Shown piece by piece: positions 1 through 64,000 of a stretch of 64,000 nucleotides of DNA (positions are counted from its first letter, which is position 1; each line of letters starts with the position of its first letter). Position numbers and translations under genes: made by a program. Below the pieces are notes generated by a model. That model did no database searches. It was not told where the DNA came from and was given only the letters and a program-made list of their open reading frames with translations. This stretch comes from Balanoglossus misakiensis (lineage: Eukaryota; Animalia; Hemichordata): NCBI GenBank assembly GCA_040954595.2, contig CM082590.2:868001-932000 (forward strand). The letters are read 5' to 3'.

Positions 1-199
1 ATTTTAGAACTATCCGTCGATCTACAGAGTCTAGTGGATAACTTTCTTATGCGCATAGGCTTATCATGTGTTATGCGCATCATAACAGAATTATGTAAAC
101 AAATGAGGCTGTTTGGAAGCAACCATGGAAATTTTAGAACTATCCGTCGATCTACACAGTCTAGTGGAAAACTTTCTGATGCGCATTGGTCTATCATGT

Positions 200-1800
200 G
201 TTATGCGCATCACAACAGAATTTTGTAAAAAACGAGGCTTTGTTTGGAAGCAACCATGGAAATTTTAGAACTATGTGTCGATCTACAGAGTCTAGTGGAT
301 AACTTTCTTATGCGCATAGGCTTATCATGTGTTATGCGCATCACAGCAGAATTTTGTAAACAAATGAGGCTGTTTGGAAGCAACCATGGAAATTTTAGAA
401 CTATCCGTCGATCTACAGAGTCTAGTGGAACACTTTCTGATGCGCATTGGCCTATCATGTGTTCTGCGCCTCACAACAGAAATCGGTAAATAAACGAGGC
501 TGTTTGGAAGCAACCATGGAAATTTTAGAACTATTCGTCGATCTACAGAGTCTAGTGGATAACTTTCTTATGCGCATAGGCCTATCATGTGTTATGCGCA
601 TCACAACAGAATTTTGTAAACAAACGAAGCCGTTTGGAAGCAACCATGGAAATTTTAGAACTATCCGTCGATCTACAGAGTCTAGTGGATAACTTCCTTA
701 TGCGCATAGACCTATCATGTGTTATGCGCATCACTACAGAATTTTGTAAACAAACGAGGCTTTGTTTGGAAGCAACCATGGAAATTTTAGAACCATCCGT
801 CGATCTACAGAGTCTAGTGGAAAACTTTCTTATGCGCATTGGCCTATCATGTGTTATGCGCATCACAACAGAATTTTGTAAACAAACGAGGCTTTGTTTG
901 GAAGCAACCATGGAAATTTTAGAACTATCCGTCGATCTACAGAGTCTAGTGGATAACTTTCTTATGCGCATAGGCTTATCATGTGTTATGCGCATCATAA
1001 CAGAATTATGTAAACAAATGAGGCTGTTTGGAAGCAACCATGGAAATTTTAGAACTATCCGTCGATCTACACAGTCTAGTGGAAAACTTTCTGATGCGCA
1101 TTGGCCTATCATGTGTTATGCGCATCACAACAGAATTTTGTAAAAAACGAGGCTTTGTTTGGAAGCAACCATGGAAATTTTAGAACTATCTGTCGATCTA
1201 CAGAGTCTAGTGGATAACTTTCTTATGCGCATAGGCTTATCATGTGTTATGCGCATCACAGCAGAATTTTGTAAACAAATGAGGCTGTTTGGAAGCAACC
1301 ATGGAAATTTTAGAACTATCCGTCGATCTACAGAGTCTAGTGGAACACTTTCTGATGCGCATTGGCCTATCATGTGTTCTGCGCCTCACAACAGAAATCG
1401 GTAAATAAACGAGGCTGTTTGGAAGCAACCATGGAAATTTTAGAACTATTCGTCGATCTACAGAGTCTAGTGGATAACTTTCTTATGCGCATAGGCCTAT
1501 CATGTGTTATGCGCATCACAACAGAATTTTGTAAACAAACGAAGCCGTTTGGAAGCAACCATGGAAATTTTAGAACTATCCGTCGATCTACAGAGTCTAG
1601 TGGATAACTTCCTTATGCGCATAGACCTATCATGTGTTATGCGCATCACTACAGAATTTTGTAAACAAACGAGGCTTTGTTTGGAAGCAACCATGGAAAT
1701 TTTAGAACCATCCGTCGATCTACAGAGTCTAGTGGAAAACTTTCTGATGCGCATTGGTCTATCATGTGTTATGCGCATCACAACAGAATTTTGTAAAAAA
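200..1800. repeat. Local higher-order duplication, period 915 bp (7 monomers)
   Basis: Near-identical variant-bearing ORF translations are offset by 915 (244/1159, 447/1362, 589/1504). Boundaries approximate. Confidence 0.8.
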
Positions 1801-4800
1801 CGAGGCTTTGTTTGGAAGCAACCATGGAAATTTTAGAACTATCTGTCGATCTACAGAGTCTAGTGGATAACTTTCTTATGCGCATAGGCTTATCATGTGT
1901 TATGCGCATCACAACAGAATTTTGTAAACAAATGAGGCTGTTTGGAAGCAACCATGGAAATTTTAGAACTATCCGTCGATCTACAGAGTCTAGTGGAAAA
2001 TTTCTTATGCGCATTAGCCTATCATGTGTTATGCGCATCACAACAGAATTTTGTAAACAAACGAGGCTTTGTTTGGAAGCAACCATGGAAATTTTAGAAC
2101 TATCCGTCGATCTACAGGGTCTAGTGGATAACTTTCTTATGCGCGTAGGCTTATCATGTGTTATGCGCATCACAACAGAATTATGTAAACAAATGAGGCT
2201 GTTTGGAAGCAACCATGGAAATTTTAGAACTATCCGTCGATCTACAGTGTCTAGTGGAAAACTTTCTGAAGCGCATTGGCCTATCATGTGTTATGCGCAT
2301 CACAACAGAATTTTGTAAAATACGAGGCTTTGTTTGGAAGCAACCATGGAAATTTTAGAAGTATCCGTCGATCTACAGAGTCTAGTGGATAACTTTCTTA
2401 TGCGCATAGGCTTATCATGTGTTATGCACATCACAACAGAATTTTGTTAACAAATGAGGCTGTTTGGAAGCAACCATGGGAATTTTAGAACTATCCGTTG
2501 ATCTACAGAGTCTAGTGGAAAACTTTCTGATGCGCATTGGCCTATCATGTGTTATGCGCATCACAACAGAATTTTGTATAAAACGAGGCTTTGTTTGGAA
2601 GCAACCATGGAAATTTTAGAATTATCCGTCGATCTACAGGGTCTAGTGGATAACTTTCTTATGCGCATAGGCCTATCATGTGTTCTGCGCCTCACAACAG
2701 AAATCGGTAAATAAACGAGGCTGTTTGGAAGCAACCATGGACATTTTAGAACTATTCGTCGATCTTCAGAGTCTAGTGGATAACTTTCTTATGCGCATAG
2801 GCCTATCATGTGTTATGCGCATCACAACAGAATTTTGTAAACAAACGAGGCTTTGTTTGGAAGCAACCATGGAAATTTTAGAACTATCCGTCGATCTACA
2901 GAGTCTAGTGGAAAACTTTCTTATGCGCATTGGCCTATCATGTGTTATGCGCATCACAACAGAATTTTGTAAACAAACGAGGCTTTGTTTGGAAGCAACC
3001 ATGGAAATTTTAGAACTATCCGTCGATCTACAGAGTCTAGTGGAAAATTTCTTATGCGCATAGACCTATCATGTGTTATGCGCATCACTACAGAATTTTG
3101 TAAACAAACGAGGCTTTGTTTGGAAGCAACCATGGAAATTTTAGAACCATCCGTCGATCTACAGAGTCTAGTGGAAAACTTTCTTATGCGCAATGGCCTA
3201 TCATGTGTTATGCGCATCACAACAGAATTTTGTAAACAAACGAGGCTTTGTTTGGAAGCAACCATGGAAATTTTAGAACTATCCGTCGATCTACAGAGTC
3301 TAGTGGATAACTTTCTTATGCGCATAGGCTTATCATGTGTTATGCGCATCATAACAGAATTATGTAAACAAATGAGGCTGTTTGGAAGCAACCATGGAAA
3401 TTTTAGAACTATCCGTCGATCTACATAGTCTAGTGGAAAACTTTCTGATGCGCATTGGCCTATCATGTGTTATGCGCATCACAACAGAATTTTGTAAACA
3501 AACGAGGCTTTGTTTGGAAGCAACCATGGAAATTTTAGAACTATCTGTCGATCTACAGAGTCTAGTGGATAACTTTCTTATGCGCATAGGCTTATCATGT
3601 GTTATGCGCATCACAGCAGAATTTTGTAAACAAATGAGGCTGTTTGGAAGCAACCATGGAAATTTTAGAACTATCCGTCGATCTACAGAGTCTAGTGGAA
3701 CACTTTCTGATGCGCATTGGCCTATCATGTGTTCTGCGCCTCACAACAGAAATCGGTAAATAAACGAGGCTGTTTGGAAGCAACCATGGAAATTTTAGAA
3801 CTATTCGTCGATCTACAGAGTCTAGTGGATAACTTTCTTATGCGCATAGGCCTATCATGTGTTATGCGCATCACAACAGAATTTTGTAAACAAACGAAGC
3901 CGTTTGGAAGCAACCATGGAAATTTTAGAACTATCCGTCGATCTACAGAGTCTAGTGGATAACTTCCTTATGCGCATAGAGCTATCATGTGTTATGCGCA
4001 TCACTACAGAATTTTGTAAACAAACGAGGCTTTGTTTGGAAGCAACCATGGAAATTTTAGAACCATCCGTCGATCTACAGAGTCTAGTGGAAAACTTTCT
4101 TATGCGCATTGGCCTATCATGTGTTATGCGCATCACAACAGAATTTTGTAAACAAACGAGGCTTTGTTTGGAAGCAACCATGGAAATTTTAGAACTATCC
4201 GTCGATCTACAGAGTCTAGTGGAAAACTTTCTTATGCGCATTGGCCTATCATGTGTTATGCGCATCACAACAGAATTTTGTAAACAAACGAGGCTTTGTT
4301 TGGAAGCAACCATGGAAATTTTAGAACTATCCGTCGATCTACAGAGTCTAGTGGAAAACTTTCTGATGCGCATTGGCCTATCATGTGTTATGCGCATCAC
4401 AACATAATTTTGTAAACAAACGAGGCTTTGTTTGGAAGCAACCATGGAAATTTTAGAACTATCCGTCGATCTACAGAGTCTAGTGGATAACTTTCTTATG
4501 CGCATAGGCTTATCATGTGTTATGCGCATCACAACAGAATTTTGTTAACAAATGAGGCTGTTTGGAAGCAACCATGGAAATTTTAGAACTATCCGTCGAT
4601 CTACAGAGTCTAGTGGAACACTTTCTGATGCGCATAGACCTATCATGTGTTATGCGCATCACTACAGAATTTTGTAAACAAACGAGGCTTTGTTTGGAAG
4701 CAACCATGGAAATTTTAGAACCATCCGTCGATCTACAGAGTCTAGTGGAAAACTTTCTTATGCGCATTGGCCTATCATGTGTTATGCGCATCACAACAGA

Positions 4801-7800
4801 ATTTTGTAAACAAACGAGGCTTTGTTTGGAAGCAACCATGGAAATTTTAGAACTATCCGTCGATCTACAGGGTCTAGTGGATAACTTTCTTATGCGCATA
4901 GGCTTATCATGTGTTATGCGCATCACAACAGAATTTTGTTAACAAATGAGGCTGTTTGGAAGCAACCATGGAAATTTTAGAACTATCCGTCGATCTACAG
5001 AGTCTAGTGGAAAACTTTCTGATGCGCATTGGCCTATCATGTGTTATGCGCATCACAACAGAATTTTGTAAAATACGAGGCTTTGTTTGGAAGCAACCAT
5101 GGAAATTTTAGAACTATCCGTCGATCTACAGAGTCTAGTGGATAACTTTCTTATGCGCATAGGCTTATCATGTGTTATGCGCATCACAACAGAATTTTGT
5201 TAACAAATGAGGCTCTTTGGAAGCAACCATGGAAATTTTAGAACTATCCGTCGATCTACAGAGTCTAGTGGAAAACTTTCTGATGCGCATTGGCCTATCA
5301 TGTGTTATGCGCATCACAACAGAATTTTGTATAAAACGAGGCTTTGTTTGGAAGCAACCATGGAAATTTTAGAATTATCCGTCGATCTACAGGGTCTAGT
5401 GGATAACTTTCTTATGCGCATAGGCCTATCATGTGTTCTGCGCCTCACAACAGAAATCGGTAAATAAACGAGGCTGTTTGGAAGCAACCATGGACATTTT
5501 AGAACTATTCGTCGATCTACAGAGTCTAGTGGATAACTTTCTTATGCGCATAGGCCTATTATGTGTTATGCGCATCACAACAGAATTTTGTAAACAAATG
5601 AGGCTGTTTGGAAACAACCATGGAAATTTTAGAACTATCCGTCGATCTACAGAGTCTAGTGGAAAACTTTCTGATGCGCATAGGCCTATCATGTGTTCTG
5701 CGCCTCACAACAGAAATCGGTAAATAAACGAGGCTGTTTGGAAGCAACCCTTGAAATTTTAGAACTATCCGTCGATCTACAGAGTCTAGTGGATAACTTT
5801 CTTATGCGCATAGGCTTATCATGTGTTATGCGCATCATAACAGAATTATGTAAACAAATGAGGCTGTTTGGAAGCAACCATGGAAATTTTAGAACTATCC
5901 GTCGATCTACACAGTCTAGTGGAAAACTTTCTGATGCGCATAGGCCTATCATGTGTTCTGCGCCTCACAACAGAAATCGGTAAATAAACGAGGCTGTTTG
6001 GAAGCAACCCTGGAAATTTTAGAACTATCCGTCGATCTACAGAGTCTAGTGGATAACTTTCTTATGCGCATAGGCTTATCATGTGTTATGCGCATCATAA
6101 CAGAATTATGTAAACAAATGAGGCTGTTTGGAAGCAACCATGGAAATTTTAGAACTATCCGTCGATCTACACAGTCTAGTGGAAAACTTTCTGATGCGCA
6201 TTGGTCTATCATGTGTTATGCGCATCACAACAGAATTTTGTAAAAAACGAGGCTTTGTTTGGAAGCAACCATGGAAATTTTAGAACTATGTGTCGATCTA
6301 CAGAGTCTAGTGGATAACTTTCTTATGCGCATAGGCTTATCATGTGTTATGCGCATCACAACAGAATTTTGTAAACAAATGAGGCTGTTTGGAAGCAACC
6401 ATGGAAATTTTAGAACTATCCGTCGATCTACAGAGTCTAGTGGAAAATTTCTTATGCGCATTAGCCTATCATGTGTTATGCGCATCACAACAGAATTTTG
6501 TAAACAAACGAGGCTTTGTTTGGAAGCAACCATGGAAATTTTAGAACTATCCGTCGATCTACAGGGTCTAGTGGATAACTTTCTTATGCGCGTAGGCTTA
6601 TCATGTGTTATGCGCATCACAACAGAATTATGTAAACAAATGAGGCTGTTTGGAAGCAACCATGGAAATTTTAGAACTATCCGTCGATCTACAGAGTCTA
6701 GTGGAAAACTTTCTGAAGCGCATTGGCCTATCATGTGTTATGCGCATCACAACAGAATTTTGTAAAATACGAGGCTTTGTTTGGAAGCAACCATGGAAAT
6801 TTTAGAACTATCCGTCGATCTACAGAGTCTAGTGGATAACTTTCTTATGCGCATAGGCTTATCATGTGTTATGCGCATCACAACAGAATTTTGTTAACAA
6901 ATGAGGCTGTTTGGAAGCAACCATGGGAATTTTAGAACTATCCGTTGATCTACAGAGTCTAGTGGAAAACTTTCTGATGCGCATTGGCCTATCATGTGTT
7001 ATGCGCATCACAACAGAATTTTGTATAAAACGAGGCTTTGTTTGGAAGCAACCATGGAAATTTTAGAATTATCCGTCGATCTACAGGGTCTAGTGGATAA
7101 CTTTCTTATGCGCATAGGCCTATCATGTGTTCTGCGCCTCACAACAGAAATCGATAAATAAACGAGGCTGTTTGGAAGCAACCATGGACATTTTAGAACT
7201 ATTCGTCGATCTACAGAGTCTAGTGGAAAACTTTCTTGTGCGCATTCGCCTATCATGTGTTATGCGCCTCACAACAGAATTTTGTAAAATACGAGGCTTT
7301 GTTTGGAAGCAACCATGGAAATTTTAGAACTATCCGTCGATCTACAGAGTCTAGTGGATAACTTTCTCATGCGCATTGGCCTATCATGTGTTATGCGCAT
7401 CACAACAGAATTTTGTAAAAAACGAGGCTTTGTTTGGAAGCAACCATGGAAACTTTAGAACTATCTGTCGATCTACAGAGTCTAGTGGATAACTTTCTTA
7501 TGCGCATAGGCTTATCATGTGTTATGCGCATCACAGCAGAATTTTGTAAACAAATGAGGCTGTTTGGAAGCAACCATGGAAATTTTAGAACTATCCGTCG
7601 ATCTACAGAGTCTAGTGGAACACTTTCTGATGCGCATTGGCCTATCATGTGTTATGCGCATCACAACAGAATTTTGTATAAAACGAGGCTTTGTTTAGAA
7701 GCAACCATGGAATATTTAGAATTATCCGTCGATCTACAGAGTCTAGTGGATAACTTTCTTATGCGCATAGGCCTATCATGTGTTATGCGCATCACAACAG

Positions 7801-10800
7801 AATTTTGTAAACAAATGAGGCTGTTTGGAAACAACCATGGAAATTATAGAACTATCCGTCGATCTACAGAGTCTAGTGGAAAACTTTCTGATGCGCATAG
7901 GCCTATCATGTGTTCTGCGCCTCACAACAGAAATCGGTAAATAAACGAGGCTGTTTGGAAGCAACCATGTAAATTTTAGAACTATTCGTCGATCTACAGA
8001 GTCTAGTGGATAACTTTCTTATGCGCATAGGCCTATCATGTGTTATGCGCATCACAACAGAATTTTGTAAACAAACGAAGCCGTTTGATAGCAACCATGG
8101 AAATTTTAGAACTATCCGTCGATCTACAGAGTCTAGTGGATAACTTCCTTATGCGCATAGACCTATCATGTGTTATGCGCATCACTACAGAATTTTGTAA
8201 ACAAACGAGGCTTTGTTTGGAAGCAACCATGGAAATTTTAGAACCATCCGTCGATCTACAGAGTCTAGTGGAAAACTTTCTTATGCGCATTGGCCCATCA
8301 TGTGTTATGCGCATCACAACAGAATTTTGTAAACAAACGAGGCTTTGTTTGGAAGCAACCATGGAAATTTTAGAATTATCCGTCGATCTACAGGGTCTAG
8401 TGGATAACTTTCTTATGCGCATAGGCCTATCATGTGTTCTGCGCCTCACAACAGAAATCGGTAAATAAACGAGGCTGTTTGGAAGCAACCATGGACATTT
8501 TAGAACTATTCGTCGATCTACAGAGTCTAGTGGATAACTTTCTTATGCGCATAGGCCTATTATGTGTTATGCGCATCACAACAGAATTTTGTAAACAAAT
8601 GAGGCTGTTTGGAAACAACCATGGAAATTTTAGAACTATCCGTCGATCTACAGAGTCTAGTGGAAAACTTTCTGATGCGCATAGGCCTATCATGTGTTCT
8701 GCGCCTCACAACAGAAATCGGTAAATAAACGAGGCTGTTTGGAAGCAACCCTGGAAATTTTAGAACTATCCGTCGATCTACAGAGTCTAGTGGATAACTT
8801 TCTTATGCGCATAGGCTTATCATGTGTTATGCGCATCATAACAGAATTATGTAAACAAATGAGGCTGTTTGGAAGCAACCATGGAAATTTTAGAACTATC
8901 CGTCGATCTACACAGTCTAGTGGAAAACTTTCTGATGCGCATTGGTCTATCATGTGTTATGCGCATCACAACAGAATTTTGTAAAAAACGAGGCTTTGTT
9001 TGGAAGCAACCATGGAAATTTTAGAACTATCTGTCGATCTACAGAGTCTAGTGGATAACTTTCTTATGCGCATAGGCTTATCATGTGTTATGCGCATCAC
9101 AACAGAATTTTGTAAACAAATGAGGCTGTTTGGAAGCAACCATGGAAATTTTAGAACTATCCGTCGATCTACAGAGTCTAGTGGAAAATTTCTTATGCGC
9201 ATTAGCCTATCATGTGTTATGCGCATCACAACAGAATTTTGTAAACAAACGAGGCTTTGTTTGGAAGCAACCATGGAAATTTTAGAACTATCCGTCGATC
9301 TACAGGGTCTAGTGGATAACTTTCTTATGCGCGTAGGCTTATCATGTGTTATGCGCATCACAACAGAATTATGTAAACAAATGAGGCTGTTTGGAAGCAA
9401 CCATGGAAATTTTAGAACTATCCGTCGATCTACAGAGTCTAGTGGAAAACTTTCTGAAGCGCATTGGCCTATCATGTGTTATGCGCATCACAACAGAATT
9501 TTGTAAAATACGAGGCTTTGTTTGGAAGCAACCATGGAAATTTTAGAACTATCCGTCGATCTACAGAGTCTAGTGGATAACTTTCTTATGCGCATAGGCT
9601 TATCATGTGTTATGCACATCACAACAGAATTTTGTTAACAAATGAGGCTGTTTGGAAGCAACCATGGGAATTTTAGAACTATCCGTTGATCTACAGAGTC
9701 TAGTGGAAAACTTTCTGATGCGCATTGGCCTATCATGTGTTATGCGCATCACAACAGAATTTTGTATAAAACGAGGCTTTGTTTGGAAGCAACCATGGAA
9801 ATTTTAGAATTATCCGTCGATCTACAGGGTCTAGTGGATAACTTTCTTATGCGCATAGGCCTATCATGTGTTCTGCGCCTCACAACAGAAATCGGTAAAT
9901 AAACGAGGCTGTTTGGAAGCAACCATGCACATTTTAGAACTATTCGTCGATCTACAGAGTCTAGTGGATAACTTTCTTATGCGCATAGGCCTATTATGTG
10001 TTATGCGCATCACAACAGAATTTTGTAAACAAATGAGGCTGTTTGGAAACAACCATGGAAATTTTAGAACTATCCGTCGATCTACAGAGTCTAGTGGAAA
10101 ACTTTCTGATGCGCATAGGCCTATCATGTGTTCTGCGCCTCACAACAGAAATCGGTAAATAAACGAGGCTGTTTGGAAGCAACCCTGGAAATTTTAGAAC
10201 TATCCGTCGATCTACAGAGTCTAGTGGATAACTTTCTTATGCGCATAGGCTTATCATGTGTTATGCGCATCATAACAGAATTATGTAAACAAATGAGGCT
10301 GTTTGGAAGCAACCATGGAAATTTTAGAACTATCCGTCGATCTACACAGTCTAGTGGAAAACTTTCTGATGCGCATTGGCCTATCATGTGTTATGCGCAT
10401 CACAACAGAATTTTGTAAAAAACGAGGCTTTGTTTGGAAGCAACCATGGAAATTTTAGAACTATCTGTCGATCTACAGAGTCTAGTGGATAACTTTCTTA
10501 TGCGCATAGGCTTATCATGTGTTATGCGCATCACAACAGAATTTTGTAAACAAATGAGGCTGTTTGGAAGCAACCATGGAAATTTTAGAACTATCCGTCG
10601 ATCTACAGAGTCTAGTGGAACACTTTCTGATGCGCATTGGCCTATCATGTGTTATGCGCATCACAACAGAATTTTGTATAAAACGAGGCTTTGTTTGGAA
10701 GCAACCATGGAATATTTAGAATTATCCGTCGATCTACAGAGTCTAGTGGATAACTTTCTTATGCGCATAGGCCTATCATGTGTTATGCGCATCACAACAG

Positions 10801-13800
10801 AATTTTGTAAACAAATGAGGCTGTTTGGAAACAACCATGGAAATTTTAGAACTATCCGTCGATCTACAGAGTCTAGTGGAAAACTTTCTGATGCGCATAG
10901 GCCTATCATGTGTTCTGCGCCTCACAACAGAAATCGGTAAATAAACGAGGCTGTTTGGAAGCAACCATGTAAATTTTAGAACTATTCGTCGATCTACAGA
11001 GTCTAGTGGATAACTTTCTTATGCGCATAGGCCTATCAAGTGTTATGCGCATCACAACAGAATTTTGTAAACAAATGAGGCTGTTTGGAAGCAACCATGG
11101 AAATTTTAGAACTATCCGTCGATCTACAGAGTCTAGTGGAACACTTTCTGATGCGCATTGGCCTATCATGTGTTATGCGCATCACAACAGAATTTTGTAT
11201 AAAACGAGGCTTTGTTTGTAAGCAACCATGGAATATTTAGAATTATCCGTCGATCTACAGAGTCTAGTGGATAACTTTCTTATGCGCATAGGCCTATCAT
11301 GTGTTATGCGCATCACAACAGAACTTTGTAAACAAATGAGGCTGTTTGGAAACAACCATGGAAATTTTAGAACTATCCGTCGATCTACAGAGTCTAGTGG
11401 AAAACTTTCTGATGCGCATAGGCCTATCATGTGTTCTGCGCCTCACAACAGAAATCGGTAAATAAACGAGGCTGTTTGGAAGCAACCATGTAAATTTTAG
11501 AACTATTCGTCGATCTACAGAGTCTAGTGGATAACTTTCTTATGCGCATAGGCCTATCAAGTGTTAGGCGCATCACAACAGAATTTTGTAAACAAACGAA
11601 GCCGTTTGGAAGCAACCATGGAAATTTTAGAACTATCCGTCGATCTACAGAGTCTAGTGGATAACTTCCTTATGCGCATAGACCTATCATGTGTTATGCG
11701 CATCACTACAGAATTTTGTAAACAAACGAGGCTTTGTTTGGAAGCAACCATGGAAATTTTAGAACCATCCGTCGATCTACAGAGTCTAGTGGAAAACTTT
11801 CTTATGCGCATTGGCCCATCATGTGTTATGCGCATCACAACAGAATTTTGTAAACAAACGAGGCTTTGTTTGGAAGCAACCATGGAAATTTTAGAACTAT
11901 CCGTCGATCTACAGAGTCTAGTGGAAAACTTTCTTATGCGCATTGGCCTATCATGTGTTATGCGCACCACAACAGATTTTTGTAAACAAACGAGGCTTTG
12001 TTTGGAAGCAACCATGGGAATTTTAGAACTATCCGTCGATCTACAGAGTCTAGTGGAAAATTTCTTATGCGCATTAGCCTATCATTTGTTATGCGCATCA
12101 CAACAGAATTTTGTAAACAAACGAGGCTTTGTTTGGAAGCAACCATGGAAATTTTAGAACTATCCGTCGATCTACAGAGTCTAGTGGAAAACTTTCTGAA
12201 GCGCATTGGCCTATCATGTGTTATGCGCATCACAACAGAATTTTGTAAAATACGAGGCTTTGTTTGGAAGCAACCATGGAAATTTTAGAACTATCCGTCG
12301 ATCTACAGGGTCTAGTGGGTAACTTTCTTATGCGCATAGGCCTATCATGTGTTCTGCGCCTCACAACAGAAATCGGTAAATAAACGAGGCTGTTTGGAAG
12401 CAACCATGGAAATTTTAGAACTATTCGTCGATCTACAGAGTCTAGTGGAAAACTTTCTTATGCGCATTAGCCTATCATGTGTTATGCGCATCACAACAGA
12501 ATTTTGTAAACAAACGAGGCTTTGTTTGGAAGCAACCATGGAAATTTTAGAACTATCCGTCGATCTACAGAGTCTAGTGGAAAACTTTCTGAAGCGCATT
12601 GGCCTATCATGTGTTTCGCGCATCACAACAGAATTTTGTAAAATACGAGGCTTTGTTTGGAAGCAACCATGGAAATTTTAGAACTATCCGTCGATCTACA
12701 GAGTCTAGTGGATAACTTTCTTATGCGCATAGGCTTATCATGTGTTATGCGCATCACAACAGAATTTTGTAAACAAATGAGGCTGTTTGGAAGCAACCAT
12801 GTAAATTTTAGAACCATCCGTCGATCTACAGAGTCTAGTGGAAAACTTTCTTATGCGCATTGGCCCATCATGTGTTATGCGCATCACAACAGAATTTTGT
12901 AAACAAACGAGGCTTTGTTTGGAAGCAACCATGGAAATTTTAGAACTATCCGTCGATCTACAGAGTCTAGTGGAAAATTTCTTATGCGCATTAGCCTATC
13001 ATTTGTTATGCGCATCACAACAGAATTTTGTAAAATACGAGGCTTTGTTTGGAAGCAACCATGGAAATTTTAGAACTATCCGTCGATCTACATAGTCTAG
13101 TGGAAAATTTCTTATGCGCATTAGCCTATCATGTGTTATGCGCATCACAACAGAATTTTGTAAACAAACGAGGCTTTGTTTGGAAGCAACCATGGGAATT
13201 TTAGAACTATCCGTCGATCTACAGAGTCTAGTGGATAACTTTCTCATGCGCATAGGCTTATCATGTGTTATGCGTCTCACAACAGTATTCGGTAAACAAA
13301 CGAGGCTGTTTGGAAGCAACCATGGAAATTTTAGAACTATCTGTCGATCTACAGAGTCTAGTGGATAACTTTCTCATGCGCATAGGCTTATCATGTGTTA
13401 TGCGCATCACAACAGAATTTTGTAAACAAATGAGGCTGTTTGGAAGCAACCATGGAAATTTTAGAACTATCCGTCGATCTACAGAGTCTAGTGGATAACT
13501 TTCTCATGCGCATAGGCTTATCATGTGTTATGCGCATCACAGCAGAATTTTGTAAACAAACGAGGCTGTTTTTAAGCAACCATGGAAATTTTAGAACTAT
13601 CCGTCGATCCACAGAGTCTAGTGGAAAACTTTCTGATGCGCATAGGCCTATCATGTGTTCTGCGTCTCACAACAGTATTCGGTAAACAAACGAGGCTGTT
13701 TGGAAGCAACCATGGAAATTTTAGAACTATCTGTCGATCTACAGAGTCTAGTGGATAACTTTCTCATGCGCATAGGCTTATCATGTGTTATGCGCATCAC

Positions 13801-14849
13801 AACAGAATTTTGTAAACAAATGAGGCTGTTTGGAAGCAACCATGGAAATTTTAGAACTATCCGTCGATCTACAGAGTCTAGTGGAAAACTTTCTGATGCG
13901 CATTGGCCTATCATGTGTTATGCGCATCACAACAGAATTTTGTATAATACGAGGCTTTGTTTGGAAGCAACCATGGAAATTTTAGAATTATCCGTCGATC
14001 TACAGGGTCTAGTGGGTAACTTTCTTATGCGCATTAGCCTATCATGTGTTCTGCGCCTCACAACAGAAATCGGTAAATAAACGAGGCTGTTTGGAAGCAA
14101 CCATGGAAATTTTAGAACTATTCGTCGATCTACAGAGTCTAGTGGAAAACTTTCTTATGCGCATTAGCCTATCATGTGTTATGCTCATCACAACAGAATT
14201 TTGTAAACAAACGAGGCTTTGTTTGGAAGCAACCATGGAAATTTTAGAACTATCCGTCGATCTACAGAGTCTAGTGGAAAACTTTCTGAAGCGCATTGGC
14301 CTATCATGTGTTATGCGCATCACAACAGAATTTTGTAAAATACGAGGCTTTGTTTGGAAGCAACCATGGAAATTTTAGAACTATCCGTCGATCTACAGAG
14401 TCTAGTGGATAACTTTCTTATGCGCATAGGCTTATCATGTGTTATGCGCATCACAACAGAATTTTGTAAACAAATGAGGCTGTTTGGAAGCAACCATGTA
14501 AATTTTAGAACTATCCGTCGATCTACAGAGTCTAGTGGAAAACTTTCTGATGCGCATTGGCCTATCATGTGTTATGCGCATCACAACAGAATTTTGTATA
14601 ATACGAGGCTTTGTTTGGAAGCAACCATGGACATTTTAGAACTATTCGTCGATCTACAGAGTCTAGTGGAAAACTTTCTTGTGCGCATTCGCCTATCATG
14701 TGTTATGCGCCTCACAACAGAAATCGGTAAATAAACGAGGCTGTTTGGAAGCAACCATGGAAATTTTAGAACTATTCGTCGATCTACAGAGTCTAGTGGA
14801 AAACTTTCTTGTGCGCATTCGCCTATCATGTGTTATGCGCCTCACAACA

Positions 14850-17800
14850 GAATTTTGTAAAATACGAGGCTTTGTTTGGAAGCAACCATGGAAATTTTAG
14901 AACTATCCGTCGATCTACAGAGTCTAGTGGATAACTTTCTCATGCGCATAGGCTTATCATGTGTTATGCGCATCACAACAGAATTTTGTAAACAAATGAG
15001 GCTGTTTGGAAGCAACCATGGAAATTTTAGAACTATCCGTCGATCTACAGAGTCTAGTGGAAAACTTTCTGATGCGCATTGGCCTATCATGTGTTATGCG
15101 CATCACAACAGAATTTTGTATAATACGAGGCTTTGTTTGGAAGCAACCATGGAAATTTTAGAATTATCCGTCGATCTACAGGGTCTAGTGGGTAACTTTC
15201 TTATGCGCATAGGCCTATCATGTGTTCTGCGCCTCACAACAGAAATCGGTAAATAAACGAGGCTGTTTGGAAGCAACCATGGAAATTTTAGAACTATTCG
15301 TCGATCTACAGAGTCTAGTGGAAAACTTTCTTATGCGCATTAGCCTATCATGTGTTATGCGCATCACAACAGAATTTTGTAAACAAACGAGGCTTTGTTT
15401 GGAAGCAACCATGGAAATTTTAGAACTATCCGTCGATCTACAGAGTCTAGTGGAAAACTTTCTGAAGCGCATTGGCCTATCATGTGTTTCGCGCATCACA
15501 ACAGAATTTTGTAAAATACGAGGCTTTGTTTGGAAGCAACCATGGAAATTTTAGAACTATCCGTCGATCTACAGAGTCTAGTGGATAACTTTCTTATGCG
15601 CATAGGCTTATCATGTGTTATGCGCATCACAACAGAATTTTGTAAACAAATGAGGCTGTTTGGAAGCAACCATGAAAATTTTACAACCATCCGTCGATCT
15701 ACAGAGTCTAGTGGAAAACTTTCTTATGCGCATTGGCCCATCATGTGTTATGCGCATCACAACAGAATTTTGTAAACAAACGAGGCTTTGTTTGGAAGCA
15801 ACCATGGGAATTTTAGAACTATCCGTCGATCTACAGAGTCTAGTGGAAAATTTCTTATGCGCATTAGCCTATCATTTGTTATGCGCATCACAACAGAATT
15901 TTGTAAAATACGAGGCTTTGTTTGGAAGCAACCATGGAAATTTTAGAACTATCCGTCGATCTACAGAGTCTAGTGGATAACTTTCTCATGCGCATAGGCT
16001 TATCATGTGTTATGCGCATCACAACAGAATTTTGTAAACAAATGAGGCTGTTTGGAAGCAACCATGGAAATTTTAGAACTATCCATCAATCTACAGAGTC
16101 TAGTGGAAAACTTTCTGATGCGCATTGGCCTATCATGTGTTATGCGCATCACAACAGAATTTTGTATAATACGAGGCTTTGTTTGGAAGCAACCATGGAA
16201 ATTTTAGAATTATCCGTCGATCTACAGGGTCTAGTGGGTAACTTTCTTATGCGCATTAGCCTATCATGTGTTCTGCGCCTCACAACAGAAATCGGTAAAT
16301 AAACGAGGCTGTTTGGAAGCAACCATGGAAATTTTAGAACTATTCGTCGATCTACAGAGTCTAGTGGAAAACTTTCTTATGCGCATTAGCCTATCATGTG
16401 TTATGCTCATCACAACAGAATTTTGTAAACAAACGAGGCTTTGTTTGGAAGCAACCATGGAAATTTTAGAACTATCCGTCGATCTACAGAGTCTAGTGGA
16501 AAACTTTCTGAAGCGCATTGGCCTATCATGTGTTATGCGCATCACAACAGAATTTTGTAAAATACGAGGCTTTGTTTGGAAGCAACCATGGAAATTTTAG
16601 AACTATCCGTCGATCTACAGAGTCTAGTGGATAACTTTCTTATGCGCATAGGCTTATCATGTGTTATGCGCATCACAACAGAATTTTGTAAACAAATGAG
16701 GCTGTTTGGAAGCAACCATGTAAATTTTAGAACTATCCGTCGATCTACAGAGTCTAGTGGAAAACTTTCTGATGCGCATTGGCCTATCATGTGTTATGCG
16801 CATCACAACAGAATTTTGTATAATACGAGGCTTTGTTTGGAAGCAACCATGGACATTTTAGAACTATTCGTCGATCTACAGAGTCTAGTGGAAAACTTTC
16901 TTGTGCGCATTCGCCTATCATGTGTTATGCGCCTCACAACAGAAATCGGTAAATAAACGAGGCTGTTTGGAAGCAACCATGGAAATTTTAGAACTATTCG
17001 TCGATCTACAGAGTGTAGTGGAAAACTTTCTTGTGCGCATTCGCCTATCATGTGTTATGCGCCTCACAACAGAAATCGGTAAATAAACGAGGCTGTTTGG
17101 AAGCAACCCTGGAAATTTTAGAACTATCCGTCGATCTACAGAGTCTAGTGGATAACTTTCTAATGCGCATAGGCCTATCAGGTGTTATGCGCATCACAGC
17201 AGAATTTTGTAAACAAACGAGGCTGTTTTTAAGCAACCATGGAAATTTTAGAACTATCCGTCGATCCACAGAGTCTAGTGGAAAACTTTCTGATGCGCAT
17301 AGGCCTATCATGTGTTCTGCGTCTCACAACAGTATTCGGTAAACAAACGAGGCTGTTTGGAAGCAACCATGGAAATTTTAGAACTATCCGTCGATCTATA
17401 GAGTCTAGTGGATAACTTTCTTATGCGCATAGGCCTATCATGTGTTATGCGCATCACAACAGAATTTTGTAAACAAATGAGGCTGTTTGGAAGCAACCAT
17501 GGAAATTTTAGAACTATCCGTCGATCTACAGAGTCTAGTGGAAAACTTTCTCATGCGCATTTGCCTATCGTGTGTTATGCGCATCACAACAGAATTTTGT
17601 AAAAAAAACGACGCTGTTTGGAAGCAACCATGGAAATTTTAGAACTATCCGTCGATCTACAGAGTCTAGTGGAAAACTTTCTGATGCGCATAGGCCTATC
17701 ATGTGTTCTGCGTCTCACAACAGTATTCGGTAAACAAACGAGGCTGTTTGGAAGCAACCATGGAAATTTTAGAACTATCCGTCGATCTACAGGGTCTAGT

Positions 17801-20800
17801 GGAAAACTTTCTTATGCGCATAGGCCTATCATGTGTTCTGCGCCTCACAACAGAAATCGGTAAATAAACGAGGCTGTTTGGAGCAACCATGGAAATTTTA
17901 GAACTATCCGTCGATCTACAGAGTCTAGTGGAAAACTTTCTTATGCGCATTGGCCTATCATGTGTTATGCGCATCACAACAGAATTTTGTAAAATACGAG
18001 GCTTTGTTTGGAAGCAACCATGGAAATTTTAGAACTATCCGTCGATCTACAGAGTCTAGTGGATAACTTTCTCATGCGCATAGGCTTATCATGTGTTATG
18101 CGCATCACAACAGAATTTTGTAAACAAATGAGGCTGTTTGGAAGCAACCATGGAAATTTTAGAACTATCCGTCGATCTACAGAGTCTAGTGGAAAACTTT
18201 CTGATGCGCATTGGCCTATCATGTGTTATGCGCATCACAACAGAATTTTGTATAATACGAGGCTTTGTTTGGAAGCAACCATGGAAATTTTAGAATTATC
18301 CGTCGATCTACAGGGTCTAGTGGGTAACTTTCTTATGCGCATAGGCCTATCATGTGTTCTGCGCCTCACAACAGAAATCGGTAAATAAACGAGGCTGTTT
18401 GGAAGCAACCATGGAAATTTTAGAACTATTCGTCGATCTACAGAGTCTAGTGGAAAACTTTCTTATGCGCATTAGCCTATCATGTGTTATGCGCATCACA
18501 ACAGAATTTTGTAAACAAACGAGGCTTTGTTTGGAAGCAACCATGGAAATTTTAGAACTATCCGTCGATCTACAGAGTCTAGTGGAAAACTTTCTGAAGC
18601 GCATTGGCCTATCATGTGTTTCGCGCATCACAACAGAATTTTGTAAAATACGAGGCTTTGTTTGGAAGCAACCATGGAAATTTTAGAACTATCCGTCGAT
18701 CTACAGAGTCTAGTGGATAACTTTCTTATGCGCATAGGCTTATCATGTGTTATGCGCATCACAACAGAATTTTGTAAACAAATGAGGCTGTTTGGAAGCA
18801 ACCATGAAAATTTTACAACCATCCGTCGATCTACAGAGTCTAGTGGAAAACTTTCTTATGCGCATTGGCCCATCATGTGTTATGCGCATCACAACAGAAT
18901 TTTGTAAACAAACGAGGCTTTGTTTGGAAGCAACCATGGGAATTTTAGAACTATCCGTCGATCTACAGAGTCTAGTGGAAAATTTCTTATGCGCATTAGC
19001 CTATCATTTGTTATGCGCATCACAACAGAATTTTGTAAAATACGAGGCTTTGTTTGGAAGCAACCATGGAAATTTTAGAACTATCCGTCGATCTACAGAG
19101 TCTAGTGGATAACTTTCTCATGCGCATAGGCTTATCATGTGTTATGCGCATCACAACAGAATTTTGTAAACAAATGAGGCTGTTTGGAAGCAACCATGGA
19201 AATTTTAGAACTATCCGTCGATCTACAGAGTCTAGTGGAAAACTTTCTGATGCGCATTGGCCTATCATGTGTTATGCGCATCACAACAGAATTTTGTATA
19301 ATACGAGGCTTTGTTTGGAAGCAACCATGGAAATTTTAGAATTATCCGTCGATCTACAGGGTCTAGTGGGTAACTTTCTTATGCGCATTAGCCTATCATG
19401 TGTTCTGCGCCTCACAACAGAAATCGGTAAATAAACGAGGCTGTTTGGAAGCAACCATGGAAATTTTAGAACTATTCGTCGATCTACAGAGTCTAGTGGA
19501 AAACTTTCTTATGCGCATTAGCCTATCATGTGTTATGCTCATCACAACAGAATTTTGTAAACAAACGAGGCTTTGTTTGGAAGCAACCATGGAAATTTTA
19601 GAACTATCCGTCGATCTACAGAGTCTAGTGGAAAACTTTCTGAAGCGCATTGGCCTATCATGTGTTATGCGCATCACAACAGAATTTTGTAAAATACGAG
19701 GCTTTGTTTGGAAGCAACCATGGAAATTTTAGAACTATCCGTCGATCTACAGAGTCTAGTGGATAACTTTCTTATGCGCATAGGCTTATCATGTGTTATG
19801 CGCATCACAACAGAATTTTGTAAACAAATGAGGCTGTTTGGAAGCAACCATGTAAATTTTAGAACTATCCGTCGATCTACAGAGTCTAGTGGAAAACTTT
19901 CTGATGCGCATTGGCCTATCATGTGTTATGCGCATCACAACAGAATTTTGTATAATACGAGGCTTTGTTTGGAAGCAACCATGGACATTTTAGAACTATT
20001 CGTCGATCTACAGAGTCTAGTGGAAAACTTTCTTGTGCGCATTCGCCTATCATGTGTTATGCGCCTCACAACAGAAATCGGTAAATAAACGAGGCTGTTT
20101 GGAAGCAACCATGGAAATTTTAGAACTATTCGTCGATCTACAGAGTCTAGTGGAAAACTTTCTTGTGCGCATTCGCCTATCATGTGTTATGCGCCTCACA
20201 ACAGAAATCGGTAAATAAACGAGGCTGTTTGGAAGCAACCCTGGAAATTTTAGAACTATCCGTCGATCTACAGAGTCTAGTGGATAACTTTCTAATGCGC
20301 ATAGGCCTATCAGGTGTTATGCGCATCACAGCAGAATTTTGTAAACAAACGAGGCTGTTTTTAAGCAACCATGGAAATTTTAGAACTATCCGTCGATCCA
20401 CAGAGTCTAGTGGAAAACTTTCTGATGCGCATAGGCCTATCATGTGTTCTGCGTCTCACAACAGTATTCGGTAAACAAACGAGGCTGTTTGGAAGCAACC
20501 ATGGAAATTTTAGAACTATCCGTCGATCTATAGAGTCTAGTGGATAACTTTCTTATGCGCATAGGCCTATCATGTGTTATGCGCATCACAACAGAATTTT
20601 GTAAACAAATGAGGCTGTTTGGAAGCAACCATGGAAATTTTAGAACTATCCGTCGATCTACAGAGTCTAGTGGAAAACTTTCTCATGCGCATTTGCCTAT
20701 CGTGTGTTATGCGCATCACAACAGAATTTTGTAAAAAAAACGACGCTGTTTGGAAGCAACCATGGAAATTTTAGAACTATCCGTCGATCTACAGAGTCTA

Positions 20801-21120
20801 GTGGAAAACTTTCTGATGCGCATAGGCCTATCATGTGTTCTGCGTCTCACAACAGTATTCGGTAAACAAACGAGGCTGTTTGGAAGCAACCATGGAAATT
20901 TTAGAACTATCCGTCGATCTACAGGGTCTAGTGGAAAACTTTCTTATGCGCATAGGCCTATCATGTGTTCTGCGCCTCACAACAGAAATCGGTAAATAAA
21001 CGAGGCTGTTTGGAGCAACCATGGAAATTTTAGAACTATCCGTCGATCTACAGAGTCTAGTGGAAAACTTTCTTATGCGCATTGGCCTATCATGTGTTAT
21101 GCGCATCACAACAGAATTTT
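14850..21120. repeat. Higher-order tandem duplication, period 3132 bp (24 monomers), 2 copies
   Basis: Constant 3132 offset of variant monomers (14876/18008, 15222/18354, 16268/19400, 17618/20750). The rare GGAGCAACC deletion variant occurs at about 17881 and 21013. Confidence 0.9.
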
Positions 21121-22449
21121 GTAAACAAACGAGGCTGTTTTTAAGCAACCATGGACATTTTAGAACTATCCGTCGATCTACAGAGTCTAGTGGAAAACTT
21201 TCTTATGCGCATAGGCCTATCTATGTGTTCTGCCCCTCACAACAGAATTCGGTAAACAAACAAGGCTGTTTGGAAGCAACCATGGAAATTTTAGAACTAT
21301 CCGTCGATCTGCAGAGTCTAGTGGAAAACTTTCTTATGCGCATTGGCCTATCATGTGTTATGCGCATCACAACAGAATTTTGTAAACAAACGAGGCTTTG
21401 TTTGGAAGCAACCATAGAAGTTTTAGAACTATCCGTCGATCTGCAGAGTCTAGTGGAAAACTTTCTTATGCGCATAGGCCTATCATGTGTTATGCGCATC
21501 ACAACAGAATTTTGTAAAAAAACGAGGCTTTGTTTGGAAGCAACCATGGACATTTTAGAACTATCCGTCGATCTACAGAGTCTAGTGGATAACGTTCTTA
21601 TGCGCATTGGCCTATCATGTGTTATGCGCATCACAACAGAATTTTGTAAACAAACGAAGCTGTTTGGAAGCAACCATGGAATTTTTAGAACTATCCGTCG
21701 ATCTACAGAGTCTAGTGGAAAACTTTCTTATGCGCATTGGCCTATCATGTGTTACGCGCAATACAACAGAATTTTGTAAAAAACGAGGCTTTGTTTGGAA
21801 GCAACCATGGACATTTTAGAACTATCCGTCGATCTACAGAGTCTAGTGGATAACGTTCTTATGCGCATAGGCCTATCATGTGTTCTTCGCATCACAACAT
21901 AATTTTGTAAACAAACGAGGCTGTTGGGAAGCAACCATGGAAATTTTAGAACTATCCCTCGATCTACAGAGTCTAGTGGAAAAATTTCTTATGCGCATAG
22001 GCCTATCTATGTGTTCTGCGCCTCACAACAGAATTCGGTAAACAAACGAGGCTGTTTGGAAGCAACCATGGAAATTTTAAAACTATCCGTCGATCTACAG
22101 AGTCTAGTGGAAAACTTTCTTATGCGCATAGGCCTATCTATGTGTTCTGCGCCTCACAACAGAAATCTGTAAATAAACGAGGCTGTTTGGAAGCAACCAT
22201 GGAAATTTTAGAACTATCCGTCGATCTACAGAGTCTAGTGGAAAACTTTCTTATGCGCATAGGCCTATCTATGTGTTCTGCGCCTCACAACAGAATTCGG
22301 TAAACAAACGAGGCTTTGTTTGGAAGCAACCATGGACATTTTAGAACTATCCGTCGATCTACAGAGTCTAGTGGATAACGTTCTTATGCGCATAGGCCTA
22401 TCATGTGTTCTTCGCATCACAATATAATTTTGTAAACAAACGAGGCTGT

Positions 22450-25400
22450 TGGGAAGCAACCATGGAAATTTTAGAACTATCCCTCGATCTACAGAGTCTA
22501 GTGGAAAAATTTCTTATGCGCATAGGCCTATCAATGTGTTCTGCGCCTCACAACAGAATTCGGTAAACAAACGAGGCTGTTTGGAAGCAACCATGGAAAT
22601 TTTAAAAGTATCCGTCGATCTACAGAGTCTAGTGGAAAACTTTCTTATGCGCATAGGCCTATCTATGTGTTCTGCGCCTCACAACAGAATTCGGTAAACA
22701 AACGAGGCTGTTTGGAAGCAACCATGGAAATTTTAAAACTATCCGTCGATCTACAGAGTCTAGTGGAAAACTTTCTTATGCGCATAGGCCTATCTATGTG
22801 TTCTGCGCCTCACAACAGAAATCGGTAAATAAACGACGCTGTTTGGAAGCAACCATGGAAATTTTAGAACTATCCGTCGATCTACAGAGTCTAGTGGAAA
22901 ACTTTCTTATGCGCATTGGCCTATCTATGTGTTCTGCGCCTCACAACAGAATTCGGTAAACAAACGAGGCTGTTTGGAAGCAACCATGGAAATTTTAAAA
23001 CTATCCGTCGATCTACAGGGTCTAGTGGAAACTTTCTTATGCGCATAGGGCTATCATGTGTTATGCGCATCACAACAGAATTTTGTAAACAAACGAAGCT
23101 GTTTGGAAGCAACCATGGAATTTTTAGAACTATCCGTCGATCTACAGAGTCTAGTGGAAAACTTTCTTATGCGCATTGGCCTATCATGTGTTACGCGCAA
23201 TACAACAGAATTTTGTAAAAAACGAGGCTTTGTTTGGAAGCAACCATGGACATTTTAGAACTATCCGTCGATCTACAGAGTCTAGTGGATAACGTTCTTA
23301 TGCGCATAGGCCTATCATGTGTTCTTCGCATCACAACATAATTTTGTAAACAAACGAGGCTGTTGGGAAGCATCCATGGAAATTTTAGAACTATCCCTCG
23401 ATCTACAGAGTCTAGTGGAAAAATTTCTTATGCGCATAGGCCTATCTATGTGTTCTGCGCCTCACAACAGAATTCGGTAAACAAACGAGGCTGTTTGGAA
23501 GCAACCATGGAAATTTTAAAACTATCCGTCGATCTACAGAGTCTAGTGGAAAACTTTCTTATGCGCATAGGCCTATCTATGTGTTCTGCGCCTCACAACA
23601 GAAATCGGTAAATAAACGAGGCTGTTTGGAAGCAACCATGGAAATTTTAGAACTATCCGTCGATCTACAGAGTCTAGTGGAAAACTTTCTGATGCGCATA
23701 GGCCTATCTATGTGTTCTGCGTCTCACACCAGAATTCGGTAAACAAACGAGGCTGTTTGGAAGCAACCATGGAAATTTTAGAACTATCCGTCGATCTACA
23801 GAGTCTAGTGGAAAACTTTCTTATGTGCATAGGCCTATCTATGTGTTCTGCGCCTCACAACAGAATTCGGTAAACAAACGAGGCTGTTTGGAAGCAACCA
23901 TGGAAATTTTAAAACTATCCGTCGATCTACAGAGTCTAGTGGAAAACTTTCTTATGCGCATTGGCCTATCATGTGTTATGCGCATCACAACAGAATTTTG
24001 TAAACAAACGAGGCTGTTTTTAAGCAACCATGGACATTTTAGAACTATCCGTCGATCTACAGAGTCTAGTGGAAAACTTTCTTGTGCGCATAGGCCTATC
24101 TATGTGTTCTGCCCCTCACAACAGAATTCGGTAAACAAACAAGGCTGTTTGGAAGCAACCATGGAAATTTTAGAACTATCCGTCGATCTGCAGAGTCTAG
24201 TGGAAAACTTTCTTATGCGCATTGGCCTATCATGTGTTATGCGCATCACAACAGAATTTTGTAAACAAACGAGGCTTTGTTTGGAAGCAACCATAGAAGT
24301 TTTAGAACTATCCGTCGATCTGCAGAGTCTAGTGGAAAACTTTCTTATGCGCATAGGCCTATCATGTGTTATGCGCATCACAACAGAATTTTGTAAAAAA
24401 ACGAGGCTTTGTTTGGAAGCAACCATGGACATTTTAGAACTATCCGTCGATCTACAGAGTCTAGTGGATAACGTTCTTATGCGCATTGGCCTATCATGTG
24501 TTATGCGCATCACAACAGAATTTTGTAAACAAACGAAGCTGTTTGGAAGCAAGCATGGAATTTTTAGAACTATCCGTCGATCTACAGAGTCTAGTGGAAA
24601 ACTTTCTTATGCGCATTGGCCTATCATGTGTTACGCGCAATACAACAGAATTTTGTAAAAAACGAGGCTTTGTTTGGAAGCAACCATGGACATTTTAGAA
24701 CTATCCGTCGATCTACAGAGTCTAGTGGATAACGTTCTTATGCGCATAGGCCCTTCATGTGTTCTTCGCATCACAACATAATTTTGTAAACAAACGAGGC
24801 TGTTGGGAAGCAACCATGGAAATTTTAGAACTATCCCTCGATCTACAGAGTCTAGTGGAAAAATTTCTTATGCGCATAGGCCTATCTATGTGTTCTGCGC
24901 CTCACAACAGAATTCGGTAAACAAACGAGGCTGTTTGGAAGTAACCATGGAAATTTTAAAAGTATCCGTCGATCTACAGAGTCTAGTGGAAAACTTTCTT
25001 ATGCGCATAGGCCTATCTATGTGTTCTGCGCCTCACAACAGAATTCGGTAAACAAACGAGGCTGTTTGGAAGCAACCATGGAAATTTTAAAACTATCCGT
25101 CGATCTACAGAGTCTAGTGGAAAACTTTCTTATGCGCATAGGCCTATCTATGTGTTCTGCGCCTCACAACAGAAATCGGTAAATAAACGAGGCTGTTTGG
25201 AAGCAACCATGGAAATTTTAGAACTATCCGTCGATCTACAGAGTCTAGTGGAAAACTTTCTTATGCGCATTGGCCTATCTATGTGTTCTGCGCCTCACAA
25301 CAGAATTCGGTAAACAAACGAGGCTGTTTGGAAGCAACCATGGAAATTTTAAAACTATCCGTCGATCTACAGGGTCTAGTGGAAACTTTCTTATGCGCAT

Positions 25401-28400
25401 AGGGCTATCATGTGTTATGCGCATCACAACAGAATTTTGTAAACAAACGAAGCTGTTTGGAAGCAACCATGGAATTTTTAGAACTATCCGTCGATCTACA
25501 GAGTCTAGTGGAAAACTTTCTTATTCGCATTGGCCTATCATGTGTTACGCGCAATACAACAGAATTTTGTAAAAAACGAGGCTTTGTTTGGAAGCAACCA
25601 TGGACATTTTAGAACTATCCGTCGATCTACAGAGTCTAGTGGATAACGTTCTTATGCGCATAGGCCTATCATGTGTTCTTCGCATCACAACATAATTTTG
25701 TAAACAAACGAGGCTGTTGGGAAGCAACCATGGAAATTTTAGAACTATCCCTCGATCTACAGAGTCTAGTGGAAAAATTTCTTATGCGCATAGGCCTATC
25801 TATGTGTTCTGCGCCTCACAACAGAATTCGGTAAACAAACGAGGCTGTTTGGAAGCAACCATGGAAATTTTAAAACTATCCGTCGATCTACAGAGTCTAG
25901 TGGAAAACTTTCTTATGCGCATAGGCCTATCTATGTGTTCTGCGCCTCACAACAGAAATCGGTAAATAAACGAGGCTGTTTGGAAGCAACCATGGAAATT
26001 TTAGAACTATCCGTCGATCTACAGAGTCTAGTGGAAAACTTTCTGATGCGCATAGGCCTATCTATGTGTTCTGCGTCTCACACCAGAATTCGGTAAACAA
26101 ACGAGGCTGTTTGGAAGCAACCATGGAAATTTTAGAACTATCCGTCGATCTACAGAGTCTAGTGGAAAACTTTCTTATGCGCATAGGCCTATCTATGTGT
26201 TCTGCGCCTCACAACAGAATTCGGTAAACAAACGAGGCTGTTTGGAAGCAACCATGGAAATTTTAAAACTATCCGTCGATCTACAGAGTCTAGTGGAAAA
26301 CTTTCTTATGCGCATAGGCCTATCTATGTGTTCTGCGCCTCACAACAGAAATCGGTAAATAAACGAGGCTGTTTGGAAGCAACCATGGAAATTTTAGAAC
26401 TATCCGTCGATCTACATAGTCTAGTGGAAAACTTTCTTATGCGCATAGGCCTATCTATGTGTTCTGCGCCTCACAACAGAATTCGGTAAACAAACGAGGC
26501 TGTTTGGAAGCAACCATGGAAATTTTAGAACTATCCGTCGATCTACAGAGTCTAGTGGAAAACTTTCTTATGCGCATAGGCCTATCTATGTGTTCTGCGC
26601 CTCACAACAGAAATCGGTAAATAAACGAGGCTGTTTGGAAGCAACCATGGAAATTTTAGAACTATCCGTCGATCTACAGAGTCTAGTGGAAAACTTTCTT
26701 ATGCGCATAGGCCTATCTATGTGTTCTGCGCCTCACAACAGAATTCGGTAAACAAACGAGGCTGTTTGGAAGCAACCATGGAAATTTTAGAACTATCCGT
26801 CGATCTACAGAGTCTAGTGGATAACGTTCTAATGCGCATAGGCCTATCATGTGTTCTTCGCATCACAACAGAATTTTGTAAACAAACGAGGCTGTTGGGA
26901 AGCAACCATGGAAATTTTAGAACTATCCCTCGATCTACAGAGTCTAGTGGAAAAATTTCTTATGCGCATAGGCCTATCTATGTGTTCTGCGCCTCACAAA
27001 AGAATTCGGTAAACAAACGAGGCTGTTTGGAAGCAACCATGGAAATTTTAGAACTATCCGTCGATCTACAGAGTCTAGTGGAAAACTTTCTTATGCGCAT
27101 AGGCCTATCTATGTGTTCTGCGCCTCACAACAGAATTCGGTAAACAAACGAGGCTGTTTGGAAGCAACCATGGAAATTTTAGAACTATCCGTCGATCTAC
27201 AGAGTCTAGTGGATAACGTTCTAATGCGCATAGGCCTATCATGTGTTCTTCGCATCACAACAGAATTTTGTAAACAAACGAGGCTGTTGGGAAGCAACCA
27301 TGGAAATTTTAGAACTATCCCTCGATCTACAGAGTCTAGTGGAAAAATTTCTTATGCGCATAGGCCTATCTATGTGTTCTGCGCCTCACAAAAGAATTCG
27401 GTAAACAAACGAGGCTGTTTGGAAGCAACCATGGAAATTTTAAAACTATCCGTCGATCTACAGAGTCTAGTGGAAAACTTTCTTATGCGCATAGGCCTAT
27501 CTATGTGTTCTGCGCCTCACAACAGAAATCGGTAAATAAACGAGGCTGTTTGGAAGCAACCATGGAAATTTTAGAACTATCCGTCGATCTACAGAGTCTA
27601 GTGGAAAACTTTCTTATGCGCATTGGCCTATCTATGTGTTCTGCGCCTCACAACAGAATTCGGTAAACAAACGAGGCTGTTTGGAAGCAACCATGGAAAT
27701 TTTAAAACTATCCGTCGATCTACAGGGTCTAGTGGAAACTTTCTTATGCGCATAGGGCTATCATGTGTTATGCGCATCACAACAGAATTTTGTAAACAAA
27801 CGAAGCTGTTTGGAAGCAACCATGGAATTTTTAGAACTATCCGTCGATCTACAGAGTCTAGTGGAAAACTTTCTTATGCGCATTGGCCTATCATGTGTTA
27901 CGCGCAATACAACAGAATTTTGTAAAAAACGAGGCTTTGTTTGGAAGCAACCATGGACATTTTAGAACTATCCGTCGATCTACAGAGTCTAGTGGATAAC
28001 GTTCTTATGCGCATAGGCCTATCATGTGTTCTTCGCATCACAACATAATTTTGTAAACAAACGAGGCTGTTGGGAAGCAACCATGGAAATTTTAGAACTA
28101 TCCCTCGATCTACAGAGTCTAGTGGAAAAATTTCTTATGCGCATAGGCCTATCTATGTGTTCTGCGCCTCACAACAGAATTCGGTAAACAAACGAGGCTG
28201 TTTGGAAGCAACCATGGAAATTTTAAAACTATCCGTCGATCTACAGAGTGTAGTGGAAAACTTTCTTATGCGCATAGGCCTATCTATGTGTTCTGCGCCT
28301 CACAACAGAAATCGGTAAATAAACGAGGCTGTTTGGAAGCAACCATGGAAATTTTAGAACTATCCGTCGATCTACAGAGTCTAGTGGAAAACTTTCTGAT

Positions 28401-29500
28401 GCGCATAGGCCTATCTATGTGTTCTGCGTCTCACACCAGAATTCGGTAAACAAACGAGGCTGTTTGGAAGCAACCATGGAAATTTTAGAACTATCCGTCG
28501 ATCTACAGAGTCTAGTGGAAAACTTTTTAATGCGCATAGGCCTATCTATGTGTTCTGCGCCTCACAACAGAATTCGGTAAACAAACGAGGCTGTTTGGAA
28601 GCAACCATGGAAATTTTAAAACTATCCGTCGATCTACAGAGTCTAGTGGAAAACTTTCTTATGCGCATAGGCCTATCTATGTGTTCTGCGCCTCACAACA
28701 GAAATCGGTAAATAAACGAGGCTGTTTGGAAGCAACCATGGAAATTTTAGAACTATCCGTCGATCTACATAGTCTAGTGGAAAACTTTCTTATGCGCATA
28801 GGCCTATCTATGTGTTCTGCGCCTCACAACAGAATTCGGTAAACAAACGAGGCTGTTTGGAAGCAACCATGGAAATTTTAGAACTATCCGTCGATCTACA
28901 GAGTCTAGTGGAAAACTTTCTTATGCGCATAGGCCTATCTATGTGTTCTGCGCCTCACAACAGAAATCGGTAAATAAACGAGGCTGTTTGGAAGCAACCA
29001 TGGAAATTTTAGAACTATCCGTCGATCTACAGAGTCTAGTGGAAAACTTTCTTATGCGCATAGGCCTATCTATGTGTTCTGCGCCTCACAACAGAATTCG
29101 GTAAACAAACGAGGCTGTTTGGAAGCAACCATGGAAATTTTAGAACTATCCGTCGATCTACAGAGTCTAGTGGATAACGTTCTAATGCGCATAGGCCTAT
29201 CATGTGTTCTTCGCATCACAACAGAATTTTGTAAACAAACGAGGCTGTTGGGAAGCAACCATGGAAATTTTAGAACTATCCCTCGATCTACAGAGTCTAG
29301 TGGAAAAATTTCTTATGCGCATAGGCCTATCTATGTGTTCTGCGCCTCACAACAGAATTCGGTAAACAAACGAGGCTGTTTGGAAGCAACCATGGAAATT
29401 TTAAAACTATCCGTCGATCTACAGAGTCTAGTGGAAAACTTTCTTATGCGCATAGGCCTATCTATGTGTTCTGCGCCTCACAACAGAATTCGGTAAACAA
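22450..29500. repeat. Higher-order duplications, period 2353-2354 bp (18 monomers)
   Basis: Offsets 22916/25270/27623, 23363/25717/28070 and 26721/29074. The first copy matches only partly; boundaries approximate. Confidence 0.8.
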
Positions 29501-30649
29501 ACGAGGCTGTTTGGAAGCAACCATGGACATTTTAGAACTATCCCTCGATCTACAGAGTCTAGTGGAAAACGTTCTTATGCGCATAGGCCTATCTATGTGT
29601 TCTGCGTCTCACAACAGAATTTTGTAAACAAACGAGACTGTTTGGAAGCAACCATGGAAATATTAGAACTATCCGTCGATCTACAGAGTCTAGTGGAAAA
29701 CTTTCTTATGCGCATAGGCCTATCATGTGTTATGCGCATCACAACAGAATTTTGTAAACAAACGAGGCTGTTTGGAAGCAACCATGGAAATTTTAGAACT
29801 ATCCGTCGATCTACAGAGTCTAGTGGAAAACTTTCTTATGCGCATTGGCCTATCATGTGTTATGCGCATCACAACAGAATTTTGTAAACAAACGAGGCTT
29901 TGTTTGGAAGCAACCATGGAAATTTTAGAACTATCCGTCGATCTACAGAGTCTAGTGGAAAACTTTCTGATGCGCATAGGCCTATCATGTGTTCTGCGTC
30001 TCACAACAGAATTCGGTAAACAAACGAGACTGTTTGGAAGCAACCATGGACATTTTAGAACTATCCGTCGATCTACAGAGTCTAGTGGATAACGTTCTTA
30101 TGCGCATAGGCCTATCATGTGTTATGCGCATCACAACAGAATTTTGTAAACAAACGAGGCTGTTTGAAGGCAACCATGGAAATTTTAGAACTATCCGTCA
30201 ATCTACAGAGTCTAGTGGAAAACTTTCTTATGCGCATTGGCATATCATGTGTTATGCGCATCACAACAGAATTTTGTAAACAAACGAGGCTTTGTTTGGA
30301 AGCAACCATGGAAATTTTAGAACTATCCGTCGATCTACAGGGTCTAGTGGAAAACTTTCTTATGCGCATAGGCCTATCATGTGTTATGCGCATCACAACC
30401 GAATTCGTTAAATAAACGAGGCTGTTTGGAAGCAACCATGGAAAATTTAGAACTATCCGTCGATCTACAGAGTCTAGTGGAAAACTGTCTTATGCGCATT
30501 GGCCTATCGTGTGTTATGCGCATCACAACAGAATTTTGTAAAAAAAACGAGGCTGTTTGGAAGCAACCATGGAAATTTTAGAACTATCCGTCGATCTACA
30601 GAGTCTAGTGGATAACTTTCTTATGCGCATAGGCCTATAATGAGTTATG

Positions 30650-32850
30650 CGCATCACAGCATAATTTTGTAAAAAAACGAGGCTGTTTGGAAGCAACCAT
30701 GGAAATTTTAGAACTATCCGTCGATCTACAGAGTCTAGTGGAAAACTTTCTTATGCGCATAGGCCTATCTATGTGTTCTGCGCCTCACAACAGAATTCGG
30801 TAAACAAACAAGGCTGTTTGGAAGCAACCATGGAAATTTTAGAACTATCCGTCGATCTGCAGAGTCTTGTGGAAAACTTTCTTATGCGCATTGGCCTATC
30901 ATGTGTTATGCGCATCACAACAGAATTTTGTAAACAAACGAGGCTTTGTTTGGAAGCAACCGTGGAAATTTTAGAACTATCCGTCGATCTACAGAGTCTA
31001 GTGGAAAACTTTCTTATGCGCATAGGCCTATCATGTGTTATGCGCATCACAACAGAATTTTGTAAACAAACGAGGCTTTGTTTGGAAGCAACCATAGAAG
31101 TTTTAGAACTATCCGTCGATCTACAGAGTCTAGTGGAAAACTTTCTTATGCGCATAGGCATATCATGTGTTATGCGCATCACAACAGAATTTTGTTAAAA
31201 AACGAGGCTTTGTTTGGAAGCAACCATGGACATTTTAGAACTATCCGTCGATCTACAGAGTCTAGTGGATAACGTTCTTATGCGCATAGGCCTATCATGT
31301 GTTCTTCGCATCACAACAGAATTGGGTAAACAGACGAGGCTGTTTGGAAGCAACCATGGAAATTTTAGAACTATCCGTCGATCTACAGGGTCTAGTGGAA
31401 ACTTTCTTATGCGCATAGGCCTATCATGTGTTATGCGCATCACAACAGAATTTTGTAAACAAACGAAGCTGTTTGGAAGCAACCATGGAAATTTTAGAAC
31501 CATCCGTCGATCTACAGAGTCTAGTGGAAAACTTTCTTATGCGCATTGGCCTATCGTGTGTTATGCGCATCACAACAGAATTTTGTAAAAAAAACGAGGC
31601 TGTTTGGAAGCAACCACGGAAATTTTAGAACTATCCGTCGATCTACAGAGTCTAGTGGATATCTTTCTTATGCGCATAGGCCTATAATGTGTTATGCGCA
31701 TCACAGCATAATTTTGTAAACAAACGAGGCTGTTTTTAAGCAACCATGGAAATTTTAGAACTATCCGTCGATCTACAGAGTCTAGTGGAAAACTTTCTTA
31801 TGCGCATAGGCCTATCTATGTGTTCTGCGCCTCACAACAGAATTCGGTAAACAAACAAGGCTGTTTGGAAGCAACCATGGAAATTTTAGAACTATCCGTC
31901 GATCTGCAGAGTCTTGTGGAAAACTTTCTTATGCGCATTGGCCTATCATGTGTTATGCGCATCACAACAGAATTTTGTAAACAAACGAGGCTTTGTTTGG
32001 AAGCAACCGTGGAAATTTTAGAACTATCCGTCGATCTACAGAGTCTAGTGGAAAACTTTCTTATGCGCATAGGCCTATCATGTGTTATGCGCATCACAAC
32101 AGAAATTTGTAAACAAACGAGGCTTTGTTTGGAAGCAACCATAGAAGTTTTAGAACTATCCGTCGATCTACAGAGTCTAGTGGAAAACTTTCTTATGCGC
32201 ATAGGCATATCATGTGTTATGCGCATCACAACAGAATTTTGTTAAAAAACGAGGCTTTGTTTGGAAGCAACCATGGACATTTTAGAACTATCCGTCGATC
32301 TACAGAGTCTAGTGGATAACGTTCTTATGCGCATAGGCCTATCATGTGTTCTTCGCATCACAACAGAATTGGGTAAACAGACGAGGCTGTTTGGAAGCAA
32401 CCATGGAAATTTTAGAACTATCCGTCGATCTACAGGGTCTAGTGGAAACTTTCTTATGCGCATAGGCCTATCATGTGTTATGCGCATCACAACAGAATTT
32501 TGTAAACAAACGAAGCTGTTTGGAAGCAACCATGGAAATTTTAGAACCATCCGTCGATCTACAGAGTCTAGTGGAAAACTTTCTTATGCGCATTGGCCTA
32601 TCGTGTGTTATGCGCATCACAACAGAATTTTGTAAAAAAAACGAGGCTGTTTGGAAGCAACCACGGAAATTTTAGAACTATCCGTCGATCTACAGAGTCT
32701 AGTGGATATCTTTCTTATGCGCATAGGCCTATAATGTGTTATGCGCATCACAGCATAATTTTGTAAACAAACGAGGCTGTTTTTAAGCAACCATGGAAAT
32801 TTTAGAACTATCCGTCGATCTACAGAGTCTAGTGGAAAACTTTCGGATGC
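30650..32850. repeat. Higher-order duplication, period 1047 bp (8 monomers)
   Basis: Offsets 30773/31820, 31214/32261 and 31428/32475, with shared rare variants (GTCTTGTGG, CCATAGAAG, GGATATCTTT). Confidence 0.85.
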
Positions 32851-35800
32851 GCATAGGCCTATCATGTGTTCTGCGTCTCACAACAGAATTCGGTAAACAA
32901 ACGAGACTGTTTGGAAGCAACCATGGAAATTTTTGAACTATCCGTCGATCTACAGAGTCTAGTGGAAAACTTTCTTATGCGCATAGGCCTATCTATGTGT
33001 TCTGCGCCTCACAACAGAATTCGGTAAACAAACAAGGCTGTTTGGAAGCAACCATGGACATTTTAGAACTATCCGTCGATCTACAGAGTCTAGTGGATAA
33101 CGTTCTTATGCGCATAGGCCTATCGTGTGTTATGCGCATCACAACAGAATTTTGTAAACAAACGAGGCTGTTTGAAGGCAACCATGGAAATTTTAGAACT
33201 ATCCGTCAATCTACAGAGTCTAGTGGAAAACTTTCTTATGCGCATTGGCCTATCATGTGTTATGCGCATCACAACAGAATTTTGTAAACAAACGAGGCTT
33301 TGTTTGGAAGCAACCATGGAAATTTTAGAACTATCCGTCGATCTACAGAGTCTAGTGGAAAACTTTCTTATGCGCATAGGCCTATCATGTGTTATGCGCA
33401 TCACAACAGAATTTTGTAAAAAAACGAGGCTTTGTTTGGAAGCAACCATGGACATTTTAGAACTATCCGTCGATCTACAGGGTCTAGTGGAAAACTTTCT
33501 TATGCGCATAGGCCTATCATGTGTTATGCGCATCACAACCGAATTCGTTAAATAAACGAGGCTGTTTGGAAGCAACCATGGAAAATTTAGAACTATCCGT
33601 CGATCTACAGAGTCTAGTGGAAAACTGTCTTATGCGCATTGGCCTATAGTGTGTTATGCGCATCACAACAGAATTTTGTAAAAAAAACGAGGCTGTTTGG
33701 AAGCAACCATGGAAATTTTAGAACTATCCGTCGATCTACAGAGTCTAGTGGATAACTTTCTTATGCGCATAGGCCTATAATGTGTTTTGCGCATCACAGC
33801 ATAATTTTGTAAACAAACGAGGCTGTTTTTAAGCAACCATGGAAATTTTAGAACTATCCGTCGATCTACAGAGTCTAGTGGAAAACTTTCTGATGCGCAT
33901 AGGCCTATCATGTGTTCTGCGTCTCACAACAGAATTCGGTAAACAAACGAGACTGTTTGGAAGCAACCATGGAAATTTTAGAACTATCCGTCGATCTACA
34001 GAGTCTAGTGGAAAACTTTCGGATGCGCATAGGCCTATCATGTGTTATGCGCATCACAACAGAATTTTGTAAACAAACGAGGCTGTTTGAAGGCAACCAT
34101 GGAAATTTTAGAACTATCCGTCAATCTACAGAGTCTAGTGGAAAACTTTCTTATGCGCATTGGCCTATCATGTGTTATGCGCATCACAACAGAATTTTGT
34201 AAAAAAACGAGGCTTTGTTTGGAAGCAACCATGGACATTTTAGAACTATCCGTCGATCTACAGGGCCTAGTGGAAAACTTTCTTATGCGCATAGGCCTAT
34301 CATGTGTTATGCGCATCACAACCGAATTCGTTAAATAAACGAGGCTGTTTGGAAGCAACCATGGAAAATTTAGAACTATCCGTCGATCTACAGAGTCTAG
34401 TGGAAAACTGTCTTATGCGCATTGGCCTATCGTGTGTTATGCGCATCACAACAGAATTTTGTAAAAAAACGAGGCTGTTTGGAAGCAACCATGGAAATTT
34501 TAGAACTATCCGTCGATCTACAGAGTCTAGTGGATAACTTTCTTATGCGCTTAGGCCTATAATGTGTTATGCGCATCACAGCATAATTTTGTAAACAAAC
34601 GAGGCTTTGTTTTTAAGCAACCATGGAAATTTTAGAACTATCCGTCGATCTACAGAGTCTAGTGGAAAACTTTCTGATGCGCATAGGCCTATCATGTGTT
34701 CTGCGTCTCACAACAGAATTCGGTAAACAAACGAGACTGTTTGGAAGCAACCATGGAAATTTTAGAACTATCCGTCGATCTACAGAGTCTAGTGGAAAAC
34801 TTTCTTATGCGCATAGGCCTATCTATGTGTTCTGCGCCTCACAACAGAATTCGGTAAACAAACAAGGCTGTTTGGAAGCAACCATGGACATTTTAGAATT
34901 ATCCGTCGATCTACAGAGTCTAGTGGATAACGTTCTTATGCGCATAGGCCTATCATGTGTTCTTCGCATCACAACAGAATTGGGTAAACAAACGAGGCTG
35001 TTTGGAAGCAACCATGGAAATTTTAGAACTATCCGTCGATCTACAGGGTCTAGTGGAAACTTTCTTATGCGCATAGGCCTATCATGTGTTATGCGCATCA
35101 CAACAGAATTTTGTAAACAAACGAAGCTGTTTGGAAGCAACCATGGAAATTTTAGAACCATCCGTCGATCTACAGAGTCTAGTGGAAAACTTTCTTATGC
35201 GCATTGGCCTATCATGTGTTATGCGCATCACAACAGAATTTTGTAAACAAACGAGGCTTTGTTTGGAAGCAACCATGGAAATTTTAGAACTATCCGTCGA
35301 TCTACAGAGTCTAGTGGAAAACTTTCTTATGCGCATTGGCCTATCATGTGTTATGCGCAATACAACAGAATTTTGTAAAAAAACGAGGCTTTGTTTGGAA
35401 GCAACCATGGACATTTTAGAACTATCCGTCGATCTACAGAGTCTAGTGGATAACGTTCTTATGCGCATAGGCCTATCATGTGTTCTTCGTATCACAGCAG
35501 AATTTTGTAAACAAACGAGGCTGTTGGGAAGCAACCATGGAAATTTTAGAACTATCCCTCGATCTACAGAGTCTAGTGGAAAAATTTCTTATGCGCATAG
35601 GCCTATCTATGTGTTCTGCGCCTCAGAACAGAATTCGGTAAACAAACGAGGCTGTTTGGAAGCAACCATGGAAATTTTAGAACTATCCGTCGATCTACAG
35701 AGTCTAGTGGAAAACTTTCTTATGCGCATAGGCCTATCTATGTGTTCTGCGTCTCACAACAGAAATCGGTAAATAAACGAGGCTGTTTGGAAGCAACCAT

Positions 35801-38138
35801 GGACATTTTAGAACTATCCGTCGATCTACAGAGTCTAGTGGATAACGTTCTTATGCGCATAGGCCTATCATGTGTTCTTCGCATCACAACAGAAATTTGT
35901 AAACAAACGAGGCTGTTGGGAAGCAACCATGGAAATTTTAGAACTATCCCTCGATCTACAGAGTCTAGTGGAAAAATTTCTTATGCGCATAGGCCTATCT
36001 ATGTGTTCTGCGCCTCACAACAGAATTCGGTAAACAAACGAGGCTGTTTGGAAGCAACCATGGAAATTTTAGAACTATCCGTCGATCTACAGAGTCTAGT
36101 GGAACACTTTCTTATGCGCATTGGCCTATCATGTGTTATGCGCATCACAACAGAATTTTGTAAACAAACGAGGCTTTGTTTGGAAGCAACCATGGAAATT
36201 TTAGATCTATCCGTCGATCTACAGAGTCTAGTGGAAAACTTTCTCATGCGCATAGGCCTATCATGTGTTATGCGCATCACAACATAATTTTGTAAACAAA
36301 CGAGGCTGTTTGGAAGCAACCATGGAAGTTTTAGAACTATCCGTCGATCTACAGAGTCTAGTGGAAAACTTTCTTATGCGCATAGGCCTATCATGTGTTG
36401 TGCGCATCACAACAGAATTTTGTAAACAAACGAGGCTTTGTTTGGAAGCAACCATGGAAATTTTAGAACTATCCGTCGATCTACAGAGTCTAGTGGAAAA
36501 CTTTCTTATGCGCATAGGCCTATCATGTGTTGTGCGCATCACAACAGAATTTTGTAAACAAACTAGGCTGTTTGGAAGCAACCATGGAAATTTTGGAACT
36601 ATCCGTCGATCTACAGAGTCTAGTGGAAAACTTTCTTATGCGCATTGGCCTATCATGTGTTATGCGCATCACAACAGAATTTTGTAAACAAACGAGGGTT
36701 TGTTTGGAAGCAACCATGGAAATTTAAGAACTATCCGTCGATCTACAGAGTCTAGTGGAAAACTTTCTTATGCGCATACGCCTATCATGTGTTATGCGCA
36801 TCATAACAGAATTTTGTAAACAAATGAGGCTGTTTGAAAGCAACCATGGAAATTTTAGAACTATCCGTCGATAAAAAGAGTCTAGTGGAAAACTTTCTTA
36901 TGCGCATAGGCCTATCTATGTGTTCTGCGCCTCACAACATAAATCGGTAAATTAAAGCTGCAAGCAGCGTTGGCGGGGCACAAGCGGTTCCCATGGTGAC
37001 CAGCAAATGCCACGCCTGTATCTGCTGGGGATACCAAGATATGGGAAAGTAGGTCAAAGGTCACCTGAGGTCACCCCAAATTTGGGCAAAAAAATTGGAC
37101 CCCATACTAGTCTAGATCCAACAAAAAACCAGACCCCTAGCCCTATTGGTTCGCCTGCAATTAGGTATGCACATAATTAATGAGGTCTTGTGTAAGACTC
37201 CATTATGTGCTCAATCCCCATAAAAGCCAAGGCTCTAACTGCTCTGGATGCTGAGATATGGGAAAGTAGATCAAAGGTCACCCAAGGTCACCCAAAATTA
37301 GGGCATACAATTTTGACCCCAGACTAGGCCATGTCCAACCAATACCAGACCTCTAGCCCTATTGGGTAGCATGGAATTAGATATGCAGAAAAATGATGTT
37401 TCAGAAATAGGTCAAAGGTCATTGCCAAAATTACGAAAATATTTGTGTCATGTCCTGGCAGCATTGGTACCCATGTCCACAAAATTCATGACTGTGGTGC
37501 TTTTACAAGAGGAGGTATGGGGAATATGCATATATAATTAGTTGTTTTAAAACTGGGTCAAAGGTCATGTAAAAATTACCCCGAAAAATTGTGACAACTT
37601 CCGGTCATATGATGACTCATATCCAAAAAAAGAATTTCCGTGCTGTCAACATTTTGGCTACAAAACGGAAATATCACTTTTCAATGGTTTTCCGAAAATC
37701 CAACATGGCCGCCATAGTGATCGACCAATCACAGTGCGCTTCGCAAACTTGATAGACATAGGTTAGGTGACCACATATCCCAAATCCCGAGACTCGGTAA
37801 CCGCTGGTTCTGGAGAAGAAGATTTTTAAAGTTTTAAGTAGTTTTTCAGAAAAACAATTGTAGCAAAAAAACTTTATATATGACGTCATGATTTTAATGG
37901 GGTAAAATGATGGACATAAGGTAGGCTACCTGCACACCAAATTTGAACTCGATCGGCCCAGTGGTTTTAGAGAAGGACTCATTTAACGATTTTCAAGAAA
38001 TCCAATATGGCCGCCAGGTCACGTGACTAATTAAATATTCACGAGCCACTGCACGTCTACTCATTGGCCCCTACCACCCTACCAAGTTTCAGCCCCCTAG
38101 GTGCTGCGGTTTTCCAGATCTACCTGGCCGAATTTCTC

Positions 38139-38173
38139 AGAAGAAGAAGAAGAATAATAATAATAATAAAGAA
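38139..38173 (+). repeat. (AGA)n(ATA)n microsatellite of element A; equivalent (AAAG)n/(AAAGAAG)n tracts precede 39605, 41034, 42487, 44172 and 45618
   Basis: Purine-rich simple repeats are directly visible next to every nesting junction. Confidence 0.9.
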
Positions 38174-41100
38174 TTAAAGCTGCAAGCAGCATTGTCCGGG
38201 CCCAAGCTCTATTATCTGATCTGATTATTAGATATGCACATAATTAATGAGTAGAGACATAATGCTGTGTTTTATCCCATGAAATATCAAGGTTATATCT
38301 ATGTTTGGTGCTGATATAGTGCAAAAGTAGGTCAAAGGTCATCTGAGGTCATCCACAATTTGGGCAGAAAATTTTGACCCATAGTGGTCCATGTCCAACA
38401 AAAACCAGACCTCTAGCCCTTTTGGTTAGCCCGGAATTAGGTATGCACATAAATAATGAGTAAAGCAGGTGTCACAGGTGACCCAAAACTTTGGCTTTTC
38501 ATTATGGCCCCATACCTCCAAACGCCAAGGCTGTACCTGCTTTGGATGCTGAGATATGCGAAAGTAGGTCAAAGGTCACCAGAGGTCACCCAACATTTGG
38601 GTAAAAAATTTTGACCCCATACTTGTCCTGTCCAACAAAAACAAAACCTCTAGATCTATCGGTTCGCCTGTAATTAGCTATGCACATAATTAATGAGGTC
38701 AGCAGGGGTCAAAGGGGTCATGAAAAGTAGCAAAATATTTTGATCACACACTAATCCACATACATCAAAAACCAAACTTATAGCCCTATTGGTTAGCCTG
38801 GAATTAGATATGCAGAAAAACGATGCGTCAAAAGTAGGTCAAAGGTCATTGCTAAAATTACCAAAATATTTATAGCTTATTCTTGTCATATGATGATTCA
38901 TATCCATAAAAAGAATTTCTGTGCTATCAATTTTTAAGCTAAAAAGGGAATTTTTACTTTTTAATCGTTTTTTACAAAATCCAATATGGCCGCCATAATC
39001 TTCGACCAATCACATTCCTCTTCGCAAACTTGATAGACATCTGTTTAATGACCACACACACCAAATCTTGTGACTCGGTTATTGCCGGTTCTTGAGAAGA
39101 AGATTTTTGAAGTTTTACTATGGTTTTTCGAAAATCCAATATGGCCGCCATAATCTTCAACCAATCACAATGATCTTCGCAAACTTGATAGACCTCAGTT
39201 AGGTGACCACATACCCCAAACCGCGTGACTCGGTTATCGCCGGTTCTGGAGAAGAAGATTTTTGAAATCTTGACCAGATTTCAGAAAAACAACTGTAGCA
39301 AAAAAACTGCAACATTGACAGCAAAATATCCAATTACAAAAATGATGGGCAGAAGGTACACTACCAGCACGCCAAATCTGAAGTAAATCTGACTTGTAGT
39401 TTCTGAGATCTGAGATTTGCATTTTTTCAGAAAATCCAATATGGCCGCCATGTCACGTTACAAATTAAAAATTCATGGGTTCAATGCACGACTACTCATT
39501 GACCTTGACCACTGTAGCAAGTGTGAGAACTGAACCTGCAGCGGTGTCTGAGATCTAGAGCGATAAAAAATGGACAGGAGAATAAAGAAAGAAAGAAAGA
39601 AAGATTAAAGCTGCAAGCAGCATTGTTGGGCCCAAGCGCTGATCTTGAATTATATATGCACAGTATGAATGAGAAGAAACAGAATTTTCTATCGCATGTA
39701 TTATCTCATGACATAACAAGGACTTATGTATTTTTGCTGCTGAAATAGAGTAAAGTAGGTCAAAGGTCACCTGAGGTCACCCAACATTTGGGCAAAAAAA
39801 TTTGACCCTTGCTGGGCCATGTCCAACAAAAACCAAAACTCTAGCTCTATTGGTTCGCGTGTAATTAGGTATGTGCATATTTAATGAGGTCAGCAGGTGT
39901 CACAGGTGACCCAAAAATTTGGCTTTACATTTAGGTCCCATCCTGCCAAATGCCAAGGCTGTATCTGCTCTGGATGTTGAGATATGTGAAAGTAGGTCAA
40001 AAGTCACCAGAGGTCACCCAACATTTGGGCAAAAAATTTTGAACCCATACTGGTCCATGTTCAACAAAAACCAAAGCTCTAGCTCTATTGGTTCGCCTGT
40101 AATTAGCTATGCACATAATTAATGAGGTAAGCAGAGGTCAAAGGTGTCATGGAAAGTAGCAAAATATTTTGATCACACACTAATCCACAAGCATCAAAAA
40201 CCAAACGTCTAGCCCTATAGGTTAGCCTGGAATTAGATATGCAGAAATAATAACGCGTGATAAGTAGGTCAAAGGTCATGTGAAAAATCGCCAAAAAATT
40301 GTAACATATCTTAGTCACCTGACGATTGATATCCATAAAAAGAATTTGTATGCTATCAATTTTTAGACTAGAAAAAGGAATTTCAATTTTTCGAAGCTTT
40401 TTACAAATTCCAATATGGCCGCCATAATCTTCGACCAATCACAATGCTCTTTGCAAACTTGATAGACATCAGTGTAGTGACCATACTCCCCGAATCTTGT
40501 GACTCGATTATCGCCCGTTCTGGAGAAGAAGATTTTTGGAGTTTTACTATAGTTTTTCGAAAATCCAATATGGCCGCCATAATCTTCGACCAATCACAAT
40601 GATCTTCGCAAACTTGATAGACCTCAGTTAGGTGACCACATACCCCAAACCGCGTGACTCGGTTATCGCCGGTTCTGGAGAAGAAGATTTTTGAAATCTT
40701 GACCAGATTTCAGAAAAACAACTGTAGCAAAAAAACTGCAACATTGACAGCAAAATATCCAATTACAAAAATTATGGGCAGAAGGTACACTACCAGCACG
40801 CCAAATCTGAAGTAAATCTGACTTGTAGTTTCTGAGATCTGAGATTTGCATTTTTTCAGAAAATCCAATATGGCCGCCATGTCACGTGACAAATTAAAAA
40901 TTCATGGGTTCAATGCACGACTACTCATTGACCTTGACCACTGTAGCAAGTTTGAGAACTGAACCTGCAGCGGTGTCTGAGATCTAGAGCGATAAAAAAT
41001 GGACAGGAGAATAAAGAAAGAAAGAAAGAAAGATTAAAGCTGCAAGCAGCATTGTCCGGGCCCAAGCTCTATTATCTGATCTGATATTAGATATGCACAT

Positions 41101-42486
41101 AATTAATGAGTAGAAACATAATGCTCTGTTTTATCCCATGAAATATCAAGGTTATATCTATGTTTGGTGTTGATATAGTGTTAAGTAGGTCAAAGGTCAC
41201 CCAGGGGTCACCCACAATTTGGGCAGAAAATTTTGACCCATAGTGGTCCATGTCCAACAAAAACCAGACCTCTAGCCCTTTTGGTTAGCCTGGAATTAGG
41301 TATGCACATAAATAATGAGTTAAGCAGGTGTCACAGGTGACCCAAAACTTTGGCTTTTCATTATGGCCCCATACCTCCAAACGCCAAGGTTGTATCTGCT
41401 GTGGATGTCGAGATATGCAAAAGTAGGTCAAAGGTCACCCGAGGTCACCCAACATTTGGGCAAAATATTTTGACCCCATACTGGTCCATGTATAACAAAA
41501 ACAAAACCTCTAGGTCTATTGGTTCATCATTAATTAGGTATGCGCATATTTAATGAGGTCACCAGAGGTCAAAGGGGTCATGAAAAGTAGCAAAATTTTT
41601 TGATCACATACAAATCCACATACATCAAAAACCAAACTTATAGCCCTATTGGTTAGCCTGGAATTAGATATGCAGAAAAATGATGCGTCAAAAGTAGGTC
41701 AAAGTTCATTGCCAAAATTACCAAAATATTTATAGCTTATTCTTGTCATATGATGATTCATATCCATAAAAAGAATTTCTGTGCTATCAATTTTTAGGCT
41801 AGAAAAGGAATTTTTACTTTTTAATCGTTTTTCACAAAATCCAATATGGCCGCCATAATCTTCGACCAATCACATTCACCTTCGCAAACTTGATAGACAT
41901 CTGTTTAATGACCACACACACCAAATCTTGTGACTCGGTAATCGCCCGTTCTGGAGAAGAAGATTTTTGAAGTTTTACTATGGTTTTTCGAAAATCCAAT
42001 ATGGCCGCCATAATCTTCGACCAATCACAATGATCTTCGCAAACTTGATAGACATCAGTTAGGTGACCACATACCCCAAACCGCGTGACTCAGTTATCAC
42101 CGGTTCTGGAGAAGAAGATTTTTGAAATTTAAGCCAGATTTCAGAAAAAAAATTGTAGCAAAAAAACTGCAACATTTACAGCAAAATATCCAATTACAAA
42201 AATGATGAGTAGAAGGTAGACTACCTGCACACCAAATTTGAAGTCGATCTGACTTGTAGTTTCTGAGATCTGAGATTTGCATTTTTTCAGAAAATCCAAT
42301 ATGGCCGCCAGGTCACGTGACTAATTAAAAATTCAAGGGTTCAATGCACATCTACTCATTGACCTTGACCACTGTAGCAAGTTTGAGAAGTGTACCTGCA
42401 GTGGTGTCTGAGATCTAGAGCGACAAAGAATTGACACAAGAATAAAGAAAGAAGAAAGAAGAAAGAAGAAAGAAGGAAAGACAGAA

Positions 42487-45400
42487 TTAAAGCTGCAAGC
42501 AGCATTGTCCGGGCCCAAGCTCTATTATCTGATCTGATTATTAGATATGCACATAATTAATGAGTAGAAACATAATGCAGTGTTTTATCCCATGAAATAT
42601 CAAGGTTATATCTATGTTTGGTGCTGATATAGTGTTAAGTAGGTCAAAGGTCACCCAGGGGTCACCCACAATTTGGGCAGAATATTTTGACCCATAGTGG
42701 TCAATGTCCAACAAAAACCAGACCTCTAGCCCTTTTGGTTAACCCGGAATTAGGTATGCACATAAATAATGCGTAAAGCAGGTGTCACAGGTGACCCCAC
42801 AACTTTGGCTTTTCATTATGGCCCCATACCTCCAAACGCCAAGGTTGTACCTGCTTTGGATGCTGAGATATGCAAAAGTAGGTCAAAGGTCATCTGAGGT
42901 CACCCAAAATTTGGGTAGAAAATTTTGACCCGTAGTGGTCCATGTATAACAAAAACAAAACCTCTAGGTCTATTGGTTCATCTGTAATTAGGTATGTGCA
43001 TATTTAATGAGTAAAGCAGGTGTCACAGGTGACCCAAAACTTTGGCTTTTCATTATGGCCCCATACCTCCAAACGCCAAGGCTGTATCTGGTGTGGATGT
43101 CGAGATATGCAAAAGTAGGTCAAAGGTCACCCGAGGTCACCCAACATTTGGGCAAAATATTTTGACCCCATACTGGTCCATGTATAACAAAAACAAAACC
43201 TCTAGGTCTATTGGTTCATCTGTAATTAGGTATATGCATATTTAATGAGGTCAGCAGAGGTCAAAGGGGTCATGAAAAGTAGCAAAATTTTTTGATCACA
43301 TACAAATCCACATACATCTAAAACCAAACTTATAGCCCTATTGGTTAGCCAGGAATTAGATATGCAGAAATAATAATGCATGATAAGTAGGTCAAAGGTC
43401 ATTGCCAAAATTACCAAAATATTTACAGCTTATTCTTGGCATATGATGATTCATATCCATAAAAAGAATTTCTGTGCTATCAATTTTTAGGCTAGAAACA
43501 GAATTTTTACTTTTTAATCGTTGTTCACAAAATCCAATATGGCCGCCAAAATCTTCGACCAATCACAATGATCTTCGCAAACTTGATAGACATCTGTTTA
43601 ATGACCACACACACCAAATCTTGTGACTCGGTTATCGCCGGTTCTTGAGAAGAAGATTTTTGAAATTTTACTAGGGTTTTTCGAAAATCCAATATGGCCG
43701 CCATAATCTTCCACCAATCACAATGATCTTCGCAAACTTGATAGACCTCAGTTTGGTGACCACATACCCCAAACCGCGTGACTCGGTTATCGCCGGTTCT
43801 GGAGAAGAAGATTTTTGAAATTTTGACCAGATTTCAGAAAAACAACTGTAGCAAAAAAACTGCAACATTGACAGCAAAATATCCAATTATAAAAATGATG
43901 GGTAGAAGGTAGACTACCTGCACACCAAGTTTGAAGTCGATCTGACTTGTAGTTTCTGAGATCTGAGATTTGCATTTTTTCAGAAAATCTAATATGGCCG
44001 CCAGGTCACGTGACTAATTAAAAATTCAAGGGTTCAATGCACATCTACTCATTGACCTTGACCACTGTAGCAAGTTTGAGAAGTGTACCTGCAGTGGTGT
44101 CTGAGATCTAGAGCGACAAAGAATTGACACAAGAATAAAGAAAGAAGAAAGAAGAAAGAAGGAAAGACAGATTAAAGCTGCAAGCAGCATTGTCCGGGCC
44201 CAAGCTCTATTATCTGATCTGATTATTAGATATGCACATAATTAATGAGTAGAAACATAATGCTGTGTTTTATCCCATGAAATATCAAGGTTATATCTAT
44301 GTTTGGTGTTGATATAGTGTTAAGTAGGTCAAAGGTCACCCAGAGGTCACCCACAATTTGGGCAGAAAATTTTGACCCATAGTGGTCCATGTCCAACAAA
44401 AACCAGACCTCTAGCCCTTTTGGTTAGCCCGGAATTAGGTATGCACATAAATAATTAGTTAAGCAGGTGTCACAGGTGACCCAAAACTTTGGCTTTTCAT
44501 TATGGCCCCATACCTCCAAACGCCAAGGCTGTATCTGGTGTGGATGTCGAGATATGCAAAAGTAGGTCAAAGGTCACCCGAGGTCACCCAACATTTGGGC
44601 AAAATATTTTGACCCCATACTGGTCCATGTATAACAAAAACAAAACCTCTAGGTCTATTGGTTCATCATTAATTAGGTATGCGCATATTTAATGAGGTCA
44701 GCAGAGGTCAAAGGGGTCATGAAAAGTAGCAAAAATTTTTGATCACATACAAATCCACATACATCAAAAACCAAACTTATAGCCCTATTGGTTAGCCTGG
44801 AATTAGATATGCAGAAAAATGATTCGTCAAAAGTAGGTCAAAGGTCATTGCCAAAATTACGAAAATATTTATAGCTTATTCTTGTCATATGATGATTCAT
44901 ATCCATAAAAAGAATTTCTGTGCTATCAATTTTTAGGCTAGAAAAGGAATTTATACTTTTTAATCGTTTTTCACAAAATCCAATATGGCTGCCATAATCT
45001 TCGACCAATCACATTCCTCTTCGCAAACTTGATAGACATCTGTTTAATGACCACACACACCAAATCTTGCGACTCGGTTATCGCCGGTTCTTGAGAAGAA
45101 GATTTTTGAAATTTTACTAGGGTTTTTCGAAAATCCAATATGGCCGCCATAATCTTCGACCAATCACAATGGTCTTCGCAAACTTGATAGACATCAGTTA
45201 GGTGACCACATACCCCAAACCCCGTGTCTCGGTTATCACCGGTTCTGGAGAAGAAGATTTTTGAAATTTAAGCCAGATTTCAGAAAAAAAATTGTAGCAA
45301 AAAAACTGCAACTTTGTCAGCATAATTTCCAATTACAAAAATGATTGACAGAAGGTAGTCTACCTGCACGCCAAATTTGAAGTTGATCTGACTTGTAGTT

Positions 45401-45726
45401 TCTGAGATCTGAGATTTGCATTTTTTCAGAAAATCCAAGATGGCCGCCAGGTCATGTGACTAATTAAAAATTCATGGGTTCAATGCACGACTACTCATTG
45501 ACCTTGACCACTGTAGCAAGTTTGAGAACTGTACCTGCAGTGGTGTCTGAGATCTAGAGCGACAAAGAATTGACAGAAGAATAAAGAAAGAAGAAAGAAA
45601 GAAAGAAGGAAAGACAGAAAAACCCCAACGAAACCAATAGGGCCCAAGCGCTGGCTTGCGCTTGGGCCCTAAAAAACCCCAACGAAACCAATAGGGCCCA
45701 AGCGCTGGTATGCGCTTGGGCCCTAA
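42487..45726 (-). mobile_element. Nested HINE-like element E (own sequence 42487-44171 + 45673-45726, 1739 bp; one extra internal unit of about 238 bp)
   Basis: Same termini; loop TGGTAT. Excision restores GACAGAAAAACCCC in D (2 A left + 3 A right). Confidence 0.82.
44172..45672 (-). mobile_element. Innermost, uninterrupted HINE-like element F (1501 bp)
   Basis: Runs from TTAAAGCTGCAAGCAGC to GCGCTTGGGCCCTAA and retains the empty target GACAGAAAAACCCC (A run 45618-45622). Excision restores the same sequence in E. Confidence 0.88.
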
Positions 45727-45939
45727 AAACCCCAACGAAACCAATAGGGCCCAAGCGCTGGTATGCGCTTGGGCCCTAAAAAACCCCAACGAAACCAATA
45801 GGGCCCAAGCGCTTGCTTGCGCTTGGGCCCTAAAAAACCCCAACGAAACCAATAGGGCCCAAGCGCTTGCTTGCGCTTGGGCCCTAAAAATTCCAACAAT
45901 ACCAATAGGGGCACAAGCCCGATAGGCTTGTGCCCCTAA
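45618..45939. repeat. Stack of six 52-54 bp units, each with a perfect 14-bp hairpin (stacked element termini)
   Basis: Five copies of TAGGGCCCAAGCGC-N6-GCGCTTGGGCCCTA and one of TAGGGGCACAAGCC-CGATA-GGCTTGTGCCCCTA (45906-45938). Confidence 0.97.
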
Positions 45940-48900
45940 TAAACGAGGCTGTTTGGAAGCAACCATGGAAATATTAGAACTATCCGTCGATCTACAGAGT
46001 CTAGTGGATAACTTTCTTATGCGCATAGGCCTATCATGTGTTATGCGCATCACAACAGAATTTTGTAAACAAATGAGGCTGTTTGGAAGCAACCATGGAA
46101 ATTTTAGAACTATCCGTCGATCTACAGAGTCTAGTGGATAACTTTCTTATGCGCATAGGCCTATCATGTGTTATGCGCATCACAACATAATTTTGTAAAC
46201 AAACGAGGCTTTGTTTGGAAGCAACCATGGAAATTTTAGAACTATCCGTCGATCTACAGAGTCTAGTGGAAAACTTTCTTATGCGCATAGGCCTATCATG
46301 TGTTATGCGCATCACAACAGAATTTTGTAAACAAACGAGGCTTTGTTTGGAAGCAACCATGGAAGTTTTAGAACTATCCGTCGATCTACAGAGTCTAGTG
46401 GAAAACTTTCTTATGCGCATAGGCCTATCATGTGTTATGCGCATCACAACAGAATTTTGTAAACAAACGAAGCTGTTTGGAAGCAACCATGGAATTTTTA
46501 GAACTATCCGTCGATCTACAGAGTCTAGTGGATAACGTTCTTATGGGCATAGGCCTATCATGTGTTCTTCGCATCACAACAGAATTTTGTAAACAAACGA
46601 GGCTTTGTTTGGAAGCAACCATTGAAGTTTTAGAACTATCCGTCGATCTACAGAGTCTAGAGGAAAACTTTCTTATGCGCATAGGCCTATCATGTGTTAT
46701 GCTCATCACAACCGAATTTTGTAAAAAAACGAGGCTTTGTTTGGAAGCAACCATAGACATTTTAGAACTATCCGTCGATCTACAGAGTCTAGTGGATAAC
46801 GTTCTTATGCGCATTGGCCTATCATGTGTTATGCACATCACAACAGAATTTTGTAAACAAACGAGGCTGTTTGGAAGCAACCATGGAAATTTTAGAACTA
46901 TCCGTCGATCTACAGGGTCTAGTGGAAACTTTCTTATGCGCATAGGCCTATCATGTGTTATGCGCATCACAACAGAATTTTGTAAACAAACGAGGCTTCG
47001 TTTGGAAGCAACCATGGACATTTTAGAACTATCCGTCGATCTACAGAGTCTAGTGGATAACGTTCTTATGCGCATAGGCCTATCATGTGTTCTTCGCATC
47101 ACAACAGAATTTTGTAAACAAACGAGGCTGTTGGGAAGCAACCATGGAAATTTTAGAACTATCCCTCGATCTACAGAGTCTAGTGGAAAAAATTCTTATG
47201 CGCATAGGCCTATCTATGTGTTCTGCGTCTCACAACAGAAATCGGTAAATAAACGAGGCTGTTTGGAAGCAACCATGGAAATTTTAGAACTGTCCCTCGA
47301 TCTACAGAGTCTAACTTTCTTATGCGCATAGGCCTATCTATGTGTTCTGCGTCTCACAACAGAATTCGGTAAACAAACAAGGCTGTTTGGAAGCAACTAT
47401 GGACATTTTAGAACTATCCGTCGATCTACAGAGTCTAGTGGAAAACTTTCTTATGCGCATAGGCCTATCTATGTGTTCTGCGCCTCACAACAGAATTCGG
47501 TAAACAAACGAGGCTGTTTGGAAGCAACCATGGAAATTTTAAAACTATCCGTCGGTCTACAGAGTCTAGTGGATAACGTTCGTATGCGCATAGGCCTATC
47601 ATGTGTTATGCGCATCACAACAGAATTTTGTAAAAAAACGAGGCTTTGTTTGGAAGCAACCATGGACATTTTAGAACTATCCGTCGATCTACAGGGTCTA
47701 GTGGAAACTTTCTTATGCGCATAGGCCTATCATGTGTTATGCGCATCACAACAGAATTTTGTAAACAAACGAGGCTTCGTTTGGAAGCAACCATGGACAT
47801 TTTAGAACTATCCGTCGATCTACAGAGTCTAGTGGATAACGTTCTTATGCGCATAGGCCTATCATGTGTTCTTCGCATCACAACAGAATTTTGTAAACAA
47901 ACGAGGCTGTTGGGAAGCAACCATGGAAATTTTAGAACTATCCCTCGATCTACAGAGTCTAGTGGAAAAATTTCTTATGCGCATAGGCCTATCTATGTGT
48001 TCTGCGCCTCACAACAGAATTCGGTAAACAAACGAGGCTGTTTGGAAGCAACCATGGAAATTTTAAAACTATCCGTCGATCTACAGAGTCTAGTGGAAAA
48101 CTTTCTTATGCGCATAGGCCTATCTATGTGTTCTGCGCCTCACAACAGAAATCGGTAAATAAACGAGGCTGTTTGGAAGCAACCATGGGAATTTTAGAAC
48201 TATCCGTCGATCTACAGACTCTAGTGGAAAACTTTCTTATGCGCATAGGCCTATCTATGTGTTCTGCGCCTCACAACAGAATTCGGTAAACAAACGAGGC
48301 TGTTTGGAAGCAACCATGGAAATTTTAAAACTATCCGTTGATCTACAGAGTCTAGTGGAAAACTTTCTGATGCGCATAGGCCTATCATGTGTTCTGCGTC
48401 TCACAACAGAAATCGGTAAATAAACGAGGCTGTTTGGAAGAAACCATGGAAATTTTAGAACTATCCCTCGATCTACAGAGTCTAGTGGAAAACTTTCTTA
48501 TGCGCATAGGCCTATCTATGTGTTCTGCGCCTCACAACAGAATTCGGTAAACAAACGAGGCTGTTTGGAAGCAACCATGGAAATTTTAGAACTATCCGTC
48601 GATCTACAGAGTCTAGTGGAAAACTTTCTTATGCGCATAGGCCTATCATGTGTTATGCGCATCACAACAGAATTTTGTAAACAAACGAGGCTGTTTTTAA
48701 GCAACCATGGACATTTTAGAACTATCCGTCGATCTACAGAGTCTAGTGGAAAACTTTCTTATGCGCATAGGCCTATCTATGTGTTCTGCGCCTCACAACA
48801 GAATTCGGTAAACAAACGAGGCTGTTTGGAAGCAACCATGGAAATTTTAAAACTATCCGTCGATCTACAGAGTCTAGTGGATAACGTTCTTATGCGCATA

Positions 48901-51900
48901 GGCCTATCATGTGTTCTTCGCATCACAACAGAATTTTGTAAACAAACGAGGCTGTTGGGAAGCAACCATGGAAATTTTAGAACTATCCCTCGATCTACAG
49001 AGTCTAGTGGAAAAATTTCTTATGCGCATAGGCCTATCTATGTGTTCTGCGCCTCACAACAGAATTCGGTAAACAAACGAGGCTGTTTGGAAGCAACCAT
49101 GGAAATTTTAAAACTATCCGTCGATCTACAGAGTCTAGTGGAAAACTTTCTTATGCGCATAGGCCTGTCTATGTGTTCTGCGCCTCACAACAGAATTCGG
49201 TAAACAAACGAGGCTGTTTGGAAGCAACCATGGAAATTTTAAAACTATCCGTTGATCTACAGAGTCTAGTGGAAAACTTTCTGATGCGCATAGGCCTATC
49301 ATGTGTTCTGCGTCTCACAACAGAAATCGGTAAATAAACGAGGCTGTTTGGAAGCAACCATGGAAATTTTAGAACTATCCCTCGATCTACAGAGTCTAGT
49401 GGAAAACTTTCTTATGCGCATAGGCCTATCTATGTGTTCTGCGCCTCACAACAGAATTCGGTAAACAAACGAGGCTGTTTGGAAGCAACCATGGAAATTT
49501 TAGAACTATCCGTCGATCTACAGAGTCTAGTGGAAAACTTTCTTATGCGCATAGGCCTATCATGTGTTATGCGCATCACAACAGAATTTTGTAAACAAAC
49601 GAGGCTGTTTGGAAGCAACCATGGAAATTTTAAAACTATCCGTCGATCTACAGAGTCTAGTGGATAACGTTCTTATGCGCATAGGCCTATCATGTGTTCT
49701 TCGCATCACAACAGAATTTTGTAAACAAACGAGGCTGTTGGGAAGCAACCATGGAAATTTTAGAACTATCCCTCGATCTACAGAGTCTAGTGGAAAAATT
49801 TCTTATGCGCATAGGCCTATCTATGTGTTCTGCGCCTCACAACAGAATTCGGTAAACAAACGAGGCTGTTTGGAAGCAACCATGGAAATTTTAAAACTAT
49901 CCGTCGATCTACAGAGTCTAGTGGAAAACTTTCTCATGCGCATAGGCCTATCATGTGTTATGCGCATCACAACAGAATTTTGTAAACAAACGAGGCTGTT
50001 TTTAAGCAACCATGGAAATTTTAGAATTATCCGTCGATCTACAGAGTCTAGTGGAAAACTTTCTAATGCGCATAGGCCTATCATGTGTTATGCGCATCAC
50101 AACAGAATTTTGTAAACAAACGAGGCTGTTTGGAAGCAACCATGGAAGTTTTAGAACTATCCGTCGATCTACAGAGTCTAGTGGAAAACTTTCTTATGCG
50201 CATTGGCCTATCATGTGTTATGCACATCACAACAGAATTTTGTAAACAAACGAGGGTTTGTTTGGAAGCAACCATGGAAATTTAAGAACTATCCGTCGAT
50301 CTACAGAGTCTAGTGGAAAACTTTCTTATGCGCATAGGCCTATCATGTGTTATGCGCATCACAACAGAAATTTGTAAACAAACGAGGCTGTTTGGAGCAA
50401 CCATGGAAATTATAGAACTATCCGTCGATCTACAGAGTCTAGTGGAAAACTTTCTTATGCGCATAGACTTATCATGTGTTATGCGCATCACAACAGAATT
50501 TTGTAAACAAACGAGGCTGTTTGGAAGCAACCATGGAAATTTTAGAACTATACGTCGATCTACAGAGTCTAGTGGAAAACTTTCTGATGCGCATTGGCCT
50601 ATCATGTGTTATACGCATCACAACAGAATTTTGTAAACAAACGAGGCTTTGTTTGGAAGCAACCATGGAAATTTTAGAACTATCCGTCGATCTACAGAGT
50701 CTAGTGGAAAACTTTCTGATGCGCATAGGCCTATCATGTGTTATGCGCATCACAACAGAAATTTGTAAACAAACGAGGCTGTTTGGAGCAACCATGGAAA
50801 TTATAGAACTATCCGTCGATCTACAGAGTCTAGTGGAAAACTTTCTTATGCGCATAGACTTATCATGTGTTATGCGCATCACAACAGAATTTTGTAAACA
50901 AACGAGGCTGTTTGGAAGCAACCATGGAAATTTTAGAACTATACGTCGATCTACAGAGTCTAGTGGAAAACTTTCTGATGCGCATTGGCCTATCATGTGT
51001 TATACGCATCACAACAGAATTTTGTAAACAAACGAGGCTTTGTTTGGAAGCAACCATGGAAATTTTAGAACTATCCGTCGATCTACAGAGTCTAGTGGAA
51101 AACTTTCTGATGCGCATAGGCCTATCATGTGTTATGCGCATCACAACAGAATTTTGTAAACAAACGAGGCTGTTTTTAAGCAACCATGGAAATTTTAACT
51201 CTATCCGTCGATCTACAGAGTCTAATGGAAAATGTTCTGAGGCGCATAGGCCTATCATGTGTTATGCGCATCACAACAGAATTTTGTAAACAAACGAGGC
51301 TGTTTTTAAGCAACCATGGAAATTTTAGAATTATCCATCGATCTACAGAGTCTAGTGGATAACTTTCTTATGCGCATAGGCCTATCATGTGTTATGCGCA
51401 TCACAACAGAATTTTGTAAACAAACGAGGCTGTTTTTAAGCAACCATGGACATTTTAGAACTATCCGTCGATCTACAGAGTCTAGTGGAAAACTTTCATA
51501 TGCACATAGGCCTATCATGTGTTATGCGCATCACAACAGAATTCGGTAAACAAACGAGGCTGTTGGGAAGAAACCATGGAAATTGTAAAACTATCCGTCG
51601 ATCTACAGAGTCTAGTGGAAAACTTTCTTATGCGCATAGGCTTATCTATGTGTTCTGCGCCTCACAGCATAAATCGGTAAATGAACGAGGCTGTTTGGAA
51701 GCAACCATGGAAATTTTAGAACTATCCGTCGATCTACAGTCTAGTGGAAAACTTTCTTATGCGCATAGGCCTATCTATGTGTTCTGCGCCTCACAACAGA
51801 ATTCGGTAAACAAACGAGGCTTTGTTTGGAAGCAACCATGGACATTTTAGAACTATCCGTCGATCTACAGAGTCTAGTGGATAACGTTCTTATGCGCATA

Positions 51901-54900
51901 GGCCTATCATGTGTTCTTCGCATCACAACATAATTTTGTAAACAAACGAGGCTGTTGGGAAGCAACCATGGAAATTTTAGAACTATCCCTCGATCTACAG
52001 AGTCTAGTGGAAAAATTTCTTATGCGCATAGGCCTATCTATGTGTTCTGCGCCTCACAACAGAATTCGGTAAACAAACGAGGCTGTTTGGAAGCAACCAT
52101 GGAAATTTTAAAAGTATCCGTCGATCTACAGAGTCTAGTGGAAAACTTTCTTATGCGCATAGGCCTATCTATGTGTTCTGCGCCTCACAACAGAATTCGG
52201 TAAACAAACGAGGCTGTTTGGAAGCAACCATGGAAATTTTAAAACTATCCGTCGATCTACAGAGTCTAGTGGAAAACTTTCTTATGCGCATAGGCCTATC
52301 TATGTGTTCTGCGCCTCACAACAGAAATCGGTAAATAAACGACGCTGTTTGGAAGCAACCATGGAAATTTTAGAACTATCCGTCGATCTACAGAGTCTAG
52401 TGGAAAACTTTCTTATGCGCATTGGCCTATCTATGTGTTCTGCGCCTCACAACAGAATTCGGTAAACAAACGAGGCTGTTTGGAAGCAACCATGGAAATT
52501 TTAAAACTATCCGTCGATCTACAGGGTCTAGTAGAAACTTTCTTATGCGCATAGGGCTATCATGTGTTATGCGCATCACAACAGAATTTTGTAAACAAAC
52601 GAAGCTGTTTGGAAGCAACCATGGAATTTTTAGAACTATCCGTCGATCTACAGAGTCTAGTGGAAAACTTTCTTATGCGCATTGGCCTATCATGTGTTAC
52701 GCGCAATACAACAGAATTTTGTAAAAAACGAGGCTTTGTTTGGAAGCAACCATGGACATTTTAGAACTATCCGTCGATCTACAGAGTCTAGTGGATAACG
52801 TTCTTATGCGCATAGGCCTATCATGTGTTCTTCGCATCACAACATAATTTTGTAAACAAACGAGGCTGTTGGGAAGCAACCATGGAAATTTTAGAACTAT
52901 CCCTCGATCTACAGAGTCTAGTGGAAAAATTTCTTATGCGCATAGGCCTATCTATGTGTTCTGCGCCTCACAACAGAATTCGGTAAACAAACGAGGCTGT
53001 TTGGAAGCAACCATGGAAATTTTAAAACTATCCGTCGATCTACAGAGTCTAGTGGAAAACTTTCTTATGCGCATAGGCCTATCTATGTGTTCTGCGCCTC
53101 ACAACAGAAATCGGTAAATAAACGAGGCTGTTTGGAAGCAACCATGGAAATTTTAGAATTATCCGTCGATCTACAGAGTCTAGTGGAAAACTTTCTGATG
53201 CGCATAGGCCTATCTATGTGTTCTGCGTCTCACACCAGAATTCGGTAAACAAACGAGGCTGTTTGGAAGCAACCATGGAAATTTTAGAACTATCCGTCGA
53301 TCTACAGAGTCTAGTGGAAAACTTTCTTATGTGCATAGGCCTATCTATGTGTTCTGCGCCTCACAACAGAATTCGGTAAACAAACGAGGCTGTTTGGAAG
53401 CAACCATGGAAATTTTAAAACTATCCGTCGATCTACAGAGTCTAGTGGAAAACTTTCTTATGCGCATAGGCCTATCTATGTGTTCTGCGCCTCACAACAG
53501 AAATCGGTAAATAAACGAGGCTGTTTGGAAGCAACCATGGAAATTTTAGAACTATCCGTCGATCTACATAGTCTAGTGGAAAACTTTCTTATGCGCATAG
53601 GCCTATCTATGTGTTCTGCGTCTCACAACAGTATTCGGTAAACAAACGAGGCTGTTTGGAAGCAACCATGGAAATTTTAGAACTATCCGTCGATCTACAG
53701 GGTCTAGTGGAAAACTTTCTTATGCGCATAGGCCTATCATGTGTTCTGCGCCTCACAACAGAAATCGGTAAATAAACGAGGCTGTTTGGAGCAACCATGG
53801 AAATTTTAGAACTATCCGTCGATCTACAGAGTCTAGTGGAAAACTTTCTTATGCGCATTGGCCTATCATGTGTTATGCGCATCACAACAGAATTTTGTAA
53901 ACAAACGAGGCTGTTTTTAAGCAACCATGGACATTTTAGAACTATCCGTCGATCTACAGAGTCTAGTGGAAAACTTTCTTGTGCGCATAGGCCTATCTAT
54001 GTGTTCTGCCCCTCACAACAGAATTCGGTAAACAAACAAGGCTGTTTGGAAGCAACCATGGAAATTTAAGAACTATCCGTCGATCTACAGAGTCTAGTGG
54101 AAAACTTTCTTATGCGCATAGGCCTATTATGTGTTATGCGCATCACAACAGAAATTTGTAAACAAACGAGGCTGTTTGGAGCAACCATGGAAATTATAGA
54201 ACTATCCGTCGATCTACAGAGTCTAGTGGAAAACTTTCTGATGCGCATAGGCCTATCATGTGTTATGCGCATCACAACAGAATTTTGTAAACAAACGAGG
54301 CTGTTTTTAAGCAACCATGGAAATTTTAACTCTATCCGTCGATCTACAGAGTCTAATGGAAAATGTTCTGAGGCGCATAGGCCTATCATGTGTTATGCGC
54401 ATCACAACAGAAATTTGTAAACAAACGAGGCTGTTTTTAAGCAACCATGGAAATTTTAGAATTATCCATCGATCTACAGAGTCTAGTGGATAACTTTCTT
54501 ATGCGCATAGGCCTATCATGTGTTATGCGCATCACAACAGAATTCGGTAAACAAACGAGGCTGTTGGGAAGAAACCATGGAAATTGTAAAACTATCCGTC
54601 GATCTACAGAGTCTAGTGGAAAACTTTCTTATGCGCATAGGCTTATCTATGTGTTCTGCGCCTCACAGCATAAATCGGTAAATGAACGAGGCTGTTTGGA
54701 AGCAACCATGGAAATTTTAGAACTATCCGTCGATCTACAGAGTCTAGTGGAAAACTTTCTTATGCGCATAGGCCTATCTATGTGTTCTGCGCCTCACAAC
54801 AGAATTCGGTAAACAAACGAGGCTGTTTGGAAGCAACCATGGAAATTTTAAAACTATCCGTCGATCTACAGAGTCTAGTGGAAAACTTTCTGATGCGCAT

Positions 54901-55028
54901 AGGCCTATCATGTGTTCTGCGTCTCACAACAGAAATCGGTAAATAAACGAGGCTGTTTGGAAGCAACCATGGAAATTTTAGAACTATCCGTCGATCTACA
55001 GAGTCTAGTGGAAAACTTTCTTATGCGC
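45940..55028. repeat. Satellite array continued (about 69 monomers, same orientation and phase)
   Basis: Same 130-132 bp monomer; resumes in register after the nested insertion. Confidence 0.99.
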
Positions 55029-55760
55029 TGGTCCGTTGAGAAATAGTTTATAGCTATTGGAAGCCCGCCCTCACATACCGGAAATGAGCACTTATATGTG
55101 ACCTCTTATGAACCCTGTTTTTACCGCCATTTCTGTTTACACGTCGTGAACACTGTACGGACGCTGTTCCTGTGAAACCTGTTGGTTTACTGTTTTGTTC
55201 GCCGATTTACTGTTCTGTAGTTACAGTGGAGTCTTGCCAAAGAAGTAAGAACTCTTTGCTATTGTTTTTAGATGTTTCAGATGTTAGATCATGTTGTTTA
55301 GACTGTTCGAGAAATGCTATCAAATATATCAGACTGTCAGTTCAGTTGATTATGGCCGTTTGCACGCCTGTCATCCGTTTTTCAGTATCGAAAATATGAT
55401 CGGTTTTCGTGAATTACTGATAGAGACTCTGTTGAATCAGTGAATTTAGACTGCCCGTTTTCAGATGTTATTCAGAGCGATGGACATGAACCGGACTGTC
55501 CGTGTCAGAGGACAATTTCAGTGTTGAATGCAAACAGCTATCTGGCCGTGTCGATTTTGTGTTTAGTTACACGAACGAGGATTGATGGTCACGCTTGTGT
55601 AGAGGCGTGTTTTGGATTCACCTGTACTTATTGTGAATTGTTGTGATTGTTACGTTTTCAGATCGAATAAAGTAAAGTATCTCAGAGCGAGTTTATTTAA
55701 CTTATACGGTTACCAAGACTCTGTTGCCTGTTGTTTGGTCCACATTCCCTGAGGGTCGCA
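55029..55760 (+). repeat. 5' LTR (732 bp)
   Basis: TGGTCCGTTG...GGGTCGCA; matches 61092-61823 at offset 6063; AATAAA at 55666-55671. Confidence 0.96.
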
Positions 55761-55810
55761 TCATTCGATTTCTGTAAACTGCTAACCCGGATCCTAGAGA
55801 GTGTGGATAT

Positions 55811-56056
55811 ATGATGGCGGACACTGAGAATCAAACGAAGGAAGCAAAGAAGAAAAGAAGGAATGCCAAATCGTCACTGACTCGTCACGGTAATGGCCTG
55901 AGAACTCTGATAGACAATAACCGTCCCAGAAATGAAATTGATCAGTCACTGCAGAAGTTTATTGAAGTATATGATGACCTGATTCAGAAACATGAACAAT
56001 ATATATTTAGTATATTGATGATGATGAAGAGTTTGAACATGAAGAAATATGGGTAG
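55811..56056 (+). pseudogene. N-terminal gag segment, out of frame with the main polyprotein
   Basis: MADTENQTKEAKKKRRNAKSSLTR...KHEQYIFS continues plausibly as IDDDEEFEHEEIWVEECQQKFISMKSQ in the frame of the long ORF if 2 bp (AT) are removed near 56011-56015. Confidence 0.7.
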
Positions 56057-56082
56057 AAGAATGTCAACAGAAATTCATAAGT

Positions 56083-59000
56083 ATGAAAAGTCAAGCAATA
56101 GATTACATGAAAACAGAAGTCACAATGAACACTGATGATGTAGCGAATGCTAATGCTGAGACAGAAGACAACAATGAGAATGAAGATGCACATGAAGTGA
56201 TTGAAAACATTGCTAGTGCCCCAAACCCTGCAACAGACAATACTGGACATGATGATGATGTGATTGTACAACATGCTGAACTGCCCGCTAAGCCCCACCT
56301 GTCTTGCAGTTTTAAAATGGAAAAGCCAAAACTTCCGAAGTTTACAGGTGATGTCCGTGAATATTTCACATTCCGAGCTGATTTCAAGCACATGGTTGAC
56401 AAGAGATATAGTAAACGTGATGCTGTTGCACTGCTGCGCACCTGTTTGCAAGGTAAACCACTTGACCTGATCAAAGGCTTAGGCACAGATTATGATGCTG
56501 CATGGGAATACCTAGACTCAATTTACGGGGATCCACGGTTTGTAGCAGACATTATTATGCAAGATATTGTGAAGTTCAAGATGTTACGAGATGATGAAGA
56601 CGGTCGCTTTTGTGAATTAGTACACCTGGTGAGACGCAGTTACAATGTTTTGAGAGAAGTAGGCAGACCACATGATATGGACAACAATCACGTTCTGGCA
56701 ATGATAGAAAAGAAAATGAGTGCTGATGACCGGAAAGTTTGGTGTCGTTTACTAGAGACTGAAAACCAGCCTGCATCAATGGAAGCGCTTATGGAGTGGA
56801 TGACACAAGAAATGAAATCCCGCATGAGAGCAACTGCCCCATTACGTAATCCAGCGCAAAATACACGTATGACAGCAGTCAACTACATATCAGAGACCAA
56901 AGCTGCAACGCATTACAAGTGTTGGATATGCCAGTCATCCGATCACTGGGTAGATCAGTGTAGAAAGTTGATGTCTATGCCCCCGGATGAACGATTGAAG
57001 ATGATAAAAGATGGTCATGCATGTTTCAGCTGTCTGAAGAAAGCCGGTAAGAACCACACTGCAAAAACCTGTACTAGACGCCGTCAATGTCAAGAAATGA
57101 ACAACGGTATGCGATGTAACCTGTTCCACCATCCCCTGCTACACACTGGTAGAAAACCTGTCACAGCAGCTAGGTCAGACAACAACACTGTTGGCGTGGC
57201 AACCATATGCAGCAAAGAGACCCTACTGCCAGTCGTCTTAGTAAATGTGATTGGTAACCAAAGTAGACAGCAGACCGCCAATGTACTGTTAGATTCTGGT
57301 GCACAGATCAGTCTGATCAAGACATCACTAGCAGAAAGTCTGCAGCTCAGAGGTAAAAATGTGAATACTACTATTACGAAGGTAGGAGGTGAAGAGGAAG
57401 AGCTCTGCACAAAGATGTATGCCGTCCCTGTCCGCCCCATTAACAAGAAGCAGACTTTCACTGTCAAAGCAGTTGGCATCCCCTCAATCAGTGGAGACAT
57501 AACGGAAGTGAATGTTGTTGAACTGTCACAGCAACTGAACATCAAGCCATATGAACTCCACCGAGGAAGTGGATCAGTCGACCTGTTGATTGGCATCGAT
57601 CATGCTAAGATGCATGCTGGAAAAACTGTAGAAACTGATAACCTGATAGCCCGTCAGTCACCACTGGGTTGGGTGATATTTGGCGCACAAACTGGAACGC
57701 AGTCTAGAAACTGTCAAGTACTGCATGTCAAGTTCTCAGCACCTGTTGACTTGACTGATTTCTGGATGACTGAAGCCATGGGAGTAGCGGTGAAGCCATG
57801 TACATGTAAACCGCATAACCTGAGTCCTGCAGAAGCAGAAGAAGCAAGAATTATTGATGAATCCTGTATGAAAGTTGGAAACCAGTGGCTTATACCGTAT
57901 CCTTGGAAGAAGAATCCGAGTCTGCTACCTGATAACAGAATCCAAGCTGAGAAGAAACTGTATGCAACTGAGAGACGTCTGATGAGAAACCCTGATCACG
58001 CAGAAGCCTATGACAGTCAGATCAAAGAAATGGTAGACATGCAGTTTGCCCGGAAATTATCAGATGAAGAATCAGAGAACCGCACTGGTCCTGTTCACTA
58101 TATTGCGCATCATGAAGTCCTGAAACGAGAAAGTAAAAGTACGCCGATCCGTATTGTTTTCAACTCGTCAGCTGTATATGAAGGACATTGTTTGAATGAC
58201 TACTGGATGAAAGGTCCAGATCTGCTCAACAATCTGTTCGGAGTCATGCTGAGATTCCGTGAAAATGAAACCGCAGTTATTGGTGACATATCGAAGATGT
58301 ACCACAGAATCCTGATACCAGAAACTGATCAGCATGTACACAGATTTCTATGGAGAAATTTGGATGTCAGTAAGAAACCTGAAACCTATGTGAAAACTGT
58401 TCTCACGTTTGGAGATAAACCTGCACCCGCCATGGCTCAGACAGCCCTGATACGTACAGCGGAGGAAGGACAGAAGAAGTATCCTGAAGCCGCACGTATA
58501 CTGAAAGAAAACACATACATGGATGATATTTGTGATTCTGTCCATGCTGTAGATGAAGCCCAGAAACTGACAAAGCAGATAGATGAAGTCCTGGCTGAAG
58601 GTGGATTCAAAGTGAAAGGATGGATGTCAAACATGCCCCTGAATGAAGAGCCACCCGATGCAGATGAACCGAAACTGAAGACTCTCCCAAATGTAACAGA
58701 AGAAAAAGTACTAGGAACAGTATGGGAGCCCAGAGAAGATGTTCTCAGCTTCAAAGTTAGCCCAAACTTTGACAGATATGTAAACCCAGAAGAACCTGAT
58801 GATCTGAAGCTGACAAAGAGAAGAATTCTGAGTGAAGTTGCACGTATTTTCGACCCTATTGGCTTTGCCACAGCTTTCCTGATTCGGGCAAAGATAGGTA
58901 TGCAACAGTTATGGCAACAAGGTTTTGACTGGGATGAGGAGTTACCAGAGCAATTACAGTACCAATGGATGAAGCTGTTCAGAGAGATGAATGAGCTAAA

Positions 59001-61116
59001 CAATGCAAGCTTCAACAGATGTCTTACACCGCCCGATGTCGCTGGAGATCCGATACTCTGTATATTTTCTGATGCCTCTGATGAAGCTTTTGGTGCCTGT
59101 GCGTATTTGAGATGGCAACTGATTGATGGTACATATGATGTGAGATTCATAGCAGCCAAATCACGTGTCGCACCGCTGAAGAAACTGACAACGCCGAGAC
59201 TGGAACTACAAGCAGCAGTCGTAGCCAGTCGTCTGTACAAGACAATCACTGAAGAAACCAGATTCCAGATCCTGAAACCGATATTCATGACTGATAGTAG
59301 AATAGTGTTAGCCTGGATTCAGAGCCTGTCCAGAAGATTCAAGCCGTTTGTATCGAACCGAGCTGGAGAAATTCAGAGTAATACAAATCCGTCTGACTGG
59401 AGACACATACCCGGAGAATTCAATGTAGCAGATGATGTATCCCGTGGTATATCTGTTCAGCAGTTGACCAAACGCTGGCAACATGACCCACAGTTCCTGT
59501 ATTTACCAGAGTCCGAATGGCCACGAGATGACTCTTGTACCGACCAGACTGAGATAGATAAGGAAGAGCGTAAAGTACAGCAGATCCTTGTCACGCAGGA
59601 GAAACCTGAGATTATTGACTGTAGCAGATTCTCATCATGGGTGAGACTGATCAGAGTAACCGCATATGTCCAGAGATTCATTCAGAATCTACAAGCCAAG
59701 AAAAACGCAGCAACGATGAAGAATGGTCCCCTGTCACCTGAAGAACATGACGACGCAGAAACATACTGGATAATCAGAGCACAGAGAAGTCTGCATGAAC
59801 GCGTCACAGCTGGAGATTTCAAGACACTGAGTCCGTTCACAGATGAAAAGGGAAGACTGAGAGTTGGAGGACGAGTAAATGCCTCATTCATGTCATATGA
59901 GTCAAGGCATCCAGTTCTGTTACCAAACCAACATCCTGTATCACTGTTGATTATGCAATACATGCATCAGATTGGACACACAGGAGTTGCAGTCACAGTA
60001 GCTAAAGCCAGAAGAAAGTACTGGATCCTGAAAGCTCAAAACCTGGCCAAGAAGATAAAGTTCAGATGTGTATACTGCAGAAAGAGAGACAGCAAAACTG
60101 AGACGCAGATCATGGGAAATCTACCGATGCAGAGATTAGCCCCATACACACCACCGTTTCACTACACCGCTTGTGATTACTTTGGACCGTACCAAGTGAA
60201 AATCAGCCGCAACAAGACAACCAAGCATTATGGAGTAATATTTACCTGTCTGAATACCAGAGCCGTTCACTTAGAACTAGCTGTCGATTACTCAACGATG
60301 GAGTTTATGCAAGTACTACGTAGATTTTTCGCAGTACGAGGATACCCAGCAATGATGATCAGCGATAATGGAAGTCAATTGGTAGGAGCCGAACAAGAGC
60401 TCAGACGAATGGTACAAGGTTGGGATGATGAGAAACTAGAAGATTTCTGTGCAAGTAAAGGTATGAGATGGAAGTTTACTACACCTGCAGCCCCACACCA
60501 GAACGGTTGTGCAGAATCACTGGTAAAGACATGCAAAGCAGCCTTGAAGCAATCGATTGGAGAGCAAGTCCTGACACCGTTGGAGTTGTACACAGTACTA
60601 CTGGAAGTAGCAAACCTAGTTAACCAGAGACCGATAGGAAGAATTCCTACAGATCCTGATGATGGAGCATATTTATGTCCGAATGACATGCTATTGGGAA
60701 GAGCAACCGCAGCGATTCCACAAGGACCGTTCCGAGAAACAAAGAACCCCAGACACAGAGTGGAATTTGTACAGAAGATTATTGATTCATTCTGGAAGAG
60801 ATGGAGCAGAGATGTATTGCCGCATTTAGTACCGCGCAGAAAATGGAAGATAGAAAGACGCAATGTTCAAGTTGATGACATCGTCACCGTAGCCGATTCT
60901 AACGCGATCCGAGGTAAATGGTATGTTGGTCGTATTCTTGAAGTTTACCCTGGACCCGATGGAAAAGTACGTAATGTGAAGGTGAAGACTGCCACAGGAG
61001 TCTACAAGAGACCAGTTACGAAGATAGCAGTTATATACCCAGCAGAAGGTTATGAGGATGAGACAGATGCCTCATCGGGGGGGGAGCGAAATGGTCCGTT
61101 GAGAAATAGTTTATAG
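56083..61116 (+). CDS. BEL/Pao Gag-Pol polyprotein (gag zinc knuckles, aspartic protease, RT, RNase H, integrase)
   Basis: KLPKFTGD gag motif; CWICQSSDHWVDQC, CFSCL...H...C and C...HHPLLH knuckles; LLDSGA protease; GDISKMY and YMDD in RT; FSDAS, PRLELQAA and NVADDVSRG in RNase H; HHCC plus CDYFGP, SDNGSQL and NGCAESL in integrase; FWKRW...RPVTKI C-terminus. The stop codon lies 25 nt inside the 3' LTR. Confidence 0.96.
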   Translation: MKSQAIDYMKTEVTMNTDDVANANAETEDNNENEDAHEVIENIASAPNPATDNTGHDDDVIVQHAELPAKPHLSCSFKMEKPKLPKFTGDVREYFTFRADFKHMVDKRYSKRDAVALLRTCLQGKPLDLIKGLGTDYDAAWEYLDSIYGDPRFVADIIMQDIVKFKMLRDDEDGRFCELVHLVRRSYNVLREVGRPHDMDNNHVLAMIEKKMSADDRKVWCRLLETENQPASMEALMEWMTQEMKSRMRATAPLRNPAQNTRMTAVNYISETKAATHYKCWICQSSDHWVDQCRKLMSMPPDERLKMIKDGHACFSCLKKAGKNHTAKTCTRRRQCQEMNNGMRCNLFHHPLLHTGRKPVTAARSDNNTVGVATICSKETLLPVVLVNVIGNQSRQQTANVLLDSGAQISLIKTSLAESLQLRGKNVNTTITKVGGEEEELCTKMYAVPVRPINKKQTFTVKAVGIPSISGDITEVNVVELSQQLNIKPYELHRGSGSVDLLIGIDHAKMHAGKTVETDNLIARQSPLGWVIFGAQTGTQSRNCQVLHVKFSAPVDLTDFWMTEAMGVAVKPCTCKPHNLSPAEAEEARIIDESCMKVGNQWLIPYPWKKNPSLLPDNRIQAEKKLYATERRLMRNPDHAEAYDSQIKEMVDMQFARKLSDEESENRTGPVHYIAHHEVLKRESKSTPIRIVFNSSAVYEGHCLNDYWMKGPDLLNNLFGVMLRFRENETAVIGDISKMYHRILIPETDQHVHRFLWRNLDVSKKPETYVKTVLTFGDKPAPAMAQTALIRTAEEGQKKYPEAARILKENTYMDDICDSVHAVDEAQKLTKQIDEVLAEGGFKVKGWMSNMPLNEEPPDADEPKLKTLPNVTEEKVLGTVWEPREDVLSFKVSPNFDRYVNPEEPDDLKLTKRRILSEVARIFDPIGFATAFLIRAKIGMQQLWQQGFDWDEELPEQLQYQWMKLFREMNELNNASFNRCLTPPDVAGDPILCIFSDASDEAFGACAYLRWQLIDGTYDVRFIAAKSRVAPLKKLTTPRLELQAAVVASRLYKTITEETRFQILKPIFMTDSRIVLAWIQSLSRRFKPFVSNRAGEIQSNTNPSDWRHIPGEFNVADDVSRGISVQQLTKRWQHDPQFLYLPESEWPRDDSCTDQTEIDKEERKVQQILVTQEKPEIIDCSRFSSWVRLIRVTAYVQRFIQNLQAKKNAATMKNGPLSPEEHDDAETYWIIRAQRSLHERVTAGDFKTLSPFTDEKGRLRVGGRVNASFMSYESRHPVLLPNQHPVSLLIMQYMHQIGHTGVAVTVAKARRKYWILKAQNLAKKIKFRCVYCRKRDSKTETQIMGNLPMQRLAPYTPPFHYTACDYFGPYQVKISRNKTTKHYGVIFTCLNTRAVHLELAVDYSTMEFMQVLRRFFAVRGYPAMMISDNGSQLVGAEQELRRMVQGWDDEKLEDFCASKGMRWKFTTPAAPHQNGCAESLVKTCKAALKQSIGEQVLTPLELYTVLLEVANLVNQRPIGRIPTDPDDGAYLCPNDMLLGRATAAIPQGPFRETKNPRHRVEFVQKIIDSFWKRWSRDVLPHLVPRRKWKIERRNVQVDDIVTVADSNAIRGKWYVGRILEVYPGPDGKVRNVKVKTATGVYKRPVTKIAVIYPAEGYEDETDASSGGERNGPLRNSL
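61077..61091 (+). other. Polypurine tract (plus-strand primer site)
   Basis: GGGGGGGGAGCGAAA immediately upstream of the 3' LTR. Confidence 0.85.
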
Positions 61117-61823
61117 CTATTGGAAGCCCGCCCTCACATACCGGAAATGAGCACTTATATGTGACCTCTTATGAACCCTGTTTTTACCGCCATTTCTGTT
61201 TACACGTCGTGAACACTGTACGGACGCTGTTCCTGTGAAACCTGTTGGTTTACTGTTTTGTTCGCCGATTTACTGTTCTGTAGTTACAGTGGAGTCTTGC
61301 CAAAGAAGTAAGAACTCTTTGCTATTGTTTTTAGATGTTTCAGATGTTAGATCATGTTGTTTAGACTGTTCGAGAAATGCTATCAAATATATCAGACTGT
61401 CAGTTCAGTTGATTATGGCCGTTTGCACGCCTGTCATCCGTTTTTCAGTATCGAAAATATGATCGGTTTTCGTGAATTACTGATAGAGACTCTGTTGAAT
61501 CAGTGAATTTAGACTGCCCGTTTTCAGATGTTATTCAGAGCGATGGACATGAACCGGACTGTCCGTGTCAGAGGACAATTTCAGTGTTGAATGCAAACAG
61601 CTATCTGGCCGTGTCGATTTTGTGTTTAGTTACACGAACGAGGATTGATGGTCACGCTTGTGTAGAGGCATGTTTTGGATTCACTTGTACTTATTGTGAA
61701 TTGTTGTGATTGTTACGTTTTCAGATCGAATAAAGTAAAGTATCTCAGAGCGAGTTTATTTAACTTATACGGTTACCAAGACTCTGTTGCCTGTTGTTTG
61801 GTCCACATTCCCTGAGGGTCGCA
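61092..61823 (+). repeat. 3' LTR (732 bp)
   Basis: By eye it differs from the 5' LTR only at 61670 (A vs G at 55607) and 61685 (T vs C at 55622). Confidence 0.96.
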
Positions 61824-63037
61824 TGCGCATAGGCCTATCTATGTGTTCTGCGCCTCACAACAGAAATCGGTAAATAAAGGAGGCTGTTTGGAAGCAACCA
61901 TGGAAATTTTAGAACTATCCGTCGATCTACAGAGTCTAGTGGAAAACTTTCTGATGCGCATAGGCCTATCATTTGTTATGCGCATCACAACAGAATTTTG
62001 TAAACAAACGAGGCTGTTTTTAAGCAACCATGGAAATTTAAACTCTATCCGTCGATCTACAGAGTCTAATGGAAAATGTTCTGAGGCGCATAGGCCTATC
62101 ATGTGTTCTGCGTCTCAGAACAGAATTCGGTAAATAAACGAGGCTGTTTGGAAGCAACCATGGAAATTTTAGAACTATCCGTCGATCTACAGAGTCTAGT
62201 GGAAAACTTTCTTATGCGCAGAGGCCTATCTATGTGTTCGGCGCCTCACAACAGAATTCGGTAAACAAACGAGGCTGTTTGGAAGCAACCATGGAAATTT
62301 TAGAACTATCCGTCGATCTACAGAGTCTAGTGGAAAACATTCTTATGCGCATTGGCCTATCATTTGTTATGCGCATCACAACAGAATTTTGTAAACAAAC
62401 GAGGCTTTGTTTGGAAGCAACCATGGAAATTTTAGAACTATCCGTCGATCTACAGAGTCTAGTGGATAACTTTCTTATGCGCATAGGCCTATCATGTGTT
62501 ATGCGCATCACAACATAATTTTGTAAACAAACGAGGCTGTTTTTAAGCAACCATGGAAATTTTAGAACTATCCGTCGATCTACAGAGTCTAATGGAAAAT
62601 TTTCTGATGCGCATAGGCCTATCATGTGTTCTGCGTCTCAGAACAGAATTAGGTAAATAAATGAGGCTGTTTGGAAGCAACCATGGAAATTTTAGAAATA
62701 TCCGTCGATCTACAGAATCTAGTGGAAAACTTTCTTATGCGCATAGGCTTATCATGTTTTCTGCGCCTCACAACAGAATTCGGTAAACAAACGAGGCTGT
62801 TTGGAAGCAACCATGGGAATTTTAGAACTATCCGTCGATCTACAGAGTCGGAAAACATTCTTATGCGCATTGGCCTATCATGTGTTATGCGCATCACAAC
62901 AGAATTTTGTAAACAAACGAGGCTTTGTTTGGAAGCAACCATGGAAATTTTAGAACTATCCGTCGATCTACAGAGTCTAGTGGATAACTTTCTTATGCGC
63001 ATAGGCCTATCATGTGTTATGCGCATCACAACAGAAT
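61824..63037. repeat. Satellite array, last about 9 monomers in the window
   Basis: Same monomer with more private variants (e.g. deletion GAGTCGGAAAAC near 62850). Ends abruptly at ...CACAACAGAAT. Confidence 0.97.
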
Positions 63038-64000
63038 AATGTTGACAAATACCTTTGTAAAACTCATACAGTTGATTTGATAGAACCTGATATTGAGACT
63101 GATCTTGACAAGCAAATCCCTATTGAATCACTAGCCCATACCGTCGGTGATACCACTGAATTTGCATGTGAGAGTAGCGCTCATGGTTCATCTGACGATA
63201 TGATCAGTGATGACCACGATGTCTTTGTTAGTGATATGTTTACTGTGGAAAATGTTCCAAATATGGGGCCTCCCAACCCAACCCTTGTTGATCACAGTGT
63301 TCCAGGCACTTATCCACTGGGCAATGATATGCAGTATTCTGAGTTATCAGATACTCCCGTGGGCGGGGATATCTGTCCCCCGTCGTCATGGCCACCAGCG
63401 TCACCCCTTGATTTAACAGAAGTTATAACCGTTCATGACATAGTTGTTGAATCAGGTTTACCAAATTCTCAATTTTGCAGAATACCCGTTCCATCAAACC
63501 TTCAAATCCCAATTTGGCGAGCCGAATTGCAGCAATATGATGACAAAATCATCTGCGATTACCTACAATATGGTTGGCCCGTCTACTATACAGCCTCAGA
63601 ATTGCCATACTCTACAGTGAAAAACCACCCATCAGCTATAAATTACTCGGCGCACGTCGACAACTGGATCATTAACGAAGTCGCAGCCGGGGCTACAGCG
63701 GGTCCGTTCTTAACTAACCCCCTTGCCACACCACTCAGTACTTCCCCCATTCAGAATGTCGAAAAAAAGATAGTGTTAATCGGCGTATAGTCTTTGATCT
63801 TAGTTCCCCAATCCACCATTCAGTAAATGACGGTATCCCCAAAGGGGAATATCTTGGGGAGAGTTTTCAGCTTCAATATCCTTCCATTGATGATTTCACT
63901 GCAATGATGACCCGTAAGGGCAGGGGATGCCTCCTATTTAAGCGCGATTTAAGCAGAGCTTATCGGCAAATACCAGTCGATCCAGCGGACTACCATTTGC
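63038..64000 (+). mobile_element. 5'-truncated DIRS-order (Ngaro-like) retrotransposon, reverse-transcriptase region with one frameshift; runs off the window
   Basis: GLPN...RIPVPSNL...W...YLQYGWP...NHPSA...E...G...GPF...SP, then in the -1 frame from 63769: DSVNRRIVFDLSSP...SVNDGI...YPSIDD...GRGCLLFKRDLSRAYRQIPVDPADYHL. These motifs are typical of the N-terminal part of DIRS/Ngaro RTs. The tyrosine recombinase and terminal repeats are not visible here. Confidence 0.8.

Follow-up and report, generated by a model that had tools for sequence, protein, structure and literature searches.

In the published account of Helitron2 (Bao & Jurka 2013, PMC3627910), non-autonomous elements carry a 5' hairpin with a 5' ATIR, ATIRs are 8-15 bp long, the 3' ATIR lies 20-30 bp from the end, before the hairpin, and insertion occurs between TTTT and T or C with no TSD. 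FoHeli1, a Helitron2-like element of Fusarium oxysporum, has its first 31-85 nt repeated, with up to five 5' termini per copy (8/15 longer copies in one isolate), which is ascribed to self-insertion near the 5' end (PMC5148889; PMC13342296). Maize Helitron1 prefers to insert near or inside other Helitrons, and elements with multiple termini there are derived from nests (PMC3288121). A preliminary description of the locus presented here knew of no earlier account of strict self-targeting; as far as their available text goes, the Fusarium papers already report stacked 5' termini ascribed to self-insertion, and the maize paper insertion inside other Helitrons.

Here, we present a six-deep nest of elements in one orientation within 64,000 nucleotides of Balanoglossus misakiensis DNA (the window). 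The six elements are non-autonomous HLE2 (Helitron2/HINE/DINE-1 type) and run on the minus strand. The stacked hairpins, previously taken for right ends, are therefore 5' ends, and the orientation first given has to be reversed. The features are as follows.

1..36951, no strand: 130-bp satellite array on the left side of the nest, into which copy A inserted (TRF period 130, 282.7 copies)
36952..38173, minus strand: copy A, outermost; 3' end and body up to its own split T5 run (motif and excision)
38174..39604, minus strand: copy B; 3' end and body (excision; mosaic)
39605..41033, minus strand: copy C; 3' end and body (excision; distinct 3' subfamily)
41034..42486, minus strand: copy D; 3' end and body (excision)
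42487..44171, minus strand: copy E; 3' end and body, with one extra internal unit of ~238 bp
44172..45672, minus strand: copy F, innermost, uninterrupted, 1501 bp (motif and excision)
44177..44188, minus strand: 3' palindrome or short stem-loop of F (4-bp stem predicted, about -3 kcal/mol)
44196..44205, minus strand: 3' subterminal inverted repeat of F
45577..45617, minus strand: microsatellite of F, rich in pyrimidines, adjoining the target run on its 3' side
45618..45622, minus strand: intact T5 run of F, sole open self-insertion site of the nest
45638..45671, minus strand: 5' hairpin of F, in which the subTIR pairs with its inverted repeat over a 14-bp stem (predicted -18.9 kcal/mol)
45673..45726, minus strand: 5' end of copy E, 54 bp
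45727..45779, minus strand: 5' end of copy D, 53 bp
45780..45833, minus strand: 5' end of copy C, 54 bp
45834..45887, minus strand: 5' end of copy B, 54 bp, same sequence as that of C
45888..45939, minus strand: 5' end of copy A, 52 bp
45940..55028, no strand: satellite array, resuming in phase right of the nest

The Helentron/HINE-type identity first proposed is supported by subTIRs, a 5' hairpin, a 3' palindrome and T-rich insertion with no TSD; a Helentron in the strict sense needs an autonomous RepHel plus endonuclease partner with the same ends, and no autonomous partner was seen. The subTIRs are asymmetric and 10-12 bp long. At the 5' end they start at nt 4 (nt 3 with the alternative end, the terminus being ambiguous by one base), and the 3' copy stops 23-24 nt before the element end. 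All six copies have a 14-bp 5' stem, which pairs fully in A and in B-F despite different sequences, and all six share the same 12-nt 3' palindrome. A microsatellite near the 5' end and central tandem repeats (155 and ~238 bp) are also present. The nest contains five stop-to-stop frames of at least 100 aa, the longest of 155 aa, and is rated non-coding on frame lengths; the longest frame at family loci has 336 aa. Helitron1 elements begin with 5' TC, end with 3' CTRR, insert at A^T and lack inverted repeats, and both the termini and the inverted repeats rule them out here. MITEs and cut-and-paste TIR elements have symmetric terminal inverted repeats and a TSD; they are likewise ruled out, as the repeats are asymmetric and none of the six junctions has a duplication.

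The nested elements share with Helitron2 (PMC3627910) the 5' hairpin, the ATIR layout, the TTTT^T/C site and the lack of a TSD, although the outer site, TTAT^T, departs from the Helitron2 rule. With DINE-1/HINE elements (PMC4067079, PMC2374699), including oyster Cg_HINE (PMC7492417), they have in common, according to the available text, a 5' subTIR with its inverted repeat, a microsatellite, central tandem repeats, a 3' subTIR, a 3' palindrome, a T-rich target, no TSD, and the absence of coding sequence. They differ in the 10-12 bp length of the subTIR and in a 3' stem of only 4-5 bp; the DINE-1 stem has 7-11 nt, against the weak 4-bp stem predicted here. The available text of PMC3627910 describes no nested stack of Helitron2 elements; of the three papers PMC4067079, PMC2374699 and PMC7492417, two do not contain the word 'nested' at all, and the available text of the remaining one has it with other meanings only. 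In FoHeli1 several 5' ends accompany one 3' end, from which self-insertion was inferred (PMC5148889). Here, in contrast, six 3' ends and bodies remain, in balance and with base-exact junctions, and one step (B into A) crosses families; the comparison follows the available text, and the supplementary tables and figures of PMC5148889 and PMC13342296 may hold balanced cases. Maize Helitron1 has Helitron1 ends and an AT target, with no fixed internal site described in the available text (PMC3288121). Searches of the open-access literature found no HINE nest that is balanced, several layers deep and located at a fixed linker site, which is weak evidence of absence. Self-insertion is already known for the Helitron2 group, but here both ends of all six copies are kept.

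With both ends preserved, the order of the layers is legible to the single base. Exact 17-nt left motifs occur at 36952, 38174, 39605, 41034, 42487 and 44172, and hairpin ends at 45672, 45726, 45779, 45833, 45887 and 45939, all as previously listed; there are no others elsewhere in the window on either strand. In silico excision yields six complete elements (A 1274, B 1485, C 1483, D 1506, E 1739, and F 1501 bp) and restores a 5-A run in each excised copy with the splits first reported (A 2+3, B 1+4, C 1+4, D 2+3, E 1+4). The claim that tail types mirror body types also holds, since four tail classes, {A}, {B,C}, {D,E} and {F}, match the body-end classes. Copy A has an 11-bp subTIR of its own, which it has in common only with the last tail. 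Among the 120 pairings of the five outer tails, the A-run sum fits 12, the classes fit 8, and both fit 2. These two are the nested order, bearing out the proposed last-in-first-out sequence, and its B/C swap, indistinguishable from it because the B and C tails are identical.

Removal of the whole nest regains one intact 131-bp satellite unit, whose 20-nt junction is present in 45 of 253 other matched satellite units. The empty satellite site is regained exactly, and there was therefore neither TSD nor loss. Exact empty sites without duplication were found at all six junctions, in agreement with the lack of a TSD first proposed. The satellite sequence is unrelated to the element.

The copies diverge from one another by 3-29%. 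Pairwise identity among B-F is 87-97%, while the body of A is ~71% identical to them. Under the rule of Thomas 2014, members of one HINE family have at least 11 bp of identical subTIR; the subTIRs of A and B-F differ, and by sequence copy A is classed as a different family. Copy B is a mosaic, D/F-like in its 3' part and C-like in its 5' part. The 3' part of copy C forms a subfamily with 113 private sites and a 12-bp subTIR, and differs by 13-19% from both neighbors. Among B-F, 678 of 2145 site pairs are incompatible and the conflicting sites are clustered; on the 5' side, differences fall to 3/474 columns for B/C and 1/274 for D/E. Copies so divergent and mosaic therefore came from separate donors and are not self-duplicates. 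Cis self-duplication was rejected, as no inner copy matches its host along its whole length. Head-to-tail copies rather than a nest would be expected if a circle had recombined with a resident copy, or if a concatemer had formed by rolling-circle replication. As for a homology-guided choice of the most similar resident, B/C and D/E share 5' parts and A/B, C/D and E/F do not; like types would be adjacent by chance in ~20% of cases (6/30 orders, hand count).

All five inner insertions hit a T5 run that is separated from the 5' hairpin of the host copy by 15 nt, a spacing found in A and in B-F despite differences at 4/15 spacer bases. The inner junctions are TTTT^T or TTTT^C; on a T5-C run the Helitron2 rule (PMC3627910) permits no other register, and 5/5 fit it; over all six junctions, three are T^T and three T^C. 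Each insertion splits this linker run, and therefore only the innermost copy stays open. T5-6 runs at the tail-to-tail junctions, which also adjoin hairpins, were never used in the nest, a point against guidance by the resident hairpin. Under a null in which all runs of at least five A or T are equally likely targets, the probability of five hits in this one is ~1e-5 to 1e-8, but such a null is too simple.

We consider it probable that the nest arose by five successive rolling-circle insertions into a T4-microsatellite target, likely with a bias from hairpin-bound transposase. Each inner copy would have inserted in the T5 run of the next outer copy, from different donors, through a presumed RepHel transposase acting in trans. 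The target would be T4 followed by a T-rich microsatellite; insertion would part the two in the old copy and bring an intact pair in the new one. Repeated use of one spot is likely explained by the new landing site that every incoming copy supplied. We are least sure of two steps: that sequence by itself is probably insufficient for depth six, and that transposase on a resident 5' hairpin likely hands incoming copies to the adjoining T run. In simulations, depth six was reached in 0/20 runs at a self-fraction of up to 4%, in 2/10 at 10% and in 9/10 at 20%; under this model, such depth would need about 10-20% self-insertion.

A rather unlikely account invokes ordinary sequence preference only, with no hairpin recognition, the linker being the best T-rich target and the sole good one in a target-poor satellite. 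Under a strict TTTT rule with a 29-nt profile, the linker run has the top rank in 6/6 copies, each with 29-42 TTTT^Y sites, and under this one model the earlier claim that the element carries its own good target stands. None of 359 satellite T4 sites reaches the score of the weakest self-site, no comparable target occurs in the 46 kb of surrounding satellite, and the unused junction runs lack a T-rich 3' tract. By sequence alone, five hits would then have a probability of 0.26 (innermost copy) or 0.04 (whole nest); tethering may therefore be unnecessary. Yet the result depends on the model. The strict rule is not that of the family, as TTTT is the 5' flank in only 1/4 independent flanks of relatives and the outer site is TTAT, and with a looser family 5' rule the probability that the innermost run takes all five hits is 3e-2 to 3e-6. 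Spanning 0.26 to 3e-6 by rule and window, the sequence-only model thus neither proves nor excludes extra targeting. Moreover, the flanks of relatives contain 0.14-0.80 sites per kb that are as good as the linker, from which a hand calculation assuming one copy per 20-100 kb gives B-E a self-fraction of ~0.3-13%, marginal to too low for depth six.

That composites (e.g., D-E-F) were built elsewhere and moved as a unit by their outer ends, with fewer than five events here, is improbable. For maize (PMC3288121) and Fusarium (PMC5148889), transposition of composite or multi-terminus Helitrons has been proposed, and the near-identity of neighbors on the 5' side would fit, but the published model, in the text available, halts at the first 3' end and would leave unbalanced ends, whereas the nest is balanced; self-insertion at the same run would still be required every time. 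A history of one or two insertions, after which the bodies (1.4 kb) and the tails (54 bp) multiplied in tandem independently of each other through unequal exchange, is largely refuted and very improbable. Both blocks resemble tandem arrays, B/C and D/E are almost alike at one end, and the host is itself a satellite; however, numbers, class sizes and A-run registers all mirror one another, the 3' part of C cannot be a duplicate of its neighbors, and A is of another family. Least probable of all is an assembly artefact in a repeat-rich region. No contig from four runs aligned to copy F spans the nest, or even one copy, in an alignment that skipped 45576-45672 (microsatellite and 5' end) as repeat, but each of the six copies can be told apart by substitutions and indels of its own, and complementary A-run registers or an in-phase satellite would not be expected from a mis-join.

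Related families in other animals indicate that targeting is a preference and not strict. From 97 metagenome matches, 20 chance matches (by eye, no subTIR context) and 4 duplicates were removed, leaving 73 3' ends, in short-read contigs that resemble the nest family over the terminal ~30 bp only. Of these, 62 lie at unrelated, plain A/T-rich sites, a point for sequence preference; together with the location of copy A in satellite, they contradict the strict self-targeting first proposed. For the other 11, the 5' end of a relative is no more than about 70 nt away: 7 are arranged head-to-tail and 4 sit in the linker, 3 of these in the same orientation and 1 in the opposite one. A rough background of 3 such features in 101 kb would give ~0.15. 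Same-orientation linker insertions (3/73, 4%) are under the fraction required by the simulation. One relative, L011, has a stack of two 5' ends; one match, L046, is through a microsatellite only, with a 43-nt flank. All 7 viral-contig motif matches were due to chance.

More tentatively, and with some doubt, we propose that HLE2 transposases may dock on a resident 5' hairpin, even that of a sister family, and insert in the first T run behind it. This would make an end-guided, self-renewing safe harbor in which nests grow without harm to host DNA; the behavior would be shared by animal HINEs in general and would have gone unnoticed because such stacks collapse in short-read assemblies. If end-guided targeting is true, a eukaryotic rolling-circle element would have a neutral landing site that renews itself. 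For Helraiser, which is a Helitron1, insertions did not cluster near donor sites (PMC4778049), a result counted against the tethering reading.

The balanced nest with exact junctions is the structure that the Fusarium self-insertion model assumes, inferred there from stacked 5' ends. It also defines a test substrate of ~100 bp (hairpin, 15-nt spacer, T5, and microsatellite); in the part of the literature available, we found no biochemical demonstration of target choice by Helitron2/Helentron transposases. For annotation, such stacks mimic a 1.4-kb and a 54-bp tandem array with no relation to each other, and they offer a route from transposon to satellite-like DNA. The family of copy F is very diverse in organism A (8313 and 4202 contigs aligned), whose runs may come from the very sample that was assembled; organism B (runs X4/X5, 57 contigs) was left out of the evidence.

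We show that the six copies are nested one inside another, and the nest is real and well resolved. A motif scan of the window places six 17-nt end motifs and six hairpin ends within 36952-45939 and none elsewhere, matching exactly the coordinates in the preliminary description. In silico excision from the inside out, from the innermost, uninterrupted copy F (44172-45672) to the outermost copy A, yields six complete elements. Listed from A to F they measure 1274, 1485, 1483, 1506, 1739, and 1501 bp, and in all of them a run of five A precedes the hairpin. The five outer tails (the short 5' pieces with the hairpin) can be paired with the bodies in 120 ways. Five A are restored in 12 pairings; tail class equals body class in 8, a link derived from the nest locus itself, where F alone is contiguous, and checked separately for A alone via its own subTIR. 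Only two pairings combine both: the nested order and a swap of the B and C tails, which are identical and hence interchangeable. The proposed last-in-first-out order thus holds up to that swap.

In minus-strand orientation, every copy opens with a 14-bp 5' hairpin, formed by the subterminal repeat and its complement; next come a spacer of 15 nt, a T5 run, a microsatellite rich in pyrimidines, and central 155-bp and ~238-bp repeats. On the 3' side, a subterminal repeat lies 23-24 nt from the end, followed by a short palindrome. Excerpts of PMC4067079, PMC2374699, PMC7492417, PMC3627910, and PMC11417382 describe the same anatomy for DINE-1/HINE and Helitron2; the nest elements are HLE2-type. An earlier Helentron-type label agrees with this anatomy; in its strict sense, which calls for an endonuclease-bearing partner, the label is putative, as we saw no autonomous partner. 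Given the minus-strand anatomy, the hairpins previously taken as right ends are 5' ends, and the nest site sits ~54 nt in from the 5' end. The exact terminus of the element could be either of two adjacent bases; if elements start at the stem, two of the inner targets are TTTT^T and three are TTTT^C, and the outer target, of copy A in the satellite, is TTAT^T. On a T5 run, the Helitron2 target rule, as worded in an excerpt of PMC3627910, permits just the two registers TTTT^T and TTTT^C, and the five inner junctions use both. Families from other animals (loci L008-L103) have exactly the same terminal 17-nt motif, and ~30 bp (window 36952-36981) are 93% alike, while the bodies have no similarity to the nest family. 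This terminal stretch points to a strongly conserved transposase signal.

Most of the window is a 130-bp satellite, in three stretches:

1-36939, 130-bp satellite
45941-55028, 130-bp satellite
61823-63037, 130-bp satellite

Removing the nest in silico restores one 131-bp unit. A 20-mer across the restored junction occurs in 45 of 253 other matched units, so the target was neither duplicated nor lost.

Copies B-F are 87-97% identical to one another; A is ~71% identical to them and has its own subTIR. The copies are mosaic. B and C differ at 3/474 columns on the 5' side and 56/302 on the 3' side, and D and E at 1/274 on the 5' side. Among pairs of informative sites, 678/2145 are incompatible, and the conflicts are clustered to a degree equaled in 0 of 10,000 shuffles. 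No inner copy duplicates its host; thus, the donors were different elements. The few private substitutions in B, D, E, and F (8-19 in 1474 columns) suggest that these copies inserted recently.

Inner copies entered the linker, the T5 run and flanking microsatellite behind the 5' hairpin. Under a target profile from 53 non-self flanks of relatives (one flank only, other species) with a strict TTTT^Y rule added, the linker run outranks all other sites (29-42 per copy in total) in every one of the six copies and takes 52-97% of the predicted weight. This supports the proposal that each copy carries its own preferred target; a self-renewing target is likely. Each insertion would part T4 from the T-rich tract of the old copy, which would account for the use of the innermost copy alone. 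Under the strict rule, five linker hits have a probability of 0.26 (innermost copy) or 0.04 (whole growing nest). Shorter profiles or a looser TWWT rule, the better supported since TTTT occurs in only one of four independent 5' flanks of relatives, give 3e-2 to 3e-6 (innermost copy). The probability is therefore fragile, depending on profile length and rule.

In simulations with one open site per locus, depth six was never reached at self-fractions of 2-4% (0/20 runs of 5,000 or 50,000 insertions), but was reached in 2/10 runs at 10% and 9/10 at 20%. In relatives' flanks, sites that match the self site's score have a density of 0.14-0.80 per kb; in 46 kb of satellite, none of the 359 T4 sites scores that high. 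A hand calculation assuming one copy per 20-100 kb puts the sequence-only self-fraction for B-E at roughly 0.3-13%. Only the upper end of this range comes near what depth six needs, so a bias beyond sequence preference is likely but unproven. As its source we favor transposase docked on the 5' hairpin of the resident copy, which would guide insertion nearby, since the spacing is kept between A and B-F, one step is cross-family, and relatives are enriched on both hairpin sides. Such end-guided targeting is plausible; caution comes from T runs at tail-to-tail junctions, none of them used in the nest, and from a 4% linker rate in relatives. Helraiser, a Helitron1 element, has circular intermediates and no local hopping (excerpts of PMC4778049 and PMC5876387), which by analogy might also apply here.

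Self-association is enriched in relatives but far from strict. Scanning metagenome contigs for the motif gave 97 matches; with 20 chance matches and 4 duplicates removed, 73 3' ends remain, from families that have only their layout and the terminal ~30 bp in common with the nest family. Unrelated A/T-rich sites hold 62 of these, at odds with the strict self-targeting first proposed. Seven abut a hairpin end in a head-to-tail arrangement; three (L059, L095, L102) lie behind a body end of the family and its microsatellite, the homologous linker; and one (L037) lies in the linker in reverse orientation. Chance would give 0.15 self-associated ends, judging by a rough background rate: 101 kb of flank contains three features of this kind. 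A similarly named assembly set contributed 68 ends (7 self-associated) and other sources 5 (4 self-associated), counts that are biased by short-read assembly. Head-to-tail ends may come from an insertion right at the terminus or from a concatemer. The end-to-end junctions, exact in L011, L029, L054, L078, L099, and L103 and with 3 extra nt in L065, match what a circular intermediate or insertion right at an end would give. L011 has two 5' ends stacked. L103 and L102 share a contig, 1282 bp apart, and the spacing of their ends would fit a two-layer nest.

Contigs of four runs aligned to F reveal a large, diverse family in organism A, with no spanning contig and the 5' end skipped. A 543-nt contig from runs X4/X5, recorded as another organism (B), matches the 3' part of F (window 44172-44712) with 4 differences, a match that may stem from contamination, diet, or horizontal transfer.

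The preliminary description knew of no account of strict self-targeting; self-insertion as such has a precedent: FoHeli1 copies repeat their first 31-85 nt, ascribed to self-insertion in an excerpt of PMC5148889. Up to five 5' termini per copy are reported, with 8/15 longer copies affected in one isolate (PMC13342296, excerpt), and in maize, Helitrons land close to or within other Helitrons (PMC3288121, excerpt). The excerpt of PMC12001565 speaks solely of tandem arrays, and searches of open-access literature turned up no balanced nest of several layers at one fixed linker site.

The satellite at 1-36939 comprises several unit variants (130-132 bp); near 20 kb GC skew falls and A/T skew climbs, suggesting two sub-domains. 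The last satellite stretch breaks off abruptly into non-satellite sequence (63038-64000), which we take to resemble a decayed DIRS-type retroelement; a 261-aa frame at 63005-63790 has no Pfam match. The same satellite holds a BEL/Pao LTR retrotransposon (55029-61823, plus strand), apparently very young and intact, with a pair of 732-bp LTRs that differ from each other at 2 positions, a 5-bp TSD, and a single 1701-aa stop-to-stop frame matching Peptidase_A17, DUF5641, DUF1759, RT, and integrase.
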